Shown: positions 1 through 64,000 of the stretch, one piece after another
Layout of the letters: every line of letters starts with the position of its first letter
Numbering within the stretch: the first letter of the stretch is position 1
NCBI GenBank assembly: GCA_964543265.1
Contig: CAZIWN010000001.1
Location: 104,577-168,576, forward strand
Length of the DNA: 64,000 bases
Direction: 5' to 3'
DNA from: an uncultured Candidatus Saccharibacteria bacterium
GTDB lineage: Bacteria; Patescibacteriota; Minisyncoccia; UBA6257; 1-14-0-10-40-38
Program-made: the position numbers and the translations under genes
The notes under the pieces: generated by a model
The model's input: only the letters and a program-made list of their open reading frames with translations
Databases searched by the model: none
Told to the model about the DNA's origin: nothing

Positions 1-1
1 G

Positions 2-595
2 GTAAAATCTTTAGAGCAAGAGATGAATCAATTTTCCAAAAAACAAGAATTTGAAAAAGCAGAAAATATTAAAAAAAAGATTTTTGCCCTTAATCATATT
101 CAAGATATTTCTTTAATTAAAGAAGATGAGGTTTTATCTGGTCAAAATTCAAATCAATTCAGAATTGAGGGTTATGATATTTCAAACATCTCAGGAACTT
201 CTGCCGTCGGCTCCATGGTTGTTTTTATTAATGGCAAGCCAAATAAAAATGAATATAGAAAATTTAAGATTAAAACCATAACTGGTCCAAATGATACGGG
301 TATGTTGAAGGAGGTTTTATTAAGGCGTTTTAAAAATGATTGGAGAATGCCAAATTTAATTTTAATAGATGGCGGTGTTCCGCAGGTAAATTCAGCTCAA
401 GAAGTCTTAAATAATCTTAATTTAGAAATACCAATCATCGGAATTGCTAAGGGTCCCGACAGAGATAGAAATGATTTTATTGGAAATATTCCTCAAGGCG
501 TTGAAGAGAAAGTTTTAATTCAAGTTCGCGATGAAGCTCATAGATTTGCGATTAAGTTTCATAAAGAATTAAGAGGGAGGAATAGTTTTAAATAA
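2..595 (+). CDS. uvrC: Excinuclease ABC subunit C (UvrC), 3' part; the ORF is open to the window edge. The protein ends after the RNase H-like endonuclease region with no C-terminal HhH domain.
   Basis: Motifs RIEGYDISNISG...SMVVF..GKP.K..YRKFKI...ND...EVL.RR......PNL.LIDGG..Q and a terminal RDEAHRFAI are typical of UvrC. No in-frame stop lies between position 2 and the Met at 23. Confidence 0.75.
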   Translation, partial: VKSLEQEMNQFSKKQEFEKAENIKKKIFALNHIQDISLIKEDEVLSGQNSNQFRIEGYDISNISGTSAVGSMVVFINGKPNKNEYRKFKIKTITGPNDTGMLKEVLLRRFKNDWRMPNLILIDGGVPQVNSAQEVLNNLNLEIPIIGIAKGPDRDRNDFIGNIPQGVEEKVLIQVRDEAHRFAIKFHKELRGRNSFK

Positions 596-814
596 AATTT
601 CGCAAAAAAAAGAGCGGACGCTTCTTATTTTATTTAAGTAGAAGACGGCTTCGCTCCTTGTCATCAGTAATTGTTATTTTTACTGACTTTGTGATTGTTC
701 GGTTTTCGCTTGTTCTTTGGAGTCCTAATTTACTCATATGCATTTTGAGTAAAGACACAAGGAGGTTCGTGTAGGGTCACGCAAGGAACAGGATTGTACC
801 GAATAAGTTTTTGG

Positions 815-833
815 TTAGCAAAAAAGATTGCTA
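815..833. promoter_or_regulatory. Short palindrome TTAGCAA-N6-TTGCTA resembling CIRCE arms; possible auxiliary HrcA operator.
   Basis: Inverted repeat read from the sequence, about 100 nt upstream of the main CIRCE element. Confidence 0.3.
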
Positions 834-917
834 CCATTTATATTATTTTGTATGAAGTCCTGCTAATATTATACATTATTTAGCTTATTTTTATTGTGAA
901 TAACCGCCATTTGACAA

Positions 918-944
918 TTAGCAATCTGGCGTGTAGACTGCTAA
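918..944 (+). promoter_or_regulatory. CIRCE operator (HrcA binding site): TTAGCAATC-N9-GACTGCTAA. It overlaps the promoter region (TTGACA at 911-916) of the hrcA operon.
   Basis: 9-N9-9 inverted repeat matching the CIRCE consensus TTAGCACTC-N9-GAGTGCTAA at 15/18 positions, sited just upstream of hrcA-grpE-dnaK-dnaJ. Confidence 0.8.
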
Positions 945-969
945 TATATCAAATATTAAATAATATTAA

Positions 970-1689
970 ATGGAATTAAACGATCGTTCCAAAAGAATAT
1001 TAGAGGCAGTAATAAAAGAGTTTATCCGTCTTGGAAAACCTGTTTCTTCTTCAGAAATTTGTTCTGAATATGATTTAGGTGTTAAGTCGGCCACCGTAAG
1101 AAACGAGCTCAATAAACTCGAAGAGCTTGGCTATATTTATCAGCCCCACACCTCAGGAGGAAGAATTCCAACCGATGCCGGATACAAATTTTTTGTTTCT
1201 TCTTTTATGGATGGTGTCGCTATAGATTTAGCAAAAAAGGTGTCTGGAATTTTTGAATCTATTTTTGAAGAATTAAATTCTTCTGACACAAAAGGCATAG
1301 TTGAAACAATGTCTAGCGAATTAGGTCTTTTAAGTATAGGCAAATCTTCTCATGAAACAGAGGTGCATAAGAGCGGTTTAGATAATTTATTCGAAAAATT
1401 AGTTGGCAATTTTTTAATAGAAGACGAGCTTGAACTTTTCAGAGTCGTTCAAGATTTCGAAAATATAGATGAAAATATAGATGATTTAAAAAAATTTATT
1501 TCCACTAAACCATCTCCGCTGGTTTTCATTGGTAAAAGCCCGATAACCAAAAGTGAAAATTTATCAGTTATAGTAGATATATTCAAAAATGGAGATGAAG
1601 AAATAATTTTAGGAGCCATCGGGCCTAAATGGATGGATTACAGAAAACCACTGAAATTTTTTAGAGAATTAAAAGGTCTTGTAAATTAA
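970..1689 (+). CDS. hrcA: Heat-inducible transcription repressor HrcA, short form of 239 aa.
   Basis: N-terminal winged HTH (RSKRILEAVIKEFI..GKPVSSSEI......SATVRNEL..LEELGYI.QPHTSGGRIPTD.GY). It lies downstream of CIRCE and upstream of grpE-dnaK. Confidence 0.8.
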   Translation: MELNDRSKRILEAVIKEFIRLGKPVSSSEICSEYDLGVKSATVRNELNKLEELGYIYQPHTSGGRIPTDAGYKFFVSSFMDGVAIDLAKKVSGIFESIFEELNSSDTKGIVETMSSELGLLSIGKSSHETEVHKSGLDNLFEKLVGNFLIEDELELFRVVQDFENIDENIDDLKKFISTKPSPLVFIGKSPITKSENLSVIVDIFKNGDEEIILGAIGPKWMDYRKPLKFFRELKGLVN

Positions 1690-1702
1690 TCAATATAAAC
1701 CA

Positions 1703-2197
1703 ATGGAAGAAACAAAAAAAGACAATTCAATGTCAGAGCTAGAAGAACTTAAAGCAAAAATAGAAAATATAACCAAAGAAAGAGATGAATATTTAAATGG
1801 TTGGAAAAGAGCTAAGGCGGATCTGATGAATTTTCAGAAAGACGAAGAAAAAAGAATTACAGATTTAATCAAGTGGGGATTGAAAGATGTGATATCTGAA
1901 ATGATTCCAATTCTAGATAATTTCGAATTAGCCCTCGCCAACCTAGAGAAGGATGGAAAAGCGGAGAAAGGAATTCATATGATCAAGCTTCAGATGGAGG
2001 ATGCTTTAAAGAAAAAGGGTTTGGAAAAGATTTTAGTAGAGAAAGGCAAACCTTTTGATCCAAATTTTCAAGAGGCGATAGGCGAAGTTGAGTCGGAATT
2101 TGGAGAAGGGTGCGTAGTGAGAGAGATAGAGAAAGGATATTTGCTTAATGGAAAAGTTTTGCGTCCGTCTAGGGTAATGATTTCAAAAGCAAAATAA
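1703..2197 (+). CDS. grpE: Nucleotide exchange factor GrpE.
   Basis: Motifs RA.AD..N..KR typical of GrpE, plus its position in the operon. Confidence 0.9.
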   Translation: MEETKKDNSMSELEELKAKIENITKERDEYLNGWKRAKADLMNFQKDEEKRITDLIKWGLKDVISEMIPILDNFELALANLEKDGKAEKGIHMIKLQMEDALKKKGLEKILVEKGKPFDPNFQEAIGEVESEFGEGCVVREIEKGYLLNGKVLRPSRVMISKAK

Positions 2198-2230
2198 TTA
2201 TAATTTTTTTAATCAATTTAAATAAATAAT

Positions 2231-4126
2231 ATGGGAAAAATAATTGGTATAGATTTAGGAACAACTTATAGCGCAGTAGCAACAGTCGAAGGAGGATCTC
2301 CTAAGATTTTAGAAAACAGCGAAGGAATAAGAACTACTCCTTCTGTTGTCGCCATTTCAAAATCTGGCGAAAGATTAGTTGGAGTTTTAGCCAAGCGTCA
2401 GTCCGTTACAAATCCAAAAAACACCATCTTTTCAGTTAAGAGGTTGATTGGAAGAAAATATAACGATCCAGTCGTAACTCGCGACAAGGCTTGGCTTCCT
2501 TATGAAATAAAAGAATCTTCCGCTGGTTCGGTTGAGGTAAAAATGGGAGATAAATATTATAAGCCAGAAGAAATTTCTGCCATGGTCTTGCAGAAGCTAA
2601 AAGCCGATGCCGAAGCGCGTCTCGGGGAAAAAGTTGAAGAAGCAGTTATTACTGTTCCAGCTTATTTCGACGACTCTCAAAGACAAGCCACAAAAAACGC
2701 TGGAGAAATTGCTGGTCTTAAAGTTAGAAGAATTCTTCCAGAGCCAACAGCCGCCGCTTTGGCTTATGGATTAAATAAAAAGAAAAATGAAAAAATTGTA
2801 GTTTACGATTTTGGAGGCGGAACCTTCGACGTTTCAGTCTTGGAAGTCGGCGACGACACTATCGAAGTTAGGGCCACTGGCGGAGATACTCATTTAGGAG
2901 GAGACGATATAGATAAAATTATTATTGAATATTTAGTTAAAGAATACAAAGCTCAAGAGGGAGTAGATTTATCTAAAGACGCTTTAGCTCTTCAGAGATT
3001 AAAAGAAGCAGCCGAACGCACCAAGCACGAGCTTTCAACATCTTTTGAGGCAGAAGTTAATCTTCCATATATTACTTCAGACGCTTCTGGTCCAAAACAC
3101 TTCTTAATTAAAATTACCAGAGCAAAATTAGAAGAACTTACCAAGAGTTTAATCGATAGATCTATAGAATTATTAGATAAAACCATCAAGGAATCTGGAA
3201 TAGCTAAAGGAACTATAGATGAAATAGTTTTAGTTGGAGGTCAAACCAGAATGCCTGCTATTGCCGATGCTGTTAAAAAATATTTCGGCAAAGAACCGCA
3301 TAAAGGAGTAAACCCAGATGAGGTTGTGGCTTTAGGAGCTTCTATTCAGGCAGAAATTTTATCAGCCAAGGATGAAGGCAGACGTCCAGAAGGAGAGGTT
3401 AAAGATGTTTTGCTTTTAGACGTAACCCCACTTTCATTAGGAATAGAAACTCTCGGAGGAGTTTTCACAAAAATCATAGAAAAAAATACAACCATCCCGA
3501 CATCCAAATCTCAAACCTTCTCAACAGCTGCAGATAACCAGCCAGGAGTAGAGATTCATATCTTACAGGGAGAGCGCGAAATGGCTGCTGACAATAAAAC
3601 TTTAGGTAAATTTATGTTAGATGGAATTCCTCCAGCTCCTCGTGGAATTCCGCAGATTGAAGTTTCTTTCGATATAGACTCAAACGGAATCTTAAATGTT
3701 TCCGCTAAAGATAAAGCTTCTGGAAAATCTCAGTCAGTCAAAATCACAGCTTCAACCAATATGTCTAAAGAAGAAGTTGAAAGATTAAAAAACGAAGCTG
3801 CAAAATTTGCCGAGGAAGATAAAAAGAAAAGAGAGAATGCCGAAATTAAAATCAAGGCAGATCAATTAATCTTCCAGGCAGAACAAGCTTTGAAAAATGG
3901 AGGAGATAAGATTGCCGCAGACGTTAAAGATTCTGTACTTAAAAAAATAGAAAATTTAAGATCTATTAAAGACGGCATCGAATTCGAAAAAATAAAAACA
4001 GCTACCGACGAGCTTTTCACCGAAATGCAAAAAATAGGAGAAGCTATGTATAAAAAAGAAGAACCAAAGGCCGAAGGAAATAAGGATGGTGCCGCTGGAG
4101 CAAATCCTTCTGGAGAAAATAAATAA
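2231..4126 (+). CDS. dnaK: Chaperone DnaK (Hsp70).
   Basis: Motifs [29 protein letters not shown] and [16 protein letters not shown]. Confidence 0.97.
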
Positions 4127-4200
4127 TTTTAAATTGCGCTAAGACCAATCCACTTGGTCTTTCGCAATTTATAAATAAAAGCTATATAATTAATACAAAA

Positions 4201-5178
4201 ATGATTAATCAAGGTTCTGGATACTTTGAGAATAAGCCCCTTGCCGGATCAAGCCCGCAAGATATGAAAGAAAATAAAACCAAAGTTCTTCTTTATGGAA
4301 TATTTAACACTATTTCATCTTTAGCTTTAGGTTATTTCTTTTATGCTTTCTTAGATTCATTTTCTGTTTGGAATTTTATAGCACTTTGTTTATTCTTTGT
4401 GGTTTCTTTAGCTCTTTCTGTTTTTAATGCTATAGCCATCAAAGATCACTTAGAAAGGTTTATTCTAGTTCTTTTAGAGGTGCTTGCTATAATATTTTTC
4501 CCAGCAAAACTTGGCGGATTTTGGACAATATTCGCTGGTATAAGTTATTTAATATTTTCAATCTCTGCTCAAAGTATTGCTAGATCATATAGCGACAACG
4601 TTATTAAATTTAAATTTTACAATGTTGCCTATCATTTTTCTAAAAGCAAATCTACAGCTTTTGCGATTTTTATTTCTCTAGTTTTATTTGGCTACGGTTT
4701 TTATAACGGAGACAAGCTCGGTCAAGGTTTAGTTGATTCAACTATTAATTCTTCCAGATTTTTACTAGAGAGATATGTTCCTGGAATAAATTCATCATCT
4801 TCAGTTGATGATATCTTACTTGGTGTGGTTGAGAAGAAGGCCCCTGTTGGAACTAGTGTTTATGCCATCCAATCATCGGTTTCCGCTTTTAAAAAGAGCT
4901 TAGGGGAAACAATCGGATTAAATCTCACCGGCAAAGAAACAATTTTAGAATTGGTAAAAGACGGTACTTATGAAAAGACAAAAAATCTCCCATCTTTATA
5001 TAAAAATATTGGTTGGGTAATTTTAGGGCTCCTTGTTTTCTGGTCAATTAAAAGCCTCACTCATCTTTTCTCTTGGGCGATCTCAATAGTTGCATATATT
5101 TTTTACAAAATAATGTTATCCTCTGGATTTGTCCGCGTGAACGAAGAAATGATCACGAAAGAATCTATCATCATCTAG
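4201..5178 (+). CDS. Hypothetical polytopic membrane protein encoded between dnaK and dnaJ.
   Basis: Several hydrophobic helices and AT-rich native codon usage. No recognisable motif. Confidence 0.5.
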
Positions 5179-5215
5179 ACATCTCTCTTTATCCTTAATT
5201 CTTTATATCATTCCA

Positions 5216-6310
5216 ATGGCAGACGATTACTATAAAATTTTAGGCGTTGAAAAAAACGCTTCCGAAGAAGATATTAAGCGCGCTTATAGAAAAATGGCCC
5301 ACAAACATCACCCAGATAAATCTGGTGGCGATGAGGCCGCTTTTAAAAAGGTAAACGAGGCTTATCAAATTCTTTCTAATAAGGAAAAGCGTGCTCAATA
5401 CGATAAGTATGGTCGCGTTTTTGAGGGCGGCCAAGGGGGTGGTTTCAACGGCTTTCATGGTGGCAATCCTTTCGGCCAAGGAGGTTTTAATTTTGATTTC
5501 GGAAATATGGAAGATTTGGGCGATATGTTCGGCTCAATTTTCGAGGGTTTTGGAATGGGTGGCAAGCGCAAACAATATGAGCGCGGCGCCGATCTGGAAA
5601 TTCATCAAGAAATAGCTTTAAAAGAAGCCTATACGGGTATTGTTAAGAAACTTAAATTCAGCACAAAAATCAGTTGCGATAAATGTTCCGGAGTCGGACA
5701 CTTCCCAGAAAGCGGTTTCACTAAATGCGCCACCTGCGACGGCAAAGGAGAAATTAAAGAAACCAAGAGAACTTTCTTCGGTAATTTTGCCGAAGTTAGA
5801 AAATGCTCTAAATGTCGTGGGTTAGGCAAAATTCCTCATCGTCTCTGTTCTTCTTGTGAGGGTTTAGGTAGGCGAGTTGGAGAAAAAAATGTTGAGGTTA
5901 ATATTGGAGCCGGAATTGAGGATGGGCAGATTATAAAAGTAAATGGAGCCGGAGAATCTGGCGAGGCGGGAACTGACCCAGGGGACTTATATGTCAGAAT
6001 TAAGGTTTTAAAAGATAAAAAGTGGGAAAGACGAGGAGATGATCTTTTAGCTAGGCACGAAACAAGTTTAATAGATTTACTTATAACCAGATCTTTTGAG
6101 GTAGAAAATATTATAGGAGAAAAAATAAAATTAGAGCTTCCTGGAGGATTTAAGCTTGGAGATGAATTAGTTGTCTCTGGTGGTGGAATGCCCCGTCTAG
6201 GAGGATTTAGCAGGGGAAAGATGATTATTAAGCTAGAAGCTCAAATTCCAAAGAAATTAAATTCAAAAGCTAAAGAATTACTCGAACAACTTAAAAGAGA
6301 AGTAGATTAA
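5216..6310 (+). CDS. dnaJ: Chaperone DnaJ.
   Basis: J-domain with HPD (YYKILGV...HPDK), a G/F-rich linker and four CxxCxGxG zinc-finger repeats. Confidence 0.95.
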
Positions 6311-6317
6311 ATTTAAA

Positions 6318-6357
6318 ACCGCCTCCTGCATCTCGTTGGTGCAGTGGCGGTTTTTTG
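6318..6357 (+). terminator. Rho-independent terminator of the dnaK operon.
   Basis: Stem ACCGCC...GGCGGT followed by TTTTTT. Confidence 0.8.
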
Positions 6358-6363
6358 TTTGTA

Positions 6364-6483
6364 TCATCCCGTTGCAATAAACCACAGAATGATGAGAAAG
6401 ATGATGGTTGACCATCTCATGTTGAGGATCGAGCACTTCCATGGCTCAGGTTCGCTTACTGTTGGTTCTGGTCGCCTTTTCAT
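6364..6483 (-). CDS. 39-aa hydrophobic peptide (MKRRPEPTVSEPEPWKCSILNMRWSTIIFLIILWFIATG) in a GC-elevated segment.
   Basis: SD site AAGGGGG lies 6 nt upstream of the ATG. The C-terminal half is hydrophobic. It is absent from the 60-aa ORF track and I translated it by hand. Confidence 0.35.
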   Translation of the reverse strand: MKRRPEPTVSEPEPWKCSILNMRWSTIIFLIILWFIATG

Positions 6484-6522
6484 TTTTAACCCCCTTAATC
6501 TAATGAACTAATTTTATTATAT

Positions 6523-6585
6523 AAATTAAAACCACCCACAGCAACCGTAGTCGCTGGGGTGGTTCTGCGTCAGATTGTCTGACGC
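6523..6585 (-). terminator. Two tandem hairpins downstream of the islet lipoprotein gene: GCGTCAGA/TCTGACGC, then CCACCC...GGGTGG followed by a T-tract on the minus strand.
   Basis: Perfect 8-bp and 6-bp stems. The minus-strand sequence continues as TTTTAATTT. Confidence 0.6.
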
Positions 6586-6878
6586 TAGTTCGTCGCGGAG
6601 ATGGTCTCCGCGAGGCGCTCGAGGCCATCGTTCAGCTTCTCGAGGCCGTCGATGATCTTCTCCATCTCGATCGTCTGCTCGCGCATCCGCTCGAGATCGG
6701 TGTCGTCGCTCTTGACGACGTTCGGCAGCATGCGGTCGCGCATCTCGTCGTAGGCCTCCACCTTCTTCGTCGGCACCTCCTCCTTGGCGGGGGAGACGCA
6801 GCCGACGGACAGGAGGCAGAAGAAGGCGGCGATCCAGAACCCGTAGTTGAACGCGAGCATGTTTCGAAGCAAACGCAT
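6585..6878 (-). CDS. Small secreted or lipoprotein-like protein of 97 aa, GC-rich codons.
   Basis: Signal peptide with a lipobox-like LLSVGC. SD site CAAGGGAAAGGGAAAG is upstream of the ATG, and a consensus promoter lies upstream on the minus strand. Confidence 0.55.
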   Translation of the reverse strand: MRLLRNMLAFNYGFWIAAFFCLLSVGCVSPAKEEVPTKKVEAYDEMRDRMLPNVVKSDDTDLERMREQTIEMEKIIDGLEKLNDGLERLAETISATN

Positions 6879-6987
6879 TTTCTTCTTTCCCTTTCCCTTG
6901 GAAAGCTATTCTCTCGCAAGAAGGCGCTCGCCCTCATCGCAAAAGAATGCTTATTTGTTAATGTTCAATCTAACCCTAACCTTTGTA

Positions 6988-7017
6988 ATTATAGCACAAT
7001 ATATTGATATTTGTCAA
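6988..7017 (-). promoter_or_regulatory. Near-perfect sigma70 promoter with extended -10 (TTGACA-18-TGcTATAAT), copy A of the repeated promoter module.
   Basis: Read on the minus strand: CTATTGACAAATATCAATATATTGTGCTATAAT. Confidence 0.7.
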
Positions 7018-7020
7018 TAG

Positions 7021-7074
7021 ATAAGAAAGCCAATAAAATAATAGCCCCGGGTGCGCATTTGCGCATTCCGGGGC
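7021..7074 (-). terminator. Terminator of the 123-aa islet gene: GCCCCGG...CCGGGGC stem with an inner GTGCGCA/TGCGCAT palindrome, followed by a T-rich tract on the minus strand.
   Basis: Read from the sequence. Confidence 0.6.
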
Positions 7075-7080
7075 AGTAGT

Positions 7081-7452
7081 TCAGCTCGAAGCGGTAGCGG
7101 TGGCGGGGAACATCTCGCGAAGTTCCGCGCGAATCTCCTGGGCGAACCTGGTCATCGCCAAGCGCCATTCATCTTCATCGGTATGGATCCTGAGCTTTTT
7201 GGGCCAATACTTCGGGTCGCGCTTGGCCTTGGCCATGTCTGCAAGGTAGACCATCGCATCGAATCCTGTCTTGGCGTTGTTGTCTCCCGGCTTCAGTTCG
7301 AAGTCGAACGACATCTCGCCAATCCCATCGAAATCGGGCGCGGTCACGAAAGCAACGAGCTCTTCGTAGCTTCCAAGACCAAGCCATCCTTCCGGCGCCT
7401 GCTTCTTGCCGGGAAGAAAATGAAGGTCGTCAAGAAAAACATTCCTTTCCAT
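7081..7452 (-). CDS. Hypothetical 123-aa protein, GC-rich codons, unknown function.
   Basis: Clean ORF with SD site AAGGGA upstream of the ATG. Its own promoter (TTGACA-17-TAAACT at 7503-7531, minus strand) and its own terminator flank it. Composition is unlike that of the flanking genes. Confidence 0.5.
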   Translation of the reverse strand: MERNVFLDDLHFLPGKKQAPEGWLGLGSYEELVAFVTAPDFDGIGEMSFDFELKPGDNNAKTGFDAMVYLADMAKAKRDPKYWPKKLRIHTDEDEWRLAMTRFAQEIRAELREMFPATATASS

Positions 7453-7574
7453 TTTTCCCTTGTCTCCGCTTGGGTTTTTCTTTCCCTTAGGTGCTGACGT
7501 ATAGTTTAGCCCAAAACACCCAATTTGTCAAAGTTATATTAATCTACTATCTTATGCTAAAATTACATAAATAA

Positions 7575-7901
7575 ATGAGAAAAATATTATTATTTTCAAT
7601 AATTGGAATTATTTTAACTTCTTCTTTTGGATTTGCTTTAGCCAAAGAAGAAAGTCCAGAAGATATTCTTTTTATCGGTAAAATTACAAAAATCGGCCAA
7701 GATTCAATTAAATTCAAAACCGAAGACGGCGAAGAGTATTCTGCGCTTATAGACAGACTTACTCATCTCACAGATAAAAGCTACGACGAAATTATTTTTG
7801 AGAAATTTAAAAAAGGCCAAAATATTAGGGTTTGGGGTGTTCTAGCTACAGACGATTTTCATATATATTCTTCTTTTATCAGAAACCTTTCTCTTAAATA
7901 A
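7575..7901 (+). CDS. Small secreted protein (signal peptide), native AT-rich.
   Basis: N-terminal signal peptide MRKILLFSIIGIILTSSFGFALA. Confidence 0.5.
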   Translation: MRKILLFSIIGIILTSSFGFALAKEESPEDILFIGKITKIGQDSIKFKTEDGEEYSALIDRLTHLTDKSYDEIIFEKFKKGQNIRVWGVLATDDFHIYSSFIRNLSLK

Positions 7902-7922
7902 AAAATCCCCTTACGGGGATTT

Positions 7923-8558
7923 TTAAATCTTCAAGCAATCTTTTTCGGTATATTCTCCAACCCTAGTTCTAATTAAGGAATATAAATATCCTCCAGTTTT
8001 AAGTTCTGTTCCAAGATTTCTAGCAATAGAGCGTATGTAAACCCCTGGGCCGGTAGTGATCTGTAGTTTTAAAATAGGGAATTGATAAGCTAAGATTTTT
8101 ATATCTTTAACTAATACCTTTCTAGATTTTAATTCAGGGGTTTTTCCTTCGCGAGCATATTCATACAATTTTTTACCCCCAATCTTAATCGCGCTATAAA
8201 GTGGCGGAGTTTGATCAATTTCTCCAATAAATTTTTTTATAGCAAAATCAATTTCTCCACGAGTTGGTTCTTTTTCAAATTTTATTTCCGTTTTCATCCC
8301 TTGTGCGTCATCAGTCTCACTTTCTTCTCCAAGCTTAATTTCAGCAATATATTCTTTTTCCTTTTGAACTTCTGTTGAGAGTTTTTTAGTAAATTCTTTT
8401 CCCACAGCAATCACTAAAACACCCTCAGCGAGAGGGTCTAGCGTGCCAGCGTGTCCCACAATCTTTTCTCTGGCAATTCTGCGGACTTTAGCTACTATAT
8501 CGTGCGAAGTTGGTCCTTTCGGTTTCCAAACGCCCACAATTCCTTGTTTAATTAACAT
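7923..8558 (-). CDS. truB: tRNA pseudouridine(55) synthase TruB.
   Basis: Motif GHAGTLDPLAEGVLVIAVGK. Confidence 0.9.
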   Translation of the reverse strand: MLIKQGIVGVWKPKGPTSHDIVAKVRRIAREKIVGHAGTLDPLAEGVLVIAVGKEFTKKLSTEVQKEKEYIAEIKLGEESETDDAQGMKTEIKFEKEPTRGEIDFAIKKFIGEIDQTPPLYSAIKIGGKKLYEYAREGKTPELKSRKVLVKDIKILAYQFPILKLQITTGPGVYIRSIARNLGTELKTGGYLYSLIRTRVGEYTEKDCLKI

Positions 8559-8774
8559 TTATCTTATTTCAATCAATTTCTTCTTATATCGTAACCCAGA
8601 CTTGATAAATAAGCTATTTTTAGGGATTTTTAGATATTCTGCCAATATTTCAATCACTTTCAAGTTTGCCTCCATATCCTTAGCTTTTGCTTTAGTTTCT
8701 ATCTTATAAGAATTTTCTCCAATCTTTAAAATAGAATCCTTTTTCGCGTTAGTTTTTACGGTTATTTCAATCAT
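8559..8774 (-). CDS. DUF167/YggU-family small protein.
   Basis: Pattern I.VKV.P.AKK..I.....Y.I...A.A.D.EAN..VIE.LA..L. Confidence 0.55.
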   Translation of the reverse strand: MIEITVKTNAKKDSILKIGENSYKIETKAKAKDMEANLKVIEILAEYLKIPKNSLFIKSGLRYKKKLIEIR

Positions 8775-8804
8775 ATTTTATGATTATGGCACGTTATATT
8801 TTTT

Positions 8805-8833
8805 TTGACAAAAACATGATTTATCTGTATTTT
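8805..8833 (+). promoter_or_regulatory. Candidate promoter TTGACA-17-TATTTT for the islet ORF 8912-9421.
   Basis: Consensus -35 element with a weak -10. Confidence 0.4.
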
Positions 8834-8911
8834 AAATACAGCTCTTACGGTTAGAATCGAATCAATCAAACAAGCTTCCATTAAGTTGAGAAGCATAAGG
8901 GGGAGACTGAA

Positions 8912-9421
8912 ATGCCGGCAACCGCAACAATGATCGAAGTCTTCCAGATTCTCGGATTGGAGATGATAAAGCGTCCAGTTTTTTCGGATCTGCTTCCAAA
9001 AACTGGATGCGTGCCAGATAAGAGAATCACGGAACAAGTAATGGGCGAGCCGTATTCTCTATCAGCTACAAGAGATGACCATTGGCGATCCGGAACAAGA
9101 GAAATCGCTCTAGTTGAACATCCGCCAGTTTGGTCAATGTCTACTGTCTGCGCGAATTCAGCCAAGCTCGGTCTGGGTCTATTGGATCCATACGATGTTC
9201 TATATTTCGCCATCAAGCATCCAGGGGTCCAAAGGTCTGGCCCAATCGCCTTCGTTCATCAGCCGCTTTTTCTAGGCGAGAACCGGAGAGGCCTTTTTGC
9301 TCTCGTTCTCGGTTTTGATGGGCAAGACAGAACCATTAATCTTGTCAGCTGGTTCGATACTTGTGATGCCGTTCCCGGAGTTCGCTACGCCCTTTTGAAG
9401 AGGCCAGAGAAGAAGAAGTAG
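8912..9421 (+). CDS. Hypothetical 169-aa protein, intermediate to high GC, unknown function.
   Basis: Strong SD site AAGGGGGAG lies 7 nt upstream of the ATG, and a terminator follows the ORF. Its composition is foreign to the host. Confidence 0.55.
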   Translation: MPATATMIEVFQILGLEMIKRPVFSDLLPKTGCVPDKRITEQVMGEPYSLSATRDDHWRSGTREIALVEHPPVWSMSTVCANSAKLGLGLLDPYDVLYFAIKHPGVQRSGPIAFVHQPLFLGENRRGLFALVLGFDGQDRTINLVSWFDTCDAVPGVRYALLKRPEKKK

Positions 9422-9433
9422 TTCAAGGTCTCA

Positions 9434-9474
9434 AAATCCCGCGCATGAGGTAAGTCCAAAGCGCGGGTTTTTTA
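9434..9474. terminator. Bidirectional terminator CCCGCGC...GCGCGGG flanked by A- and T-tracts.
   Basis: Sits between convergent genes. Confidence 0.75.
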
Positions 9475-9885
9475 ATTCAAAAACAAATACGCCCAAATTG
9501 CTACGAAAAGAATGGGCAAAAATAGGAGCCAATTCCATAAGCGGTTTTTTCCAATCAAAACATCTTTAACAGATCCTTCTTTATGTGGCCACATCTGAAA
9601 ATCTTCATATCCAAGTTCTTTTTCAATCGCCCCGATTCTTCTAATCCAGGCATCTCTCCAAAGTTTCTGTTTCCTTAATAAGAAAAACCAATAGAAAGAC
9701 AGGATTAATCCCGTAAGCTGGGCGATATGTAGATATTCTGGGCTGACTTTGCCGGCAAATATCGCCACAAAGATGGCGCTTTCAATCGCAAAGAAAAAAT
9801 TGTATAGGCGATACAGCCCATCTATTTCAGATCGAACTTGAGCGATAAACCGATCATACTGCTTCTCCAAAAATTCTTTATTCAT
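9472..9885 (-). CDS. Hypothetical membrane protein of 137 aa.
   Basis: Two to three TM helices. The start overlaps the upstream gene by ATGA. Confidence 0.5.
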   Translation of the reverse strand: MNKEFLEKQYDRFIAQVRSEIDGLYRLYNFFFAIESAIFVAIFAGKVSPEYLHIAQLTGLILSFYWFFLLRKQKLWRDAWIRRIGAIEKELGYEDFQMWPHKEGSVKDVLIGKNRLWNWLLFLPILFVAIWAYLFLN

Positions 9886-10463
9886 TTTACATCAGTTTTT
9901 CTTTCTACTTTTAGAAGGGAGCTTGGAAATTCAACCGTCAACTTAGCCAATAAGTTCATTGGATTTTTATTGTTTTTATCAAATCTAAACTGTTCGTCTT
10001 CAAAATCTAGGAAAATTTGAGAATAATCATCCTTGGTTTGCTTACCTTTTATTTTCTCTCCAAAATATATAACCGCCATTCTCTTGCCATTTTTTTCACC
10101 AAGTCTTGCTTGTACCCAATAATTATCATCTTCAGCTTCGTCTATTACTTTAGTTGGGGGTAAATCAAGAGAGTGTATTGTGTAATCTAATGTGAGATAT
10201 CCATGCCAAGCTTTTTCTACATCTTTTCTGATCTGTCGATGATCTTTTTTGCATTCGTATTTTTTATCACATTTAACACATAAATAGCTATTTAATTCTT
10301 TATCTAAAATGTTGTGGCAATTCTGGTTTGGACAAAGAGGATTATCCCCAATAAATGCGACGCCATTTGGAGCAATAACTGGCATCCACAAAACCCCATG
10401 ACTTTTATATAATCTTTTTTCCTCCATATTATCTATAACTTGTTGGGCGGTGAGGCCTATCAA
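9882..10463 (-). CDS. Hypothetical protein of 193 aa with Cys/His clusters (CPNQNCHN, CVKCDKKYEC).
   Basis: ORF in native AT-rich sequence. Translationally coupled to its neighbours. Confidence 0.5.
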   Translation of the reverse strand: MIGLTAQQVIDNMEEKRLYKSHGVLWMPVIAPNGVAFIGDNPLCPNQNCHNILDKELNSYLCVKCDKKYECKKDHRQIRKDVEKAWHGYLTLDYTIHSLDLPPTKVIDEAEDDNYWVQARLGEKNGKRMAVIYFGEKIKGKQTKDDYSQIFLDFEDEQFRFDKNNKNPMNLLAKLTVEFPSSLLKVERKTDVK

Positions 10464-10620
10464 GTAGTTCTCCGTTAGGATCTCTTAATATTGTTAAATT
10501 TCCACAATTAGGACAAATTTCTAGATTTACAGAAGATCCCTTATTAATTTCAATCTTTCCCCTAAAAGAACAGTTTTTACAAAAAACATATTCATTGTAA
10601 GTAGTTTTATTATCTGTCAT
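10429..10620 (-). CDS. Small zinc-ribbon protein of 63 aa (CxxC...CPNC).
   Basis: Two CxxC pairs. First gene of a three-gene minus-strand operon. Confidence 0.5.
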   Translation of the reverse strand: MTDNKTTYNEYVFCKNCSFRGKIEINKGSSVNLEICPNCGNLTILRDPNGELLDRPHRPTSYR

Positions 10621-10702
10621 ATTTTTTTTAGATATTTTTTAACCCTTGTAATAAGTCTACAAATCAACGAAGACACTTGCAATAGATGATATAATTTATC
10701 AA

Positions 10703-11437
10703 ATGGCTAGGCTTAACGGAAAAAACAGTGGCTATTCCAATAAAATGGAAAAAACTACAAATATATTTTCTATTATTTGGTTATTAATGATTTTCTGGTT
10801 ATTTTATATATATTTTAAAAATATAAATAAAATTAATAATTTTCCAAGCCTAATTACTGCTTTAATTATTTTTAGTCCATTAACTGCATTTACCTATATT
10901 CAAATTATAAAATGGCAGAAAATTTCTAAAAAATTTCATCAAGGACAAGTCGGCGAAGCTTTAGTTCTTTTAGAATTATTAAAATTGCCGGACAATTATT
11001 CCATACTCCAAGACATAAAGTTTAATGGCGAATATTGGAATACTGATTTTGTTGTAATTGGTCCAACTGGGATTTTCACTATAGAGGTAAAAAGTCATAA
11101 GGGGTTTATTGAATTTAATAAAATAGAAAGACAGTTAACAATAAATAACTTACCATTTGAAAAAAATATTATATTTCAAGCAAACAGACAAGCAATGGGA
11201 TTACGAAGGTATTTAATGGAGTCAATAAATTTTTTTACACATATTAATCCCGTTATTGTTTTTTCAAGCTATTTTACTAAAATGCGCTTTGGTATGAAGT
11301 CAGTTGCTGATACGGGAGTTCAAGTTATTCAAAAAAGATGGCTAAGAAAAGTTATAGAAAAAGGAACAGGAAATCTAGATAATGAAATTATCTTAAAAAT
11401 AGAAAAAGCGATGATTAATTTAACATCTTTAAATTAA
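10703..11437 (+). CDS. Membrane-anchored NERD (nuclease-related domain) protein.
   Basis: N-terminal TM helices, then GEALVL..L..LPDNY.ILQDIKF......DFVVIGPTGIFTIEVKSHKG, which matches the NERD signature. Confidence 0.7.
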   Translation: MARLNGKNSGYSNKMEKTTNIFSIIWLLMIFWLFYIYFKNINKINNFPSLITALIIFSPLTAFTYIQIIKWQKISKKFHQGQVGEALVLLELLKLPDNYSILQDIKFNGEYWNTDFVVIGPTGIFTIEVKSHKGFIEFNKIERQLTINNLPFEKNIIFQANRQAMGLRRYLMESINFFTHINPVIVFSSYFTKMRFGMKSVADTGVQVIQKRWLRKVIEKGTGNLDNEIILKIEKAMINLTSLN

Positions 11438-11442
11438 TCTTT

Positions 11443-12048
11443 CTATGTCTTATCTTTTCTAAATTTTCTAAGCACAAAATATAAAATCACCACAAACACC
11501 GCCCCAGAGACATCCATCAGCATATCTTTTTGTGCATCCCAAATATCTCCCTGCGAACCCAAGAAAGCCGCCCCAGCATCTCCTCCCCAAATTTCTGCAT
11601 ATATCCACTCAATCCATTCATAAAGAACTGCCACAAAAGATATGGTAAAAATCGCATAAGTTGAAGCAATCCATTTTTTAGCCACAAGATTTCTACTTAA
11701 AAGATATTCCATTATAGGCAGGGCATAGAAGCCAACGGTAAAATGGGCAACTCGGTCAAACATATTCCTCTCAAAACCAAATAAATTTCCAAACCAATCA
11801 AATGGAACTTTTTCAAAAGTATAGTGTCCACCGATGGTATGTAAAAACGGCAAGACAAACATAAAAGCATAAGCCGTATTAGAAAAACGAATATTCTTAA
11901 AGTATAAAAATACGATAAAAGCGACGAGTATAAAAATCGGCCCATTCTCCGCATACCAAACATCTCGCGAAAATGGATGAATTCCCGCAATTATAAATTC
12001 AATAACATATATAGCCAGTAATAAGTGCGGAAAATACTTTTTAAGCAT
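11443..12048 (-). CDS. DUF2238/YjdF-family membrane protein.
   Basis: Motif GGHYTFEKVPF..W......RN.FDR..HF..GF. Confidence 0.5.
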   Translation of the reverse strand: MLKKYFPHLLLAIYVIEFIIAGIHPFSRDVWYAENGPIFILVAFIVFLYFKNIRFSNTAYAFMFVLPFLHTIGGHYTFEKVPFDWFGNLFGFERNMFDRVAHFTVGFYALPIMEYLLSRNLVAKKWIASTYAIFTISFVAVLYEWIEWIYAEIWGGDAGAAFLGSQGDIWDAQKDMLMDVSGAVFVVILYFVLRKFRKDKT

Positions 12049-12053
12049 TACCT

Positions 12054-13205
12054 TTATTTAATCACTTTCGCCACAGTCTTCACAAGTCGTTTATCAAAAA
12101 TCTTTGGCACGATATTTTGCTCTGTTGGTTTCTTAATTAATTTAGCAATTTCTCTCGCGGCTTTAATTTTCATCTCATCAGTTATTTTATTGACTCTATT
12201 ATCTAAGGCGCCCCTAAATACTCCAGGGAACACTTGCGCATTATTAAGCTGATTTGGAAAATCGCTTCTTCCAGTTGCCACAATTCTCGCTCCGGCTTTA
12301 AGTGCCTCCTCTGGCATAATCTCTGGCACTGGGTTGGCCAAAGTAAAAACGATCGAATCTTTATTCATAGAAGCGATCATCTCTGGGGTAACCAAATTCG
12401 GCCCAGAAACGCCGATAAATACATCGGCACCCATAAATGCGTCACTTGCCGTGCCAGTTTTATTATCTCTATTAGTAATAGAAGCTAATTCTGCTTTTTC
12501 TGCGGTTATGTCAGCGCGGTTTTTATGAATTATTCCAGAACGATCCAAAACTAAAATATTTTTAACTCCCGCCAAAAGCAAAATCTTAGTTATTGCCGTT
12601 CCAGCTGCTCCGGCTCCACTAATAACAACTCTCACATTTTCAATTTTCTTTTTTACCACCTTCAAAGCATTTAATAATCCTGCTAAAACAATAATTGCCG
12701 TGCCGTGTTGATCATCGTGCATCACTGGAATTGATAATTCTTCTTTTAATCTCCTTTCAATTTCAAAACATCGCGGAGCAGAAATATCTTCCAAATTAAT
12801 TCCTCCAAAAGCAGGGGATATCGCTTTTATGGTTTTTATTATCTCTTCTGTGTCTTGGGTATTTAAAACAATCGGCACCGCATCGATATTGGCAAACTTT
12901 TTAAACAACAAACATTTCCCCTCCATCACTGGCAACGCTCCTTCTGGACCAATATTCCCTAAGCCTAAAACTGCCGAACCGTCGGAAATCACCGCCACGC
13001 TATTTCCTTTCATTGTATAGTCTCGTGTCTTTTCTTTATTTTTGGCCACAAACGAACTCACCGCTCCAACTCCAGGGGTATAAGCCAAGCTCAAATCTTC
13101 CATATTGCGAATCGGCACCTTGCTTTCAATTGCAAAAACTCCAGTATGTTTTAAATGTAGCGCCAAAGATTTTTTATTTATCTTTTCAAGATTTCTTTTT
13201 TTCAT
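12054..13205 (-). CDS. NAD(P)-dependent malic enzyme, short form.
   Basis: Motif LAYTPGVG...ISDGSAVLGLGNIGPEGALPVMEGK, plus a Rossmann fold GAGAAG. Confidence 0.9.
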   Translation of the reverse strand: MKKRNLEKINKKSLALHLKHTGVFAIESKVPIRNMEDLSLAYTPGVGAVSSFVAKNKEKTRDYTMKGNSVAVISDGSAVLGLGNIGPEGALPVMEGKCLLFKKFANIDAVPIVLNTQDTEEIIKTIKAISPAFGGINLEDISAPRCFEIERRLKEELSIPVMHDDQHGTAIIVLAGLLNALKVVKKKIENVRVVISGAGAAGTAITKILLLAGVKNILVLDRSGIIHKNRADITAEKAELASITNRDNKTGTASDAFMGADVFIGVSGPNLVTPEMIASMNKDSIVFTLANPVPEIMPEEALKAGARIVATGRSDFPNQLNNAQVFPGVFRGALDNRVNKITDEMKIKAAREIAKLIKKPTEQNIVPKIFDKRLVKTVAKVIK

Positions 13206-13303
13206 AAATTTTAGTAGTTACATTCTATCATCTTAATTAGATTCAAAACTAGGCTTAAAAGCGCATATTTTTTAATTTTTTAAAAATAATCTACAATAGG
13301 TAT

Positions 13304-13696
13304 ATGAATAAATTTTTTAAAGATATTGGTGCTATCTTAAGCGGATTTATAAGCGTTGTTATTTTATCTGTCGGGACAGATGCCTTATTAGAGAAATTAA
13401 ATATATTTCCATCAGCGAGTGAAGGATTATTTGTTACTTGGATGTTGGTTCTGGCTTTTATATATAGAAGCATTTACGCGATTGTTGGTGGATACGTGAC
13501 AGCCAAATTAACTTCAACTAACCCAATGCGCAATGTTAAGATACTCGGATTTCTAGGAATCATAGGAGGAGTCGCTGGCGTGGTGGCTGGTTGGAATTTA
13601 TCTGATCATTGGTATCCGATTGCGCTCGCCGTCACGGCGTTTCCACTAACTTGGTTTGGTGGTAAATTAAAAAAAGATCAGCAACAAGTAAATTAA
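13304..13696 (+). CDS. Small membrane protein.
   Basis: Four hydrophobic helices. Confidence 0.5.
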   Translation: MNKFFKDIGAILSGFISVVILSVGTDALLEKLNIFPSASEGLFVTWMLVLAFIYRSIYAIVGGYVTAKLTSTNPMRNVKILGFLGIIGGVAGVVAGWNLSDHWYPIALAVTAFPLTWFGGKLKKDQQQVN

Positions 13697-13698
13697 AA

Positions 13699-13728
13699 AA
13701 ATCGCCCCCAAAGGGGCATTTTTTTATA
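13699..13728 (+). terminator. Terminator GCCCC caaa GGGGC followed by a T-tract.
   Basis: Read from the sequence. Confidence 0.7.
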
Positions 13729-13797
13729 AATATTTTTTACTCAAAAGTTATTAACACTTTACTTGCATAAAGCACTTTATTCTGCTAAAGTTAATGT

Positions 13798-14115
13798 ATG
13801 ATTAATTGGAGCAGTAAAGAAATTGAAAAATTAGTTACAGCAATTCTTCTTTTAGAAACAGAAGAAGATGCCAAAACATTTTTAAGAGATTTAATGACAG
13901 AAAAGGAAATTAGAGAATTTTCAAAACGCTTACAAGTCGCAGAAATGCTTAGTAATAAAATCTCTTATTCAGTTATTGAAAAAGAAACAGGTTTAAGCTC
14001 AACCACAATTGCCAGAGTTGCCAAATGGCTAAACGGCAAAGAGGGTGGATATAAAAATATTTTAGATAAACTGCATCGCCATAGCGCCTTACAGGTCGGT
14101 AGAAGGTTGTCTTAA
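13798..14115 (+). CDS. TrpR-like YerC/YecD family DNA-binding protein.
   Basis: Motif ...EEDAKTFLRDLMTEKEIREFSKRLQVAEML.......IEKETGLSSTTIARV. Confidence 0.75.
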   Translation: MINWSSKEIEKLVTAILLLETEEDAKTFLRDLMTEKEIREFSKRLQVAEMLSNKISYSVIEKETGLSSTTIARVAKWLNGKEGGYKNILDKLHRHSALQVGRRLS

Positions 14116-14216
14116 TGTTGGATAAATCATTAAGCTAACCTTCTCCTGAGTTGGAGAAAAGGGTCTGCTGGTCACCCTAAAAGACTAGCAACGGTTCTTT
14201 GACAAGGGAGAGAGTC

Positions 14217-14417
14217 ATGAACAGTCACATGCACCCGCACGATCACGATCACGGCGTTCGCGCTTCCGACGATCGGCATCACGGTGTTCACGGCGACCAC
14301 AGTGATCACAGCGACAGTGGCCACAGGCACCACAGGGGTGCGCACGGTCACGATCACAAGGCGCACGGTCACCACCACGGGTCGGTCCACAAGCAGAAGA
14401 GGGGCGGCGCGCACTGA
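14217..14417 (+). CDS. Histidine-rich 66-aa peptide (about 38% His) with GC-rich codons; likely metal binding.
   Basis: SD site AAGGGAG lies 6 nt upstream of the ATG at 14217. The run is MNSHMHPHDHDHG...HGHDHKAHGHHHGSVH. A terminator follows. Confidence 0.55.
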   Translation: MNSHMHPHDHDHGVRASDDRHHGVHGDHSDHSDSGHRHHRGAHGHDHKAHGHHHGSVHKQKRGGAH

Positions 14418-14493
14418 TTTCGTATTCCGCGATTTGTCAGAGATGTCATCATGAAGTCTTTTCCAAGTCCGAAGTCCGGTATTCAATACGAAA

Positions 14494-14538
14494 AAGGAGT
14501 TGATCACGATACGTCGAGATCAACTCCTTTTAATTTTT
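14494..14538. terminator. Bidirectional terminator AAGGAGTTGATC...GATCAACTCCTT followed by a T-tract.
   Basis: 12-bp perfect stem. Confidence 0.8.
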
Positions 14539-14775
14539 AAATAAAGATATTTTATCAACTCTTTTTAGTTTTTTAATCGCTGCCTCTCTCTGTTTAGCTT
14601 CTCGTAAAGTTTCAAAAGTTTCGTGATATACAAGCTTAACCGGACGGCGTATCTTCGTGTAGTGCGCCCCAGATTTTAATTCATTATGTTCTCTCAATCT
14701 TTTTTCTAAGTTATTAGTTGATCCTACGTAAAGTGTTTTATCTGCGCATTCAAGAATATAGGTAAAATATGGCAT
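14530..14775 (-). CDS. Stand-alone GIY-YIG domain protein (YhbQ/UPF0213-like).
   Basis: Motif YFTYILECADKTLYVGSTNNLEKRLREHN. Confidence 0.85.
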   Translation of the reverse strand: MPYFTYILECADKTLYVGSTNNLEKRLREHNELKSGAHYTKIRRPVKLVYHETFETLREAKQREAAIKKLKRVDKISLFKN

Positions 14776-14781
14776 TGCGGC

Positions 14782-14851
14782 TGCGGGACCTGGGCTCGAA
14801 CCAGGATACCAGCTTTCAGAGAGCTGTGTCCTACCATTAGACGATCCCGCA
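14782..14851 (-). tRNA. tRNA-Gln (anticodon CUG) with a U1:A72 pair; CCA is not encoded.
   Basis: Cloverleaf folded by hand: acceptor TGCGGGA/TCCCGCA, U8, anticodon stem CAGCT/AGCTG with loop CTCTGAA, and T-arm CTGG TTCGAGC CCAG. Confidence 0.8.
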
Positions 14852-14923
14852 ATATAAATAGGGTATAACCCTACTTCGTTTTTATAGTATAATTAAACCA
14901 ACTCATTTAGACAAATAAATCTG

Positions 14924-16255
14924 ATGTCATTTTTTTCTAGAAAAAAAACTCAAAAAGTAGAAGAAGAGAGGGTTTTAACTCAAGAAGAGAACGTTAAAAA
15001 ATTCCTTAGTGAAAGCCAGGGCCAAGAAAAAGATAAAAAACCAGAAGACGTTAAAACTCAAGCAGAAAATCAGAGCCAAGTTTCTATTATTAGAATAGTT
15101 GATCACTTAGTTTTAAACGCTTACGAAGCCGGAGCCTCTGATATTCATATCGACCCAGAAGAACACCAAATTAGAGTGCGCTTTAGGATAGACGGTATTT
15201 TACACGACCAATACACGTTTCCCAAAGACGTTCTTTCCGAAATTATAACCAGAATAAAAATTCTTTCAGGGCTAAGAACAGACGAACACCAAAAACCTCA
15301 AGACGGAAGATTTAAAGTTCCAATCAATGAAAAGAAAAACGAATTTATAGACGTCCGTGTATCCATTGCCCCAACTTATTATGGGGAAAATTGTGTTATG
15401 AGGCTTCTTGCAGAAACTGGTCAAATATTCTTTTTGGAAAATTTAGGTTTCTCTCCAGAAAATATTGAAAAAGTTTATCGCGCTATTAAAAAACCATACG
15501 GAATGATTCTAGCCACCGGTCCAACTGGATCCGGAAAAAGCTCAACTCTTTATGCAATTTTAAAGAAACTAAATACTAAAGATGTTTCAATTATTACCGT
15601 TGAAGACCCTATTGAATATTCAATCCAAGGAATAGACCAAATTCAGGTAAATAACACCACGGGATTAACATTTGCCCAAGGATTGCGTTTCATCTTGAGG
15701 CAAGATCCAAATATAATAATGGTAGGAGAAATCCGCGACGCCGAAACTGCTGGAATTGCTATTAACGCTTCTATGACTGGTCACTTATTGCTTTCAACCC
15801 TCCACACAAACGATGCCATCACAACTCTTCCAAGGTTGCTTGATATGGGCATTGAGCCATTTTTGATTGCTTCAACAATGAGTATCGCCATAGGTCAAAG
15901 ACTTGTGAGAACAATCTGTAAAGAGTGCAAAGTGGCAAAAACTTTAACCGAAAAAGAAATTTCTGCTGTCGGTGATGAAAATATTGCTAAATTTTTAAGA
16001 AAAAATAGTGATTTATATGTCGGTGTTGGATGTAAAAAATGCGATATGAGCGGATTTAAAGGTAGAGTTGGCATTCAGGAGGTTTTAGAGGTTAACGAAG
16101 AGATTAAAGATTTAATAATGAAACGCGCCAGCGCGAGCGAAGTTAAGGCAGCCGCTATTAGACACGGTATGAAAACCATGCTTGAAGATGGGTTGGAAAA
16201 AGTTAAAAACGGATTGACCACCATAGAAGAGGTCTTAAGAGTGTTTAGTGAATAA
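14924..16255 (+). CDS. pilB: Type IV pilus/type II secretion assembly ATPase (PilB/GspE family).
   Basis: Walker A GPTGSGKSS, Asp/His boxes and a tetracysteine motif. Confidence 0.9.
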   Translation: MSFFSRKKTQKVEEERVLTQEENVKKFLSESQGQEKDKKPEDVKTQAENQSQVSIIRIVDHLVLNAYEAGASDIHIDPEEHQIRVRFRIDGILHDQYTFPKDVLSEIITRIKILSGLRTDEHQKPQDGRFKVPINEKKNEFIDVRVSIAPTYYGENCVMRLLAETGQIFFLENLGFSPENIEKVYRAIKKPYGMILATGPTGSGKSSTLYAILKKLNTKDVSIITVEDPIEYSIQGIDQIQVNNTTGLTFAQGLRFILRQDPNIIMVGEIRDAETAGIAINASMTGHLLLSTLHTNDAITTLPRLLDMGIEPFLIASTMSIAIGQRLVRTICKECKVAKTLTEKEISAVGDENIAKFLRKNSDLYVGVGCKKCDMSGFKGRVGIQEVLEVNEEIKDLIMKRASASEVKAAAIRHGMKTMLEDGLEKVKNGLTTIEEVLRVFSE

Positions 16256-16266
16256 ATAAAATTAAA

Positions 16267-17310
16267 ATGTTTGGAATTTCACTTCAAGAAAAAACTTTAT
16301 TCTGCAGGCATATGGCCATCGCCCTAAAATCAGGAATGAGCCTTATTGATGGGCTGAAAATGATTAAGAATCAATCTGATTCTGGTCAGATGAAAAAAAT
16401 TGCCGAGCATTTAATCGGAACGGTTGAAAAAGGGGAATTTTTATCTAAAGGATTAGAAAAATACGAAAAAGTTTTCGGAAATTTATTCGTTAATATTATT
16501 CGCATTGCCGAGACGAGCGGAACTTTGCCCGAAAATTTAAATTATCTCGCTGAAGAATTAAAAAAGAAGCAGGAAATTATTTCTAAGGTTAGGGGAGCCA
16601 TGGTTTATCCAATAATCATTATGATAGTCACGATTTCTATGGCTGTTTTTATGATGATCTTCATTTTCCCTAAGATGTTGCCTATTTTTAAGGGATTAAA
16701 AGTTGATCTTCCTCTTTCTACAAAAATATTAATAGTTGTAGCTAACGCTGTTAATTCTTATGGATTATATATGTTAGGAGGATCGATAGCTCTTTTTGTA
16801 GGTTTTAGATTGATGTTGAATTGGAAAGGTTTTAGATATCCTATGCACTGGTTGTTGCTTAAGCTTCCAATTGTCGGAAAAATTTCTCAAGAAGTTAATC
16901 TCGCAAACATTTCAAGAACCCTCTGGCTCCTTTTAAGAGGAGGAATCAAAATTGTTGAGGGAGTTAATATTGTGGGCGATACGCTTCAAAACGCCGTTTT
17001 TAGGGAATATTTAAAAAAATCATCAAACACCATAAGGAGCGGAAAATTTCTTTCAGAAGCTTTATATGAAAAAAAATCTCTTTTTCCATTCGTTTTTTCA
17101 AATATGATTTCGGTTGGTGAAAGCACGGGAAATTTAACAGAAAATTTAAAATATTTATCAGAATATTATGATTCTGAAGTTGATGAATACTTAAAAAATT
17201 TATCCAGCACCTTAGAACCAATTCTTTTGGTATTTATGGGTGTCATTGTAGGATTTATTGCTATTTCGTTTATAACCCCAATTTATAAACTCACCCAAGG
17301 AGTAAGATAA
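16267..17310 (+). CDS. pilC: Type IV pilus platform protein (PilC/GspF family).
   Basis: Two GspF repeats (IAETSGTLPENL / VGESTGNLTENL) and three TM segments. Confidence 0.85.
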   Translation: MFGISLQEKTLFCRHMAIALKSGMSLIDGLKMIKNQSDSGQMKKIAEHLIGTVEKGEFLSKGLEKYEKVFGNLFVNIIRIAETSGTLPENLNYLAEELKKKQEIISKVRGAMVYPIIIMIVTISMAVFMMIFIFPKMLPIFKGLKVDLPLSTKILIVVANAVNSYGLYMLGGSIALFVGFRLMLNWKGFRYPMHWLLLKLPIVGKISQEVNLANISRTLWLLLRGGIKIVEGVNIVGDTLQNAVFREYLKKSSNTIRSGKFLSEALYEKKSLFPFVFSNMISVGESTGNLTENLKYLSEYYDSEVDEYLKNLSSTLEPILLVFMGVIVGFIAISFITPIYKLTQGVR

Positions 17311-17401
17311 TCCCGATTTTAAATTGCGAAGTAATATTAAAATCGAGGATCCCGATCTCTCTGATATAATTATAAAGAACATCGGGAAAATAAGAATTAA
17401 G

Positions 17402-17851
17402 ATGAAAAATAAAAAAACAAATTCTATCTATGGATTCAGCCTTACAGAGCTTATTCTTACTATGGGTATTATGATTACCATATTTGCCCTAACTATTCCC
17501 TTTATCTCAAAGCAATTTTCATATTTTGATCTTTCGGTTGAAAGAGACCGCTTAGTTGCCAATCTTCGAAGAGCAAGAATTATGGCCATGACTAATAGAA
17601 ATTCTTTACCTCACGGGCTCTATGTTGCTTCAAGCACTTTTTATGTTTTTGAAGGAACATCTTTCGCATCCAGAAATCAATCTTATGACGAATCCTATGA
17701 CAGGAGGCCAGAGGTTGGAATCTCCGGCGGGCCAGAAGTTGTTTTTACTTCTCTTTCGGGAACTACATCTAGTTCAACTTTTATATTAACTTCGCAATCT
17801 AACAGTGCAACGGTAGTCGTAAATCCAGAAGGTGGCGTATCTTATTATTAA
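17402..17851 (+). CDS. Prepilin-type pilin or pseudopilin.
   Basis: N-terminal G|FSLTELIL cleavage/methylation motif followed by a hydrophobic helix. Confidence 0.7.
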   Translation: MKNKKTNSIYGFSLTELILTMGIMITIFALTIPFISKQFSYFDLSVERDRLVANLRRARIMAMTNRNSLPHGLYVASSTFYVFEGTSFASRNQSYDESYDRRPEVGISGGPEVVFTSLSGTTSSSTFILTSQSNSATVVVNPEGGVSYY

Positions 17852-17855
17852 AAAT

Positions 17856-19268
17856 ATGAAAATTTTAAAAAACAATAAGGGTCAAAGTATTCTAGAGATA
17901 TTAATAGCGATTGGAATTGCTTTAGTTTCTATTAGCGCCGGCTCAATGCTATTTTTTGGCAACCAAACAACTTTTTTAGATCAAAAAAATTATCTTAAAG
18001 CTAGCGGTTTAGCCTCTGAATGCATAGAAGCTTCTAAGCAAATTTATAATAGAGATTGGAACGAACTTATTGTTGGCGGTCATGGTTTATTTTATGATGC
18101 CAGCGCTAAAAGCTGGTCTTATGCCAGCAGCTCTTCTGATGTTGTAGATATTTTTACCAGGGTTGCTACAGTGAGTACAACCTCTTCAAGTTTAGTAAAA
18201 GATCTAAAGTGCTCCATTTCTTGGAGTATAGATCCAGACAGGCCTCAACGCATAGATATGTATTATAAATTTTCAAACTGGTTTGGGCTTTATGGAGATT
18301 GGTCTAATCCAAGAACTTTAGGAACAATAGATTTAGGTGCAGGTAATCAAGGAACCGATCTTAAAGTTAGGAGTAAAATTGTTTATGTCACAACTAAGGC
18401 ATCTACAGCTTCAAAGAATGATTTTCACGTAGTTGATGCTACAAACGGAAATTTCCCGACTGTTCTAAAAAGCATCAACACTGGTCCAGGATTATTAGCT
18501 ATAGATATATATGGTGATTATGCCTATGTGGCAGCTGATTCTGACAGTAGGCAATTTCAAATAATTAATATCGCAACTAATAATAATCCATTTCTCGTAT
18601 CTTCATCCTCTATTCCAAGCAATGTTGCGAAGGGAGCTTCTGTTGCTTATAGAAATGGATACGTTTATTTAGGCACAAAAAACTCATCAGGAGGAAAAGA
18701 ATTAAATATTTTCAACGTATCTAATCCATCTTCGCCAACAATTACTGGTTCTTATGAGGTTGGGGGAGATGTAAATAAAATATTTCTTTATAATAACTAC
18801 GCCTATCTAGTGACTTCCTTAAATGATGGTCAAGTTTTTGTTTTAGACGTTTCAAATCCAGCATCTCCAACTCTAGCTAAAAAATACGATGTTTATGGAG
18901 ATACCGACGGAGATTCTATAGATATAGTCGGTAATTTAGTTTATTACGGAAGCTATCATGAATATGATCCGGTTGGTTTTGAGCTTAATATTTTAGATAC
19001 ATCTAATTTCCCAACCATAGTCGCTACTGGCACGAAAGACACCGCGGCAAATATTAACGATGTTTATGTAAAAGACTATATTGCTTTTATGGCTACAGAT
19101 GACAGTAACCAAGAGTTTCGAGCTTATGATATATCTAACCCTAAAAACGTAACTCTAATAAGTACTCTAAATTTTCCTCAGGTTGCAGCTGCTATAGATT
19201 ATGAAAATAATCTTGTTTATGTCGCAGTAAGAAGTAATGACACATTAAGAATAGTAACCTCTCAATGA
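17856..19268 (+). CDS. Large prepilin-like protein of about 470 aa with a repeat-rich C-terminal domain (beta-propeller-like LVYVA/YAYVA/YAYLV repeats); candidate pilus tip or adhesin pilin.
   Basis: G|QSILEIL prepilin motif. Recurring hydrophobic (L/Y)(V/A)Y(V/L) repeat units. Confidence 0.6.
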   Translation: MKILKNNKGQSILEILIAIGIALVSISAGSMLFFGNQTTFLDQKNYLKASGLASECIEASKQIYNRDWNELIVGGHGLFYDASAKSWSYASSSSDVVDIFTRVATVSTTSSSLVKDLKCSISWSIDPDRPQRIDMYYKFSNWFGLYGDWSNPRTLGTIDLGAGNQGTDLKVRSKIVYVTTKASTASKNDFHVVDATNGNFPTVLKSINTGPGLLAIDIYGDYAYVAADSDSRQFQIINIATNNNPFLVSSSSIPSNVAKGASVAYRNGYVYLGTKNSSGGKELNIFNVSNPSSPTITGSYEVGGDVNKIFLYNNYAYLVTSLNDGQVFVLDVSNPASPTLAKKYDVYGDTDGDSIDIVGNLVYYGSYHEYDPVGFELNILDTSNFPTIVATGTKDTAANINDVYVKDYIAFMATDDSNQEFRAYDISNPKNVTLISTLNFPQVAAAIDYENNLVYVAVRSNDTLRIVTSQ

Positions 19269-19789
19269 AGCCACTTATTTTCTTAAAAACCAAAAAAGAC
19301 GGATTCACTTTTATAGAGACACTTCTTTATTCAGCGATACTTGTGATTTTTTTAGGTTTTTCATATACGCTCTTAACTTCTTTTTTAAAGATTTCAAACC
19401 AATCAAGGTCTTCCATAGAAGCTTCGGATGAGGCTAATTTTATTTTAAGTAAAATTAATTATTCTTTAAATCAAGCTCAATACATTTCTTTTCCGGCCAC
19501 AAATACATCTTCTTTAATCGCTTTAGAGATATATGATTATAATAATGTAAAAAATAGATTTGATGTTTCAGGAAATAATATTTTATTTTCAAGAAATGGG
19601 CTCGGCACAACAACTTTAAATAGTAGCACTACAATTATTTCTTATTTTTCTATTGATAATAATTTTCAACCAGACAGCAATACTAGCGGGTTAAAAATTA
19701 ATTTTACCGTCAAGCAAAAATCAGTCGGAATCCAATTTGGGGAATTAGCCTCAACAACTATTTCAACAACTTATGTTTTACAAAAATAA
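19265..19789 (+). CDS. Prepilin-type minor pilin.
   Basis: G|FTFIETLL motif. Confidence 0.65.
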   Translation: MKPLIFLKTKKDGFTFIETLLYSAILVIFLGFSYTLLTSFLKISNQSRSSIEASDEANFILSKINYSLNQAQYISFPATNTSSLIALEIYDYNNVKNRFDVSGNNILFSRNGLGTTTLNSSTTIISYFSIDNNFQPDSNTSGLKINFTVKQKSVGIQFGELASTTISTTYVLQK

Positions 19790-20168
19790 AAAAAATAGCG
19801 GCTATATCGCCATAGTTACCGCAGTCATACTTTCTTCTATAGTTTATTTTCTTGCTTTTAGTTTTTCAGAAACATCAACTCTTGGGCGATATGATGCTTT
19901 AATTTTAAATAATAAAAAAGAGAGCAGATATCTGGCAGAAAGTTGTCTCGATTATGGAAAGCTTCAGTTGGCTCAAAATATAAATTATACCGGCAGCGAA
20001 ACAGTAACTCTTCCCAATGGAACTTGTTTTATCGGGGCCGTAACAACCCAAGGGAGCAATAAAATATTCACCTCAACAGCTTCTTTCGGTAACTCAAAAA
20101 CCGTGTTAAGATTAACATTAACACAGGTTAATCTTGGAAAAATAAAACTTGAAGAACTTCAATCGTAA
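19773..20168 (+). CDS. Pilin-like (PilX-like) protein.
   Basis: N-terminal hydrophobic helix after Gly, without the conserved Glu5. Confidence 0.45.
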   Translation: MFYKNKKNSGYIAIVTAVILSSIVYFLAFSFSETSTLGRYDALILNNKKESRYLAESCLDYGKLQLAQNINYTGSETVTLPNGTCFIGAVTTQGSNKIFTSTASFGNSKTVLRLTLTQVNLGKIKLEELQS

Positions 20169-20622
20169 AAATAAAGGTGTAACTCTTTCGGAAATATTAA
20201 TTTCAGTTTCAATATTAGCGATTTTAACCGCTGTTTTTATTATATCTTCAAATCCTGTTTCTACTCTGACAAATTCAAGAAACTTTGAGCGCCAAGCAGA
20301 ATTAAATTTGATTATGAACGCCATTTCTCAAAACATTGGGGATAATAACGGTAATTTCGGTTGTATCTCTGGTTCAATTCCCACGGCGACCACAACTATG
20401 GCTAGCACAACGTCATTAACCGGAGATTATAATATAGCTCCTTGTCTTGTCCCAGTTTATTTAGACGCTTTACCAATCGATCAAGGTTCATCTTCTGCTT
20501 ATTGGACCTCGACCACAAGTAACAATAGCGCCTATTCTATAATTATAAACTCTACCACCGGAAGAATAAAGGTATTTGCTCCATATTCGGAAGGATCAAC
20601 CACCATATCGGTTACTAGATAG
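20149..20622 (+). CDS. Prepilin-type pilin, candidate major pilin.
   Basis: G|VTLSEILISV motif and a Thr/Ser-rich body. Confidence 0.65.
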   Translation: MKNFNRKNKGVTLSEILISVSILAILTAVFIISSNPVSTLTNSRNFERQAELNLIMNAISQNIGDNNGNFGCISGSIPTATTTMASTTSLTGDYNIAPCLVPVYLDALPIDQGSSSAYWTSTTSNNSAYSIIINSTTGRIKVFAPYSEGSTTISVTR

Positions 20623-21466
20623 ATTTCGCTTCTTTTGGTTTTCCTCCCTCCTCTTGTATAGTTTTTAATTTAAGTTTCCCGTTTTCAATTTCCGCGCTTA
20701 GAATTTTTATTCTCTTATTATTTTTTATCACGTAAACTCCTGGCTCGTTTCCGAGGGCTCTAATTTTTTTATCAATTAAAATTGCTTTTTCTCCGCCAAT
20801 TTCCAGAGCTTCGCTTAAGTCATTTAATTCAATAAATCCATCTTGCGAAGAAAATTTTTTAGTATAAGTTGCTTCTTCTTCGTTTTGTTTAGTCGCCTTA
20901 ATTTCTTTTTTAAATAATTTAGGCAAAACTTCAACAACTAGATCTCCTCCAGCTTCTGCCGATTCCTTTTCTAATTCTAGATAATTTTTATTTTCAAGAC
21001 GTATTTTTTGAGTTTTAATCATTGATCCGCTATCAATTCCTTCATCTAAAGAATATATAGTTACTCCCGTTTCAGTCTCTTTAGAAAGTATTACTGATTG
21101 TATTGGTGTTGCTCCTCTGAATTTAGGCAAAATAGATGGATGGATTCCAATAGTGCCAAATTTTGGCATCTCTAAAACATCTTTTTTTAATATTTTAGAA
21201 TAAGCGGCAACCACAAAAAAATCTGGAGATATATTTAATTCTGATAATTTATCTAGTAAATCTGATTTATTTAATTTATCTTTTTGTAAAACAGGTATTT
21301 TATATTTTTCTGCTAATATTTTTGTCTCTGGGCTGGTTAATATTTTTTTTCTTCCCTTTGGTTTATCAATATTACAAACAACAAGAGAGGGGAGGACTCC
21401 TCCTTTAATTATTCTTTCCAAAGCTATTTCGGCAAATCTTGGTGATCCAAAAAATACAATCTGCAT
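20615..21466 (-). CDS. fmt: Methionyl-tRNA formyltransferase.
   Basis: N-terminal MQIVFFGSP.FA...L..I and a formyltransferase fold. Confidence 0.85.
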   Translation of the reverse strand: MQIVFFGSPRFAEIALERIIKGGVLPSLVVCNIDKPKGRKKILTSPETKILAEKYKIPVLQKDKLNKSDLLDKLSELNISPDFFVVAAYSKILKKDVLEMPKFGTIGIHPSILPKFRGATPIQSVILSKETETGVTIYSLDEGIDSGSMIKTQKIRLENKNYLELEKESAEAGGDLVVEVLPKLFKKEIKATKQNEEEATYTKKFSSQDGFIELNDLSEALEIGGEKAILIDKKIRALGNEPGVYVIKNNKRIKILSAEIENGKLKLKTIQEEGGKPKEAKSI

Positions 21467-21970
21467 TTATTTAGTTATTCCGTCTTCAATTTTATGAATA
21501 TCCGTAGCCCTATCTATAAACAATCCTCCATTTAAATGATCCATTTCGTGTTGAAAAATTCTTGCCAACAACCCCCAGGCTTTTATCTTTATATTTTTTC
21601 CATTAGCATCTAATCCAGTCAAAACAACATTTGTTGGTCTTTTTACTTTTCCAAATGTTTTTGGAACGCTTAAGCATCCCTCTTCAAAATCTACCGATTC
21701 TCCTTCTGATTTTACAATTTCAGGATTAAAAACCGCATAAAATTTACCTCTAGATTTTTGATTTCCCGGTATTTCTGCCACAAAAACTCTGGCATTGATT
21801 CCTATTTGATTTGCGGCAAGCCCTATTCCATCAGCCAACCTCATTGTCCTCTTCATCTCGGCAATTAAATCTTTTATTTCTTTTTTTGAATACTTCGAAA
21901 AATCAAAATCTTTGGTTTTTGATTTTAAGAATTTCTCATTTTCTTTTGAGGCTATTGTCAGTATTTCCAT
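21467..21970 (-). CDS. def: Peptide deformylase.
   Basis: Motifs EGCLSVP and HEMDHLNG. Confidence 0.95.
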   Translation of the reverse strand: MEILTIASKENEKFLKSKTKDFDFSKYSKKEIKDLIAEMKRTMRLADGIGLAANQIGINARVFVAEIPGNQKSRGKFYAVFNPEIVKSEGESVDFEEGCLSVPKTFGKVKRPTNVVLTGLDANGKNIKIKAWGLLARIFQHEMDHLNGGLFIDRATDIHKIEDGITK

Positions 21971-21984
21971 TTTTAAAATTCTTT

Positions 21985-22317
21985 TTAATTTTTAGCTACA
22001 GATTTTGTTTTTTGATCTTCCTTTTTACTCAGGGCTACCAATTTCATGAAATATGCCCCTCGATTTAAGACATTATTATTTTCTGAAACAGATTTAGCTA
22101 AGGCCAATAACTTGTCTTTATTATACATCTTTGCCAGCTTAATGTAAAGAGATTTATATTTGTGATCGCCCAGTATTTGTGAAATTAAAAGACCGGTCAT
22201 CTGATAATCTTTATATACCTTAGATTTTTTAGATTTATTTTTAATTTCAGTTAAATATTTGTCTTTATCAAATAAATCCTTATTCATACATTCAAGTCTA
22301 ACCCATATCCCTACCAC
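21985..22317 (-). CDS. Hypothetical protein.
   Basis: ORF only. Confidence 0.4.
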   Translation of the reverse strand: MVGIWVRLECMNKDLFDKDKYLTEIKNKSKKSKVYKDYQMTGLLISQILGDHKYKSLYIKLAKMYNKDKLLALAKSVSENNNVLNRGAYFMKLVALSKKEDQKTKSVAKN

Positions 22318-22342
22318 GAGCCAATATAAAAGTAATTGTTAG

Positions 22343-23653
22343 TTGGTGGTTGTTATTGGTGTGTGTTATCATTTTTTTATGCAAAATTTGTTTTTAAAGA
22401 TTAAAAATTATTTTGATATTCACTCTAAATTAATATTTCCGGCCATATTAGGAATTGGTTTAGTCGCTGGTTCGTATTATCTAGGATTTATTTTTGGAAC
22501 CCAACATCCAGATCATATTATTGTTGAGGGGATAAAAAATATGAGCGATAGCGATGTTAAAGCGGATATGGGTATATTTTGGGAAGCTTTTAAGAAGTTA
22601 AGGGTTAATCATTATGATTCTGACAAAACAACAGAAAAAGATTTTGTTTATGGAGCAATATCTGGTCTTGCCAGTACTTTTGGAGATCCAAATACGGTTT
22701 TTTTTAAACCCGTAGAATCAAAAAAATTTAAAGACGATATTTCAGGAACATTCGGTGGTATAGGCGCAGAAATAGGAATTAAAGACGGAACCTTGGTTAT
22801 CGTTGCTCCAATTAAAGACTCTCCATCAGATAAGGCTGGTTTAAAGCCGGGAGACAGGATTTTTAAAATTGAGGGAAAAATTACTTCTGGTATGACTGTT
22901 CCAGACGCTGTCAATATTATTAGAGGTAAAATTGGAACAAATATTAATTTAACTATGTATAGAGATTCTTGGGCCGCGCCAAGAGAATTTTCTATCACTA
23001 GGCAAGAAATAGTTTTACCAAATTTAGATTCAAAAATGCTGGACGATAAGATTATGTATATGAGGCTTCATAATTTTAATGAAAACAGCGTTAAGCAATT
23101 CTCTCAAGCAGTTTCAGAATTTTCAAAGAATGGGGGTAAGGGATTGATCTTTGATTTAAGGGGTAACCCAGGTGGATATCTACAGGTCGCAGTTGACCTT
23201 GCTGGTTGGTTCTTAAAAAACGGCTCCCTAGTTGTAACTCAAGATTATAAAAGTTCAATGGATTTTGGTTTTCATTCAAGCGGTAACGAATTTTTTGCCA
23301 ATATTCCAGTAGTTTTGTTATTAGATCAGGGATCCGCCTCAGCTTCAGAAATATTAGCAGGAGCTCTGAAATTCAATAGGCCAGATATAAAAATAGTTGG
23401 AGCAAAAAGTTTTGGTAAGGGAACGGTTCAAGACTTAGAAGATTTATCAGATGGTTCTCAGCTTAAAGTCACTATTGCTCATTGGATAATGCCAAATGGA
23501 GTTAGTATTGAGAAAAATGGCATAGCTCCAGATTATGAGGTTCAAATTTCTGAAGACGATCTAAAAAATAAAAACGACGCCCAGATGAATAAGGCCTTAG
23601 AGGTTTTGAGGTCTGAAATGTTCGGAACTTCTACGGCTTCAGTTAAAAAATAA
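22343..23653 (+). CDS. C-terminal processing peptidase (S41, CtpA/Prc-like) with a PDZ domain.
   Basis: Motifs GIGAEIG and DSPSDKAGLKPGDRI, with Ser/Lys catalytic context; a start at the later Met (22379) is possible. Confidence 0.8.
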   Translation: MVVVIGVCYHFFMQNLFLKIKNYFDIHSKLIFPAILGIGLVAGSYYLGFIFGTQHPDHIIVEGIKNMSDSDVKADMGIFWEAFKKLRVNHYDSDKTTEKDFVYGAISGLASTFGDPNTVFFKPVESKKFKDDISGTFGGIGAEIGIKDGTLVIVAPIKDSPSDKAGLKPGDRIFKIEGKITSGMTVPDAVNIIRGKIGTNINLTMYRDSWAAPREFSITRQEIVLPNLDSKMLDDKIMYMRLHNFNENSVKQFSQAVSEFSKNGGKGLIFDLRGNPGGYLQVAVDLAGWFLKNGSLVVTQDYKSSMDFGFHSSGNEFFANIPVVLLLDQGSASASEILAGALKFNRPDIKIVGAKSFGKGTVQDLEDLSDGSQLKVTIAHWIMPNGVSIEKNGIAPDYEVQISEDDLKNKNDAQMNKALEVLRSEMFGTSTASVKK

Positions 23654-23659
23654 AATAAT

Positions 23660-24088
23660 ATGAAAGTTTTACTTTTGGAAAATGTTAAAGGTATAGGTAA
23701 AAAAATGGAGATTAAGGAGGTAAAAGATGGTTACGCAAAAAATTTTCTTATAGCCAAAGGTTTAGCAACTCCAGCCAGTAGCGAATCGATGTCTATTAAG
23801 CACGGATATGATGAATCAAAAAAGAGCGACTTGGCTAAAAGAAAAGAGGCATCAGAAAAAGTTAAGTCCATCGTTTTAGAGTTTTCTGTTAAGGTTGGTT
23901 CTAAGGGTGAAGTCTTTGAAAGCGTTGGAGAAAAAGACATTGAAAAAGCTCTGCGATTAAAAGGAATTGATGGATTTAAAATTAATCTAGAGCATCATAT
24001 TAAATCTCTTGGAGAGCATTCTGTTTCTTTGAGTTTTGGAAAAGAATTTAATTCCTCAGTTAAGGTTGTGCTTAAGAAAAATAGTTAA
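23660..24088 (+). CDS. rplI: Ribosomal protein L9.
   Basis: N-terminal [36 protein letters not shown]. Confidence 0.9.
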
Positions 24089-24097
24089 TTAATTAAA

Positions 24098-24128
24098 AAA
24101 ACCGGTTTTCACCGGTTTTTTTAATCTT
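24098..24128. terminator. Bidirectional terminator AAACCGGT tttc ACCGGTTT.
   Basis: Sits between convergent rplI and rpmA. Confidence 0.8.
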
Positions 24129-24411
24129 ATTTCTTAACCTCTTCTATTTTAACCACCTTAACGTATCTTGTGCTTCTGTCGAAGTTGGATTTTTTCTTAT
24201 CTAAGAATTTAACCACTCCATTTTTCAACGCATATAATGTGTCATCTCCTCCAACTGCCACATTTGCTCCAGCGAGATATCTAGATCCTCTTTGCCTGAT
24301 GATTATTTCTCCAGCTCTAACAGCCTCGTTCTGATTTACCTTAATTCCAAGGCGTTGAGATCTCGAGTCTCTACCGTTTGCTGTTGAGCCTCCCGATTTA
24401 GTATGTGCCAT
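24127..24411 (-). CDS. rpmA: Ribosomal protein L27.
   Basis: Motif [16 protein letters not shown]...RLG.K. Confidence 0.95.
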
Positions 24412-24519
24412 TTTTTTTCAAAAAATAGAGCATGGCGATCTATTAAATTAGATAACTAATCGCCTAACCCTTATTTATAATGATATAATTAGTGGAATAA
24501 AGTATAGTATATTAAACAT

Positions 24520-25242
24520 ATGGCGTCAAATCAATCTAGGCTGGTTTTCGATATAGAAACAATAGGTGAAGATTTCAGTAAAATAGACAAAACAACCCAA
24601 GATAACTTAACAAATTGGATTAAAAGAGACGCTGAAGATAAGGATGATTATGAGAGAATGTTGGATGATCTCAAAAATGGTTTAGGCTTTTCCCCGTTAA
24701 CAGGGGAAATAGTGGCTATTGGAGTTTTAGATATTGATAAAGATAAGGGAGGTGTTTACTATCAGTCTCCAGATGTAAAATCTGAAAAATTCGAAGAAGA
24801 CGGCATTACCTATGAACCAATGGACGAAGCAGGAATTTTAAAAAAATTCTGGGACATAGCTTCAAAATATAGTGTCTTTGCCACCTTTAACGGCCGAGCT
24901 TTCGACGTTCCATTTATCATGGCTCGTTCGGCTATTAAGAAAGTTAAGCCGACAAAAAATCTGATGTTTAGTCGCTATCTCTATCAGCAGCATTCAGATT
25001 CAATTCATATAGATCTTTGCGACCAGCTTTCTTTCCAGGGAGCAGTTAGAAAAAAGGGGAGTCTTCATTTATGGAGTAGGGCACTGGGTATTAAAAGCCC
25101 CAAAGCCAGTGGAATTACCGGAGATGATGTTGGTTTCTTATTTAAAAAGAAAAAATATTTAGATATTGCTCGTTATAACGTGGGGGATTTAAAAGCCACA
25201 AAAGATCTTTTTAAGGTTTGGGAAGAATATTTTAATATCTAA
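24520..25242 (+). CDS. Predicted 3'-5' exonuclease (RNase H-like, PolB-exonuclease-related).
   Basis: Exo-I-like motif LVFDIETIG and later acidic motifs. Confidence 0.55.
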   Translation: MASNQSRLVFDIETIGEDFSKIDKTTQDNLTNWIKRDAEDKDDYERMLDDLKNGLGFSPLTGEIVAIGVLDIDKDKGGVYYQSPDVKSEKFEEDGITYEPMDEAGILKKFWDIASKYSVFATFNGRAFDVPFIMARSAIKKVKPTKNLMFSRYLYQQHSDSIHIDLCDQLSFQGAVRKKGSLHLWSRALGIKSPKASGITGDDVGFLFKKKKYLDIARYNVGDLKATKDLFKVWEEYFNI

Positions 25243-25248
25243 GAAAAA

Positions 25249-25407
25249 ATGTTTGAAAATTTTAAAAATTGGTTTAAAGAAAATGAAAAGAAGATATTAT
25301 TTATCCTTATAATATTTCTAAGTATCACTTTAAGTTTAGGATTAGGATTCTTGCTTGGAAAAAAATCAAAAGTCACACCAATTATTATCGAGAAAAATTC
25401 AAATTAA
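25249..25407 (+). CDS. 52-aa single-TM peptide (MFENFKNWFKENEKKILFILIIFLSITLSLGLGFLLGKK...).
   Basis: Hand-translated small ORF in native AT-rich sequence, followed by a strong terminator. Confidence 0.35.
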   Translation: MFENFKNWFKENEKKILFILIIFLSITLSLGLGFLLGKKSKVTPIIIEKNSN

Positions 25408-25414
25408 ATTTTAA

Positions 25415-25456
25415 GTGCCACCTCCAGCGCTTGCGCTAAATAGGTGGCACTTTTTC
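25415..25456. terminator. Terminator GTGCCACCT...AGGTGGCAC followed by TTTTT; also T-rich on the minus strand.
   Basis: 9-bp perfect stem. Confidence 0.8.
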
Positions 25457-25466
25457 TTCCCCGTCT

Positions 25467-25688
25467 TCAGTTCAGGACGGTGACGAATCTCCCGATTGGT
25501 GTGAAGACTTGTTCACCGTCGACGATCTCGAGTTGTCCGAGAACTTCGCCACATCCCGGTACGGGGCAAGAAACGTTTGAGTGTTTGCAGGACGGGGCAG
25601 CGACCTTGCACTGGCCATACCTTCCTTCCCACTTGCAAACGCACCTGATCTGCGTCTCCGCACCGCACTCCTTCTGACTCATCGTCAT
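25467..25688 (-). CDS. Cys-rich 73-aa protein with 8 Cys (CGAETQIRCVCKWEGRYGQCKVAAPSCKHSNVSCPVPGCG) and GC-rich codons.
   Basis: SD site AGGAGG lies 9 nt upstream of the ATG at 25688. It is wedged between a terminator and the rnpB promoter. Confidence 0.5.
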   Translation of the reverse strand: MTMSQKECGAETQIRCVCKWEGRYGQCKVAAPSCKHSNVSCPVPGCGEVLGQLEIVDGEQVFTPIGRFVTVLN

Positions 25689-25761
25689 TTCTTTCCGCCT
25701 CCTGAAGCTGGATTCGAAACTAGACATAATAATAACAATAATTAAGCCAAAAAGGCAAGAT

Positions 25762-25790
25762 TTGTCTATTTTTAATATTTATGGTATACT
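25762..25790 (+). promoter_or_regulatory. rnpB promoter TTGTCT-17-TATACT.
   Basis: Spacing places the transcription start near 25797, which is the first nucleotide of the P1 helix. Confidence 0.55.
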
Positions 25791-25796
25791 TTTAAA

Positions 25797-26141
25797 GTCG
25801 CTTAGGTGATTACACGGCATCGCAAAAAAATGCCGTGAGGAAAGTCTGGACTCCTGTCTTGCGAGAAATCGCAAGTAAACGTACCGGTTAAAAGCCGGCT
25901 GGGTAATCCAAGAGGTGCGAAAAGTGACGCTCAAAGACGAAAGAATTTGAGAATCCGCTTGCGGATTAACCTTCTCTATAGTGAAGGAGAGGGGTGCAAC
26001 GGCTAAATCCTTACGAGGTGCAAGATCGTGCTCTAAATTAAAACTTAGAGAGAATCGCTTGAGCCTTAAAGTAATTTAGGGCCTAGATAAATTATCACCG
26101 CTTCGCCGAAAGGCGGAAACAGAATCCGGCTTATTAGCGAC
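25797..26141 (+). ncRNA. rnpB: RNase P RNA (bacterial type A).
   Basis: Conserved GAGGAAAGUCUGGACUCC (P4 5' strand), ACAGAAUCCGGCUUA (P4 3' strand) and a P1 pairing GTCGCT/AGCGAC, followed by a terminator. Confidence 0.85.
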
Positions 26142-26155
26142 AAAAAATATCAGAA

Positions 26156-26180
26156 GTCCGCGCCTAAAGCGCGGATTTTT
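26156..26180 (+). terminator. rnpB terminator TCCGCGC ctaaa GCGCGGA followed by TTTTT.
   Basis: Read from the sequence. Confidence 0.8.
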
Positions 26181-26196
26181 GATATATGGTTTAATA

Positions 26197-26225
26197 TTGC
26201 TTTTATGACAACAATCTGTTATTAT
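26197..26225 (+). promoter_or_regulatory. Candidate promoter TTGCTT-17-TATTAT for the small membrane ORF.
   Basis: Read from the sequence. Confidence 0.4.
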
Positions 26226-26269
26226 GATTAACAGTTCTTCGGTTAAGGTCATTGGGAGGGAAGGCCTTG

Positions 26270-26458
26270 GTGGAATTCGGAAAGAGGCTTTGCTTCGCTC
26301 TGGTCTGGACTGTTTCCTGGGTTCTTCCGAAGGAATCTAGGGACGAGGAAGAAGAGGTGAGTGGTGTCTTGAAGCTTCTCCTCTTCGCCCTTGTCGGAGT
26401 TGGAACGGCCTTGGTTCTTCACTTCTATCGGATGAGGCAAAACTTCATCCAGATTTGA
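26270..26458 (+). CDS. Small two-TM membrane protein of 62 aa from the GTG start (68 aa if the TTG at 26252 is used), GC-rich.
   Basis: SD site GGGAGGGAAGG lies 5 nt upstream of the GTG. Two hydrophobic helices are separated by an acidic EEEE loop. A terminator follows. Confidence 0.45.
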   Translation: MEFGKRLCFALVWTVSWVLPKESRDEEEEVSGVLKLLLFALVGVGTALVLHFYRMRQNFIQI

Positions 26459-26477
26459 AAGAAGGCCAAGTGTCTCA

Positions 26478-26558
26478 AATGGCGTGCTGCCACCAAGTAG
26501 CGCGCCATTTTTTTTGTAAAAAAAGACCACCCATTACTCGCTCGCGAGCTAGGGTGGT
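26478..26558. terminator. Pair of convergent terminators sharing a central T8/A7 tract: ATGGCG...CGCCAT followed by T8 on the plus strand, and ACCACCC...GGGTGGT followed by a T-tract on the minus strand.
   Basis: Read from the sequence. Confidence 0.65.
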
Positions 26559-26570
26559 TTTCTGTCGCTG

Positions 26571-26789
26571 TTAACGAGGAGTAGTCGCTTCCCCGAACAG
26601 CATCGGTACTTCTATCAGATGCTTTTTATTGCATCCCTTCTTGCATTTCGGATGCGTCGAGCTCCCAAAATATGTATTGCCCTTTGGGATCTTACCACCG
26701 CACCCAGTGCAGGTACGATCCAAATGGGCAACATGATGTTCTGGAACCTCATCATCCTCTTCGTCGCTTCCGCCGTTGCCTCCACGCAT
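26571..26789 (-). CDS. Small zinc-ribbon protein of 72 aa from the ATG (CTGCGGKIPKGNTYFGSSTHPKCKKGC), acidic N-terminus.
   Basis: SD site GGGGAGGG lies upstream of the ATG. Its own promoter TTGAAA-17-TATAGT (26845-26873, minus strand) and its own terminator flank it. Confidence 0.5.
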   Translation of the reverse strand: MRGGNGGSDEEDDEVPEHHVAHLDRTCTGCGGKIPKGNTYFGSSTHPKCKKGCNKKHLIEVPMLFGEATTPR

Positions 26790-26876
26790 TGGGTTCGCCC
26801 TCCCCGTGAATGGATTGATGGTCAAGAAACGTGTACTGATATTTACTATAAAACATTCTTAAATAATTTTCAAAAT

Positions 26877-26920
26877 GAAAAGGCCCGGCTAGAACTATAC
26901 GTTCTATAACCGGACCTTTT
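26877..26920. terminator. Bidirectional terminator with a long imperfect stem GGCCCGGCTAGAAC tatac GTTCTATAACCGGACC, flanked by A4 and T4.
   Basis: Read from the sequence. Confidence 0.65.
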
Positions 26921-26946
26921 GCTCCGTCTTGCGGAGCCGTCGCCTT

Positions 26947-27153
26947 TCAGGCGGTGGCAACTGCGAGTTGCCGGCTCTCGGCGCGGAGCTCTGCGAGTTC
27001 TCCGCTCGAGAACAGATTGAGCAGTTCAGGCCACGTCGGCATCCTGCCGAGCTTCCGAGCCTTCCGCGCGATGATCTGCCGCATCGTGGGCACCGCGACC
27101 TCTTCTGAGCACTGATCGCAACCATTCGCGCAGCACTTGGATTCGCACGCCAT
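26947..27153 (-). CDS. Cys-rich 68-aa protein (N-terminal CESKCCANGCDQC, basic/helical C-terminus).
   Basis: A GGGGGG tract lies 7 nt upstream of the ATG. Copy B of the consensus promoter sits about 90 nt upstream. Confidence 0.5.
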   Translation of the reverse strand: MACESKCCANGCDQCSEEVAVPTMRQIIARKARKLGRMPTWPELLNLFSSGELAELRAESRQLAVATA

Positions 27154-27246
27154 CGTAGTTCCCCCCGAATGCCATTCTGATTTCGCCCTAAGGCTCGTCA
27201 GAGGACTTGTGAATGACTAGGGCCAATCCCTTATCATCACTCCTAT

Positions 27247-27276
27247 ATTATATCATACAATATATTAATTTGTCAA
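27247..27276 (-). promoter_or_regulatory. Near-perfect sigma70 promoter TTGACA-18-TGaTATAAT, copy B of the repeated promoter module.
   Basis: Read on the minus strand: CTATTGACAAATTAATATATTGTATGATATAAT. Confidence 0.7.
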
Positions 27277-27469
27277 TAGATAAAGCATAAAAAGCTAATA
27301 AAATAAGGATTTTAATATAAAAAATCTTAAAAATAAGGATTTTTTAACAACTCCAAATTTTCACCTCTTTACAAATTAAATTTACTTTGATATAATATGG
27401 AAATGAAGGTTGGACTCAAATCGTTATTAATAGTAGCGATGAGTCCAAAAAATAATTTAAAATAACTAT

Positions 27470-29485
27470 ATGTTTAAAAAAATTATACTTTTAAATATTG
27501 CAATTCTCTCGATATTCTTTATCGATTCAAACCATAGCAAAGCTTTGGCTTCTTTTCCTGGCTATTGTTCTGGTGAAACAATAATTTTTGCTCAAGACAT
27601 AGCGGGAGTTACCCCAGGGCATAACGCTGACACGGCTATTATTAATGATAGAAGCGGAACTCGTTTAGCAACTATTAATCAGGTTAGTGATGATTATGTG
27701 GTTTTTCCTAATGATTATTATATTAAGCTTTATTCTGGAGAAAGAATCGTTTATGCCGGAGCTCAAAAAGCTAATTTAACTTTTGAAATAACAGACAATA
27801 ATTATTCTGTTTTAAATAGTTATTCTTTCGGAGTTACTGGATCTGGTAGAAAAGAAGTTCCAATATCTCAAGATGGTTATATCCATTTTATTAAAAATTT
27901 TAAATCCAATCAGGCAAGCTGGGTAATTATTTGTCCAACATCAGGATATAATCCTCCAACATCTAATAATCAGATAACCTGGAATCAGATCCAAACCCAA
28001 TATGTAAATGTTGGCAGTCTTTTGCAGTTTTCTGTTTCCGCAAACAGCTCAACCGGAAGAACAATTTCATACAGCGTAGTTAATTTGGCCCAAGGAGCTT
28101 CTTTCGATTCTAATACGAGACAATTTTCTTGGACTCCAAATCAGCCAGGAACATTTAATGTAACTTTTAGAGCCAATGATGGAATTAATTCTTCTGATAT
28201 GAATGTTTCCATAATTGTAAACGGTATAGGTGGTGGCAACGGTTGTTACTACGGTTGCAATAATAGTTGCGGATATAATTACAGCAATGATTATATATAT
28301 TCAGGTCCTTCTGTTGTAGAGCGTTATGACATTTTCAATATATTCGGAAACTCAAATCATTATAATTACAATAATTGCAATACTAGTTGCGGTTATTATG
28401 GAAATTGTAATTACAACAGTGGTTATTACTATCAGACCTATAATGTCTATGGTCCAACTTGGAACATAATCACTAATCAAACTGGTTATGCTGGACAGCT
28501 TTTAAGATTCGTAGTTTTAGCTAATAGCCAAAACGCTTCCAATCTTTCTTATTCCGCTTTTAATCTTCCTTCTGGAGCATCTTTTGATTCTGTTACTAGA
28601 ACGTTTTCTTGGGTTCCAGGATTTAATCAAGTAGGAACTTATCATGTTTTATTTAGGGTAACAGATGGATTTTCAGCTTCTCAAGACATGAATGTGACGG
28701 TGACTATTTTAAATGGCGGCGCTTCAGCTCCAAACTTTACAGTCTTTGATCCTCCAACTACTGGAGTCGAAAATCAAACATGGACATATACAGTTCAAGC
28801 AGTTTCAACGGGAGGTGGTGGAGTTGTTTATAGATTACTAACCGCTCCAGCTGGTATGACTATCGGTCAATATTCCGGAACTATTAATTGGGTTCCAAAT
28901 TCTTCTCAAGGAAGACCAGCTCCATACCTAGTAACCGTTGGAGCCTCTTCTGGATATGCAGAAAATACAAGATCATTTAACTTAACCATAACCGACTTGG
29001 ATGGAAATTATTCCAACTACATTCCACCTTACCAATCACAAGGCTCTGGATCTTATGCCAGAAAACCAAACATCTATAATATAAACGTGGACAGTATAGA
29101 TGGAGGTATTCGTGTTTCTTGGAGTACAGATATTCCGGCTAAAGGAAGGGTGATTTACGGAAAAGAATCTCAAGCCAATAAAGGTGAGCCATATTCATAT
29201 TCCAACGCCACAAATTATTCCGAAGTTAATAAAGATAATTCAGTTAATTTAACTGGGTTAGAGGATAATCAAACTTATTATTTAAGAATCGTTGCTGATG
29301 CTTCTGGTGCAGTTTCTACTAGTGAAGAGTTTAGTCATGTGTTTATAGCTTCAGCTGGGTTAGGGCTTGGTCTTGCTCTAGCTTCTTTAGGTGCTCTACT
29401 TTCTAATGGATGGTTTTGGTTAATAGTTTTAATAGTTGTAACGATTTTCTACATCTATCCCAGATTTATTAAAAAAACATCATAA
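27470..29485 (+). CDS. Large secreted, surface-anchored protein with putative Ig-like (He_PIG-type) repeats, a Cys/Tyr/Asn-rich low-complexity segment and a C-terminal TM anchor.
   Basis: Signal peptide. Three repeats of the pattern YS..NL..GASFDS.TR.FSW.P...GT..V.FR..DG. C-terminal GLGLGLALASLGALL...WLIVLIVV. Confidence 0.6.
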   Translation: MFKKIILLNIAILSIFFIDSNHSKALASFPGYCSGETIIFAQDIAGVTPGHNADTAIINDRSGTRLATINQVSDDYVVFPNDYYIKLYSGERIVYAGAQKANLTFEITDNNYSVLNSYSFGVTGSGRKEVPISQDGYIHFIKNFKSNQASWVIICPTSGYNPPTSNNQITWNQIQTQYVNVGSLLQFSVSANSSTGRTISYSVVNLAQGASFDSNTRQFSWTPNQPGTFNVTFRANDGINSSDMNVSIIVNGIGGGNGCYYGCNNSCGYNYSNDYIYSGPSVVERYDIFNIFGNSNHYNYNNCNTSCGYYGNCNYNSGYYYQTYNVYGPTWNIITNQTGYAGQLLRFVVLANSQNASNLSYSAFNLPSGASFDSVTRTFSWVPGFNQVGTYHVLFRVTDGFSASQDMNVTVTILNGGASAPNFTVFDPPTTGVENQTWTYTVQAVSTGGGGVVYRLLTAPAGMTIGQYSGTINWVPNSSQGRPAPYLVTVGASSGYAENTRSFNLTITDLDGNYSNYIPPYQSQGSGSYARKPNIYNINVDSIDGGIRVSWSTDIPAKGRVIYGKESQANKGEPYSYSNATNYSEVNKDNSVNLTGLEDNQTYYLRIVADASGAVSTSEEFSHVFIASAGLGLGLALASLGALLSNGWFWLIVLIVVTIFYIYPRFIKKTS

Positions 29486-29496
29486 CCATTTTAAAA

Positions 29497-29526
29497 CCCC
29501 GCATAATGCGGGGTTTTAAATTTGAC
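29497..29526 (+). terminator. Terminator AAAACCCCGC ataat GCGGGGTTTT.
   Basis: Read from the sequence. Confidence 0.8.
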
Positions 29527-29822
29527 GAAGAATCTTTTTAGATTCAAAATTAAAAATAGCACGATCCGAAGGCAACATTTTGCCAAAGGAGAAGAACTTG
29601 GAAAAAACCCTGCCAAGAGAGGAGCGATTTCGCGAGTGGGGAGTCGCAGAAACACTATTTCGCGGCGCATTTCTTATTCTTTGCGGACCGCTAGGATATT
29701 TGATCGGAGGTTTTTTCGTGGGATATTTATTGAATGCTAAGTGACGATCTTCTGCCGCGCGAGTACAGGCGCGGCTTTTAATTTATAACAAAATTATATT
29801 ATTTCTTGTTATAATAATTCCT

Positions 29823-30302
29823 ATGGATAAAAAAATAGAAATCGCAACCTTTGCCGCTGGTTGTTTTTGGGGAGTTGAAGATAAATTTATGGAAACCAAG
29901 GGAGTAGTTAAAACAGAGGTTGGTTATACTGGAGGACACACTCAAAATCCAACATATAAAGAAGTCTGTACTGATAAGACTGGTCACGCTGAAGCTGTGA
30001 ATGTTTATTTTGATCCAAGTCAGGTTTCTTATGAGCAACTTTTAAATATCTTCTGGGATCTGCACGATCCAACCCAATTCAATCGCCAAGGACCAGATTA
30101 TGGCAGCCAATATCGCTCGACAATTTTTTATCACGACGAAAATCAAAAATCTTTAGCCGAAAAATCAAAATCCGAATTAGATCAAAGTAAAAAATATTCC
30201 AAAAAAATAGTTACAGAAATCACTAAAGCTACAGAATTTTATAGAGCTGAGGAATATCATCAACAATATATGAAAAAGACTGGATTAAAAGTTTGCCATT
30301 AA
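29823..30302 (+). CDS. msrA: Peptide methionine sulfoxide reductase MsrA.
   Basis: Motif FAAGCFWGVE. Confidence 0.95.
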   Translation: MDKKIEIATFAAGCFWGVEDKFMETKGVVKTEVGYTGGHTQNPTYKEVCTDKTGHAEAVNVYFDPSQVSYEQLLNIFWDLHDPTQFNRQGPDYGSQYRSTIFYHDENQKSLAEKSKSELDQSKKYSKKIVTEITKATEFYRAEEYHQQYMKKTGLKVCH

Positions 30303-30306
30303 TAAT

Positions 30307-30933
30307 ATGTCTAATCCACTAATTACAATATTTCAGCTTATAGTTTTAATTTTCTCGGTGATGATTCATGAGATTTCGCATGGAGCTATGGCTCTTAAAT
30401 TTGGCGACACCACAGCTAAAGATGCTGGCAGGTTAACATTAAATCCTTTGCGCCATATAGATCCAATATACTCAGTATTATTGCCATTAATCCTAATGCT
30501 TTCCGGAGCTCCGGTTTTTGGAATGGCCAAACCCGTTCCAGTTAATCCGTTCAATTTAAAAAATCCCAAAAAACAATATGGCCTAGTTGGTTTAGCTGGT
30601 CCATTAAGCAATTTTTTACTGGCTTTAATTTTTGGATTATTTCTAAGAATTATTCCATTAATAAATAGCAATCCATCTATCGCTCTAATTCTAGGTTTTG
30701 AAATTATAGTTTTGGTTAATATTAGTTTGGGAGTTTTTAATATGTTGCCAATTCCTCCATTAGATGGCTCAAATTTTTTATTTTCCTTTTTAAAGGATGA
30801 TTCAAGGGTTAAATATTTTTTGGCGCGATACGGAATGATAATTTTATTAGTTTTAATTTTTACAAATTCAATTAATTTTATTAGTCCAATAATCGGTTTT
30901 TTATTCAAATTATTTACAGGAATTAATCTCTAG
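30307..30933 (+). CDS. Site-2 protease family (M50) intramembrane metalloprotease, short form.
   Basis: HEISH in TM1 and the LPIPPLDGSNF (NPxxLDG-like) motif. Confidence 0.75.
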   Translation: MSNPLITIFQLIVLIFSVMIHEISHGAMALKFGDTTAKDAGRLTLNPLRHIDPIYSVLLPLILMLSGAPVFGMAKPVPVNPFNLKNPKKQYGLVGLAGPLSNFLLALIFGLFLRIIPLINSNPSIALILGFEIIVLVNISLGVFNMLPIPPLDGSNFLFSFLKDDSRVKYFLARYGMIILLVLIFTNSINFISPIIGFLFKLFTGINL

Positions 30934-30976
30934 TTTATTTTTTGACATTTAACCTCATAGATATAAGATTGTATAT

Positions 30977-31678
30977 ATGGCCAAAAAATATGTCGTTACT
31001 ATATATGGCGCCCCAGGTTCGGGCAAGACAATGCAAGCCGATCTTCTTTCTAGGAGATTGGGTATTTTGCATTTCGACATAGGACATTTTTTGGAAGAAA
31101 TTTTTAAAGATAAGAATTATTTAAGCGATAAAAAAGTAATTGAACAAAAACAAATTTTCGAAACAGGTGGAATGTGCGATCCTCTATGGGTTGTTTCTTT
31201 AGTTTCTAAGCGATTTAAAGAGATTTCAGATTCAGGATCTAGCTTGATTCTTAGCGGATCATTAAGAACGGTTTTAGAAACATTCGGCCACGAAAAGATG
31301 AAGGGGTTGATAGATGTTTTAGAAGATGGTTATGGTAAGGATAATATTTATTTCTATTTCTTAGACTCAAAGCCAGAAACTTCAATTAAGAGAAATAAAA
31401 ATAGATTGATTTGTTCAATTTGCGGAAGACCAGTTTTAAGCGATTCCTTTAAGACAAAGCCGATTGCCTGTCCGATTTGCGGAGGTAAGCTAAGCGCTAG
31501 AGCTCTAGATAAGCCAGAAATTATAAAGAAGCGCCTTATGGTTTTTAACTCAGACACAGCACCAGTTTTAGATGAATTGAGTAAGCGAGGCTACAAGATT
31601 ACTCATATTCAGGGAGAGAGAAAGCCGTACGAGGTTGAAGCAGATATTCTAAAAAGCCTGAATCATGATAAAAAATAA
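30977..31678 (+). CDS. Adenylate-kinase-like NMP kinase with a zinc-ribbon LID.
   Basis: P-loop GAPGSGKTMQA and CSICGRP...CPICGG; it overlaps map, as in the secY-adk-map arrangement. Confidence 0.6.
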   Translation: MAKKYVVTIYGAPGSGKTMQADLLSRRLGILHFDIGHFLEEIFKDKNYLSDKKVIEQKQIFETGGMCDPLWVVSLVSKRFKEISDSGSSLILSGSLRTVLETFGHEKMKGLIDVLEDGYGKDNIYFYFLDSKPETSIKRNKNRLICSICGRPVLSDSFKTKPIACPICGGKLSARALDKPEIIKKRLMVFNSDTAPVLDELSKRGYKITHIQGERKPYEVEADILKSLNHDKK

Positions 31679-32417
31679 AGAAGAGATAGAAAGAATAGGA
31701 AAATCTGGTAAAATTTTAGCTGAAGTTCTAAAGATATTAAAGAAAGAGGCAAAGATAGGAGTTTCACTTTTACAACTAGACGCACTAGCAAAAAAATCGA
31801 TTGAGTCGCTTGGTGGAATTCCAGCATTTTTAAATTATTTTCCATATGGAGCAAAGAAGCCGTATCCAAATACGCTGTGCGCTTCTTTGAATGAAGTGAT
31901 AGTTCACGGCGTACCAACAGAAAGAAAGTTGAGGGATGGGGACGTTTTAAAGCTTGATCTCGGTGTTGTGTTTGATGGTTTTTATTCTGATTCCGCAATC
32001 ACCGTTATTATTGGTAATCCTTCTAAGGAGGCTTTAAACCTAATCAAGGCAACGGAATTGGCTTTAGTAGAAGGGATTAAGTCAGCCAAGTCCGGCAATA
32101 CCTTGGGAGATGTAGGTTTTGCCATTCAATCAGTTGCTAGTAAGTATGGAGTTTCTGTTGTTCGTGGACTAGGTGGTCATGGAGTGGGTCGCGATCTTCA
32201 CGAAGAGCCCTTTATAGATAATATGGGAAGCCCAGGAAAGGGTCTTAAGTTGAAAGATGGAATGGTGGTTGCGTTAGAGCCAATGTTCTCTTTAGGTTCC
32301 GGAGAGATAAAAATTCTCCCAGATGATAGTTATGCCACAAAGGATGGATCCTTATCTGCTCAATTTGAGCATACGGTCCTTATAACTAAGGCTGGGGGCG
32401 AGATTTTAACCAAGTAA
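31665..32417 (+). CDS. map: Methionine aminopeptidase type I.
   Basis: Motif GHGVGRDLHEEP and the metal-ligand pattern. Confidence 0.9.
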   Translation: MIKNKEEIERIGKSGKILAEVLKILKKEAKIGVSLLQLDALAKKSIESLGGIPAFLNYFPYGAKKPYPNTLCASLNEVIVHGVPTERKLRDGDVLKLDLGVVFDGFYSDSAITVIIGNPSKEALNLIKATELALVEGIKSAKSGNTLGDVGFAIQSVASKYGVSVVRGLGGHGVGRDLHEEPFIDNMGSPGKGLKLKDGMVVALEPMFSLGSGEIKILPDDSYATKDGSLSAQFEHTVLITKAGGEILTK

Positions 32418-32541
32418 AACCTCGTCCAACAATATCGAGTTCTAATCTTGGTTGATGTGCGATAGATGATTTATTTTTGCTTTAAAATTTCAAATTTTAA
32501 CACTTTTTTGAATTTGATTAATATTATTAATTAATGTAAAC

Positions 32542-33015
32542 TTGATACTTAATTTTATGGAATACTACTTAACACCTGAAAAACTAAGCGAATTAAAAAC
32601 CGAATTGGAACGGTTAAAAACCGAAGCCAGAATTGAGATTTCAGAAAAGATAAAACGCGCCAAAGAATATGGTGATTTATCTGAGAATGCAGAATATTCA
32701 GAAGCCCGTGATGAGCAGGCCGAACTAGAGAAAAAAATTGCAGAAATGGAGGATTTAATAGGTAATGCAGTTTTAATTAAAAAAGCTCATAATAAAAAGG
32801 GATTGATAGAAATAGGATCAAGCTTCACGGTTTCTAAAAATGGTAAGGAAGCTAAGATGAGGCTCGTCGGTTCAAGCGAGGCAGATCCAGTAGCCGGCTT
32901 GATTTCTAATGAATCTCCTTTAGGAAAAGAGCTTTTAGGAAAGGAAAAAGGTGACACCATCACGATTAAGGCCCCAATGGGTGAGATAAAATACAAAATT
33001 TTACAAGTAGATTAA
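32542..33015 (+). CDS. greA: Transcription elongation factor GreA (the true start is probably the Met at 32557).
   Basis: N-terminal coiled coil YGDLSENAEY.EAR.EQ and a C-terminal FKBP-like domain. Confidence 0.9.
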   Translation: MILNFMEYYLTPEKLSELKTELERLKTEARIEISEKIKRAKEYGDLSENAEYSEARDEQAELEKKIAEMEDLIGNAVLIKKAHNKKGLIEIGSSFTVSKNGKEAKMRLVGSSEADPVAGLISNESPLGKELLGKEKGDTITIKAPMGEIKYKILQVD

Positions 33016-33026
33016 TTTTAATTTAA

Positions 33027-34484
33027 ATGGACTCATTAAGAGAAGAAAGAATTAAAAAACTAAACCTGCTTCGCAAGGCCAATATCGATCCATATCCTCC
33101 AAGAATTAAAAGAGATTTTGAAATTAATTCAGTCATATCGAATTTTAATAAATTTACTAAAGCCAAAAAGAAAATTTCTTTAGTTGGGCGCTTGGTTGGT
33201 TTAAGGGTTCAAGGAGCTTTATTTTTCGCTGACTTAAAAGATGAATCTGGAAAGATTCAAATTTTAGGTAAAAAAGATAATCTAAAAAATTTTGATATTT
33301 TTAAAGACGCCATAGATATAGGTGATTTTGTCGAAGTTTCTGGAGTTCCTTTTATTACCAAAAGAGGAGAAAAAAGCATAGAGGCAAAATCAATTAATAT
33401 TATCGTAAAAAGTTTGCGCCCAATACCATCAGATTGGTATGGCATACAAGACATTGAGCTTAAATTAAGAAAAAGATATTTAGATATTTTAGCCAATGAG
33501 GATATAAAAGAATTATTTAAAAAGAAAACTATTTTTTGGGCCACTTTCAGGGATGAATTAAAAAAGGAGGGTTTTTTAGAAGTTGAAACTCCAATTTTAG
33601 AGACTACTCCAGGAGGAGCTGATGCTGAGCCATTTAAGACGCATCACAACGCTCTTGATACTGATTTTTATTTAAGGATATCTTTAGAGATTGCTTTAAA
33701 AAAACTTTTAGTTGCTGGATATGAAAAAATTTTTGAAATAGGCAGAATTTTTAGAAATGAAGGCATAGACGCAGAACACTTACAAGACTATACCCAGATA
33801 GAATTTTATTGGGCTTATAAAGACTACAACGATTTAATGAAATTCATCGAACCTCTTTATAAAAAAATTATTAAAAATACTTTCGGAACTCTAAAAACCG
33901 AATGGAGGGGTATGAAAGTTGATTGGGGGAAAAAATGGCAAAAAATTTCATATTATGATCTTTTCAGAGAAAAATTAAGCATTGATTTAGAAAAAGCTTC
34001 AACCGCCGACCTAGAAAAGAAGGCTAAAAGTTTAAATCTAAAAATAGAACCAAATTTAAATCGTGGAAGATTAATCGATATTCTTTTCAAAACAATTCGC
34101 AAAGAGATTATTCAACCAGTGTTTTTAATCGACCAACCAGCAGAGCTTGAGCCGTTAGCTAAGCGCAATCCAGCTTCTCCTCATAAAGTTGAGAGGATGC
34201 AGATTATTGCTTGTGGAACAGAGCTTGGTAAGGGATTCTCTGAAGCTAATGATCCGTTAGATCAACGCGCTAGATTTGAAGAGCAAATGAAGATGAGGGA
34301 AGCGGGAGATAAAGAAGCTCAGATGTTAGATGAAGAATTTCTAGAAGCTCTTGAATACGGAATGCCTCCAACTGCGGGTTTTGGTATTTCGGAAAGATTA
34401 TTCGCTGTTTTAGCCGATAAACCAGTTCGAGAATGTGTATTTTTCCCTTTAATGAAAAGAGTTTCTAAAAAAGAAGACCAATAA
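33027..34484 (+). CDS. lysS: Lysyl-tRNA synthetase (class II).
   Basis: OB-fold N-terminus, class II motifs and GRIFRNEGID. Confidence 0.9.
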   Translation: MDSLREERIKKLNLLRKANIDPYPPRIKRDFEINSVISNFNKFTKAKKKISLVGRLVGLRVQGALFFADLKDESGKIQILGKKDNLKNFDIFKDAIDIGDFVEVSGVPFITKRGEKSIEAKSINIIVKSLRPIPSDWYGIQDIELKLRKRYLDILANEDIKELFKKKTIFWATFRDELKKEGFLEVETPILETTPGGADAEPFKTHHNALDTDFYLRISLEIALKKLLVAGYEKIFEIGRIFRNEGIDAEHLQDYTQIEFYWAYKDYNDLMKFIEPLYKKIIKNTFGTLKTEWRGMKVDWGKKWQKISYYDLFREKLSIDLEKASTADLEKKAKSLNLKIEPNLNRGRLIDILFKTIRKEIIQPVFLIDQPAELEPLAKRNPASPHKVERMQIIACGTELGKGFSEANDPLDQRARFEEQMKMREAGDKEAQMLDEEFLEALEYGMPPTAGFGISERLFAVLADKPVRECVFFPLMKRVSKKEDQ

Positions 34485-34502
34485 CGGTCTTCTTTTTTAA
34501 TC

Positions 34503-34532
34503 TTGACAATATATCTATTTAGGGAATAAAAT
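34503..34532 (+). promoter_or_regulatory. Consensus-like promoter TTGACA-18-TAAAAT at the start of a GC-rich islet.
   Basis: Read from the sequence. Confidence 0.6.
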
Positions 34533-34590
34533 TAAATTCCACGCGCTTTAAGAGGAAGCGCGCAGAAATCACTTGTCGAAGGGAGATTGA

Positions 34591-34821
34591 ATGGGTGCGA
34601 AGAGGGGATCTACGGTGAGGCAGGGATCTGTTGGCGGCGCCTCTTCTTCTACTGTCTTGAACCGACTGGCTCAACCCGACTGGAAGTTCAAGGGGGTTGA
34701 ACCGATTCGCGGGGCGATGAAGGGGTGCAGGTCTTGCACCTTCGATGGCGTGCCTCACGGTCAGTTCAGGGTGGGTGGTCCGAGGGGCGTCGTCTCCAGG
34801 TGTCCTTGCACGAACAGGTGA
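34591..34821 (+). CDS. Small 76-aa ORF (CRSC...CPC) in a GC-rich islet; coding status uncertain.
   Basis: SD site GAAGGGAG lies 6 nt upstream of the ATG. The Gly/Arg/Ser/Val-rich composition is typical of a random GC-rich translation. A 5' UTR hairpin CGCGCTT/AAGCGCG precedes it and a strong terminator follows. Confidence 0.35.
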   Translation: MGAKRGSTVRQGSVGGASSSTVLNRLAQPDWKFKGVEPIRGAMKGCRSCTFDGVPHGQFRVGGPRGVVSRCPCTNR

Positions 34822-34825
34822 TTTT

Positions 34826-34866
34826 TCAGCCCGGCTTTCCGAAAAGGAAGCCGGGCTGTATAATTT
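34826..34866 (+). terminator. Terminator CAGCCCGGCTTTCC gaaaa GGAAGCCGGGCTG followed by TATAATTTAT.
   Basis: 13-bp near-perfect stem. Confidence 0.8.
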
Positions 34867-34872
34867 ATATAA

Positions 34873-35256
34873 ATGAAAAAAGTTATGGTTTTCGGCGACT
34901 TCGATGGCCTTCATGAGGGTCATAGATTTTTTCTACGAAGCGCCAGAAAGTATGGAGATTATTTAATAGTGGCAGTTTCTCAAGATCATATTATCAAGCA
35001 TTTAAAAGGAGAATATCCAATAAAGAATTTTGCCGAACGCTTTGAGCACTTAGAAAATTATGACGATGTAAATCAAGTTGTCATTGGTGATCCGGAAAAC
35101 TCCCCAATTAATTTGATAAAAAAATATAATCCCGATATAGTTGTCTTATCTAAAAATCAAGAATTTTTACAAAACGAGATAGAAAGAAATTACGAAAATT
35201 TTTCTAAAAAAATTGAATTAAAGATAGTAGACGTTGGAGAAATAAAAATTTATTAA
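34873..35256 (+). CDS. Cytidylyltransferase-like (HxGH) nucleotidyltransferase domain protein (FMN adenylyltransferase-like).
   Basis: Motif VFGDFDGLHEGHRFFL. Confidence 0.55.
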   Translation: MKKVMVFGDFDGLHEGHRFFLRSARKYGDYLIVAVSQDHIIKHLKGEYPIKNFAERFEHLENYDDVNQVVIGDPENSPINLIKKYNPDIVVLSKNQEFLQNEIERNYENFSKKIELKIVDVGEIKIY

Positions 35257-35261
35257 TTAAT

Positions 35262-36557
35262 ATGCTAGATATAAAATTCATCAAAGAAAACGCTGATTTG
35301 GTTCAAAAAGTCAGTAATGAAAAAGGTTATAAGGTTGATGTTTCTGAGACTCTTAAGCTTTATAATGAGCAAAACTTAATTCTTCAGAAAATAGAAGGAT
35401 TGAGAAAAGAAAGAAATGAATTAGCAGCCCTTTCAAAAAATTCCAAACCCACAGAAGAGCATATTAAACGCGGAAAAGAGATAAAATCAGAAATTACCAA
35501 TCTTGAAGAATCTCTTAAAAAAGCCGAAAGCGATTTTTTAATTTCAATAAAAAAAATTCCAAACATTTATTCAGAAGATGTTCCTAAGGGAAAATCAGAA
35601 GATGAAAATGTTGTGGTTAAAACAGTAGGCGAAATTCCAAAATTTAAATTTACTCCCAAAAATCATTGGCAATTAGGTGAGGCTAAACACTGGATAGATA
35701 AAGAAAGAGCCACTAAAGTCGCCGGCACTCGTTTTGCGTATCTTATGGGAGATATGGTCCGCTTAGAATGGGCTCTTATGCGTTTTGCTATGGACGTTTT
35801 AACCGACGAAAAAACTTTAAAGAAAATAATTAAGGCTAATAATTTAAAAGTTTCTTCCAAACCATTTATTCCAGTTCTTCCTCCTTATATGATCAAAACA
35901 GAGCAATATGATGCTATGGATAGACTCGAGCCAAGAGAAGAAAGATATAAAATCGAAGGTGAAGATCTCTGGCTTCAAGGTTCCGCTGAGCACGTTTTAG
36001 GCAGTATGCACTCCGATGAAATTTTTAACGAAAGTGAATTACCGTTAAGATATGTCGGCTTTGCCACATCTTTTAGAAAAGAAGCTGGAAGCTATGGAAA
36101 AGATATGGAGGGCATTATCCGTCTTCATCAATTTAATAAGATGGAATTAGAAAGTTTTTCTGTAAAAGAAAATGGTATGCAAGAACATTTATTTTTTGTC
36201 GCCATTCAAGAGTATTTAATGAAAACACTAGAGCTTCCTTATAGGGTTGTAATGAAATGCACCGCAGATATCGGCAAACCAAACGCCAGAGGAATTGATA
36301 TTGATGTTTGGCTCCCTGGGCAAAATAAATATCGCGAAACTCACACAGCAGATTATATGACCGACTATCAAGCGCGCAGGCTTAAAACCAGAGTCAGAAG
36401 AGCCGATAATTCAGTTGAATTAATCCACACCAACGACGCCACTGCTCTTTCTCAAAGGCCATTAATAGCTATCTTAGAAAACAATCAAAGAGAAGACGGA
36501 TCAATCGAAATTCCTAAAGTTTTGCGTCCATACATGAACGGTAGAAAAGTTATTTAA
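35262..36557 (+). CDS. serS: Seryl-tRNA synthetase.
   Basis: N-terminal coiled-coil arm and the class II core (RFAYLMGDMVRLEWALMRFAMD). Confidence 0.85.
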   Translation: MLDIKFIKENADLVQKVSNEKGYKVDVSETLKLYNEQNLILQKIEGLRKERNELAALSKNSKPTEEHIKRGKEIKSEITNLEESLKKAESDFLISIKKIPNIYSEDVPKGKSEDENVVVKTVGEIPKFKFTPKNHWQLGEAKHWIDKERATKVAGTRFAYLMGDMVRLEWALMRFAMDVLTDEKTLKKIIKANNLKVSSKPFIPVLPPYMIKTEQYDAMDRLEPREERYKIEGEDLWLQGSAEHVLGSMHSDEIFNESELPLRYVGFATSFRKEAGSYGKDMEGIIRLHQFNKMELESFSVKENGMQEHLFFVAIQEYLMKTLELPYRVVMKCTADIGKPNARGIDIDVWLPGQNKYRETHTADYMTDYQARRLKTRVRRADNSVELIHTNDATALSQRPLIAILENNQREDGSIEIPKVLRPYMNGRKVI

Positions 36558-36565
36558 TTTTAAAT

Positions 36566-36600
36566 GCCCAACCATTTTCACGGTTGGGCATTTTATTTGT
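36566..36600. terminator. Terminator GCCCAACC attttcac GGTTGGGC followed by a T-tract (bidirectional).
   Basis: Read from the sequence. Confidence 0.8.
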
Positions 36601-36762
36601 TTATCTTTTCGGCTTTTTATTTGGTTTACATATCAACCATACCATTAAAGCCAAAAGCCCAAGGGCAATAAGTGCGATGTTCCAAGGATTTATCCCAAAA
36701 TCCTTAGCTGTTGTTATTATCTCTCGCGACCATCCTGGCATTGGACACTTGCTGTCTTGCAT
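36601..36762 (-). CDS. 53-aa protein with a C-terminal TM helix (MQDSKCPMPGWSREIITTAKDFGINPWNIALIALGLLALMVWLICKPNKKPKR).
   Basis: SD site AAGGGG lies 6 nt upstream of the ATG. Candidate promoter TTGATA-16-TAGACT lies upstream on the minus strand. Hand-translated. Confidence 0.4.
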   Translation of the reverse strand: MQDSKCPMPGWSREIITTAKDFGINPWNIALIALGLLALMVWLICKPNKKPKR

Positions 36763-36838
36763 CTTTTTCCCCTTAGTTTTTTGCCATTTGTGCTGTTTTC
36801 TAGTCTACAAGAATATTTTTAATTATCAAAACTTAAAT

Positions 36839-36884
36839 AAAAAAAAGAACCCGAGAACCGCTCTGGATGAGCTAGCTCTCGGGC
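36839..36884 (-). terminator. Minus-strand terminator CCCGAGA...TCTCGGG followed by TTCTTTTTTTT.
   Basis: Read from the sequence. Confidence 0.6.
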
Positions 36885-37089
36885 TGCAGAACAGTCCACA
36901 TTCACGATCCCGAAAAGAGTTACGACGATTTCCTCGAGGACTTACGTCTCAGGGTTCGATTGAGGGGAAGAAGCCAAGCTGAAGTTCGATCCAATTGCAC
37001 CATCTTTCGCCGGCGTTTGAATCTCTCCCTTATACGCTTTTCTAAAGATCGAGGTGAACTTTCCGCCCGTATATAATATCATATTTCTT

Positions 37090-37273
37090 TAAAAACAAAA
37101 AAATCCGAGAATCATGTACTTGCGCACAAGATTCTCGGATCCAGGAACCCTCTTTGCTAGGGACATCATTGGAAGGTTTGCAGTGCTATGGAATTAATCG
37201 TGCTCTGCGCAGGATCTTACCAAGGCTGTTGCATTCTTTCCGTTGGAAACCTAGCTCATACGGCTAACCTGGT
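37090..37273 (-). ncRNA. Candidate small RNA of about 180 nt. Promoter TTGACA-17-TATATT (37281-37309, minus strand), then an ORF-less body, then an 11-bp perfect hairpin terminator ATCCGAGAATC...GATTCTCGGAT with a T7 tract.
   Basis: No ORF longer than 26 aa and no SD site. Strong promoter and terminator. Identity unknown. Confidence 0.4.
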
Positions 37274-37334
37274 TAATTTAAATATAACAATATTACATCT
37301 TTATGTCAAATTTGTAACAAATTAACATTTATTT

Positions 37335-38399
37335 TTGTTGAACTATCTAATGAATAAAAAACTAAAAATCACTCTACTTTTTGGAGGAAAATCAGCCGAA
37401 CACGAAGTTTCTATGCTTTCGGCAAAAAATGTTTTTAATGCTCTTGATAAGAATAAATACGAAGTTTTTTTAATCGGAATTGATAAAACGGGTTATTGGA
37501 GTTTTTTTGAAGACTCCAAAATCTTATCCGAAAAAAGCATAGAAAAAATAAACAGAAATCATAATGGATTCTTAGATCCCAACTGCGGAAAAATTTTAGT
37601 TGATTCAGATGTAATTTTTCCAGTCCTCCACGGTGGCACAGGAGAAGATGGAACAATTCAAGGATTTTTCAAATTAATAAATAAACCATTCGTCGGCCCA
37701 GGAGTTTTAGGGTCTGCTTTGGGGATGGATAAAGATGTAGCTAAGCGCTTATTAAATCAAGCGGGGATTGCTACGGCTAAATTTATTACTCTTAGAGATT
37801 ATGAAAATATAGATTTTAAAAAAATAAAAAAACAGCTAGGGCTTCCGCTTTTTATAAAACCAGCCAACTCCGGTTCTTCGATCGGAGTTTCTAAAGTTAA
37901 AAAAGAATCAGAATTTACACTAGCCATTAAAGAGGCTTTTAAATACGATAGTAAAATATTAATCGAAGAATTTATAGACGGCAGACAAATTGAATGTTCT
38001 ATATTGGGAAATGATAATCCAATAGCTTCAATCCCAGGAGAAGTTATCACAACTCATGAATTTTATTCATACGAGGCAAAATATTTAGACAAAAACGGTG
38101 CAATTCTAGAAATTCCAGCTAAATTAAATAAAAAAATCTCTAAACAAATTCAAGAAATATCATTAAAAACTTTTAAAGTCTTAGAATGTTTTGGTTTAAG
38201 TCGTGTCGATCTTTTTTTAGATAAAAAGGGAAAGATTTATGTTAATGAAATAAACACTCTTCCAGGATTCACTTCAATCAGTATGTATCCCAAACTCTGG
38301 GAAGCTAGCGGAATAAGTTATTCAGATTTAATAGATAAACTCATCGAATTAGCAATAGAAAAATTTAAAAAAGACAGTAAATTAAAAACTTCTTATTAA
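37335..38399 (+). CDS. ddl: D-alanine--D-alanine ligase.
   Basis: N-terminal KI.LLFGGKSAEHEVS..SA and an ATP-grasp domain. Confidence 0.9.
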   Translation: MLNYLMNKKLKITLLFGGKSAEHEVSMLSAKNVFNALDKNKYEVFLIGIDKTGYWSFFEDSKILSEKSIEKINRNHNGFLDPNCGKILVDSDVIFPVLHGGTGEDGTIQGFFKLINKPFVGPGVLGSALGMDKDVAKRLLNQAGIATAKFITLRDYENIDFKKIKKQLGLPLFIKPANSGSSIGVSKVKKESEFTLAIKEAFKYDSKILIEEFIDGRQIECSILGNDNPIASIPGEVITTHEFYSYEAKYLDKNGAILEIPAKLNKKISKQIQEISLKTFKVLECFGLSRVDLFLDKKGKIYVNEINTLPGFTSISMYPKLWEASGISYSDLIDKLIELAIEKFKKDSKLKTSY

Positions 38400-38445
38400 A
38401 AATTAAACCGCCAGGACCCTTGTTGGGCGCTGGCGGCGTTTAGTT
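38400..38445. terminator. Bidirectional terminator CCGCCAG...CTGGCGG.
   Basis: A-tract upstream; T-tract on the minus strand. Confidence 0.65.
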
Positions 38446-38451
38446 CAATAC

Positions 38452-38802
38452 TTAGCCCGTAGGCTCAGTATACGTAGCATCAAGAATAAAACTCTTCTTT
38501 TGATCAAAGGTTCCACTGAATTTATCATCTCCGCGCTTAACAGCAATTCTAACAGGAACCCACACGTGTCCGAATGTTGCATCTGCCTTGCGATACATCG
38601 TACAGGTTACCGAAACCGGAAGCAGGCCCTGAGCTGGTCCACGATTTTTAAGACTTAAGGTAAATGTTCTGATGTCCAGAAACCGCGTAGCTTCGATATC
38701 CATAGCATTCCACACGGAGTCATTATCTCCGTCAACCGTGCTAATTGCGATTTGCGTCATCCTGATTGCCAAAAGCACGCCAGCAGCCAAGCTCATTTTC
38801 AT
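38452..38802 (-). CDS. Secreted 116-aa protein (signal peptide MKMSLAAGVLLAIRMTQIAIS), GC-rich codons.
   Basis: SD site GGAG lies 6 nt upstream of the ATG at 38802. Copy C of the consensus promoter lies upstream. Confidence 0.5.
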   Translation of the reverse strand: MKMSLAAGVLLAIRMTQIAISTVDGDNDSVWNAMDIEATRFLDIRTFTLSLKNRGPAQGLLPVSVTCTMYRKADATFGHVWVPVRIAVKRGDDKFSGTFDQKKSFILDATYTEPTG

Positions 38803-38940
38803 CGGACATCTCCTTGTCAAAAGGGGATTCACTCCAGGGGTCAACCCAGAAAGTGGCAGCCATCACGGCAGCACCTTAGAAGCAAGAATAAGTCTTCTTT
38901 CCAAAGTGCCACCGTGACAACCTCTCAATATGCTTATAAA

Positions 38941-38970
38941 ATTATAGCACAATATTACTATAAAAGTCAA
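38941..38970 (-). promoter_or_regulatory. Near-perfect sigma70 promoter TTGACT-18-TGcTATAAT, copy C of the repeated promoter module.
   Basis: Read on the minus strand: CTATTGACTTTTATAGTAATATTGTGCTATAAT. Confidence 0.7.
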
Positions 38971-39029
38971 TAGTCACAAAACCCATATAAATTAGTCAAA
39001 ATAGGTCATTTAGGTTATTATAAATTCCA

Positions 39030-40157
39030 ATGAAAGAGGAAAAAATCTACAAAACCTGGATTGAGCTCAATAGCAAAAATCTAAAAAACAATATCTCGAT
39101 ATTTAAAGGTTTATTAGATAAAAAAACCAAGCTTTTCGCTGTTGTTAAATCTAATGCCTATGGCCATGGATTAGAGGATTTTTCTAGAATTGCGGATAAA
39201 TTCAAAGTTGATGGTTTTTGCGTTGATTCAATAATTGAAGGAATTAAATTGAGAAATATCGGCATCACAAAACCAATTCTAGTTATAGGGCCTTCAATTC
39301 CAGGAAATTCATTATTAGATGCCAAGAAAAACGACATAACTATTTCCATTTCCAATTTAGAGGCTTTAAAAATTTATTCTACCTCAAAAGCCAAGCCAGA
39401 TTTTCATCTTAAAATAGATACGGGCATGCATCGCCAAGGATTGCAGATTTTTGAAATAAACGATGCTATTAATATTATTAAAAAGAAAAAACTTCCAATT
39501 AATGGCGTTTATACCCATTTTGCCTCAGCTAAAGATCCTAAAAATACCGAATTCACCAATAAACAATTTAATGAATTTAAAGAAGTTATTAAATTATTAG
39601 AAACTGCCGGCTTGAAAGATTTAGCCAAACACTGTTCCGCAACTGGTGGAACTTTATTAGATAAAAAATATCATCTAGATATGGTTCGTGTCGGCATCGG
39701 TCTTTATGGAATTTATCCAAGCGATGAGCTTAAAAAAGAATTTCAGGAAAAATATAAATTACTTCCAGTTTTATCCTGGAAAGCGCTTGTAAGCGAAATA
39801 AAAGAAGTTAAATCTGGCGAAGGAATAAGTTATGACTTAACCGAAAAATTAAATAAAAATTCAAAAATTGCCATCATTCCAATTGGTTATTGGCACGGCT
39901 ATCCTAGAAGCCTAACCAGTGTTGGAAAAATTTTAATAAATGGCATTGAGTGTAAGGTTTTGGGCAGAGTTTGTATGGATATGATTATAGTTGATGTTTC
40001 TAGTATGAAAGATGTGAATCTGGGAAATATTTCTATTTTAATTGGAAAATCTGAAACTGCAGAAATATCTTTGGAAAATATTTCTGAATTAGCAGGAGTT
40101 TCTACTTATGAGTTTGTTACCAGAATAAATCCATTAATTAAAAAAGTAGTAATTTAA
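39030..40157 (+). CDS. alr: Alanine racemase.
   Basis: PLP site AVVKSNAYGHG. Confidence 0.9.
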   Translation: MKEEKIYKTWIELNSKNLKNNISIFKGLLDKKTKLFAVVKSNAYGHGLEDFSRIADKFKVDGFCVDSIIEGIKLRNIGITKPILVIGPSIPGNSLLDAKKNDITISISNLEALKIYSTSKAKPDFHLKIDTGMHRQGLQIFEINDAINIIKKKKLPINGVYTHFASAKDPKNTEFTNKQFNEFKEVIKLLETAGLKDLAKHCSATGGTLLDKKYHLDMVRVGIGLYGIYPSDELKKEFQEKYKLLPVLSWKALVSEIKEVKSGEGISYDLTEKLNKNSKIAIIPIGYWHGYPRSLTSVGKILINGIECKVLGRVCMDMIIVDVSSMKDVNLGNISILIGKSETAEISLENISELAGVSTYEFVTRINPLIKKVVI

Positions 40158-40158
40158 A

Positions 40159-40950
40159 ATGGAAATTCATCAGAGCAATATTAAAAGAAAAAAAAGAAAG
40201 CTTAAATTTGAAATCTATTTTTTATTAGTGATTTTTTTATGTGGACCAATCTTGGCTCTTAAGGCGATAAAAGAAACTTCAATTTTTCAAATTAAAAATA
40301 TAGAAATATCTGGTATTGATAATTCAGAAAAATCTTTTTTCCTTGAGAATCTTAAAAAATACGCCTTTAGGCCAAGCATTTTAGCTCTATTGGGAGACAA
40401 TAATATTTTTTCTTGGAAAAGCGATATCCGGTCTTTGGAATTTCTTCAATTCAATAATGTCAGTATCGAAAAAGATGTCGCCGATATGTCTATAAAAATA
40501 AAAGCGGAAAAAGTTGGCAAATTTGGTATTTGGTGTTTTGCGGTTAATTCTATAAATGGTAATTGTTTCTGGATCTCTTCTAGTGATGGTGTTGTTTTAG
40601 AAGAAGCCCCTCAAACATCTGGCGGTCTTTATCCTGGAATTTTTGAAGATTCATCGCGCTCTGGTTTTTTGGGATTAAAGATCGTGGAAGATATAAAATT
40701 TTCTAATCTTAAAAAAATATTACAAGAACTAAATTCTTTTAGTGTAGTTGCTGAAAAAATTGAATATAAAAAAACCGGTGATATTTTAAGTATTCACAAT
40801 AAAACCGGTTCAAAATTAATTTTTAATTTAAATTTCGATCCATCTCTTAATTTAGAAGCTTTGGGTAAAATTATTAAAAAATCTTCATTAAAAGACATTG
40901 ATTATATAGATCTTTCTGTTGAGGGTAAAATTTACGTAAAACCCAAATAA
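40159..40950 (+). CDS. FtsQ-like cell division protein (TM anchor plus a POTRA-like domain).
   Basis: Motif IKNIEISGIDNSEKSFFLENL, plus its position after ddl-alr. Confidence 0.5.
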   Translation: MEIHQSNIKRKKRKLKFEIYFLLVIFLCGPILALKAIKETSIFQIKNIEISGIDNSEKSFFLENLKKYAFRPSILALLGDNNIFSWKSDIRSLEFLQFNNVSIEKDVADMSIKIKAEKVGKFGIWCFAVNSINGNCFWISSSDGVVLEEAPQTSGGLYPGIFEDSSRSGFLGLKIVEDIKFSNLKKILQELNSFSVVAEKIEYKKTGDILSIHNKTGSKLIFNLNFDPSLNLEALGKIIKKSSLKDIDYIDLSVEGKIYVKPK

Positions 40951-40962
40951 TTTTCAGCTTTT

Positions 40963-41352
40963 ATGTTTATAAAATTTCCTAAAGATACTCCAAGTATTTC
41001 TTGGACACGCCATATTAAAAATAAGATGGCTTTTTATGGCCTTTCTGAATCAAAAATAAAATCTATACTTGCTTATCCAAAACGCAAAGAAGAGGGTATT
41101 GCTCCTGATACTTTTGCTTCAATGAAGCGAAATGATAAAAAAGAAAAAAAGGAAGAGATTTGGATAATGTATCTAGATAAAAAAGAAAAAATGAAGGTAT
41201 CAAAGCTCAAAAAAAGATCAAAGATTTTAATGATCAGTGCTTGGCGTTATCCGGGAATTTCAAAGCCAGGCTCTCAAATACCAATTCCTGAAGATATTTT
41301 AAATGAAGTAAAAGGATTTTTTAAAATTCAGGAAAATTCTAGTCTTTTGTAA
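40963..41352 (+). CDS. Hypothetical protein.
   Basis: ORF only. Confidence 0.4.
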   Translation: MFIKFPKDTPSISWTRHIKNKMAFYGLSESKIKSILAYPKRKEEGIAPDTFASMKRNDKKEKKEEIWIMYLDKKEKMKVSKLKKRSKILMISAWRYPGISKPGSQIPIPEDILNEVKGFFKIQENSSLL

Positions 41353-41353
41353 A

Positions 41354-41382
41354 TTGACATTTAGATTCCTTATTGTTAAAAT
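41354..41382 (+). promoter_or_regulatory. Consensus promoter TTGACA-17-TAAAAT.
   Basis: Read from the sequence. Confidence 0.65.
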
Positions 41383-41389
41383 TGTAGGA

Positions 41390-41707
41390 CAAGCGAGTTT
41401 AGAGGTCGCAAGTCAGCCTTCTGACGCCAAAGTTCTCAAGCTCCTTCTTCGCACTTCGCAAGCGTCTTTAGGTCTAAAAAATGGACTCTCGACCTTCATC
41501 GGGAGTTGACCTTCCGTTTTCACTGGTCACAAATCCAGTGACCGCTGGCTAACCGATTACGACCAGGTTATCCGACACGGTGAGTAATCTCTGGGACAAT
41601 TAGATGTAACTAACCAGGGAGCGGTAAGAAATTGCGCCTCAAAAACTCGCGCGGTGCCCCAAGCTTCGAGCAGGGTGAAAGACAACCCTGCTCGAAGCTA
41701 CTTTTTT
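41390..41707 (+). ncRNA. Candidate ncRNA of about 320 nt (GC about 50%), bounded by the consensus promoter and a 15-bp perfect hairpin terminator AGCTTCGAGCAGGGT...ACCCTGCTCGAAGCT followed by T6.
   Basis: No ORF longer than 28 aa on either strand and no SD site. Identity unknown; I found no match to tmRNA, SRP RNA or RNase P RNA motifs. Confidence 0.45.
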
Positions 41708-41723
41708 AAAATAAATATAAAAC

Positions 41724-42719
41724 ATGAAATTATCCATAGGTATAGTTGGTCTCCCAAACGTTGGTAAATCGACTTTATTTAAAATAATCACAAAAAACGA
41801 AGTTAATATAGCTAATTATCCATTTTGCACAATTGATCCAAACGTAGGAGTCGTTTCTGTACCAGATGAAAGATTGGATAAATTAAGCGATATGTCTAAG
41901 TCTGCCAAAAAAGTACCAGCTATTATTGAATTTTATGATATTGCTGGTCTTGTTAAGGGCGCCTCTTCTGGTGAGGGATTGGGTAATCAGTTTTTATCTC
42001 ACATCAAAGAAACGGAGGTAATAGTCCAAGTATTAAGATGTTTTTCTTCTGAAGAAATAATTCACGTTGAAAACAGAGTTGATCCTTTAACTGATTTAGA
42101 AATTATAAATACCGAATTAATTTTAAAAGACTTAGACGTTGTCTCTAAAAGATTTGCCAAAATAGATTCAGAAATAAAATCAGGCAACAAACAGGCAGTT
42201 AAAAACAAAGAGGTTTTAGCTAAAATAAAAGAAAAGCTTGAAAAAGGGGAATTAATTAGCGATTTTAGAGATGAATTAATAGTTAAAGAACTCCAGCTTT
42301 TAACTGCTAAAAAGCAAATCTATTTTTTAAATGGTAAACCAGAAGATGTTAGTGAAAAATTGAAAGCCAAAATAGCTTCTTTAAATTGTGAGTATGTCGT
42401 TTCTGACTTATCTACCGCAGAAAATATTCCGGAACTGATTAAAAAAGCTTACAAAGTTCTAGATCTTATTAGTTTTTTCACTACTGGAGAAGACGAATCA
42501 CGCGCTTGGACTATTAAGCGTGGTTGGAAAGCGCCACAAGCTTCAGGGGTTATTCATACCGACTTTGAAAAGAAATTTATTCGCGCAGAGGTAATTGCTT
42601 CAGATAAATTATTAGAATGCGGTTCTTGGGTTAAAGCAAAAGAAAAAGGATTAATCAGGGTAGAGGGTAAAGAATACGAGGTGAAAGATGGTGATGTTTT
42701 AGTTGTCCGACACAGCTAA
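41724..42719 (+). CDS. ychF: Ribosome-binding ATPase YchF (Obg-family GTPase).
   Basis: Motifs GIVGLPNVGKSTLF and ANYPFCTIDPNVG, plus a C-terminal TGS domain. Confidence 0.9.
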   Translation: MKLSIGIVGLPNVGKSTLFKIITKNEVNIANYPFCTIDPNVGVVSVPDERLDKLSDMSKSAKKVPAIIEFYDIAGLVKGASSGEGLGNQFLSHIKETEVIVQVLRCFSSEEIIHVENRVDPLTDLEIINTELILKDLDVVSKRFAKIDSEIKSGNKQAVKNKEVLAKIKEKLEKGELISDFRDELIVKELQLLTAKKQIYFLNGKPEDVSEKLKAKIASLNCEYVVSDLSTAENIPELIKKAYKVLDLISFFTTGEDESRAWTIKRGWKAPQASGVIHTDFEKKFIRAEVIASDKLLECGSWVKAKEKGLIRVEGKEYEVKDGDVLVVRHS

Positions 42720-42768
42720 TTTTTAGGCTGTTAATTAATGACCACGCTAAAAATGATATAATTTTAGT

Positions 42769-44331
42769 ATGTCTTTTTTAGCATTCTCGCTTATTCCAGT
42801 TTTTATATTGGGAATTTTTGTTTATCTGACTTCATTAAAGAAACATAAAATATATAAAAATTTTTATTCAAATTTTGGATTTTCTTTATCTAATTTTAAA
42901 GTTGCTAAGCCAGAAGAGGAAAAATTTAAATTTGAAATATTTTCAGATTTTTTAATTGAGAAAAATATTAGATCAGTCTTTGAGGTTTACAAATCGAGGC
43001 TTTCAGACGACGTTCGATTTGAAATATGTGTTCCTAATTTTGTTTTTCCTATAGTTAAAGCAAAATTTTCAGAAATATGGCCAGAAATTAAATTAATTGA
43101 TTTTCCCGAATCGGGTCTTCATTTTGAAACCAATTCCAATATTGGTGGAGAATTTTCCTTCCCCAAAAACGAATCTTTTCAGGGGTTTTTGGGTTTTATT
43201 TTTTCATTTCTTAAAGAAATATCCTTTGGTTCCGGATATATTTTTCAAGCCATAGCCAATCCTCATCTAGAAGGCAACCTAGACGCCGATGTTAGAATTC
43301 TTATTTCTTCTAGTGATAAGCTGGAGAATGAGCATGTCTTTGATAATTTTATTAGTAGGTTTAAGGAAAATTTTAAAAATTCTGGGATAAAATTTATTAA
43401 ATCTAGAAATTCCGAAGATTTAAAATCAAAAATCATTTCTAGACAAAATTTATCGTCATCTTTTCTTTCTTCTAGAGATTTTTCAAATATCTTTAATTTT
43501 TCGTTGGGTGAAAAAGATAAGGTTTATAAAAAACTGAAAATTTCAGAAATATCTGGAAAATCAAGAAAAAAGGGAAATTCTTTAGCGATTAGTTCCAAAA
43601 AATCTTTAATACTCGGATCAGACGAGGAAAGTCTTTCTGATTTTATAGCCACGCTTGCTTTAAACGATATTCATCTAGGTAAAAATGTCATTTTCTTGGA
43701 AAAAAATCTATCAGTCATAGAAAAAATAGTTTCCAATTTTCCAAAAGAAAAAGCTAATGATTTAATACTTTTAGATCAAAAAGATGCTTTTAAGATTCTT
43801 AAATTAAAAAATCTTCAACTCGAAGGCAAGGATTATAAGGCTGCCGTTTTCTCTCCTCACAATTTTAATAAGGAAAAATTTCTTCCAAGAGAAACAAAAA
43901 TTTATGCCGGTATGATGAGCGGCTTTAATTCTAGGCTGATAGAAGAAATCTTGGCTAAGAATTTTTTTAATAATATAGAAATAGTTTTAGCATCTAACCA
44001 ATTATCTATTTTAGCCCCAAATATTAAAAATCTATTAAAATTAAAAATAGGCACAGCCGCTTTTCTTAAGTTAGATAAAGAAGAATTGCGAAAAATAGAA
44101 GATGAATTCCCAGAAATTATAAATTCAGATTCAATGCATAACTTAAATGACGATACGGCAATTCTAAATAATCTTGAAAGTGGAGGCTTCAATTCCGGAG
44201 ATTTGCGTTTAGTTAAATTTAATAAGATTATAAGTAATGTGTCTGAAATGAAGAAAATGGAGACATATGCCAATCTCGTTTATTGGTCTAATAAAAAATA
44301 TATAGATGAAATTATAAGTAAATTAGTTTAA
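42769..44331 (+). CDS. Hypothetical 520-aa protein.
   Basis: ORF only; N-terminal TM segment. Confidence 0.45.
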   Translation: MSFLAFSLIPVFILGIFVYLTSLKKHKIYKNFYSNFGFSLSNFKVAKPEEEKFKFEIFSDFLIEKNIRSVFEVYKSRLSDDVRFEICVPNFVFPIVKAKFSEIWPEIKLIDFPESGLHFETNSNIGGEFSFPKNESFQGFLGFIFSFLKEISFGSGYIFQAIANPHLEGNLDADVRILISSSDKLENEHVFDNFISRFKENFKNSGIKFIKSRNSEDLKSKIISRQNLSSSFLSSRDFSNIFNFSLGEKDKVYKKLKISEISGKSRKKGNSLAISSKKSLILGSDEESLSDFIATLALNDIHLGKNVIFLEKNLSVIEKIVSNFPKEKANDLILLDQKDAFKILKLKNLQLEGKDYKAAVFSPHNFNKEKFLPRETKIYAGMMSGFNSRLIEEILAKNFFNNIEIVLASNQLSILAPNIKNLLKLKIGTAAFLKLDKEELRKIEDEFPEIINSDSMHNLNDDTAILNNLESGGFNSGDLRLVKFNKIISNVSEMKKMETYANLVYWSNKKYIDEIISKLV

Positions 44332-44340
44332 TAAAATAAA

Positions 44341-45318
44341 ATGCCAAAAATATTTATTACAAGAAACATTCCAGAATCCGGAATTAAAATGCTCCGCGAT
44401 AAGGGTTATGAATTAGTTATTAATCCAAAAGACAGAGTTCTTTCCAAATCCGAATTAATCAAATCCATAAAAGGTAAGAATTACGATGCTGTTTTATGTC
44501 TTTTAACTGACAAAATAGATCAAGAAGTCTTCGATGCTTCTTCGTCATCTGTAAAAATCTTTGCTAATTACGCTGTTGGCACTGATAATATAGATCTTAA
44601 GTATGCTGCCACTAAAAATATTTTAATTTCTAATACTCCAGACGTTTTAACTAATTCAGTGGCCGAACATGCCTTTGCTTTAATACTTTCAATTTCAAAA
44701 AGAATTGTTGAGGCAGACGATTTTATGAGAACGGGAAAATACAAGGGTTGGGAGCCTAAATTATTATTAGGATCAGACGTTTACGGCAAAACTCTTGGTA
44801 TAGTTGGTTTGGGTCGTATTGGTGCCAGAGTCGCTCATTTTGCCATTAATGGGTTTGGTATGAGAGTTTTATATTATGATCCAAAACGAAATGAAAACTT
44901 TGAAAAAGATCAGCCAGGAGCAACCTACACTTCTAACTTGGATGATGTCTTAAAGGGTTGCGATTACATTAGTATCCATGTTCCACTTCTTCCAACCACC
45001 AAGCATTTAATTAATGAAGAAAAGTTAAAATTAATGAAGCCGACAGCTTATTTAATTAATACTTCTCGCGGACCAATAGTTGATGAAATAGCTCTTTCTA
45101 ATGCTTTAAAAAATAACACCATTAAAGGAGCCGCTTTAGACGTTTTTGAATTTGAACCTAAACTGTATTCCGGCCTCAAAAAACTTAAAAATATTATAGT
45201 AACCCCACATACAGCTTCTGCCACCATAGAAACCAGAGAAAGTATGTCAAAAATGTGCGCAGAAAATATTATCGCCGCTCTAGAGGGGAAAACTCCTCCA
45301 AATCTTGTGAAAATATAA
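44341..45318 (+). CDS. D-isomer-specific 2-hydroxyacid dehydrogenase (glyoxylate/hydroxypyruvate reductase-like).
   Basis: NAD-binding motif GIVGLGRIGARVA and catalytic-domain motifs. Confidence 0.85.
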   Translation: MPKIFITRNIPESGIKMLRDKGYELVINPKDRVLSKSELIKSIKGKNYDAVLCLLTDKIDQEVFDASSSSVKIFANYAVGTDNIDLKYAATKNILISNTPDVLTNSVAEHAFALILSISKRIVEADDFMRTGKYKGWEPKLLLGSDVYGKTLGIVGLGRIGARVAHFAINGFGMRVLYYDPKRNENFEKDQPGATYTSNLDDVLKGCDYISIHVPLLPTTKHLINEEKLKLMKPTAYLINTSRGPIVDEIALSNALKNNTIKGAALDVFEFEPKLYSGLKKLKNIIVTPHTASATIETRESMSKMCAENIIAALEGKTPPNLVKI

Positions 45319-45332
45319 ATTCTAAACTTTAA

Positions 45333-45366
45333 AAAGGCAAATCTTGTATAGATTTGCCTTTTTAAA
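45333..45366 (+). terminator. Terminator GGCAAATCT tgtata AGATTTGCC followed by TTTTT.
   Basis: Read from the sequence. Confidence 0.8.
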
Positions 45367-45379
45367 TACTATATGTTAT

Positions 45380-45638
45380 CCTTATAAGCGTCGGTAGGGC
45401 TGACTTTGTCTTAGCTCTGATAAGTGGGACACTTTGTGCCCACAACGAAATTCGGCGAATAGAGAGGCGTGGTCGCAAGATCACAATAGCTCCTCTCGTC
45501 AGAGTACGAGCAAATCAGCCCTACCGACACCATTTCAAAAACAAGGCACACGGTGCTGCTGGTACCCCCCCGTACCAGACACCGCTGAGTCACTGGTCCG
45601 ACGCTACCCGCAAGGGCGCGCTCGGACCTATTTTTTTA
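45380..45638 (+). ncRNA. Candidate structured ncRNA of about 260 nt. A 14-bp long-range helix (45390-45403 pairing with 45515-45528) encloses 111 nt. Then a GGTAC-C6-GTACC hairpin and a terminator GTCCGA...TCGGAC followed by T7.
   Basis: No credible ORF. Helices read directly from the sequence. Possible promoter TTGTAT-18-TACTAT (45344-45373). Confidence 0.4.
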
Positions 45639-45649
45639 CAATCTTAATT

Positions 45650-45676
45650 AAAACCCCGCCAATCGGCGGGGTTTTC
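45650..45676. terminator. Bidirectional terminator AAAACCCCGCC aatc GGCGGGGTTTT; it also terminates typA.
   Basis: Read from the sequence. Confidence 0.8.
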
Positions 45677-47479
45677 TTATTCAGTTCTCTTTCTTAGCGC
45701 ATTCTTTAAAATTCTTTTTCTTAATCTTATAGATGTTGGAGTGGCTTCTACCAATTCATCATCTCCAATATACTCCAAGGCCTCTTCAAGGGTTAATTTT
45801 TTAGCTGGCACCAAATCATCAGTTACAGCATCTGTTTTTGCTCTAAAGTTAGTCAACTGTTTAGCTTTACAAACATTTACCACCAAATCTTCTGATTTTG
45901 CATTTTGTCCTACAACTTGTCCTTCATAAACATCTTCTGCTGGAGCCACAAACATAACTCCTCTTTCTTGAGAGCTTAATAGAGCATAGGCGGTAGATTT
46001 TCCGGCCTCATGTGCAACCAAGGATCCATGTGGGCTAGTTTCTAATCCCTGTATTTTTGGGAAATATCCAGCGCTTAAACTATTTATAATTCCCATACCT
46101 TTAGTTTCTATAAGTAATTGATTTCTAAATCCAATAAGGCCCCTGGTAGGAATAAAGAAGTGAAACGCCACAGTTCCATTATCAACTGCCATATTTTTCA
46201 TTTCTCCCTTACGTTCACTTATCTTTTGAATAACCATTCCCGAATATTTTTCTGGTGCTTCAATCCAAACATCTTCGAATGGCTCCATGGTTACTCCGTT
46301 TTCTTCATTGAAAATAACTTCTGGTCTCGAAACTTGAAGTTCGTATCCTTCGCGTCTCATTTTTTCAATTAAAATTGAAAGGTGAAGTTCTCCTCTTCCG
46401 CTTACAATAAATTCGTCTGCAGATTTACCCTGCACAACCTGTAGCGCAACATCGCTATCTAATTCTTTCTCTAATCTTTCTTTTAGGTTTCTTGAAGTGC
46501 AATATTCTCCCTCTCTGCCAGCAAAAGGGGACGTATTTACTCCAAAAATCATTTTAACCGTAGGTTTTTCTATAACGATTGGCTTCATTCCTTTTGGATT
46601 TTCAGCTTCAGAAATAGTGTCTCCAATCATAATATTATCCACTCCAGCCACAGCTCCGATATCTCCAGCCACAAGCTCTGGAACTTCAACTTTTCCAAGT
46701 CCCGAAAAGACCATTAAGTTTGTAAGCTTAACTTTAGAAATTTCTCCATTTCTATGAACTACAGAAATCATCTGCCCAGATTTCATCTTTCCAGCAGTCA
46801 CTCTTCCAATTCCAATTTTTCCCTTAAAGTTGTCATAAGCTAAGGAAACAACCATCATTTGTAGTGTTTCATTTATTTCTGCTTTAGGTGTTGGGATGTG
46901 TTTAATAATCTCTTCAATTAATGGTTTAACTCCAGTCATATTCTCAAGTTCTGGGGCCATTCCAGTCTTTCCCAATCTTCCAGAAGCATAAACGATAGGG
47001 AAATTAAGCTGATCGTTATTTGCTCCTAATTCTATAAATAATTCTATAGTTTTTTCTAAAACATAATTAATTCTTGCATTGGGTTTATCAATTTTATTTA
47101 TAACTACAATAATCTTATGTCCCATCGCCAATGCTTTCTTTAAAACGAATCTTGTTTGAGGCATTGGGCCTTCTTGAGCATCGATAAGTAAAAGCGAACC
47201 ATCAGCCATATTTAAAACGCGCTCAACTTCTCCTCCGAAGTCTGCGTGTCCAGGGGTGTCTATGATATTAATTTTATATTCACCATAACGAACAGAAGCA
47301 TTTTTAGAGAATATAGTAATTCCTCTTTCTCTTTCAATTTCGTTAAAGTCCATTATCATCGATCCACCCTCTCCAAGCCTTCCAAGATCAGTTTCGGATT
47401 GTCTCAAAAGCGCATCAACTAAAGTTGATTTTCCGTGGTCGACGTGAGCAATAATTGCGATATTTCTTAAGTTATTCAT
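45677..47479 (-). CDS. typA: Translational GTPase BipA/TypA.
   Basis: G1 motif AIIAHVDHGKSTLVD and an EF-G-like domain organisation. Confidence 0.95.
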   Translation of the reverse strand: MNNLRNIAIIAHVDHGKSTLVDALLRQSETDLGRLGEGGSMIMDFNEIERERGITIFSKNASVRYGEYKINIIDTPGHADFGGEVERVLNMADGSLLLIDAQEGPMPQTRFVLKKALAMGHKIIVVINKIDKPNARINYVLEKTIELFIELGANNDQLNFPIVYASGRLGKTGMAPELENMTGVKPLIEEIIKHIPTPKAEINETLQMMVVSLAYDNFKGKIGIGRVTAGKMKSGQMISVVHRNGEISKVKLTNLMVFSGLGKVEVPELVAGDIGAVAGVDNIMIGDTISEAENPKGMKPIVIEKPTVKMIFGVNTSPFAGREGEYCTSRNLKERLEKELDSDVALQVVQGKSADEFIVSGRGELHLSILIEKMRREGYELQVSRPEVIFNEENGVTMEPFEDVWIEAPEKYSGMVIQKISERKGEMKNMAVDNGTVAFHFFIPTRGLIGFRNQLLIETKGMGIINSLSAGYFPKIQGLETSPHGSLVAHEAGKSTAYALLSSQERGVMFVAPAEDVYEGQVVGQNAKSEDLVVNVCKAKQLTNFRAKTDAVTDDLVPAKKLTLEEALEYIGDDELVEATPTSIRLRKRILKNALRKRTE

Positions 47480-47526
47480 ATTGGGTTGAGCGTTTATTCT
47501 ACTATATTTTGATTTAAAGAGTCAAT

Positions 47527-47554
47527 TTGACTAAAGATAATATTTGTCTATAAT
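47527..47554 (+). promoter_or_regulatory. Consensus promoter TTGACT-16-TATAAT.
   Basis: Read from the sequence. Confidence 0.6.
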
Positions 47555-47599
47555 AATAAAACCCTTAATTTTGAGGGGGTAAAAGGGAGGGATTGATAG

Positions 47600-47791
47600 A
47601 TGAGCTCTTCTGGTTCTGCGACGGCTGCACCAATCATCAGGGGACGTTGCTTAGAGCTTCGCTCCAACGCCCTTTCTCGTCGGGCTAGAAACGTGAATCA
47701 TCGCGCATTGAGCGATCACGCTCGCACCTGCGCCAGCTGCAGGGACCACCTTGCATCGCTCGCCGCCAAGCAATCGAGCTCGGCGTCTTGA
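47600..47791 (+). CDS. Small 63-aa ORF with an HxxxCxxC (ZAS-like) motif (HARTCASC); coding status uncertain.
   Basis: SD site AAGGGAGGG lies 9 nt upstream of the ATG. The Arg/Ser/Ala-rich composition could be a random GC-rich translation. A terminator follows. Confidence 0.35.
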   Translation: MSSSGSATAAPIIRGRCLELRSNALSRRARNVNHRALSDHARTCASCRDHLASLAAKQSSSAS

Positions 47792-47796
47792 GCCAA

Positions 47797-47838
47797 ATAC
47801 TCCGATAGGCCACGGGTCTGTCGGAGTATTTTATTTTC
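47797..47838 (+). terminator. Terminator ATACTCCGA...TCGGAGTAT followed by TTTATTTT.
   Basis: Read from the sequence. Confidence 0.75.
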
Positions 47839-48940
47839 CTAAGCTTTCAATAATCGCAATCTCAAGCGGTATAAAAGAAAAAGGAGAATACCTCATTTCA
47901 GAATAAGCTCTAATTAACGATTTTAATAGATTAATTAAAAACTTTTCATCAGCGCTAATGGAAAGATTTTTTAATTTATTCAGTTCGGTAGTCGTAAATT
48001 CTTCCACAAATATTTTTTCAAAATCAGGATTTGCTTTCAGGGCTAAAATTTTTCTCAAAAAATGTATCAATTCTTTAGCTGAATCAACAATACTTATTCC
48101 GTTGTTATAAATCGCATTTACCGCCTCGATAGATTCTTTAGTTTTTTTATTTAATATCAACTCTGCTAAATTAGAAATCTTTTTAAATCCGGCTTTTCCT
48201 AAAATAGATTCAACCTTGTCGGCGGTAATTTTTTCTTCCAAACTTCCCATTTGGTCAAGTATAGATTCGGCGTCTCTAAATCCTCCTTCTGCGGTTTCTG
48301 CAATGAGTTCTAATGCCTCATCTTCTATGTCGATTTTTTCAGTTTTAGAGATGTCTTTTAATTTTTTAAATAATTTCTGAATAGGAATTTTCCTAAAATT
48401 AAATTTTTGGACACGCGACAAGATCGTTCCAGGAACTTTTTCATATTCCGTCGTAGCTAAAATAAATACAGCGTGAGCTGGTGGCTCTTCTAATGTCTTT
48501 AATAGCGCATTAAAAGCTTCTTTAGTTAACTGATGAACTTCGTCTATAATAAAAACCTTATATTTTGAAGATGTGGGGGATAGTTTAATAGATTCTTTTA
48601 AATCTCTAATTTCATCTATGCCCCTATTTGAAGCCGCATCCATTTCCACGACATCTAATGATTTTCCAGAATCGACATCTATACATTTAAGGCATTCATT
48701 GCAAGGCTCTCCTTTGGCGGCAAATTTTTTATCACTTTGGCGCGTTTCGCAATTTAATATTTTAGCCAAAATTCTAGCAACCGTCGTTTTTCCTGTTCCT
48801 CGACTGCCATAAAAAAGATAGGCATGCGAAATTCTGTCTTGAATTGCCGCGTTTTTTAATGTTTCAGTAATATGGTCTTCACCTAAAACATCTTCTAATT
48901 TTTTAGGTCTATATTTTCTATATAAAGCTCCTCCTTTCAC
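47831..48940 (-). CDS. dnaX: DNA polymerase III gamma/tau subunit (short form).
   Basis: Motifs GSRGTGKTT and a zinc module C..C..C. Confidence 0.9.
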   Translation of the reverse strand: MKGGALYRKYRPKKLEDVLGEDHITETLKNAAIQDRISHAYLFYGSRGTGKTTVARILAKILNCETRQSDKKFAAKGEPCNECLKCIDVDSGKSLDVVEMDAASNRGIDEIRDLKESIKLSPTSSKYKVFIIDEVHQLTKEAFNALLKTLEEPPAHAVFILATTEYEKVPGTILSRVQKFNFRKIPIQKLFKKLKDISKTEKIDIEDEALELIAETAEGGFRDAESILDQMGSLEEKITADKVESILGKAGFKKISNLAELILNKKTKESIEAVNAIYNNGISIVDSAKELIHFLRKILALKANPDFEKIFVEEFTTTELNKLKNLSISADEKFLINLLKSLIRAYSEMRYSPFSFIPLEIAIIESLGK

Positions 48941-49096
48941 GGTTTTATTCTTTTATTTTTGAATCTCTTATTCAAAAATGATTATAACAGAATAAAATTG
49001 CTTCGCGAAATTTTTGGACAAAAAATGAGCGAGTTAGATGCCTTAGCGTTAATTTAGAAAATATTCTTAATCTGTTAAACTTAATATATTACTCCA

Positions 49097-50344
49097 ATGG
49101 CAAAAAGCTTATTTTTAAGCACGATAGCCGCCTCGGCACTTTTCGCTGTGTCTTATTTTTATATTAATAATGAAAAAAATATTATAACTATAAATAACGA
49201 ACCAATTGTTGCCCAAAAAGAAGACGCAATGGTTTCAAAAGCTGTTAACGATAAAATAACTAACGAAGTTATTGAGACTGATAAGCCATTACAAGAGGTT
49301 GATCAATCTTTAATACTGCCAATTGAAAATAAAACAGATAAAATTGAAACACCAGAAGAAGTTCGTGGTCTTTATTTTACTTCGCTATTTTTTAATCAAA
49401 AATATTTTTTAGATTTTGCTCGTAAAATGAAAAATTCTAATAAAATAAATACCTTAGTTATTGACCTTAAAGATTCGGATGGATTTGTTTCATATGATTC
49501 AAAAGTAAAAGAAGTGTCAGACTACGGAACAGGAAAACCATTTATTAGAAATATTAAAAATAAATTAGAAGATCTTCACAAGGAGGGATTCTATTTAATC
49601 GCAAGAATTAATATTTTTAATGATCAGGCCCTAGCTAAATCACGGCCTGGTTTTGCTTTAAAATCGATTACTGGAGATTCTTGGAAGACAGATAAAGGTA
49701 CTTTTTGGCTTAATCCATCTAATGTAAACGTTTGGCTTTATAATGCTAATCTAGGAATAGAGGCTTATAATCTTGGTTTTGACGAAATTAATTTTGATTA
49801 TATTAGATTTCCCTCAGAGGGAGATATGAATGCTCTGGATTTGGGTGAAATAACAAGTTATTCATCAACTATAAGAAATTTCTCCTCATTTTTAAGAGAC
49901 ACTTTTAAAAATGTTAAAATATCTGCTGATATTTTTGCCTATTCCTTAATAGAGAAAAATAATTTAGGCATAGGTCAAAGATATGAAGATTTTTTTGGAT
50001 ATTTTGATTATATTTGCCCGATGATGTATCCATCTCATTACAATAAAAATTTTTTAGGTTTTGAAAATTCAGCTCTTCATCCCTATGAAGTGGTAAGATA
50101 TTCTTTAATTATAGGTAAAAATAGGGCCTTGGATTTTTTCGCCAATAATCCAGATAAAAATCAATCATTCAAAATGAGGCCTTGGTTCCAGGCCTTTAGT
50201 CTTTCTGACCATTATGATTCAAATATGATCAATGCTCAGATATCTGCATTAAACGACGAGGTTTTGATTAATAAAAATTTTTGGAACGGTTATTTAATGT
50301 GGGACGCTTCCAATATTTATAATGATTTTTCCATAGCTAAATAA
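49097..50344 (+). CDS. Secreted hypothetical protein, possibly glycoside-hydrolase-like (TIM barrel).
   Basis: N-terminal TM or signal sequence and the motif EINFDYIRFP; weak call. Confidence 0.35.
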   Translation: MAKSLFLSTIAASALFAVSYFYINNEKNIITINNEPIVAQKEDAMVSKAVNDKITNEVIETDKPLQEVDQSLILPIENKTDKIETPEEVRGLYFTSLFFNQKYFLDFARKMKNSNKINTLVIDLKDSDGFVSYDSKVKEVSDYGTGKPFIRNIKNKLEDLHKEGFYLIARINIFNDQALAKSRPGFALKSITGDSWKTDKGTFWLNPSNVNVWLYNANLGIEAYNLGFDEINFDYIRFPSEGDMNALDLGEITSYSSTIRNFSSFLRDTFKNVKISADIFAYSLIEKNNLGIGQRYEDFFGYFDYICPMMYPSHYNKNFLGFENSALHPYEVVRYSLIIGKNRALDFFANNPDKNQSFKMRPWFQAFSLSDHYDSNMINAQISALNDEVLINKNFWNGYLMWDASNIYNDFSIAK

Positions 50345-50345
50345 T

Positions 50346-51134
50346 ATGAACGAATATCTTGTAAAAGTTAAAGACTTCGAGGGCCCCCTCTATAAACTTC
50401 TCGAATTAATAGAAGAAAAACACTTAGAGATAACAGAGATGAGTTTAGGTGCTGTTACTTCTGATTTTCTGGATTTTTTAAGAAAATCTGAAACAAATAT
50501 GCCAAGCGATATTATTTCAGATTTTTTAGTAGTAGCCTCAAGACTTATCTTAATTAAATCAAAAGAACTTATTCCTGGGGTTGAGCTTAAAAGCTCTGAA
50601 GATTCGGAAATTAAAGATTTAGAAAATCGTCTTAAAATATATAGAGAATTTTTACTTAGGGCTAAGGTTGGCGAAGATAAGCGTCCAGGGGCAGCTTATG
50701 TTATTAGAGGGATTCTTTCTAGTGGATTTTATTTTACGTCTAGAGGTTATTTAAGAGGTGTTTGGAAAAATCCAATTTTTATATTTCCTAAAAACGTTTC
50801 ATTAAAATCTATAAAAGAATATGCAGAAAAAGCTTTTATTTTAGAAAATTTCAAAATAAAAGATCCTGAAGGAGCTGTTAAGAAGTTAGTTGTCAGGCTA
50901 GAAGAAAAAATTATTGAACTTTTAGATCGTTTAGGTAAAGAAGGTAAAAATAGTTTTAATTTATTAGCTAAAACAAAACCTAAAATGGAAATTATAGTTT
51001 TGTTTTTAGCAGTTTTGCATTTAGCTAGAGATAGAAAATTAAAATTTGAGCAGAAAGAAAAATTTGGTGATATAATTTTAGAAAAGGAAAAGGAATTGGA
51101 AGCAGAAAATATTTCAAGCCCAAATGGAAACTGA
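50346..51134 (+). CDS. scpA: Segregation and condensation protein A.
   Basis: N-terminal F.GPL..LL.LIE....I.......VT.DFL. Confidence 0.8.
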   Translation: MNEYLVKVKDFEGPLYKLLELIEEKHLEITEMSLGAVTSDFLDFLRKSETNMPSDIISDFLVVASRLILIKSKELIPGVELKSSEDSEIKDLENRLKIYREFLLRAKVGEDKRPGAAYVIRGILSSGFYFTSRGYLRGVWKNPIFIFPKNVSLKSIKEYAEKAFILENFKIKDPEGAVKKLVVRLEEKIIELLDRLGKEGKNSFNLLAKTKPKMEIIVLFLAVLHLARDRKLKFEQKEKFGDIILEKEKELEAENISSPNGN

Positions 51135-51720
51135 AAATCAAAAAGAAATTAGCCTAAAAGGCAGAATAGAGGGGGTGCTTTTTGCTTATGGAGAAGCAAT
51201 ATCTAAAGACAAATTAATGCCTTTGCTTTTTGGTGATAAAAATAACCTTCCAGAATCGGATTTAGCCTTCAATTCAGCTATTGCGGATTTGAAATTAAAA
51301 TACGAATCAGACCTAAGCTGTGGTCTTTGTTTATTAGAGTCTAATAATAAGTTTGAATTGGTGGCTAGATCAGAATTAGGACCAATTATTTCCAGTTTAA
51401 TTAAGAGCGAAATGGAGGGTGATTTATCAGAAAGTGCATTAGAGGTTTTATCTATAATTATTTACGGAGGCCCCATAGAAAAACATTTAATAGACTATAT
51501 CAGAGGTGTAAATTCAACTTTAGCCATTAAAAATCTAGAGATGAGGGGATTGATTGAAAAAAAATCTTCAGAAAATAAAAATGTATTTAAATATTTAGCG
51601 TCTACTGATCTAATTTTAAAATTAGGAGTCGCTAATTTAGAAGAAGTTCCAGAATATCAGCGCTTTAAAGGCTTGGTCGAGTCAGCTAGGGCTAATTTTT
51701 CATCTCAGAATGTTAAATAG
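51124..51720 (+). CDS. scpB: Segregation and condensation protein B.
   Basis: Motif IEG.LFAYGE.IS and tandem wHTH; overlaps scpA. Confidence 0.8.
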   Translation: METENQKEISLKGRIEGVLFAYGEAISKDKLMPLLFGDKNNLPESDLAFNSAIADLKLKYESDLSCGLCLLESNNKFELVARSELGPIISSLIKSEMEGDLSESALEVLSIIIYGGPIEKHLIDYIRGVNSTLAIKNLEMRGLIEKKSSENKNVFKYLASTDLILKLGVANLEEVPEYQRFKGLVESARANFSSQNVK

Positions 51721-52762
51721 TAAAAAAAAGGTATTTTTTTTATCTTTAATAATATTATATTTTGCATTCACTGCTCATTTTTTAATTTTTAAAAAATTTG
51801 AAAATCGCAATAATAATCTATTAAAAGCCAATCTTGTTGATTTGGGGATAGTAGCTTCGGATGATGATATCGATAATAGTTCCGAATCAAATTTATTTAA
51901 GCCATTAAAAATACAATCCTTTGAGAGCTATAAAAAAGCTCCAATATTTTTTAAACCAGAAATCAAAAAAGAAGTAACAAAAAAAGAAGTTAGTAAAACC
52001 ACCTCAATAAAGGAAGATAAAGATAATCCCATTCTCTCTGCCCATTCTATTTTATTAAGAGACATTTCTTCTAATAATGTTTTAATGAAAAAAAATGAAT
52101 CCGTTGAGTGGCCAATGGCTTCCCTGACAAAATTAATGACAGCAACCATTGCTATAGAAAATATGGATTTGTCTTCAAAAATTACAATTTCAGAAAAATC
52201 TGCAAATCAATCCAGTAATTCTCTTTTTAAGGCTGGTGAATCTTATTCTGCTCTAGATATGATTAAAGCGTCACTAATTCTATCCAATAATGCTTCAGCT
52301 ATGGCGCTCTCCGAATCTTTTGGATATCAGAGGTTTATGGGGCTTATGCAGTCTAAGGCAGATTTTTTAGGAATGAAAAAAACAAAATTTTATGAGCCAA
52401 CAGGTCTTTCTCCTTTAAATAAATCAACAGCTTTAGATTTCGAAATTTTAGCAAAATATATTTATACCAATCATAAAGAAATATTGGATATAACTTCAGA
52501 AAAAATCGCAGAAATTAAAGAATTATCCTCCGGCAACACAAAAACCCTTAACAGCACCAATATATTTGCGGGAGAGGAATATTTTATAGGTGGTAAAACT
52601 GGCTATACGGCTGAAGCTCAGGGTAATCTATTTTCAATATTTAAAGCTGGAAATAAGGTCTTATTAAGTATAGTATTAGGTTCTACCTCTAGATTCGAAG
52701 ACACTCAAAAAATATATATATTAGGCTTAAGAAAACTCCTCGGACTTTCTGTTTCGAAATAA
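51710..52762 (+). CDS. D-alanyl-D-alanine carboxypeptidase (S11, PBP5-like).
   Basis: SxxK motif (MASLTK), plus SNN and KTG motifs. Confidence 0.75.
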   Translation: MLNSKKKVFFLSLIILYFAFTAHFLIFKKFENRNNNLLKANLVDLGIVASDDDIDNSSESNLFKPLKIQSFESYKKAPIFFKPEIKKEVTKKEVSKTTSIKEDKDNPILSAHSILLRDISSNNVLMKKNESVEWPMASLTKLMTATIAIENMDLSSKITISEKSANQSSNSLFKAGESYSALDMIKASLILSNNASAMALSESFGYQRFMGLMQSKADFLGMKKTKFYEPTGLSPLNKSTALDFEILAKYIYTNHKEILDITSEKIAEIKELSSGNTKTLNSTNIFAGEEYFIGGKTGYTAEAQGNLFSIFKAGNKVLLSIVLGSTSRFEDTQKIYILGLRKLLGLSVSK

Positions 52763-52779
52763 CTTTATTTTATTAATTT

Positions 52780-53820
52780 ATGATTACTCTACAAGTTGTT
52801 AAGGTTTTAATAGTTTCAATAATTTCTTTCCTTTTTGCTTTTATTTTTACACCATCAATTTATAAAATTTTAATAAACATCAAGGCCAGAAAAAGAATTC
52901 GCTCAAAAGAAGAGGCTCCAATTATGGCCTCTTTGCACGAAAAAAAAGCTGGAACTCCAACGATGGCCGGTGTTTTAATTTGGGGAACCGTTGCCGCTTT
53001 ATCTCTATTTCTTTTTATTATGGATTTATTTTTTGATGGTTTCTGGGGCTATATGAATTTCATTAGCCGTCCAGAAACATATCTTCCTTTAACGGCTATG
53101 ATCATAGCCGGATTATTAGGTCTTTTAGATGATTTTATAGGTGTTTTTAGAATTAAGAATTCTAGTGGACTAAAGATAAAGCATAAGCTTCTAGCTTATT
53201 TATTTTTAGGAATCATAGGGGCTTCTTGGTTTTATTTCAGATTAGGTTGGGACACTTTGATGATCCCATTTATAGGTAACGTTACGGTTGGATGGCTTTA
53301 TATTCCAATATTTATCTTTGTAATTATAGCCACGACATTCTCGGCTAATGAAACTGATGGTTTAGATGGTTTGTTGGGCGGTACAGTTCTTTTTGGTTAT
53401 ATCGCTTTAACCATAGTTGCTTTCGCTCTTGGAAAATACAATCTAGCAACTTTTGGAGGAGCAATTATTGGATCACTCTTAGCTTTTCTTTGGTTTAATA
53501 TTTATCCAGCGAAATTTATGATGGGCGACACTGGATCTATGGCTTTGGGAATGACCTTGGGGGTTATTGCAATGCTTACTAATACAACCCTACTATTACC
53601 ATTTTTTGCCTTTATCTTTGTTTTAGAATCTGCCTCCGTTATAATTCAAGTTACAAGTAAGAAGCTTAGGGGTAAAAAGATTTTTCTTTCTGCTCCTATA
53701 CATCATCATTTTGAGGCTTTGGGTTGGGGAGAAACAAAGGTTACTATGAGGTTTTGGATTATTTCTGCTATGGCTTCCACTATAGGTTTAATTATTTTCT
53801 TTCTTAATCGTTATCTATAA
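52780..53820 (+). CDS. mraY: Phospho-N-acetylmuramoyl-pentapeptide transferase.
   Basis: Polytopic membrane protein with LLGLLDDFIGV and NETDGLDGL motifs, in a cell-wall gene context. Confidence 0.8.
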   Translation: MITLQVVKVLIVSIISFLFAFIFTPSIYKILINIKARKRIRSKEEAPIMASLHEKKAGTPTMAGVLIWGTVAALSLFLFIMDLFFDGFWGYMNFISRPETYLPLTAMIIAGLLGLLDDFIGVFRIKNSSGLKIKHKLLAYLFLGIIGASWFYFRLGWDTLMIPFIGNVTVGWLYIPIFIFVIIATTFSANETDGLDGLLGGTVLFGYIALTIVAFALGKYNLATFGGAIIGSLLAFLWFNIYPAKFMMGDTGSMALGMTLGVIAMLTNTTLLLPFFAFIFVLESASVIIQVTSKKLRGKKIFLSAPIHHHFEALGWGETKVTMRFWIISAMASTIGLIIFFLNRYL

Positions 53821-53829
53821 ATAAAATAT

Positions 53830-54708
53830 ATGAATTTTTTAAATCAAATTAAGTCTTCAATTTATAATCCTCAGTTTTATAAAGACTTAGAGCATCAACC
53901 AGTGTCTTTTTCTATAAAATATTTCATCAAACTTGTTTTCTGTGCATCGTTTTTATCCTTGTTAATTATTGGAATATTTAATAAGTCATTTTTTTCAAAT
54001 ACAAAAACTTTAATAGAAAAAGGATTTGATACTATTCCAGAAGACTTAGAAATAAATATTAATAATTCTAGTGGAATTATTGAGTCGAACAAAAAAGAGC
54101 CATATTTTTTAAACGAAAACGCCATTATTAATAATAATGGAAATATTAAAAAATTAGATTCTTCCCATCTTTTATTTGTAAATACAAATATTGATTTTTC
54201 TGTTAATGCCCTAAACGAATCAAATTCAGTTGTTTCCGTATTCAGAGATTCAATCGCTTTCTATAACCCCAAAGATCAAAATATAAGAATTTATAAAGCA
54301 ACAGACTTGCCAGATTTAAAAATTTCAAAAAGTGAAGTTCTTAAGTGGAAAAATAAATTCTTTAAATTCTGGCCATTAATTGTTGTGCTTCTTAATTTAA
54401 TTATGTTTTTTGGTTTGATTATTTCCTCATTTAAATATTTGATTTTGGGTGTTGTTTTTGGGCTTATCTTAATGTTTTTATTAAGAATTAAAAATAACAA
54501 AGTTTCTTTCAAATATTCTTTTAAAATAGCTATTCATTTATTTACCATATCTATAATTTTTAGCATCATTGAAGAGTCATTCTTCGTATATGGATTTGGT
54601 TCGAGTTATGGATATTTTTCAATTCTTTCCTTTATCACAATTTTGAATTTAAAGGATTTTGGTAAGCAGGAAAACTTAAATTCTGAAAATCCAGGATCAT
54701 CTGTTTAA
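53830..54708 (+). CDS. Hypothetical membrane protein.
   Basis: ORF with TM helices. Confidence 0.4.
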   Translation: MNFLNQIKSSIYNPQFYKDLEHQPVSFSIKYFIKLVFCASFLSLLIIGIFNKSFFSNTKTLIEKGFDTIPEDLEININNSSGIIESNKKEPYFLNENAIINNNGNIKKLDSSHLLFVNTNIDFSVNALNESNSVVSVFRDSIAFYNPKDQNIRIYKATDLPDLKISKSEVLKWKNKFFKFWPLIVVLLNLIMFFGLIISSFKYLILGVVFGLILMFLLRIKNNKVSFKYSFKIAIHLFTISIIFSIIEESFFVYGFGSSYGYFSILSFITILNLKDFGKQENLNSENPGSSV

Positions 54709-54791
54709 TTACTTCTATCGTTATTTGTTTTGACATTAGGGGCCATTTTATTTTTTTGCTATAATAATAAGAATCATCTCTTGATAAAAAG

Positions 54792-56282
54792 ATGCTTCTT
54801 ATTAAAAACGCCAAAATAATAGATGGTACTGGTGGTCTGCCTTTTTTGGGTGACGTTTTAATTGATAAAAATATTATTTTAGACGTCGGCAATTTAGTGA
54901 ATAATAAGACAAAGAATATTTTTAATGCAGAGGGAAATTATTTAATACCAGGAATTATAGATATTAATTCTTCTTCGGATCATTATTTCACTATTTTTTC
55001 AGATCGGGGACAGGAAAGTCTTTTAAGTCAGGGCGTCACAACAATTATAGGTGGTCATTGCGGAGTTTCCCTGGCTCCATCTTTTTACGGAGAATTTTTT
55101 GGTATAGAAAACTGGTCAACGCCACATAGTTATAATATTGCTTGGCATGGAGTTGATGAGTTTTTAGATGTTATAGAAAAAAATGGTCTTAGTTTAAATT
55201 TTGGAACCTTTATTGGCTACAACTCTATAAGAGGAAGTGTTTTAGGCGATCACAAGAGAGATGCAACTATTAATGAATTAAAAGTCATTAAGAAAATAAT
55301 TAATCTAGGTCTAAAGGAGGGGGCGCTCGGCCTGTCTTTTGGTTTGGGTTTTATTGATGGTAGATCTATAAACTTTAAAGAGATAATTGAAGCCTTAAAA
55401 CCAGTAAAAAGATTTGATCGTCCTTTTTCTATTCATCTTAAGGACTATAAAAATAATTTAGAAAATTCTATTAGCGAAGTTGTTAGTATTTCTAAAAAAT
55501 CTGGCACAACAGCGATTATTAACCATTTAAAACCTGTATTGGGTTTCGAGAAGTCTTTTGGAAATGCTTTATCTGCTATTTCTTCAGATTTAAATAATCA
55601 AATATATTTCGACTCATATGCATCTCATTGGTCCCTAGCTCCAATTCAATTTATGCTTCCCGATTGGATTAAATTTGGTAAAAAGGAGGATATTTTAAAA
55701 AGCATAAAGGATAAGCATTTAAAAAGTAAAATCATTTCTGAAATAGAAGATTTTAATCCCAACAATATCAAAATAGCTCATTCAAAAATTTTATCCCATT
55801 TAGACGGAATATCTTTAAAGGATTATTCAGCCAATCGCTCTATTTCTGGCAAAGAAGCTATATTGGAGTTATTAGAAAAATCAAAATTCGAAATGGTTCT
55901 TCTGGTAAAAAATATCAATTATGATTATTCACTAATGACACTTTGCCAAAAAAATGCAATTTTATCTTCAAATTCTCCAGGATTTAATTTAAATAAATCT
56001 GGTCTTAGTCACGAAAGAAATTTAGATATTTTTTCCATATTTTTTAAATTTGCGGAGCACTCAAAAGCAATATCAATAGAGAGAGCTATTCAGAAAGCCA
56101 CTAGTTTACCAGCTTCAATATTGGGTATTAAAAATAGGGGAATTATAGGAAAAAATTTTATAGCCGACATAGCTATTTTAGATAAGGATTGGAAAGCAAG
56201 AGAAGTTTTTATTTCTGGTGATAAGGTTTTTTCAAATGGAAAATCTTTAAATAAATTAAATGGCAGAATTTTAAAGAAATAA
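54792..56282 (+). CDS. Amidohydrolase-family protein (D-aminoacylase-like).
   Basis: N-terminal LIKNAKIIDGTG...GDVLI....I and a metal-dependent hydrolase fold. Confidence 0.5.
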   Translation: MLLIKNAKIIDGTGGLPFLGDVLIDKNIILDVGNLVNNKTKNIFNAEGNYLIPGIIDINSSSDHYFTIFSDRGQESLLSQGVTTIIGGHCGVSLAPSFYGEFFGIENWSTPHSYNIAWHGVDEFLDVIEKNGLSLNFGTFIGYNSIRGSVLGDHKRDATINELKVIKKIINLGLKEGALGLSFGLGFIDGRSINFKEIIEALKPVKRFDRPFSIHLKDYKNNLENSISEVVSISKKSGTTAIINHLKPVLGFEKSFGNALSAISSDLNNQIYFDSYASHWSLAPIQFMLPDWIKFGKKEDILKSIKDKHLKSKIISEIEDFNPNNIKIAHSKILSHLDGISLKDYSANRSISGKEAILELLEKSKFEMVLLVKNINYDYSLMTLCQKNAILSSNSPGFNLNKSGLSHERNLDIFSIFFKFAEHSKAISIERAIQKATSLPASILGIKNRGIIGKNFIADIAILDKDWKAREVFISGDKVFSNGKSLNKLNGRILKK

Positions 56283-56283
56283 T

Positions 56284-57390
56284 ATGATGCCCATATCTTC
56301 AAAAAGAAAATACACTTGGCCAGACACTTTTTTTACAGCCATTTTTTTTGTTTTAATTTTTTGGGGATTGATTATATTAGGAAGCGCATCTTCAAATTTT
56401 TCCAATTTAAAATTCGGAGACAGTTTTTATATGTTAAAAAAACAAATTGTTTTTGGATTTTTAATAGGTTTAGCTGGTTTCTTCTTGGCTTTAAAAATAC
56501 CATATAAAAATTACAAAAAAATAGCTCCACTTCTCCTTATAGGTTCAATATCTCTTTTAGTTCTAGTGTTTACGCCTCTTGGGCTTACTATTAAGGGTTC
56601 TGCAAGATGGGTTGATTTTAAGTTATTTTCTTTTCAACCATCGGAAGTTGCTAAATTTCTTTCTATTATTTACTTTGCCTATTGGTTTAGTAAAAAAAAT
56701 ACAGGGGAACTATCTTTTAAAGAAATTATTCCATTTTTTATAATTTTAGGAACAATCTTAACTCTTTTATTTTTAGAGCCGGCCACGAGCGTCGCTGTTA
56801 TTATATTTCTATCATCTTTTGCTATTTATTTCTTCGCCGGAGCCAGATTCAGTCACGTAGCCGCTTCTATTGCTTGTCTTTTATTAATTCTCGGCGGAAT
56901 TATTTATTCCACCCCATATAGATTTTCAAGAATTCAGGGATTTTTTAATAGTCAGGAATTTTCTCAAACTAGCGGATTTCATATAGATCAAGCAATGATT
57001 GCAATTGGATCAGGAAGATTAACGGGCGTAGGATTCGGGCAATCAACAACTAAATTAAGATTTTTACCAGAACCATATGGAGATTCTATCTTTGCTGTTT
57101 TAAGCGAAGAATTCGGATTTTTAGGATCTATTTTCACAATTTTACTTTTTGGATTATTGATTTTAAGGATTTTTATTTTAGCAAAAAAAATTCCAGATAA
57201 ATTTGGTTCCTATCTCTTAATAGGATTTGGATCAATGATAGGGATTCAAGCTTTTATTAATATTGCTGCAATCTCCGGTCTAATTCCTTTAACTGGAATG
57301 CCTTTGCCTTTTATAAGTTATGGAGGAACGGCTTTGGCAGTTTTTATGACAATATCAGGCATTATAGCCAATGTTTCCAAGTCGGCTTAA
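56284..57390 (+). CDS. ftsW: SEDS-family peptidoglycan glycosyltransferase FtsW/RodA.
   Basis: Ten TM segments and the motif LPEPYGDSIFAVL; adjacent to murG. Confidence 0.8.
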   Translation: MMPISSKRKYTWPDTFFTAIFFVLIFWGLIILGSASSNFSNLKFGDSFYMLKKQIVFGFLIGLAGFFLALKIPYKNYKKIAPLLLIGSISLLVLVFTPLGLTIKGSARWVDFKLFSFQPSEVAKFLSIIYFAYWFSKKNTGELSFKEIIPFFIILGTILTLLFLEPATSVAVIIFLSSFAIYFFAGARFSHVAASIACLLLILGGIIYSTPYRFSRIQGFFNSQEFSQTSGFHIDQAMIAIGSGRLTGVGFGQSTTKLRFLPEPYGDSIFAVLSEEFGFLGSIFTILLFGLLILRIFILAKKIPDKFGSYLLIGFGSMIGIQAFINIAAISGLIPLTGMPLPFISYGGTALAVFMTISGIIANVSKSA

Positions 57391-57415
57391 TAAAAAGTTA
57401 TGATAAAATAAATTT

Positions 57416-58549
57416 ATGTCTAAAATCAGAATACTCCTAGCGGGTGGTGGCAGTGGTGGGCACATAATGCCCCTTTTAGCTGTTGCTGATGAGGCTTGGA
57501 GATATGCGGATGAAAATAAGTTAGAACTTAAGATGAGATATTTTGGTAATCCTCTGGAATATAAAAATGAACTATTGCTTCGCAAAATTCCAATATCTAA
57601 AGTTGCTTCTTCAAAAATCAGAAGATATTTTGATCTTCGTAATTTTTTAGATATTTTTAAGTTTTTTTTCAGTCTTTTTCAGTCTTTTTGGAAAGTTTAT
57701 CTTTTTATGCCTAATGTATGTTTTTCCAAAGGTGGTCCTGGGGCTATTTCTGTGATCTTGGCCTGTAGATTCTATAGAATTCCAGTCATTATTCACGAAT
57801 CAGATTCAATTCCCAGCATAACAACTAAAATATCTTGTAGATTCGCCAAGTCTGTACAATTAGCTTTTCCGTCTGCTAAAGACTATTTTCCTGGATGGAA
57901 AAATATAAAAATAGTTGGCAATCCTGTAAGAAAGATAGTTTCTCAGATTATTAGCAAGAGAGAAGCAAAAGAATTTTTTGGTTTTAATCCAGATCTTCCA
58001 GTAGTTCTTTTTGCTGGCGGATCTCAAGGCTCGAATCATATTAATGATTTTGTTTTGGTTAATTTAAAAAAATTTCTGCCAAATTTTCAGATACTTCACC
58101 AAGTTGGAGTAGAAAATATTAATGCCTATAAAGCGGAGTATGAGGTTATGTCTAGAGATTTATTACCAGAATTAAAATCGAAATATAAATTTTTTGCTTT
58201 TTTTAAAAATGAGATAGGGGAAAGTTATAATTCGGCAGATGTTTTTGTTGGCCGTGCCGGAGCCGGACAAATATTCGAAGTGGCCTCATTAAAAATCCCA
58301 AGCATTTTAATTCCTCTTCCAGATTCAGCCAATAATCATCAATTTGAAAATGCAATTAAGTATGAAGAATCAGGGTCGTCTTTTACCATAGAGCAAGACA
58401 ATTTAATCCCAGAAGTTTTAATTCAAGAAATCGATAGTATCTTAAATAATCCAGATAAAAGAAAACAGATGGAGTCTTCGGCCGGGCAATTTTACAACCC
58501 AAACTCAGCAAGGCTTATCGTCCAAGATATTTTCGCTTCAGTTAAATAA
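57416..58549 (+). CDS. murG: UDP-GlcNAc:lipid I GlcNAc transferase MurG.
   Basis: Motif GGGSGGHIMP and a GT-B fold. Confidence 0.9.
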   Translation: MSKIRILLAGGGSGGHIMPLLAVADEAWRYADENKLELKMRYFGNPLEYKNELLLRKIPISKVASSKIRRYFDLRNFLDIFKFFFSLFQSFWKVYLFMPNVCFSKGGPGAISVILACRFYRIPVIIHESDSIPSITTKISCRFAKSVQLAFPSAKDYFPGWKNIKIVGNPVRKIVSQIISKREAKEFFGFNPDLPVVLFAGGSQGSNHINDFVLVNLKKFLPNFQILHQVGVENINAYKAEYEVMSRDLLPELKSKYKFFAFFKNEIGESYNSADVFVGRAGAGQIFEVASLKIPSILIPLPDSANNHQFENAIKYEESGSSFTIEQDNLIPEVLIQEIDSILNNPDKRKQMESSAGQFYNPNSARLIVQDIFASVK

Positions 58550-58618
58550 AAAATCATATTTTTTTACCCTATTTACAGGGTGGATTTTTTATTATTTAAA
58601 TGATACTATTTATAGACA

Positions 58619-60097
58619 ATGCCACCCAAAGAACTCAAAGAAATAAGGGTTCGTATAGCCCCAAGCCCTACGGGTTTTTTTCACTTTGGAACCGCAAGAA
58701 CAGCTCTTTTTAACTATCTTTTTGCCAAAAAAAACAATGGCAAATTTATCGTAAGAATTGAAGATACTGACAAGGAGAGATCAAAGCCAGAATATGAGAA
58801 AGATATTTTAGATGGTCTGCGATGGCTTGGACTTAATTCGGACGAAGATCCGGTTAATGGTGGTAAATTTGGTCCATATCGCCAAAGTGAAAGAACAGAC
58901 ATTTATGCAAAATATTTAGAAAAGCTTTTAAAAGAAAATAAAGCTTATTATTGTTTTTGTAGGGCCGAAGATTTAGAAGAAGAAAGAAAGGCTATGATGG
59001 AATCTGGTATTGCTCCAAAATATTCCGGAAAATGCAGAAACATATCTCATAAAGAATCTGAAGATAAAGTTAAGCAAGGAGCTCCATCTGTAATCAGATT
59101 TAAAATGCCAGAAGAAAAAATTCATTTCAATGACTTAATTAAGGGCAAGATAGAAATGGATTTATCTTTGTTTGGAGATCAAGTCATAGCCAAAAATATT
59201 CGTGAACCTCTTTATAATTTTGCAGTTGTCGTTGATGATCACGAAATGAAAATCTCTCACGTTATAAGAGGGGAAGATCATTTATCAAACACTCCTAAAC
59301 AAATTCCATTGCAAAAAGCTCTCGGTTTTGAACATGTCATATATGCTCATTTGCCTCTTATTTTAAATCCAGATAGAAGTAAGATGTCTAAAAGATTTTT
59401 AGACGTTTCTATTAAGGATTATAAGGACAAGGGCTATCTTCCTTCGGCCATGGTTAATTTCATGGCTTTAATTGGTTGGCATCCAGAAGCAAAGTCTGGA
59501 ACTTCTGAAAAAGAAATTTTTAATATAAAAGAATTAATTTCAGAATTTAATTTAGAAAGAGTTCAAAAGGGTGGAGGTATTTTTAGCGAAGAAAAATTAG
59601 ATTGGATTAATTCTCAATTTATTAAAAGTATGGAAGATTCCCATCTCTTAGAAGAACTTAAATTAAGGGGTGAAATAAGTGCTGAAAACAAATTTTTAGA
59701 TAAAGATTCTATCTTAAAAATAATTAAAATATCTAAAGAGAGAATGAAAAAATTAAGCGACTTTAAAGATTTAGCTCAATTTTTCTTTATGCTTCCTTCT
59801 TATGATAAAAATCTTTTAATTTGGAAAAAATCTAATTTAGCCGGCGCAGTTGTTTCTCTTAATAAATGTTTAGAGGTTATGGAATCTATTAAAATAGATA
59901 ATTTTAAAAAAGAAATTATAGAAAAAGAATTAAACGTTTTTGCCGATAAAATGGGGAAGGGTGATATCTATTGGCCTCTTAGAGTCGCTCTTTCTGGAAA
60001 GGAGTTTTCTCCTCCTCCGCAAGAAATTATGGATATAATTGGCAAAGAAGAGTCTATTAAGAGAGTAAAATTTGCCATAGAGCATATAGAAAAATAA
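58619..60097 (+). CDS. gltX: Glutamyl-tRNA synthetase.
   Basis: Motif RIAPSPTGFFHFGTARTALFNY (HIGH region) and KMSKR. Confidence 0.9.
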   Translation: MPPKELKEIRVRIAPSPTGFFHFGTARTALFNYLFAKKNNGKFIVRIEDTDKERSKPEYEKDILDGLRWLGLNSDEDPVNGGKFGPYRQSERTDIYAKYLEKLLKENKAYYCFCRAEDLEEERKAMMESGIAPKYSGKCRNISHKESEDKVKQGAPSVIRFKMPEEKIHFNDLIKGKIEMDLSLFGDQVIAKNIREPLYNFAVVVDDHEMKISHVIRGEDHLSNTPKQIPLQKALGFEHVIYAHLPLILNPDRSKMSKRFLDVSIKDYKDKGYLPSAMVNFMALIGWHPEAKSGTSEKEIFNIKELISEFNLERVQKGGGIFSEEKLDWINSQFIKSMEDSHLLEELKLRGEISAENKFLDKDSILKIIKISKERMKKLSDFKDLAQFFFMLPSYDKNLLIWKKSNLAGAVVSLNKCLEVMESIKIDNFKKEIIEKELNVFADKMGKGDIYWPLRVALSGKEFSPPPQEIMDIIGKEESIKRVKFAIEHIEK

Positions 60098-60098
60098 A

Positions 60099-61367
60099 AT
60101 GAAAACTCTTTATTCAAAACTATTTCTAGTAGTAATATTTTTTTCACTTATTTTTTTGAGTTCTTTTAATAGATCTCTTGCTTTAACGGAGGTTGAATTA
60201 AATTTAAAATCAGCTATTGAAGATAAGTCCAAAGATCTTCAGGAAATAACAAAAAAAATAGAAGAAACTCAAAATCAGCTTTTTGAAACACAAGAAAAGG
60301 GCACAACCTTAAAACAAGAAGTTAAAAGAACAGACAATCTTCTTAATCAAATAAATTTAAATATTAAATCCAGTGAAATTAAAATAGATAAACTAACTCT
60401 AGAGCTTCAAAATCTTAGTTCTACTAAAAAAGATAAAGAAGATAAGATAGTAGAAAAAAAGACAGCTATTGAAGAACTTTTAAGGCAGATTATGAAGAAA
60501 AGTAGAGAGTCTGGTTTGAGATTAATTTTAGAAAGCAAAAGCATCTCTCAGGGTGTTTTGGATTCTAGATCCATAGAATATATGAGCAAAAGCCTCGCTT
60601 CGGAGGTGGACGATTTAGAGATTTTAAAACAGGACCTATCAAGCCAGATCCAAGAAGCAGCAGATAAAAAAAGATCTCTCGAGGGAGAAAAAACTAATCT
60701 TAAATATAAAAAAAATATCGCAGAAGATGAAAAAAATAATAAACAATATATTTTAAGCACCACCAAAAACCAAGAAAAATTATATCAGGCACAATTAAAA
60801 GAATTAGAAAAAAAACAAGAAGAAATAGCCGCGGAGGTTGAAGCTATTGAATCAGAGCTTCGCGCCAAAATAGACCCAAGCCTTCTTCCTAGCGCCATAC
60901 CAGGAGTTCTTCTTTGGCCAGTTGCTGGCGGAAGATTAACTCAAGGGTATGGTTCCACCGCCTTTGCTCTTAAGACTTATAAAGGCAAACACCACAACGG
61001 AGTTGATGTCGGAGCCCCTATAGGAACGCCTATTTATAGCGCCGAAGACGGTGAGGTTGTTTTTGTTGCTAATCAAGATAATTTTTGCAGAGGAGCAGGA
61101 TATGGAAAGGTAATAGTAGTTAAACATAATAATAATTTAACAACTCTTTATGGCCATCTTTCTCAGCAGGCAGTTTACGTTGGCCAAAAAGTTAAAAAAG
61201 GAGATACTATCGGTTATCTTGGAAAATCGGGATGGGCAACAGGACCGCACCTACATTTCACAGTTTTTGAAAGCGCAACCTATTATGTAAAACCAACAAG
61301 ATCTTGCGGGCCTATGCCAGTAGGAGGAGATATGGATCCTAATAAGTATCTTTCACACGCACCTTAA
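60099..61367 (+). CDS. M23 peptidase with an N-terminal coiled coil (EnvC-like).
   Basis: Motifs HHNGVDVGAPIGTPIYSAEDGEVVF and GHLHF. Confidence 0.85.
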   Translation: MKTLYSKLFLVVIFFSLIFLSSFNRSLALTEVELNLKSAIEDKSKDLQEITKKIEETQNQLFETQEKGTTLKQEVKRTDNLLNQINLNIKSSEIKIDKLTLELQNLSSTKKDKEDKIVEKKTAIEELLRQIMKKSRESGLRLILESKSISQGVLDSRSIEYMSKSLASEVDDLEILKQDLSSQIQEAADKKRSLEGEKTNLKYKKNIAEDEKNNKQYILSTTKNQEKLYQAQLKELEKKQEEIAAEVEAIESELRAKIDPSLLPSAIPGVLLWPVAGGRLTQGYGSTAFALKTYKGKHHNGVDVGAPIGTPIYSAEDGEVVFVANQDNFCRGAGYGKVIVVKHNNNLTTLYGHLSQQAVYVGQKVKKGDTIGYLGKSGWATGPHLHFTVFESATYYVKPTRSCGPMPVGGDMDPNKYLSHAP

Positions 61368-61376
61368 TTTTCTTTA

Positions 61377-62318
61377 ATGTTGAAGCACTCTTTTCTTCAA
61401 TCTCAAGAATGGGCTGATTTTCAAAAATCTTTAAATAGAGATTTTTTAAATTGCGAAATTAATGGAATAAAATCTTTTTTTCAAAAAAATAATTTTCCTT
61501 TAAGGTTTCATTATTTTTATTTTCCTCGTGGACCAATCTTTAAAAAAGAAATAGATGATTCAGAGCTCAATAGCTTAATTAATATATTTAAACAGGGGAG
61601 AGTAGCCTCCAAAAAAACAATTTCTTTTAAAATAGAGCCGAATGAAAATTATTCAGAAAAATTAGAACAAGTATTATTTAGAGCTGGATTTAAAAAGGCC
61701 AAATCAATACAACCACAAGAAACTATTATTTTAAATCTGGATAATACCGAAGAAGTGCTTCTTCGAGAAATGGAACATGATACTCGTTATGCAATAAGAT
61801 ATTCAATTCGTCAAGGCGTTGAAATTATTAAATCAGAAACTTTAGAAGATAAGGAAAAATTATTCGAAAAATTCTGGGATATTTTTAAAGAAACAAATAC
61901 AAAACATAACCTTAAAGCTTACGATAAAGCTTATTATAAAAAATTATCTGAAATTGATGGAAAATTAAAATCTTATATATATCTTGCCCAAATTAACGGC
62001 CAAAGTATTGCTTCAGCCATATTTTTATCTTACGGCAGTGAAACATTCTATATGTTTGCCGGCTCGCGTACGGGGTTTGCCAAGTTTAACGCTCCAAGCC
62101 TGATCATCTGGACCGCCATAAGGGATTTTAAGCTTAAGGGCTTTAAAACGCTTGATTTATGGGGTGTTAGCGATACAAATACTAAATGGCTTGGTGTAAC
62201 TAGGTTTAAAAGAGGTTTTGGAGGCAAATCTATAAAGTATATAGGAACTTACGAATATGTATTAAATAAATTTAATTATTATATATTTAATTTAATAAAA
62301 TTTATTTTAAGAAAATAA
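61377..62318 (+). CDS. FemAB-family peptidoglycan bridge transferase-like protein.
   Basis: N-terminal FLQSQEWADFQ, which is typical of FemAB/acyltransferases. Confidence 0.5.
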   Translation: MLKHSFLQSQEWADFQKSLNRDFLNCEINGIKSFFQKNNFPLRFHYFYFPRGPIFKKEIDDSELNSLINIFKQGRVASKKTISFKIEPNENYSEKLEQVLFRAGFKKAKSIQPQETIILNLDNTEEVLLREMEHDTRYAIRYSIRQGVEIIKSETLEDKEKLFEKFWDIFKETNTKHNLKAYDKAYYKKLSEIDGKLKSYIYLAQINGQSIASAIFLSYGSETFYMFAGSRTGFAKFNAPSLIIWTAIRDFKLKGFKTLDLWGVSDTNTKWLGVTRFKRGFGGKSIKYIGTYEYVLNKFNYYIFNLIKFILRK

Positions 62319-62469
62319 TTTAAATAAAAGGGTAGAAATATGATAAATAATCATAAAATCATATAAAGTTTATTTTATATAGTTTTATGACTATATATGT
62401 CGCAAAAGGTATATTGGGCGACAGGTAATAGATATAGTCCCCGATAGATCAAGATAAGATTTTTTTGAA

Positions 62470-62520
62470 AATTAAAAAGCCCCTCTCCTATCTCTTTCGA
62501 GTATAGGATTGGGGCTTTCG
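62470..62520 (-). terminator. Minus-strand terminator AAAGCCCC...GGGGCTTT followed by a T-tract on the minus strand.
   Basis: Read from the sequence. Confidence 0.6.
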
Positions 62521-62521
62521 T

Positions 62522-63220
62522 TCAGTGATTCCAGTTTGTAGCGACTTCGCTACCAAACTGGTTTGCCAGACAATTCCTGAAGCGTTCGTCTTCCTCCTTT
62601 TCCCTCTTCAGGATGTCTCCAATTCCCTGCTGGTTCTCTTCGAGCTTCTCGAAGCTCATTCCGCAGAAGGCGCTTCTCGCCAATTCTTCGCAGTTGCGAA
62701 GCTTGGCAAAGCCGACGACGAGATCATTCAGCTGGGACGGCGACAAATCGTGGGGGTTGATCTCAGGCAAGGTCTCGAATAGATTCATCGCCATCTTTTG
62801 GAGATGATCGAGATCCATCTTGCCTTCTGGGTCCTGCAAGTAATTCCAGGATTGATGATCAACCAAGCTCTTCTTATGGAGCTTGGTAAGTTCGTGCTTG
62901 AGAAAATCGTTTTCCTTCTTCAGGGCTTCGATTTCCTCGTGAGCGCTTGTGAGCTCTTGGGTGAGCTCGAGGATGTTGCTCTGGCTCTCGCCAGTTTCGA
63001 TCTGAGGCTCGATTGCGCTCCTCTCGGCAACGATCTCCGTTTCCGGAGCCGTCGGCGCAAGTGTCACAGCCTGGTAGGCTTCGATCTTGGTAGGGTCATC
63101 TCCAACGAAGTTTTGTTGAGGGTGACAACCATAATCGACGCCGTGATTGTTGTTTCCTGAAATTGCGAACATGGCAACGCAGAAAACAACAAGCGCAATC
63201 AATCCGACAATTCGCTTCAT
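62522..63220 (-). CDS. Secreted coiled-coil protein of 232 aa with GC-rich codons.
   Basis: Signal or TM anchor MKRIVGLIALVVFCVAMFAISG, heptad-rich middle and SD site AAAGGAG upstream. Second gene of a two-gene minus-strand operon. Confidence 0.55.
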   Translation of the reverse strand: MKRIVGLIALVVFCVAMFAISGNNNHGVDYGCHPQQNFVGDDPTKIEAYQAVTLAPTAPETEIVAERSAIEPQIETGESQSNILELTQELTSAHEEIEALKKENDFLKHELTKLHKKSLVDHQSWNYLQDPEGKMDLDHLQKMAMNLFETLPEINPHDLSPSQLNDLVVGFAKLRNCEELARSAFCGMSFEKLEENQQGIGDILKREKEEDERFRNCLANQFGSEVATNWNH

Positions 63221-63249
63221 AGCTGACAGCTCCTTTGTCTTTCGAGTGA

Positions 63250-63295
63250 TCCCGGAAGGATCTCTTTCACTACTTAAGCCGAGATCCTTCCGGGA
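63250..63295 (-). promoter_or_regulatory. Perfect 15-bp intercistronic hairpin TCCCGGAAGGATCTC...GAGATCCTTCCGGGA with no U-tract.
   Basis: Sits between two co-oriented genes; possible processing, stability or attenuation element. Confidence 0.45.
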
Positions 63296-63311
63296 ATCTT
63301 CTCGGCTGCCG

Positions 63312-63851
63312 TCAGTTGTGGATCTTGTTGTTCGAGCCCTGGTAGTTTTCGACGTTGGCGTCGCTCCTGCCGTTCAAGTCAACGTCGTTGCCGTTGTTCC
63401 CGCCATCGGGACCAGTGAGCAACCCACCACCTTCGAAGTCGTGATCGTTGTTGTCGCAGTTCTTCTCGTTGACGCCGCCACCGTTCTTGATGTCGATGTC
63501 ATTCCCGTCGCAATCGTCCAGCTTGATCTTGCCGCCATCGGCATCGATCTCGTCGCCGTTCAGGCCTTCACCGCGGGCCAGTACGCCCTTCTTGATGGTG
63601 ATCTTGGCCTTCACGTAGTCGCCGTGATTCCAGATCTCTTCGACGACGACGTTGTCCGCGCTGTCTGGGCTGTTGGTGACCTTTCCTTCTCCGTCCGGAG
63701 CGGTCCAGGTCTGGCCAGGTCCCAGGCGAGTCGTGTGCGTTCCCGATGACGATCCGCTCGTCGCCGCGTTGGCGACCGACGTCCCTCCTCCGATCGCGAA
63801 GATCGCGACCAGAGCGAGTGCGAGCAAGGCGAAAATCTTCCTCGGATTCAT
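63312..63851 (-). CDS. Secreted Asp/Gly/Asn-rich protein with DxDxDG-like repeats; putative Ca2+-binding protein.
   Basis: Signal peptide MNPRKIFALLALALVAIFAIGGGTSVANA. Loops DADGGKIKLDD, DGNDIDIKNGG and DNNDHDFEGGG. SD site AGGAG upstream. Confidence 0.55.
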   Translation of the reverse strand: MNPRKIFALLALALVAIFAIGGGTSVANAATSGSSSGTHTTRLGPGQTWTAPDGEGKVTNSPDSADNVVVEEIWNHGDYVKAKITIKKGVLARGEGLNGDEIDADGGKIKLDDCDGNDIDIKNGGGVNEKNCDNNDHDFEGGGLLTGPDGGNNGNDVDLNGRSDANVENYQGSNNKIHN

Positions 63852-64000
63852 GCGTTCACTCCTGTGTTTTGGCCCGTTTTCGGTTCTTAAGCGAAATCGG
63901 GCTTAAGCCTACCTCCCCTTCTTTCGTCGCTGTTTTGTCAAGGTGCTACGAATCTAGGGCTACACACCCCAGTTTCATACTTAACATTACTCCTTTAACA

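Follow-up and report, generated by a model that had tools for sequence, protein, structure and literature searches.

A histidine-rich open reading frame (ORF) of 66 codons may be a lineage-specific coding gene that has taken the place of the payload gene in a HisR (YerC) operon that responds to histidine; the host is a member of the Paceibacterota (CPR). This reading we hold at somewhat short of even confidence. With the same reserve, it is tentatively viewed as a young, HisR-controlled small gene encoding a disordered His/Asp peptide that is probably metal-binding. The ORF would be co-transcribed with hisR from the HisR-repressed promoter and translated from an inherited Shine-Dalgarno (SD) sequence and ATG, with transcription stopping at a bidirectional hairpin. 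Its output would be tied to histidine twice, at transcription by HisR with L-histidine and at translation by the 22 His codons among 66. The Cys-free, disordered His/Asp/Gly product would most likely act by chelating divalent transition metals (Ni, Zn, Co, Cu) reversibly through HxH/HD clusters, in the role of a small cytoplasmic metal buffer and, secondarily, of a releasable histidine pool. The link of the ORF to histidine is better supported than a role as nickel/zinc chaperone. All positions (Table 1) are in coordinates of the window, i.e., the whole 64 kb stretch of DNA that was analysed.

Table 1. Features of the hisR-ORF region, in window coordinates
Feature	Positions	Strand	Remarks
Predicted HisR operator O1 (CACTTTACTTGCATAAAGCA)	13755-13774	+	2 mismatches to consensus
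Predicted HisR operator O2 (CACTTTATTCTGCTAAAGTT)	13773-13792	+	1 mismatch to consensus
hisR/yerC, TrpR-family histidine repressor homologue, 105 aa	13798-14115	+	PF01371, E 4.6e-22
Conserved hisR 3' leader, attenuator-like, ending at the ORF ATG	14086-14221	+	covariance model R1
Segment A (GGTAGAAGGTTG)	14098-14109	+	last codons of hisR; 5' strand of antiterminator-like helix A:B
Segment B (CTAACCTTCTCC)	14135-14146	+	pairs with A or C; includes the TTCTCC arm
Segment C (GGAGAAAAGGG)	14153-14163	+	degenerate terminator 3' arm; GGAGAA arm; no U tract after it
Leader hairpin 3 (UGCUGGUC-ACCCUAAAA-GACUAGCA)	14166-14190	+	present in the MFE structure of the window
Shine-Dalgarno AAGGGAG	14204-14210	+	orthologous to the leader's conserved GTTCTTTaAAAAGGAG
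His-rich ORF	14217-14417	+	66 aa; 22 His, 8 Asp, 10 Gly; ATG at 14217, TGA stop at 14415-14417; GC3 0.75
3' UTR segment that can form a duplex with the SD/AUG region (14191-14224)	14430-14470	+	predicted duplex -27.8 kcal/mol
Intrinsic terminator, bidirectional	14492-14531	both	common to His-rich ORF (+) and convergent GIY-YIG gene (-)
Antisense ORF, 111 aa, Val/Thr-rich	14172-14507	-	

The good SD spacing, the ATG, the strict triplet phase and the terminator 3' of the frame together make a small + strand gene plausible. Translation of the frame is identical to the 66-residue His-rich peptide claimed in an earlier note on this DNA, and the SD site described there was found again, 6 nt 5' of the ATG; in the host genes of this genome an SD is mostly absent. 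The GC-rich body that had been noted is likewise present, as an islet (~14131-14501) peaking at 66% GC vs 35% GC for the window, while the His plus Asp content, put at about 38%, is by count 30/66 (45%). A longer, TTG-started form of the frame runs from 14199. Histidine contributes a third of the peptide (22/66, 33%), with HHH as its longest run; Cys, Glu and aromatic residues are absent, and the only aliphatics are three Val and four Ala. The length of the ORF is within chance, 54% of dinucleotide-preserving shuffles of the body remaining open for at least 65 codons past the ATG (P = 0.54), but its His count is beyond chance, at 22 vs 5.5 expected and a maximum of 16 in 5000 shuffles. Triplet phase is kept strictly, with 21/21 CAC, 5/5 GAT and 3/3 GAC in the ORF frame (CAC accounts for 21 of the 22 His codons), and the internal repeats, which have diverged without a frameshift between them, are spaced by multiples of 3 throughout (9, 9, 15, 21, 30, 75 and 105). 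Gene-caller records contain no call of the ORF on either strand, and exact look-ups found none of four islet ORFs (both strands) on record. Recoding of UGA (code 25) was ruled out; under code 11 the long ORFs of the host remain unbroken, with TGA in use as a stop.

The upstream gene encodes a member of the HisR (YerC/YecD) family, scoring 73.9 bits against TIGR02531 (yecD_yerC), for which the curated cutoff is 42.2. PDB entries 3KOR, 3FRW and 3G1C align with residues 6-93 only; 3G1C (E 4.9e-11) is the E. eligens HisR used in PMC9413887. The HisR operator consensus published in the same work is cacTTTAnnnnnnTAAAgtg, a 20-bp palindrome. Only two sites in the 64 kb have two or fewer mismatches to it, vs 0.46 expected, and these are O1 and O2: the spacer of O1 contains the -35 hexamer TTGCAT (13763-13768), and O2 overlaps the -10 hexamer TAAAGT (13786-13791), which is 6 nt 5' of the hisR ATG. 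The arrangement CTTGACT-N5-ACTTTAnnnnnnTAAAGTG-N5-ATG occurs at nearly every Patescibacteria hisR locus, and the promoter-operator design of the window recurs in about 25 relatives. An operator at the promoter of the transcription unit, the mark of a HisR regulon, would be supplied for the ORF by the predicted sites at 13755-13792: hisR and the ORF are on the same strand, and the 101-nt gap between them contains no promoter-like site and a terminator weakened to -10.5 kcal/mol, without a U tract.

HisR (YerC) histidine regulons are known from Firmicutes, Actinobacteria and Synergistetes, where they control his biosynthesis genes or histidine transporters (hisXYZ, yuiF) (PMC9413887). The locus described here resembles them in its TrpR-family, YerC-type repressor, in an operator of the consensus type that overlaps hisR's own promoter (autoregulation), and in the sharing of an operon by hisR and the regulated genes. 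It differs in that the Patescibacteria, which were outside that study, carry other payloads: a GNAT acetyltransferase or a 295-aa protein in relatives, with an AstE/AspA-type deacylase nearby, and an orphan His-rich ORF in this genome. The GNAT and AstE/AspA gene set is likely under HisR control. A second difference from known HisR regulons is an attenuator-like RNA element that is fused with the 3' end of the Patescibacteria hisR.

The 130 nt from the last codons of hisR to the ATG of the ORF are part of a conserved leader, present 3' of hisR at over 30 loci of the Patescibacteria. A covariance model (R1) derived from 21 loci other than that of the window aligns with the window over its full length (61.8 bits, E 4.7e-10, model positions 1-145); it matches hisR loci only, hitting 0/32 unrelated Patescibacteria loci, and no Rfam family matches the leader. 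Three segments compete for pairing. Helix A:B reaches -21.6 kcal/mol (z -5.0) in the window and is supported by covariation in 26 loci, 6/11 pairs having changed on both sides, and there is three-way covariation for the A/B/C pairing at alignment columns 30/96/114. RNAalifold predicts the B:C hairpin across loci, and in relative L052 the two alternatives are balanced (B:C -20.9 kcal/mol vs A:B -19.9), with UUUU following B:C. In the leader of this genome, the antiterminator helix is strong and the terminator arm crippled (B:C z -1.5). Hairpin 3, which has the form GTTTGCC...GGCAAAC in relatives, shows changes on both sides in 7/7 pairs across loci.

These alignments bear on two signals that might otherwise be credited to the islet itself. 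For the SD and ATG, the homologous site in relatives is the start of the payload (GAGAGAGTCATG vs GAAGTCATGCA); on this alignment they descend from the ancestral start of the payload gene and are not the islet's own. The unique part of the locus is the GC-rich body only. The palindrome that the earlier note had offered as a possible operator is indeed present (TTCTCC at 14141-14146, N6, GGAGAA at 14153-14158), but as a free-standing operator it does not hold up; its counterpart in the alignment is the leader terminator hairpin (CCCCCTCC-N6-GGAGGGGG-TTTT) found downstream of hisR/yerC genes. So aligned, it is a weakened leader terminator without a U tract, and the predicted HisR sites at 13755-13792 are the real operators.

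As far as can be judged from primary and predicted secondary structure, the leader looks like a His-codon attenuator. In relatives, the hisR tail carries HH(H) 10-12 codons before the stop and, with the leader, has the features of a His attenuator; the window retains all of them except the terminator/U-tract part, the hisR tail (...KLHRHSALQVGRRLS*) having His codons at 14074-14076 and 14080-14082. The resemblance to hisL, RF00514 (His_leader) and the Firmicutes His-leader attenuators (PMC9413887) extends to tandem His codons, mutually exclusive antiterminator/terminator helices and a U tract, and ribosome position would choose the helix. Unlike hisL, the "leader peptide" of the Patescibacteria element is the C-terminal tail of the repressor (..KLHHHNSIQSRRGLS*), and the element has no Rfam match. 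In an L052-type leader, termination is predicted after GGAGGGGGUUUU, to be relieved by stalling at HHH or by mutation of segment A; for the window leader, constitutive read-through is predicted. This attenuator, not catalogued before, seems to take its His leader peptide from the repressor's own C-terminal codons, and a literature search found no HisR attenuator in Patescibacteria.

Relatives of the peptide were sought widely. None was found among 5.8 billion clusters (word-indexed search), among 1.84 billion representatives (phmmer, full HMMER), or in viral contigs, PDB, Pfam, NCBIfam and PHROGs, and the islet DNA found nothing among plasmids and phages. The sole match of the islet DNA to 82 fetched loci is a Logan contig (DRR736439, 2513 bp) of 100% identity; because this identical DNA comes from a separate public assembly, an assembly-specific chimera is unlikely. 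In the nearest relative (L002) the entire hisR-ORF-GIY-YIG block is missing, so that there is no comparative evidence of purifying selection, and a search for polymorphism by way of the neighbouring genes returned only contigs that end short of the islet. No remnants of ancestral payload genes were found in the window.

At the downstream end, the + strand has no gene 3' of the ORF, only the bidirectional terminator and convergent genes. The 12-bp perfect terminator described earlier is present, but its perfect outer stem is of 14 bp (AAAAGGAGTTGATC/GATCAACTCCTTTT), with 3 inner pairs, then TTTTAATTTTT, and it also serves the GIY-YIG gene, whose stop codon (14530-14532) abuts it. Folding energies are -22.6 kcal/mol (+) and -23.1 (-), with z of -7.7 and -6.4, and T runs lie on both sides. 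Pairing with the 3' UTR is predicted to mask the SD and AUG: the duplex compares with a shuffle mean of -17.3 kcal/mol (sd 3.1) and is equalled by 0.3% of shuffles, and the unpaired probability of the AUG is about 0.001 in the full-transcript ensemble.

That the true product might come from the other strand, or be non-coding, is extremely unlikely, and an antisense transcript, which the earlier note had named as a refuting case, is a weak candidate. The antisense ORF is the longest in the islet and its frame shares the GC-by-position pattern (G-rich first position, T second). Its GTG start, however, lies inside the terminator stem, with no usable SD (a GGAG 15 nt upstream is too far), and only transcripts that ran past the GIY-YIG terminator would include the ORF; it crosses the conserved + strand leader and has neither homologues nor a family match. 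A structured small RNA was rejected on folding z-scores of -2.1 (+) and +0.55 (-), vs -8.4 for a genuinely structured islet elsewhere in the window, and on a comparison with Rfam that gave nothing at the gathering threshold and only noise at E up to 10.

Metal binding by the peptide is chemically likely, although it is inferred from composition only. HPHDHDHG and HGHDHKAHGHHHG of the ORF resemble what we take to be the Ni/Zn/Co-binding segments of HypB, UreE, SlyD, CooJ and ZIP/CDF/RcnA transporters. Such parallels, with HxH, HD and HG clusters recalling Ni/Zn-binding tails, are the compositional case for a nickel (zinc) storage peptide or chaperone of Hpn or HypB/UreE/SlyD type that would serve metalloenzyme maturation. 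Like Hpn/Hpn-2 of Helicobacter pylori, the product would be a stand-alone cytoplasmic peptide of about 60 residues, very His-rich and without a signal peptide, for which metal chelation is plausible. Yet BLASTP of the peptide against one Hpn sequence gave E 9.1, the search for homologues among His-rich proteins that had been suggested as a check found none in the protein databases named above, and Pfam, NCBIfam, PHROGs and PDB are silent. Hpn/Hpn-2 are about 47% His (roughly half), with long poly-His, Cys-Cys pairs and a Glu/Gln-rich remainder; the ORF peptide is 33% His, has no run beyond three and no Cys, and is Asp/Gly/Ser/Arg-rich. In HypB, UreE, SlyD, CooJ and the ZIP/CDF/RcnA proteins, His-rich parts are appended to folded domains (GTPase, PPIase or chaperone in HypB, UreE, SlyD and CooJ), whereas the ORF stands alone. 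No urease, hydrogenase, CODH, transporter or HypB-like GTPase gene lies within about 7 kb, and the ORF would be under a histidine repressor, not a nickel regulator. Membership in the Hpn or HypB families and the nickel/zinc handling proposed in the earlier note are therefore not borne out, and the storage or chaperone role is very unlikely.

A more serious alternative, if still a doubtful one, is that the ORF is a non-functional by-product, the lost payload having been replaced by foreign, triplet-periodic low-complexity DNA in which the inherited SD/ATG happens to read an open frame; any peptide made would then have no selected role. An ORF length not above chance and the lack of homologues or a gene call fit this, as do the decayed attenuator terminator and the loss of payload genes without trace. 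The block also has tRNA-Gln and the gene of a GIY-YIG nuclease as neighbours, and the region, at which two public assemblies break, is unlike that of the closest relative. It is also hard to see, physiologically, why a His-rich product should be expressed when histidine is limiting, and the regulatory logic is odd, because HisR regulons are derepressed at histidine scarcity, the very condition that most hinders synthesis of a peptide with 33% His. Against a mere relic, the compositionally foreign body begins in phase and right at the ancestral ATG, every one of the 21 CAC triplets is in phase and no frameshift separates the repeats; neither the SD and its spacing nor leader hairpin 3 has decayed, and a strong terminator closes the unit. 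The His theme, of all compositions, matches the adjoining histidine regulator, and this is an independent coincidence of themes, since the His-richness had been flagged before the HisR link was known. An improbable further reading has the ORF act in cis as an oversized histidine leader, the peptide itself being irrelevant: 22 His codons would make ribosome transit depend on charged tRNA-His, and stalling or transit would alter how stable the hisR-ORF mRNA is or how its 5' and 3' parts pair to conceal the SD/AUG, or else how often transcription passes the bidirectional terminator to run antisense to GIY-YIG and tRNA-Gln. The operon already senses through His codons in a coding tail, CAC predominates among the His codons of the ORF, the SD/AUG:3' UTR pairing beats 99.7% of shuffles, and the run of tandem His codons in published attenuators is 3-7 long (PMC9413887). 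But the ORF and hisL share only the idea of tRNA-His-sensitive translation. The ORF is not short: its 66 codons are ten times the length of such leaders and far exceed any known one, and its His codons are dispersed in a way not seen in known leader peptides. There is nothing downstream on the + strand to regulate, the terminator has no evident alternative antiterminator partner, and relatives that could show covariation are lacking.

Bolder, and quite unlikely, is the proposal that the ORF is a purpose-built histidine-status device of a histidine-auxotrophic episymbiont. Transcription would follow when HisR registers a low histidine level, and translation through the 22 His codons would resume only once tRNA-His was recharged; the peptide would be a histidine or metal "capacitor" or timer in recovery, or ribosome stalling would itself be the signal. 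The ORF would then be one case of a wider, unexplained class of mini-genes (GC-rich, SD-led, TGA-terminated), kept GC-rich across species by an AT-rich CPR lineage. If true, this would be the first ribosomal His-rich product to be governed by a histidine repressor and encoded 3' of a repressor-tail attenuator. Should the ORF be expressed, it would join the study of histidine sensing, by HisR and His-codon attenuation, with that of metal-binding peptides rich in His, usually separate fields, and would do so in a CPR bacterium, a group in which regulation is almost unstudied; if it is merely a relic, it offers a clean snapshot of proto-gene birth from an inherited SD/ATG and foreign low-complexity DNA. 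Regardless of the ORF, the analysis exposes a conserved HisR autoregulatory promoter-operator in Patescibacteria, an uncatalogued attenuator and a likely HisR-controlled GNAT and AstE/AspA gene set, all of which provide testable handles on amino-acid sensing in ultrasmall symbionts.

A literature search found nothing on GC-rich islets in CPR. Recent horizontal transfer of the islet from a well-sampled high-GC donor is not supported; the lipoprotein of islet 1 has a single database homologue, which belongs to a third related CPR genome. The codon usage and TGA stop of the ORF agree with those of the other GC-rich islet genes of the window, two of which, in islet 1, are demonstrably real (the conserved lipoprotein and a PF20274 cREC_REC gene, conserved in two other species). 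The low-complexity sequence of the ORF may have originated by slippage of triplet units.

GC content of the window is 35%, and about eight sharp GC-rich islets interrupt its AT-rich background. Islet 3 holds the ORF for the His-rich peptide of the earlier note, which translation of the plus strand reproduces exactly; the Shine-Dalgarno (SD) site AAGGGAG (14204-14210, 6 nt 5' of the ATG) and the palindrome TTCTCC-N6-GGAGAA (14141-14158) are likewise present. The peptide is indeed rich in His (22/66) and Asp (8/66), although together they make up 45% of residues rather than the ~38% given, and the bidirectional terminator hairpin (14492-14531; ΔG -22.6 kcal/mol, z -7.7, a T run after it) has a perfect outer stem of 14 bp, not 12. 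Its 3' arm (14519-14542) is duplicated 35 nt away (14554-14577, 88% identical), the second copy falling within the last codons of the convergent GIY-YIG gene; the repeated arm hints that the junction underwent a local duplication. The public Logan contig DRR736439 matches window 12322-14834 at 100% identity, so a chimera confined to the present assembly is unlikely. No gene is called within the islet in that Logan assembly, and none of the islet's four ORFs is on record in a 15-billion protein collection.

Features of the window and compared loci, with the segments of the conserved hisR leader
Feature	Coordinates	Strand	Remarks
Block missing in nearest relative L002	13251-14779		130-aa membrane ORF, TrpR-like gene (hisR), islet/His ORF, GIY-YIG gene
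hisR (YerC/YecD-type, TrpR family)	13798-14115	+	ends 101 nt 5' of the ORF
Islet 3	~14131-14501		GC peak 66%
His-rich ORF	ATG 14217 to TGA 14417	+	66 aa
Leader segment A			GGAGAGGGTTG; last five codons of hisR
Leader A-to-B loop			AT-rich, holds the stop codon
Leader segment B			CTAACCCCCTCC
Leader segment C			GGAGGGGGTT, then TTTT
Leader third hairpin			GTTTGCC...GGCAAAC
Leader 3' end			GTTCTTTaAAAAGGAG-N5-8-ATG of next gene
Islets of the small-gene class	6511-7475; 25409-25738; 26240-27247; 34529-34881; 47568-47875; 62558-63941
Islet 1 genes	6585-7452; L002:1869-2730; L082:3-820	-; -; 	lipoprotein and PF20274 cREC_REC protein
12/12 consensus promoters	6988-7017; 27247-27276	-
Islet 7	45390-45640; terminator ~45655-45690	+	no convincing ORF

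The hisR gene directly upstream encodes a protein that scores 73.9 bits against TIGR02531 (cutoff 42.2) and matches PF01371 (E 4.6e-22) and PDB 3G1C (E 4.9e-11). YerC corresponds to the histidine-gene repressor HisR, which binds the motif cacTTTAnnnnnnTAAAgtg and uses L-histidine as co-repressor (PMC9413887). Two tandem predicted HisR sites (13755-13774 and 13773-13792) are the only ones in the window with at most two mismatches to the published motif, where 0.46 are expected, and they overlap a TTGCAT-17-TAAAGT promoter whose end is 6 nt 5' of the hisR ATG. Relatives were gathered as 43 metagenomic loci, 31 of which were scanned for operators; CTTGACT-N5-ACTTTAnnnnnnTAAAGTG-N5-ATG is present in most of the 31. 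At loci L038-L077 the operator lies ~25 nt 5' of the hisR ATG, overlapping a TTGACT-N17-TAAAGT promoter that ends only ~5-7 nt from this ATG, so that the hisR mRNA would be nearly leaderless. At many scanned loci another, perfect HisR site is found ~1.9-2.2 kb downstream (e.g., L046:4939, L052:5170), before an AstE/AspA-family deacylase gene. From these sites, the HisR regulon of Patescibacteria seems to consist of a GNAT acetyltransferase (or an unknown 295-aa protein) and the AstE/AspA deacylase, not of his biosynthesis. Directly 5' of hisR, the metagenomic relative L064 carries a ZIP-family transporter gene (PF02535; 2101-2952, plus strand) whose product has a His/Glu-rich C-terminal tail, HHHAVEGEHGHEHGHEEEHEEETAHEEEHHE.

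When the hisR 3' end is aligned, together with the intergenic stretch behind it, across the window and 25 further loci, a conserved leader element emerges, which occurs at window 14086-14216 and at loci L037-L076 (e.g., L052:3286-3430). The B:C hairpin is predicted by RNAalifold, and pair counts back B:C, the mutually exclusive A:B helix and hairpin 3. Paired cells amount to 89% and 86% (36-61% in slid controls), 12-13 helix pairs are changed on both sides, and the observed values were reached in 0 of 500 shuffles. Alignment columns 30/96/114 show three-way covariation, and hairpin 3 covaries at 7/7 pairs. At L052, a typical locus, the two helices are balanced (-19.9 and -20.9 kcal/mol). HisR of these bacteria ends in ..KLHH(H)NSIQSRRGLS, a tail outside the domain common to the solved Firmicutes proteins, which places two to three tandem His codons 10-12 codons before the hisR stop. 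Design logic plus covariation lead us to infer an attenuator based on His codons, with the tail of hisR itself acting as its leader peptide: a ribosome stalled at HH(H) would leave A free to pair with B, allowing read-through, while a ribosome at the stop codon would cover A, so that B:C and the U tract would terminate transcription. No Rfam family matches the element, and a literature search found no paper describing a hisR-tail attenuator.

A covariance model built on 21 loci, the window excluded, matches window 14086-14221 over its full length (61.8 bits, E 4.7e-10), terminating on the ATG of the His-rich ORF; among the other fetched loci it matches hisR loci only. The palindrome, taken in the earlier note for a possible operator, is thus reread as leader segment B/C, a terminator arm, and the SD site, judging by this match, as the ancestral SD of the gene that follows the leader in relatives. 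The start context GAGAGAGTCATG resembles GAAGTCATGCA, seen at loci with the 295-aa gene. Homology of the window to its relatives ends at the ATG, and a search of the window for traces of the GNAT, 295-aa or AstE/AspA genes found none. The window combines a strong A:B helix (-21.6 kcal/mol) with a weak B:C (-10.5 kcal/mol, z -1.5) that has lost its U tract. Transcription therefore probably runs on from hisR into the ORF constitutively where attenuation is concerned, with the predicted HisR operators still controlling it. The SD/AUG region (14191-14224) is predicted to pair with the 3' UTR (14430-14470) at -27.8 kcal/mol, which beats 99.7% of shuffles, and a GAC substitution in the window leader (TTTGACAAGG vs TTTAAAAAGG) adds to this pairing.

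The length of the ORF is not significant, since 54% of dinucleotide shuffles of its body are open for at least 65 codons. Its phase structure, unlike its length, is significant: CAC (21/21), GAT (5/5) and GAC (3/3) all fall in frame, A occupies 1/67 third codon positions, and 22 His are observed where 5.5 are expected and 16 was the maximum of 5000 shuffles. Internal repeats are spaced at 9, 9, 15, 21, 30, 75 and 105 nt. The islet frame is therefore coding, was very recently coding or has grown by triplet-unit duplication, alternatives that apply to the ORF phase or to its direct antisense. Codon usage agrees with other islet ORFs and departs from host genes (CAC:CAT 21:1 vs 38:58; AAG:AAA 3:0 vs 132:475; a TGA stop vs TAA in 46/54).

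The real finding is the histidine-regulatory context of the ORF, and the case touches three known kinds: the HisR regulon, the amino-acid attenuator and the His-rich peptide. We tentatively prefer a young HisR-controlled small gene, encoding a disordered His/Asp/Gly peptide that would probably be a divalent-metal buffer and/or histidine pool. It is favored because the foreign body joins the intact conserved SD/ATG precisely and in phase, because triplet phase is strict, and because the independently noticed His-richness coincides with an adjacent histidine repressor and His-codon attenuator. It is weakened by the lack of conservation, by the chance-level length and by a paradox of regulation, as derepression comes when histidine is scarce. 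The earlier call of a small gene is plausible but unproven, and a proto-gene, the non-functional replacement of a lost payload, is a somewhat doubtful but serious alternative. The predicted pairing of SD/AUG with the 3' UTR speaks for a cis-acting His-codon sensor, which we consider improbable.

Membership in Hpn/HypB-type nickel systems is very unlikely. The metal-chaperone interpretation of the earlier note is unsupported, as Hpn is not similar to the peptide, no homologue was found by any search route (protein sequence and family collections, PDB, viral contigs), and no metal-related gene lies within ~7 kb; the islet DNA has no similarity among plasmids, phages or the 82 fetched loci. Least probable is an antisense product or non-coding RNA: islet 3 has no Rfam match, and its folding z is -2.1 (plus) and +0.55 (minus), against -8.4 for a comparison islet elsewhere in the window. 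The 111-aa antisense ORF has its GTG start within the terminator stem, lacks a correctly spaced SD, runs across the conserved plus-strand leader and returned nothing in homologue searches. With RNA and antisense options weak, a plus-strand protein is the best local alternative.

PilB, encoded 0.5 kb downstream, assigns the window to Paceibacterota/Patescibacteria, with L002 (Baikal-deep-G188; 88% aa identity) as the closest species representative. L002 is syntenic on both flanks yet lacks the entire block; the ~300 bp found there instead (L002:9520-9825) carry another small ORF, which adjoins tRNA-Gln(CTG). Assembly breaks at tRNA-Gln (~14824-14834) are seen in two independent Logan assemblies. 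This absence and these breaks argue for an accessory block at a variable site, and tRNA-Gln may mark a hot spot for insertions.

Two gene classes are found in the window. The 54 host genes have GC3 of 0.17-0.40, stop at TAA and are essentially devoid of SDs; the 11 islet ORFs have GC3 of 0.52-0.95, TGA stops (9/11) and purine-rich SDs, and several encode a signal peptide, a lipobox or Cys-rich motifs. In its body the His-rich ORF carries the islet signature, whereas its SD is explained by the hisR leader. Three related species have islet 1 at the same place, dnaJ on one side and truB on the other, with only 45-58% aa identity; there its lipoprotein gene has GC3 of 0.95, 0.81 and 0.85 (flanking core genes 0.24-0.33); high GC3 despite such divergence indicates that GC-richness is maintained and is not a fading relic of transfer. 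Upstream of two islet genes stand perfect sigma-70 consensus promoters (TTGACA-18-TATAAT with extended TG), both within a 39-nt stretch common to islets 1 and 5 (87% identical). Islet 7, which matches no Rfam family, is a candidate novel structured RNA (MFE -114.3 kcal/mol, z -8.4): a 14-bp stem is predicted to close a multi-branched domain, accompanied by two hairpins and a U7 terminator. The 63-aa ORF of islet 8 (47600-47791, plus strand) contains H-x3-C-x2-C (HARTCASC), a pattern that may represent the zinc-binding motif by which ZAS anti-sigma factors are characterized.

Follow-up and report, generated by a model that had tools for sequence, protein, structure and literature searches.

A GC-rich islet beside rnpB in an AT-rich Paceibacterota genome probably encodes an overlooked zinc-ribbon-type micro-protein

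Does a GC-rich patch pressed against the RNase P RNA gene of an AT-rich genome hold a real gene and, if so, what kind of protein would it encode? The question is raised by a stretch of 64,000 nucleotides (hereafter the window) from an uncultured Candidatus Saccharibacteria bacterium (contig CAZIWN010000001.1), which belongs to an AT-rich genome of 35% GC and contains about 12 GC-rich patches. The patch under study, at 25410-25735, adjoins rnpB. The features of the locus on which the analysis turns are the following.

25249..25407, plus strand: native, AT-rich gene for a 52-aa membrane protein, taken from the ORF list; convergent neighbour of the small gene and left edge of a variable slot
25414..25451, both strands: compound hairpin AGTGCCACCT...AGGTGGCACT, flanked left and right by T-runs and folded on both strands
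25467..25688, minus strand: coding sequence of a 73-aa zinc-ribbon-like protein, with ATG at 25688 and TGA at 25469..25467; translation checked
25698..25703, minus strand: Shine-Dalgarno site AGGAGG, read from the sequence, 9 nt upstream of the ATG
25729..25758, minus strand: predicted sigma-70-type promoter of the small gene (TTGCCT, 18-nt spacer, TG-TATTAT), from a promoter scan
25762..25790, plus strand: predicted rnpB promoter (TTGTCT, 17-nt spacer, TG-TATACT), from a promoter scan
25797..26145, plus strand: rnpB, bacterial type A RNase P RNA (Rfam RF00010, E 2.6e-29, 95.5 bits, slightly below the gathering score of 100)

Translation of the minus-strand frame 25688..25467 gave exactly the 73-aa sequence quoted in the preliminary description of this DNA, and the AGGAGG site reported there lies at 25703..25698. 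The cysteine count had to be corrected, since the protein contains seven cysteines (positions 8, 16, 18, 27, 34, 41 and 46) and not eight, with the spacing C-x7-C-x-C-x8-C-x6-C-x6-C-x4-C instead of C-x6-C-x-C-x8-C-x6-C-x7-C-x3-C. The islet is no assembly chimera, because two independent Logan assemblies, DRR736439 (6994 bp) and SRR12487045 (3974 bp), match the window with 100% identity over the whole islet; the gene caller left the small ORF uncalled on both of these identical contigs. The neighbours of the small gene are genes for a PolB-like 3'-5' exonuclease, the 52-aa membrane protein, L27, L9 and an S41 peptidase, together with rnpB, and within about 5 kb there are also a formyltransferase, a deformylase, small Cys-rich ORFs and a He_PIG/Ig-like surface protein. 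The GC-rich block as a whole lies between two direct copies of a 12-nt sequence, CAAATTAAATTT, at 25400 and 27372; being AT-only and at chance level, this repeat was rejected as a target-site duplication. The stem sequence AGTGCCACC has no further copies as a repeated element within the window.

Relatives of the locus were retrieved with the neighbouring exonuclease as anchor. In Ca. Paceibacterota Baikal-deep-G188 (L003), whose exonuclease is 97% identical in protein and about 77% in DNA, an orthologue of 70 aa lies at 7792..8004 on the minus strand, between the 52-aa gene and rnpB, and shares 43-45% identity with the window protein (tblastn E 5.6e-13). The more distant L006, with an exonuclease 78% identical, carries three tandem paralogues (L006A, L006B and L006C). 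When 1.84 billion representative proteins were searched exhaustively with HMMER, a sole full-length match emerged, P0122 (E 3e-11), which sits on a 692-bp Hainich groundwater contig (L013) with the 5' end of rnpB on one flank and the hairpin and the 52-aa gene on the other. Altogether there are five homologues in three related Paceibacterota sequences, or six family members with that of the window; the family thus comes from four close relatives, and the claims of conservation rest on few sequences. The small gene is present only in the AT-rich sublineage (window, L003, L006 and L013) and is absent from seven relatives of 44-54% GC (L009, L011, L014, L016, L018, L019 and L020), the exonucleases of which are 71-75% identical.

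Wider searches returned little. A word-indexed search of 5.8 billion proteins, made with the window ORF and also with a two-sequence alignment, yielded no relatives, and neither the window ORF nor its L003 orthologue is itself among these 5.8 billion database proteins. Pattern scans with the back-translated protein or alignments gave no relatives in GTDB genomes, JGI metagenomes or IMG/VR either; tblastn against the INPHARED phages gave no match, and against the PLSDB plasmids a chance match alone (E 0.7). Several giant proteins scored in the HMMER search (P0121 and P0123-P0126, E down to 1.5e-11) and were rejected as homologues, as repeats inflate their scores: the match in P0123 is an 18-residue beta-hairpin motif, GxxxIVDGxxVFTP, repeated nine times in Cadherin_5/Big_9 domains, and the other four match only query residues 45-68, in 5-10 stretches each.

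Whether the ORF is more than chance cannot be judged from its length, which is not significant by itself because an open frame of at least 73 stop-free codons occurred in 64% of 2000 dinucleotide shuffles of 25455-25735; the opposite strand of the patch also carries an ORF, of 77 aa. The case for a real gene, so far as it can be read from sequence, is instead comparative. The sense frame is the only one without stops in all six homologous sequences, every indel in a three-way DNA alignment of the orthologues is a multiple of 3, and pN (0.35-0.45) stays below pS (0.65-0.78) by the Nei-Gojobori method. Cysteine, tryptophan, glycine and proline residues are invariant amid otherwise diverged sequence, and five of the six homologues have a ribosome-binding site and an ATG, the exception being L006C. 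The comparison shows the islet to be a protein-coding unit conserved in four related AT-rich Paceibacterota sequences.

The contrary reading, in which the frame is spurious and the patch is non-coding (a structured RNA or decaying foreign DNA) with few stops owing to its high GC, can draw on the shuffles, on the missing gene calls and database entries described above, and on two further observations, each of which has another explanation. The antisense +1 frame scores well between species, but this is a known artefact, arising because wobble positions face wobble positions, and the same frame holds stops in four of the six sequences. Folding of the whole islet also beats its shuffles (z = -3.85), but this excess is due to the terminator hairpin, as z-scores for the coding sequences alone range only from -0.38 to -1.14 in the six homologues. 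Rfam gave no match overlapping the coding region 25467-25688. A structured non-coding RNA was rejected on these weak CDS-only scores and the lack of an Rfam family match, and the single match that extends into the islet, to RF00004 (U2) at 25324-25494, was taken as chance, scoring low at 20.5 bits (gathering score 46, E 0.23). With the comparative evidence set beside these points, a spurious ORF appears very unlikely.

The islet also carries a full set of predicted expression signals. The preliminary description had placed a native terminator beside the small gene, and the long hairpin at 25414-25451 agrees with this; followed on each strand by T-runs, it lies 15 nt past the stop codon of the small ORF and can act as a bidirectional terminator common to the 52-aa gene on the plus strand and the small gene on the minus strand. 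It is missing from the output of a simple terminator scan, probably due to its inner stem, and the outer stem is kept in L003 and L013. At the other end, the promoter had been thought to overlap that of rnpB. In a consensus scan the predicted -35 box of the small gene is TTGCCT (25758..25753, minus strand) and that of rnpB is TTGTCT (25762..25767, plus strand); the two abut at a distance of 3 nt and do not overlap. The TTG of the small-gene -35 box and an AT-rich, -10-like hexamer align by eye in L003 and L013, with a similar arrangement in L006, and the predicted rnpB promoter stretch is nearly invariant across the window, L003 and L013. A second in-frame ATG upstream, at 25727, is an unlikely start codon because it lies inside or beside the -10 box. 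Purine-rich, SD-like sequences precede the ATG by 5-9 nt in L003, L013, L006A and L006B. In L006C the ATG has no ribosome-binding site; a TTG at 8827 could serve as start instead, and its overlap of 4 nt with the stop codon of L006B suggests translational coupling.

We then considered what kind of protein the gene would encode. The residues C16, C18, W20, G22, C27, C41, P42, C46 and L50 are invariant in all six members (M1 is also common), while C8, C34 and H36 are kept solely among the closest orthologues, and the family pattern reads [IV]-x-C-x(1-2)-C-x-W-x-G-x4-C-x(10-14)-CP-x(1-4)-C-x3-L. Two cysteine knuckles, C16/C18 and C41/C46, are thus invariant and lie about 22 residues apart in the window protein, in keeping with the zinc-ribbon or C(P)XCG class, in which two conserved knuckles are about 10-25 residues apart; in four of the six members the first knuckle takes the form C-x-C, an uncommon one among zinc ribbons. 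Since the invariant cysteines number five and not four, which of them would bind metal is uncertain. The preliminary description had suggested a disulfide-rich or metal-binding secreted peptide or a RiPP-like precursor; the conserved CP-x(1-4)-C and C-x(1-2)-C-x-W-x-G elements favour metal binding, and secretion is not supported. Its statement that the protein has no signal peptide is confirmed across the family, as no member has a signal peptide or a membrane segment. Five of the six members have a predicted pI of 5.0-6.5 and are acidic to neutral.

Scans of all members against Pfam, NCBIfam, PHROGs and PADLOC gave nothing above threshold. The best Pfam matches, PF20120 (E 0.0029) and PF07754 (E 0.047), were found in one member each and fell below the cut-off, and the best NCBIfam match, NF011481, reached 15.5 bits against a cut-off of 61. 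None of the curated zinc-ribbon families (HVO_2753_ZBP, Zn_Ribbon_TF, DZR and others) reached its profile cut-off. The window protein by itself gave no match in the PDB, and the family profile had no significant one there, with only weak CPxC-knuckle matches, to C2H2 fingers, HVO_2753-like proteins, S27ae, eS27 and the TFIIB ribbon. We also looked for a known housekeeping or ribosomal zinc ribbon, the identification that the preliminary description had set against its own proposal, and no family match emerged: no Pfam or NCBIfam family of a ribosomal zinc ribbon (L32, L33, L36, S14, L31 or similar) matched, and the S27ae and eS27 chains of the PDB scored only E 0.056-0.97. An AlphaFold2 model built from a two-sequence alignment has a short helix besides two beta-hairpins (strands 11-20, 23-32, 46-56 and 59-64), but its confidence is low (mean pLDDT 61.7, pTM 0.44), and a Foldseek search of this model against the PDB gave no match at E <= 0.001. 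A native AT-rich zinc ribbon in the window, at 10429..10620 (CxxCxFxG...CPxCG), has a similar layout; it was rejected as a relative, as the profile comparison gave merely 13% probability.

One-domain zinc-finger micro-proteins with C(P)XCG motifs have been described in Haloferax volcanii, namely HVO_2753 and its relatives (PMC6562870, PMC11241148), and Brz of Halobacterium is another one-domain zinc-finger micro-protein (PMC2253796). The family described here resembles them in a size below about 75 aa, a single domain built around cysteine knuckles, one CP-x-C(G) motif and a predicted cytoplasmic location, and also in that genes of this class are often missed by annotation and have regulatory or unknown functions. 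Its profile matches to an HVO_2753-like zinc-binding pocket are weak (PDB 9fhl_C, E 0.036; PF07754, at the E value given above), and none is significant. It differs in the first knuckle, where C-x-C or C-x2-C precedes an invariant W-x-G in place of CPxCG, in the fifth invariant cysteine, in its bacterial host (Paceibacterota), and in being a GC-rich, fast-evolving gene in an AT-rich genome. With housekeeping zinc ribbons (L32, L33, L36, S14, S27ae, eS27, TFIIB and Spt4) it shares two cysteine pairs about 20 residues apart, beta-hairpins as predicted at low confidence and the knuckle-level similarity to S27ae, eS27 and TFIIB noted above; unlike them, it has no significant match, is acidic and not basic, is confined to one lineage and varies in copy number. 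On its conserved residues, the small protein putatively represents a new family among the small zinc-finger and zinc-ribbon micro-proteins, a class already known.

The rate and composition of the gene set it apart from its surroundings. At the same divergence, dN is 0.47-0.69 for the small gene, while the adjacent exonuclease has 0.019 and the 52-aa gene 0.106, so that the small protein changes at about 25 times the rate of the neighbouring gene. The copy number ranges from 1 to 3 per genome. GC3 is 0.39-0.67 in the small genes and 0.21-0.34 in native genes, and it remains high in the orthologues though synonymous sites are saturated. An old transfer followed by amelioration is inadequate as an explanation, because drift towards AT should by then have erased the signal; the persistent GC3 may instead reflect nucleotide-level constraint or repeated gene replacement. 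The composition points to a foreign or otherwise atypical origin of the small gene.

Other GC-rich islets of the window share the GC3 bias, with values up to 0.95. The islet at 7081..7452 encodes a cREC_REC domain that also matches phrog_1479, a foreign-type gene, and several further GC-rich islets hold conserved small ORFs. A literature search on GC-rich islets in Patescibacteria found nothing relevant.

The interval occupied by the small gene differs in content among relatives. A gene of 51-59 aa lies directly downstream of the exonuclease gene in L003, L006, L009-L012, L014, L015 and L019, and thus also in GC-richer relatives without the small gene. In several of the seven relatives that have no small gene, 3D-domain, GIY-YIG-like or hypothetical genes follow the exonuclease and 52-aa genes; rnpB was located in L009 and L011, and there it lies downstream of these other genes. 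As the genes here vary among relatives, the interval from the 52-aa gene to rnpB is a slot of variable content.

The neighbourhood with rnpB is by comparison constant. The small gene is divergent from rnpB in all four genomes that have it (window, L003, L006 and L013), with the promoters back to back and the -35 boxes 1-3 nt apart, so that the two genes probably share an AT-rich control region. In L006, rnpB and the small gene are inverted relative to their flanks and the pair is still intact. The most economical reading is that the link is positional and not functional: the genomes are closely related and the two genes stand only about 110 nt apart, and descent can thus explain the conserved pairing.

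The reading that we prefer, with a probability of about 0.6, is that the islet is a complete transcription unit missed by gene callers, which would encode an accessory, cytoplasmic micro-protein of zinc-ribbon type. The unit would consist of its own predicted promoter, the ribosome-binding site, the 73-codon ORF and the shared terminator. Judging from the conserved residues, one Zn2+ may be held by the pairs C16/C18 (C-x1-2-C) and C41/C46 (CP-x1-4-C), with C27, W20, G22 and L50 completing a small core of two beta-hairpins and the C-terminal 20 or so residues forming a variable tail. Its charge, evolutionary rate and copy number suggest that the protein acts by binding a partner, more likely a protein than an RNA because the family is mostly acidic. 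Its role would be that of a dispensable, lineage-specific accessory modulator and not of a housekeeping factor, and the gene would be a foreign or atypical one occupying the variable slot between the 52-aa gene and rnpB.

A reading that overlaps with this one, and adds the stronger claim of a role in an arms race, takes the product for a fast-evolving conflict protein (an anti-defence protein, an antitoxin-like inhibitor or a modulator from a phage or mobile element) that was acquired horizontally, is under diversifying selection and blocks a target protein. Much of what is peculiar to the gene would suit such a role: a dN far above that of the neighbouring genes, the tandem triplication in L006, the foreign-like GC3, the restriction to a narrow lineage, a slot with variable gene content, and the presence in the window of another GC islet with a phage-associated family. 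Its rate, however, comes with pN below pS and no overall signal of positive selection; PADLOC, PHROGs, the INPHARED phages, the PLSDB plasmids and IMG/VR gave no match, no partner gene such as a toxin, nuclease or integrase adjoins it, and it keeps the same locus in four diverged genomes, unlike a mobile element, all of which makes this role doubtful. The cysteines, which make up about 10% of the residues, could also indicate a secreted disulfide-rich peptide, a RiPP precursor, both of which had been suggested in the preliminary description, or a metallothionein-like metal buffer, the last with a sub-cut-off match of one member to the Pfam metallothionein family (PF00131, 14.7 bits against a cut-off of 23, E 0.034). 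Against secretion stands the lack of a signal peptide, hydrophobic N-terminus or membrane segment in any member, and disulfide pairing is disfavoured by the odd number of invariant cysteines (five) and the lack of conservation of C8 and C34. A check of the neighbouring genes over about 5 kb revealed no RiPP-type modification enzyme, transporter or peptidase, and just five conserved cysteines together with an invariant aromatic tryptophan are a misfit for a metallothionein. The CP-x-C knuckle is a usual mark of structural zinc sites, and we regard this whole group of proposals as highly improbable.

A functional tie to RNase P, with the protein assisting RNase P RNA as a cofactor or chaperone peculiar to this lineage, or acting as a regulator at the shared promoter, would account for the divergent arrangement in all four genomes that have the gene and for the intact pair in L006. 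Archaeal and eukaryal RNase P does contain a zinc-ribbon subunit, Rpp21, which binds the RNase P RNA, is basic and is universally conserved in its domain. The present protein is likewise a small, predicted zinc-ribbon protein, here encoded beside the RNase P RNA gene, but it has no detectable similarity to Rpp21, and neither RnpA nor Rpp21 was recovered for it in Pfam or the PDB. The family is acidic (five of six members within the pI range given above, unlike basic RNase P proteins), sporadic and fast-evolving, and a rate of change about 25 times that of its neighbour together with a variable copy number is unexpected for a core subunit. Relatives with an equally typical rnpB lack the small gene, and linkage by descent explains the synteny. 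A literature search for links between CPR bacteria, RNase P and zinc ribbons found nothing relevant. A tie to RNase P is on these grounds unlikely, although the survival of the pair in the L006 inversion lends it some weight. In its boldest form, the protein and RNase P RNA would make up a functional unit specific to the sublineage, as an extra cofactor or assembly factor or as a regulator at the shared promoter; we consider this quite unlikely, but if true it would explain how the divergent pair has stayed intact through inversion and triplication.

For the preferred reading, that of an accessory zinc-ribbon-type micro-protein, the immediate outcome is a new small-protein family absent from Pfam, NCBIfam, PHROGs, PADLOC and the PDB, of which about 15 billion predicted proteins yielded just one of the six members. 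As an otherwise orphan zinc-ribbon micro-protein it is of modest general interest; of specialist interest are its high GC3 despite saturated synonymous divergence and its fixed divergent pairing with rnpB. The wider point concerns annotation, as GC-rich small genes in AT-rich CPR genomes are systematically missed by gene callers, and such uncalled genes may conceal part of the accessory proteome that seems 'missing' from these bacteria with reduced genomes.

The small gene in the GC-rich patch divergent from rnpB encodes a 73-aa zinc-ribbon-like protein, the islet protein, and a look-alike of native, AT-rich composition is present in the window:

10429..10620, minus strand, zinc-ribbon gene, 63 aa, CKNCSFRG...CPNCG

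The layout of this protein is the same as that of the islet protein, and a profile comparison of the two (hhalign) gave a probability of 13%, a similarity that is not significant. Residues 51-68 of the islet protein form the C-terminal hairpin GQLEIVDGEQVFTPIGRF, which resembles a motif repeated in the Cadherin_5/Big_9 domains of giant surface proteins (P0121, P0123-P0126) returned by the exhaustive HMMER search, with 10 of the 18 residues identical to P0123. The E-value of 1.5e-11 obtained for P0121 in that search arose because the motif repeats inflated the score.

Two further small Cys-rich ORFs, each with a diverged counterpart in the close relative L003, were observed in the next GC-rich islet beyond rnpB (window 26225-27249):

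26571..26825, minus strand, small Cys-rich ORF 1
26947..27153, minus strand, small Cys-rich ORF 2
L003 8930..9151 and 9315..9530, counterparts of both ORFs

ORF 1 shares 36% identity with its L003 counterpart, and its Cys pattern, C-x2-C...x18...C-x3-C, looks like a TRASH/zf-FCS metal-binding finger. ORF 2 has a Cys cluster at its start, and RQLAVATA stands at the end of both the window and the L003 versions. The gene finder called only ORF 1, on only one contig, and never called ORF 2. An exact 12-nt direct repeat, CAAATTAAATTT (window 25400-25411 and 27372-27383), flanks the entire GC-rich block of small gene, rnpB and next islet; it consists of A/T bases only and probably arose by chance.

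About a dozen GC-rich patches (300-1450 nt, 47-56% GC) are scattered through the AT-rich genome across the whole window, among them:

9071-9475
14138-14487
34529-34878
38524-38935
41402-41715
45377-45691
47561-47859
62531-63981

Comparison of the window's GC-rich patches with Rfam gave no family matches, and most of them contain orphan ORFs with raised GC3. ORFs in two islets, 6513-7477 and the one around 14199..14417, are as follows:

7081..7452, minus strand, cREC_REC domain protein (PF20274, E 1.8e-9; phrog_1479, E 6e-11)
6585..6878, minus strand, putative lipoprotein adjoining the cREC_REC ORF
14199..14417, plus strand, His/Asp-rich ORF, 72 aa

The putative lipoprotein ORF of islet 6513-7477 has a GC3 of 0.95, a composition clearly foreign to a 35% GC genome. 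His and Asp are extremely abundant in the 72-aa ORF (e.g. HPHDHDHG and HGHDHKAHGHHHG), which may be a metal binder or a compositional artefact, and a 111-aa ORF overlaps it on the opposite strand.

The rnpB copies of the clade, with their scores against RNaseP_bact_a, are:

window 25797-26145, 95.5 bits
L003 8112-8480, 83.1 bits
L009 9403-9880, 88.1 bits, ~130 nt longer than the other copies
L011 9123-9467, 75.8 bits

These scores lie under the Rfam gathering threshold of 100 bits, and the clade's rnpB is therefore missed by default Rfam annotation.

The architecture of the small gene/rnpB locus differs between close relatives. In L003, an additional 669-aa surface-protein gene (5520..7529) lies between the PolB-like exonuclease gene and the 52-aa membrane-protein gene. 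In L006 (7916-9057) the rnpB-small gene pair is inverted, and three copies of the small gene form what looks like an operon that carries a terminator of its own. Seven relatives without the small gene (L009, L011, L014, L016, L018, L019 and L020) have an exonuclease that is 71-75% identical, with a GC3 of 0.44-0.75, and 44-54% GC, whereas the sublineage of the window, L003 and L006 has 35-38% GC and a GC3 of ~0.31-0.34. One Paceibacterota clade spans this large compositional shift.

Follow-up and report, generated by a model that had tools for sequence, protein, structure and literature searches.

We consider it reasonably likely that positions 26190 to 27300 of the window (the whole 64,000-nucleotide stretch of DNA analyzed here) contain three genuine micro-protein genes that are transcribed independently, restricted to the lineage, and part of a GC-rich, moron-like class. 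The interval consists of three monocistronic units, ORF1 on the plus strand and ORF2 and -3 on the minus strand. The host belongs to Candidatus Paceibacterota (CPR) and has a genome with 35% GC, and the units are set among chromosomal housekeeping genes (fmt, def, rplI, rpmA, and rnpB). The comparison genome, L003, is congeneric with the host, and the units were found in these two genomes only. In L003, the ORF1 to -3 units, a further micro-gene (ORF4), and rnpB occur in unchanged order and orientation, and the frames of ORF1 to -3 are likewise open. The starts, Shine-Dalgarno (SD) sites, and stops of all four frames are intact in both genomes, with SD-to-start distances of 6 to 9 nt. Over the region, the window is matched at 100% identity by two independent Logan assemblies, which indicates that the ORFs are not assembly errors and answers the concern, raised in the preliminary description, that they might be disrupted in the reads. 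The Logan gene calls include ORF2 alone of the four micro-genes. The following features precede the ORF1 unit:

25467 to 25688, minus strand: ORF4, 73 aa from an internal ATG with the SD AGGAGG; GC-rich, Cys-rich, and divergent from rnpB
25797 to 26145, plus strand: rnpB, the RNase P RNA gene (Rfam RF00010, 95.5 bits, E = 2.6e-29)
26157 to 26180, plus strand: rnpB terminator, directly 5' of the ORF1 unit

ORF1 probably encodes a small membrane peptide, and its unit comprises the following features:

26197 to 26225, plus strand: candidate weak promoter TTGCTT-17-TGtTATTAT, read by eye
26254 to 26260, plus strand: SD GGGAGGG, 6 nt 5' of TTG 26267
26267 to 26458, plus strand: ORF1 (TTG start), 63 aa, or 68 aa if TTG 26252 is used
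26477 to 26515, plus strand: intrinsic terminator from a terminator scan, with a hairpin at 26477 to 26510 (14-bp stem) and T8 at 26508 to 26515

The ORF1 orthologue lies at 8604 to 8789 in L003 (38% identity, E = 4e-8 by BLASTP) and differs in length by a single indel of 6 nt. The start shared by the two genomes is TTG 26267 (CTTGGTGGAA); the frame and stop are also kept, and the L003 SD reads GGAGAAAG at unchanged spacing to the start. Both orthologues have one strong and one marginal hydrophobic segment; in ORF1, only the second segment is a clear transmembrane helix and the first is short and marginal, which corrects the earlier suggestion of a peptide with two transmembrane segments. The candidate promoter falls beneath the promoter-scan threshold and was not reported by the scan; its -35 hexamer and spacing are kept in L003, at 65% identity. 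It is possible that ORF1 is transcribed by read-through out of rnpB. The L003 terminator has a hairpin of another sequence at the same position, followed by an identical T8.

ORF2 encodes a protein that is, from its sequence, probably zinc-ribbon-like, and its unit is arranged as follows:

26845 to 26873, minus strand: promoter TTGAAA-17-TATAGT (promoter scan, 10/12 matches)
26798 to 26805, minus strand: SD GGGGAGGG, 8 nt 5' of the ATG
26571 to 26789, minus strand: ORF2, 72 aa from ATG, with an acidic N terminus and the pattern CxxC-x18-CxxxC
26518 to 26558, minus strand: intrinsic terminator (RNA fold), with the stem ACCACCC/GGGTGGT at 26526 to 26558 and U7 given by A7 at 26518 to 26524

The ORF2 orthologue is found at 8930 to 9151 in L003 (39% identity, E = 4e-12), where the SD is GGGAGG, 8 nt from the start. 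C27, C30, C49, and C53, together with a VPEHH motif, are invariant between the two sequences, so that ORF2 has the two Cys knuckles kept among orthologues that characterize a generic C4 zinc ribbon. This agrees with the earlier reading of a 72-aa zinc-ribbon protein, as does the acidic N terminus (DEEDDE). The best match in a PDB profile search was to the eS31 zinc ribbon, and this match is weak (E = 0.12); the AF2 model is unreliable (pLDDT 54). Small zinc-finger or zinc-ribbon micro-proteins are known from haloarchaea as CPxCG proteins, which resemble ORF2 in being about 60 to 75 aa long and monocistronic, and in ORF2 the two Cys pairs are the only strongly conserved residues. Unlike them, ORF2 comes from a CPR host, has CxxxC as its second knuckle, and shows no detected homology. 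A relationship to TraR/DksA (PF01258; TraR structure 5W1S), C4 zinc-finger proteins whose N-terminal helix or coiled coil with an acidic tip enters the secondary channel of RNA polymerase, was also considered and rejected. The likeness lies in length (72 aa versus 73 aa for TraR) and in the order of elements: the N-terminal segment is acidic, CxxCGxxIP comes next, and a second Cys pair lies about 18 residues further on. However, TraR and ORF2 align over 11 residues only (E = 0.011 in a single comparison), and the DksA/TraR finger is CxxC-x17-CxxC rather than CxxC-x18-CxxxC. PF01258 gave no Pfam match to ORF2 at E <= 10, TraR and DksA were absent from the PDB profile search, and no coiled coil was predicted in the low-confidence AF2 model.

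ORF3 encodes a Cys-cluster protein predicted to form three helices, and the features of its unit are as follows:

27247 to 27276, minus strand: promoter TTGACA-18-TGaTATAAT, a perfect consensus with 12/12 matches
27218 to 27236, minus strand: invariant 19-nt box of the 5'UTR, TAGGGCCAATCCCTTATCA as read on the plus strand, in the apical part of a 5'-terminal hairpin
27161 to 27166, minus strand: SD-like G-run, 7 nt 5' of the ATG, with its CGGGG block kept in L003
26947 to 27153, minus strand: ORF3, 68 aa beginning MACESKCCANGCDQC, with an N-terminal Cys cluster and a C-terminal RQLAVATA
26862 to 26937, minus strand: terminator region (RNA fold), with a small hairpin at 26921 to 26937, a main hairpin at 26879 to 26919, and a U-rich tail

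The ORF3 orthologue (9315 to 9530 in L003) shows 36% identity (E = 4e-8). Three of the five N-terminal cysteines are aligned and kept, and the last eight codons, which encode RQLAVATA, have accumulated three synonymous and no nonsynonymous changes. The AF2 model places helices at residues 24 to 35, 41 to 49, and 52 to 66, with pLDDT values of 77 to 86 for residues 21 to 50. A subthreshold match to HNH_repeat, a repeat associated with homing endonucleases (PF18780; 13.7 bits versus a cutoff of 26), with no HNH domain nearby, was discarded, as the L003 orthologue has no match to this Pfam family. The 19-nt box is unique in the window and identical to L003 at 19/19 positions, compared with 54% for the ORF3 coding sequence. 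In the ORF3 terminator, the consensus fold with L003 contains 15 pairs, 3 of which are kept through changes on both sides.

The view that these are three separate small genes holds in that each has separate transcription signals and the layout is kept in L003. ORF1 and ORF2 converge, and ORF3 is separated from ORF2 by a terminator and a promoter, which argues against an operon; the -35 element of the ORF2 promoter sits inside the U-tract of the ORF3 terminator. Each gene had been assigned its own promoter, SD, and terminator; the SD and terminator are present for all three, and the promoter is perfect for ORF3 and good for ORF2, but ORF1 has a weak candidate. Promoter-like sites number 10 in the region, compared with 3.1 ± 1.8 in shuffles. 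The two central terminators had been described as sharing one tract in an unusually economical layout. Instead, T8 serves the plus-strand hairpin and A7 the minus-strand hairpin, and the two abut as T8-GT-A7, i.e., two ordinary convergent terminators are set back to back, an arrangement that is common in compact genomes. They resemble known convergent or bidirectional intrinsic terminators in having two facing hairpins with abutting T8 and A7 and a core kept in L003, where the ORF2 terminator has an identical outer stem and T-tract and a different loop. Known bidirectional terminators share one hairpin, whereas here there are two separate hairpins in an otherwise ordinary layout. Judged from the transcription signals only, the three products would act separately and not as one module.

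That the units are protein coding is very probable from the sequence comparison, since the ORFs are open in L003 and the SDs, the ORF2 cysteines, and the ORF3 octapeptide are kept. Stop-free runs of 63 or more codons number 14 in the region, compared with 4.6 in shuffles, and the antisense frames are likewise open in the window and L003; an open frame alone is thus weak proof, and the coding case rests on the comparison with L003. The abundance of open frames on both strands would also fit units that are structured noncoding, or mainly RNA-acting, RNAs, GC-rich like rnpB, with the ORFs as by-products of GC-rich sequence. Selection on RNA would account for the kept GC-richness, and the regulatory and terminal blocks are better conserved than the ORF bodies: identity to L003 is 100% in the 5'UTR box, 75% in the promoter block (27241 to 27280), and 49% to 54% in the coding sequences. 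In addition, the mismatches in a protein-agnostic alignment show no codon periodicity, a test with no discriminating power at a divergence this close to saturation. The complete units are more stably folded than shuffled sequences (z = -4.5 to -5.9), but most of this excess stability is derived from the terminators; without them the z-scores are weak and the orthologues disagree (-3.0 versus -0.4, -3.1 versus -1.3, and -0.9 versus -2.2). Rfam gave no match for the units, even with permissive filters, and structured RNA genes were therefore rejected. The SDs and start codons kept in both genomes, the residues kept through synonymous changes only, and the conservation of the Cys ligands and the hydrophobic pattern all speak for translation, and we regard the RNA explanation as very improbable.

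Searches for relatives, which had been proposed for the cysteine motif, found none in any library. No match was obtained for ORF2, -3, or -4 in a word-indexed search of 5.8 billion clusters, and nothing exceeded the threshold for the units in Pfam, PHROGs, PADLOC, or NCBIfam. An exhaustive HMMER search with ORF2 returned five matches, all spurious, as they are repeat proteins whose scores add up many weak stretches. In searches of viruses, tblastn against phages gave no match for ORF2 or -3, and the conserved islet motifs had none in viral contigs. In a wider synteny search, seven metagenome and two genome loci with the neighboring exonuclease gene (30% to 62% identity) lacked the islet, so that no deeper alignment could be built. 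No match, domain, or confident fold backs any biochemical role. ORF2 and -3 would probably be small metal-stabilized binding or regulatory proteins, in which constraint may act only on the ligand residues and short motifs, so that the rest of the sequence drifts or diversifies.

The genes had been suggested to form a toxin/immunity or metal-handling module, and the absence of homologues in every library leaves both ideas without support. In a toxin/immunity or toxin-antitoxin-style module, the Cys-rich proteins would be partners of the membrane peptide, which would itself serve as toxin or immunity factor. A small membrane peptide does adjoin small soluble proteins, their divergence is fast, as in conflict genes, and another islet of the window encodes a cREC_REC conflict-system domain. 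The Ala-rich tail of ORF3 can also be likened to the protease degrons of labile antitoxins. However, ORF1 to -3 lack the cotranscribed adjacent pair of a type II toxin-antitoxin system: there are three transcription units, each set apart from the next by terminators, and ORF1 and ORF2 converge. The ORF2 unit stops at its own terminator with no predicted overlap with the ORF1 unit; barring read-through, no antisense overlap is evident from the sequence of the kind seen in type I systems, which pair a small hydrophobic peptide with an antisense RNA. No toxin, antitoxin, immunity, or defense family was matched in Pfam, PADLOC, NCBIfam, or PHROGs, and such a module appears quite unlikely. A metal-handling set, composed of Cys-rich metal-binding or chaperone-like proteins with a membrane component, would be consistent with the ORF3 Cys cluster, a subthreshold metallothionein match of ORF4 (PF00131; 14.7 bits versus a cutoff of 23, E = 0.034), and a His-rich 72-aa ORF in islet 3 of the window. 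We consider it highly improbable, as the ORF3 cysteines are kept only in part, ORF3 has no match to the PF00131 profile and its conserved dense Cys pattern, no metallothionein, metallochaperone, or transporter family exceeded any threshold, and no gene for a metal transporter or sensor adjoins the units.

The micro-genes belong to a class that extends across the window. ORF4 has an orthologue in L003 (43% identity, E = 8e-15) that contains a literal CPQCG, and its HSNVxC motif is kept through five consecutive synonymous changes. ORF1 to -4 are members of a set of GC-rich, moron-like accessory units that number about a dozen and combine a strong sigma-70-type promoter and an SD with their own terminator and a small product that is secreted, located in the membrane, or rich in Cys/His. 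The other islets have a like architecture and a common perfect extended -10 promoter type; sites as perfect as that of ORF3 number three in 64 kb, every one at a GC-rich islet. Housekeeping genes flank the intergenic slots that the units occupy, and gain, loss, or swapping of units occurs among related genomes; this slot polymorphism distinguishes the window from L003. Phage morons are independent promoter-gene-terminator units (PMC3594210). The units described here likewise consist of a single gene with its own promoter and terminator, differ from their neighbors in composition (GC3), and are flanked by genes that, in the related genome, either adjoin each other or have other contents between them. 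They differ in their location, which is a housekeeping chromosome and not a phage or prophage, in the lack of phage relatives of ORF2 and -3, and in a composition contrast that outlasts the species split instead of fading.

The GC3 of the micro-genes is 0.48 to 0.75, compared with 0.26 ± 0.08 for the genome, and it is kept in the orthologues, with values of 0.41 to 0.76 across the two genomes. Expression-linked codon bias was rejected as the source, with a GC3 of 0.25 for L9 and 0.34 for L27 and with G- and C-ending codons both enriched. Between the window and L003, ORF1 to -3 differ by 40% to 50% at every codon position, i.e., the micro-genes evolve about as fast as silent sites. This near-neutral divergence, the orphan status of the genes, and the coming and going of islets between relatives would be expected if the units were decaying remnants of horizontally acquired GC-rich DNA with captured promoters and products of little or no function. 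Under a neutral decay model calibrated on the flanking genes, however, decay at the genome rate requires an ancestral GC3 of >1 for ORF1, -3, and -4, which excludes passive amelioration for these three genes. AT-biased decay should also create stops, yet neither genome shows a break in the four frames or a loss of their starts, SDs, or stops, and short motifs have changed only synonymously. Such decay is unlikely. For genes that are real and translated, the GC-rich composition may reflect active maintenance or renewal by allele exchange after the species split. A broader and more tentative proposal, which we hold to be rather doubtful, is that the lineage maintains micro-gene cassettes throughout its genome, each transcribed autonomously, and actively holds their GC content far from the genomic equilibrium, while the zinc-binding and membrane micro-proteins that they encode diversify about as rapidly as silent sites change. 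Selection might act on some property of the transcript or DNA; alternatively, slots prone to recombination might undergo GC-biased conversion, or alleles might be exchanged continually, with the conserved promoter and terminator blocks as anchors. The diversification of the proteins would fit factors through which an episymbiont interacts with its host or with phages.

The genomes of CPR bacteria are tiny, and how these bacteria interact with hosts and phages is largely unknown; unannotated small genes may hold much of that biology. A class of GC-rich micro-genes with strong promoters and their own terminators could be found in related genomes by composition alone. If GC-richness is actively kept in genes whose proteins are almost free to change, the locus would be a compact natural case for the study of base composition in single genes, with selection on mRNA, biased gene conversion, and cassette exchange as candidate forces. 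If the genes are merely lineage-specific orphans, the value lies in a better annotation of micro-genes and of an RNase P RNA just under the Rfam threshold. The rnpB gene, which the preliminary description overlooked upstream, as it did ORF4 past rnpB and the GC-richness as an anomaly, scores slightly under the Rfam gathering score of 100 and has its counterpart at 8112 to 8480 in L003.

The preliminary description had placed three micro-protein genes at 26190-27300, in GC-rich islet 5, and this observation is confirmed with small corrections, as sequence reading and the ORF list both recover the three small ORFs. The window has a GC content of 35.0% and about a dozen short GC-rich islets, and the GC-rich block at 25440-27240 comprises five independent transcription units: ORF4, rnpB (the RNase P RNA gene), ORF1, ORF2, and ORF3; ORF4 and rnpB were not part of the preliminary description.

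25467-25688/25727, minus strand: ORF4, GC-rich and Cys-rich, ~73 aa with 7 Cys, divergent from rnpB
25762-25790: rnpB promoter (promoter scan)
25797-26145, plus strand: rnpB, class A RNase P RNA (permissive Rfam search, 95.5 bits, E=2.6e-29)
26157-26180: rnpB terminator (read from the sequence)
26197-26225, plus strand: weak candidate promoter of ORF1, TTGCTT-17-TATTAT (by eye)
26252/26267-26458, plus strand: ORF1 (sequence reading and ORF list)
26571-26789, minus strand: ORF2, 72 aa counted from the ATG
26873-26845, minus strand: ORF2 promoter, TTGAAA-17-TATAGT (promoter scan)
26947-27153, minus strand: ORF3, 68 aa
27276-27247, minus strand: ORF3 promoter, a perfect TTGACA-18-TATAAT with TG upstream (promoter scan)

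In L003, a congeneric genome of a deep Lake Baikal relative, rnpB lies at 8112-8480 (83.1 bits) and the ORF4 orthologue, which contains CPQCG, at 7792-8004/8019. The Rfam gathering score for RNase P RNA is 100, so the window rnpB, which is just under this cutoff, would be missed by default Rfam annotation. The neighbours are housekeeping genes (fmt, def, and those for an S41 peptidase, L9, L27, and a PolB-like exonuclease), and among public genomes with the neighbouring exonuclease gene, the nearest is a MAG of Candidatus Paceibacterota recovered from deep Lake Baikal, which places the organism of the window among the CPR bacteria. The ORFs, for which disruption in the reads had been considered, have intact frames, and across the islet 5 region the window matches each of two independent Logan assemblies, drawn from different samples, at 100% identity, which excludes sequencing or assembly error as the source of the ORF1 to ORF3 frames. 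The exonuclease gene and a 52-aa TM gene are directly adjacent in the window, and a 669-aa AT-rich gene (5520-7529) is inserted between them in L003.

The region contains 10 promoter-like sites, compared with 3.1 +/- 1.8 in shuffled sequences. Each gene had been credited with its own promoter, SD site, and terminator; the SD sites, the terminators (hairpins followed by U-tracts in the scan and RNA folds), and the ORF2 and ORF3 promoters stand, and the ORF1 promoter is a weak candidate. Read-through from the upstream gene is another way in which ORF1 could be transcribed. The single A/T tract said to be common to the two central terminators resolves into a separate T8 (26508-26515) and A7 (26518-26524), abutting as T8-GT-A7 with one hairpin each, and this layout, described as unusually economical, was judged ordinary. 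Between the window and L003, regulatory blocks are more similar than coding bodies, with identities of 75% in the ORF3 promoter block and 90% in the ORF2 terminator arm versus 49-54% in the CDS, and a 19-nt box in the ORF3 5'UTR (27218-27236) is identical at 19/19 positions. The ORF3 terminator has 15 pairs common to both genomes, 3 of them via changes on both sides; the outer stem and U-tract of the ORF2 terminator are identical; and the ORF1 terminator of L003 has a different stem sequence followed by the same T8. The transcription signals of the three units are thus predicted, from their sequences, to be functional. Also conserved in the ORF3 5'UTR (27154-27240, minus strand) is the block AGAAUGGCAWUCGGGG. 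It has an upstream AUG; in L003 this AUG begins a uORF of 8 codons that overlaps the ORF3 start, and in the window the ORF that it begins has 49 codons and is out of frame.

An open frame by itself is weak evidence of coding here: stretches of 63 or more codons free of stops number 14 in the region versus 4.6 in shuffled sequences, and open frames occur in antisense too. The comparison with L003 is decisive. Its flanks share ~76% nucleotide identity with the window, and blastn gave no match to L003 for the stretch homologous to 26242-27200, where the same units, order, and orientation are retained. Each of the four ORF pairs aligns over its full length (36-43% identity, E=4e-8 to 8e-15). GGAGG-like SD sites lie 6-9 nt before the ORF1, ORF2, and ORF3 starts in both genomes, and ORF4 has one at such spacing in both only with an internal ATG as the start. 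Four Cys (CxxC-x18-CxxxC) and VPEHH are invariant in ORF2, and over the final eight codons of ORF3, encoding RQLAVATA, the genomes show 3 synonymous and 0 nonsynonymous changes. ORF1 retains in both genomes a short and a strong hydrophobic segment flanking an acidic loop, and its sole indel is 6 nt. ORF4 retains HSNVxC although five consecutive third positions differ, and has the clearest coding signature of the four. The alternative that the three units are structured RNAs and not protein genes fares worse: whole-unit folding z-scores are strong (-4.5 to -5.9), but without the terminators they drop and disagree between orthologues (-3.0 versus -0.4, -3.1 versus -1.3, and -0.9 versus -2.2), and no Rfam family matched the ORF1 to ORF3 units with permissive filters. 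Judging from the two genomes, ORF1, ORF2, and ORF3 are very probably translated.

These genes diverge rapidly, with ORF1 to ORF4 showing 34-41% protein identity to L003 against 80-97% for flanking proteins. A protein-agnostic alignment of the three units gives 39-54% difference at every codon position, and fourfold-degenerate sites of 11 flanking orthologue pairs differ by 51%, so the units diverge at approximately the rate of these sites. The GC3 of the ORFs is nevertheless 0.48-0.75 (window) and 0.41-0.76 (L003), versus 0.26 +/- 0.08 in ordinary genes. Neutral decay of an ancestral GC excess was assessed with a two-state S/W relaxation calibrated on 915 fourfold sites, a simple model that presupposes vertical descent since the split. 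With a decay factor per lineage of 0.39 (bootstrap, 0.29-0.47), the ancestral GC3 would have been 1.21 for ORF1, 1.54 for ORF3, and 1.19 for ORF4, values above 1 that are impossible [P(<=1) of 0.009 or less]; ORF2 alone, at 0.75, is compatible with neutral decay. Within the frame of this model, two accounts of the GC-richness are left: maintenance through selection or biased conversion, and post-split exchange of alleles. Expression-linked codon bias is ruled out because G-ending and C-ending codons are both enriched in the micro-genes and ribosomal L9 and L27 have ordinary GC3. The combination of rapid sequence turnover, stubborn GC-richness, and well-conserved expression signals deserves follow-up.

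Pfam, PHROGs, PADLOC, and NCBIfam gave no match above threshold for the islet 5 proteins, and a word-indexed search of 5.8 billion clusters returned nothing for ORF2, ORF3, or ORF4. PDB profile searches yielded no significant hit (best for ORF2, the eS31 zinc ribbon, E=0.12), and tblastn against phages left ORF2 and ORF3 unmatched. The ORF3 AF2 model is of moderate quality (pLDDT of 77-86 at residues 21-50), with three helices following a Cys-rich N terminus and no significant structural neighbours; that of ORF2 is unusable. ORF1 is best read as a membrane peptide, ORF2 as a C4 zinc-ribbon-like protein, and ORF3 as a Cys-cluster/three-helix protein; the biochemical roles of the three are inferred. 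HNH_repeat was not confirmed for ORF3 (13.7 bits versus a cutoff of 26, and missing in the L003 orthologue), nor was a TraR/DksA-like layout for ORF2 (an 11-residue match to TraR alone, with no Pfam support). The ORF4 metallothionein match is subthreshold (E=0.034). The proposed toxin/immunity or metal-handling module was not upheld, there being no operon, no family match, and only partly conserved Cys in ORF3. An exhaustive HMMER search of ORF2 against 1.84 billion representatives found solely repeat proteins whose scores sum many weak stretches. Two of them, P0002 and P0004, have ~665 aa with 8-10 repeats around a nuclease-like core (LDGYC...AFEYQG..H); their module, DPEHH..L..IA..GGRI..G..Y...TKM.F.D..G..FE..P..VK.G.WSP.E, has no Pfam family and weakly resembles VPEHHVAHL...GGKIPKGNTY of ORF2.

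Other islets of the window are built like islet 5.

6364-6483, minus strand: TM peptide, 39 aa, islet 1
6585-6878, minus strand: lipoprotein-like gene, 97 aa, GC3 0.95, islet 1
7081-7452, minus strand: cREC_REC protein, 123 aa, islet 1 (PF20274, 38.6 bits versus a cutoff of 27; phrog_1479, E=6e-11)
14199-14417, plus strand: extremely His-rich ORF, 72 aa, MNSHMHPHDHDHG...HGHDHKAHGHHHG, islet 3
38452-38844: secreted protein, islet ORF
62522-63220, minus strand: signal-peptide protein, 232 aa, GC3 0.63
63312-63851, minus strand: signal-peptide protein, 179 aa, GC3 0.79
6988-7017, 27247-27276, and 38941-38970, minus strand: three extended -10 promoters with ~39 nt of similarity in common

Each islet 1 gene seems to carry a promoter and a terminator of its own, and tblastn of the cREC_REC gene found no phage or plasmid matches. 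The His-rich ORF, which has no Pfam family, adjoins tRNA-Gln (14779-14851). The islet with the two signal-peptide proteins, neither of which has a significant Pfam domain, is the largest, with GC up to 63%. The three extended -10 promoters, in islets 1, 5, and 8, are the only (near-)perfect TTGACA-N15-TGnTATAAT promoters in the 64 kb, and all drive GC-rich islet genes. The islets vary between relatives, and one intergenic slot holds different cassettes: a ~48-aa TM peptide with an SD and terminator in the window (29486-29822) and a 178-aa GC-rich signal-peptide protein in L003 (11868-12648). Islet 5 is absent altogether from the more distant relatives compared. The best-supported reading is that islet 5 encodes three separately expressed, lineage-restricted micro-proteins in a class of moron-like GC-rich accessory units of a CPR chromosome. 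Phage morons are defined by independent transcription and foreign composition (PMC3594210), a definition that the islet units fit, although they are located in a bacterial chromosome. In the GC-rich islets at 34451-35000, 41401-41700, 45351-45750, and 47501-47950, no single ORF is convincing and Rfam gives nothing at E<=1e-3; these islets could be unrecognised CPR forms of SRP RNA, tmRNA, or 6S RNA or more micro-genes. Rfam likewise gave no hit at E<=1e-4 for a GC-rich (~53%) intergenic block of L004, a distant relative; the block, at 9251-9825 between murA and the exonuclease gene, may be a structured RNA that has diverged.
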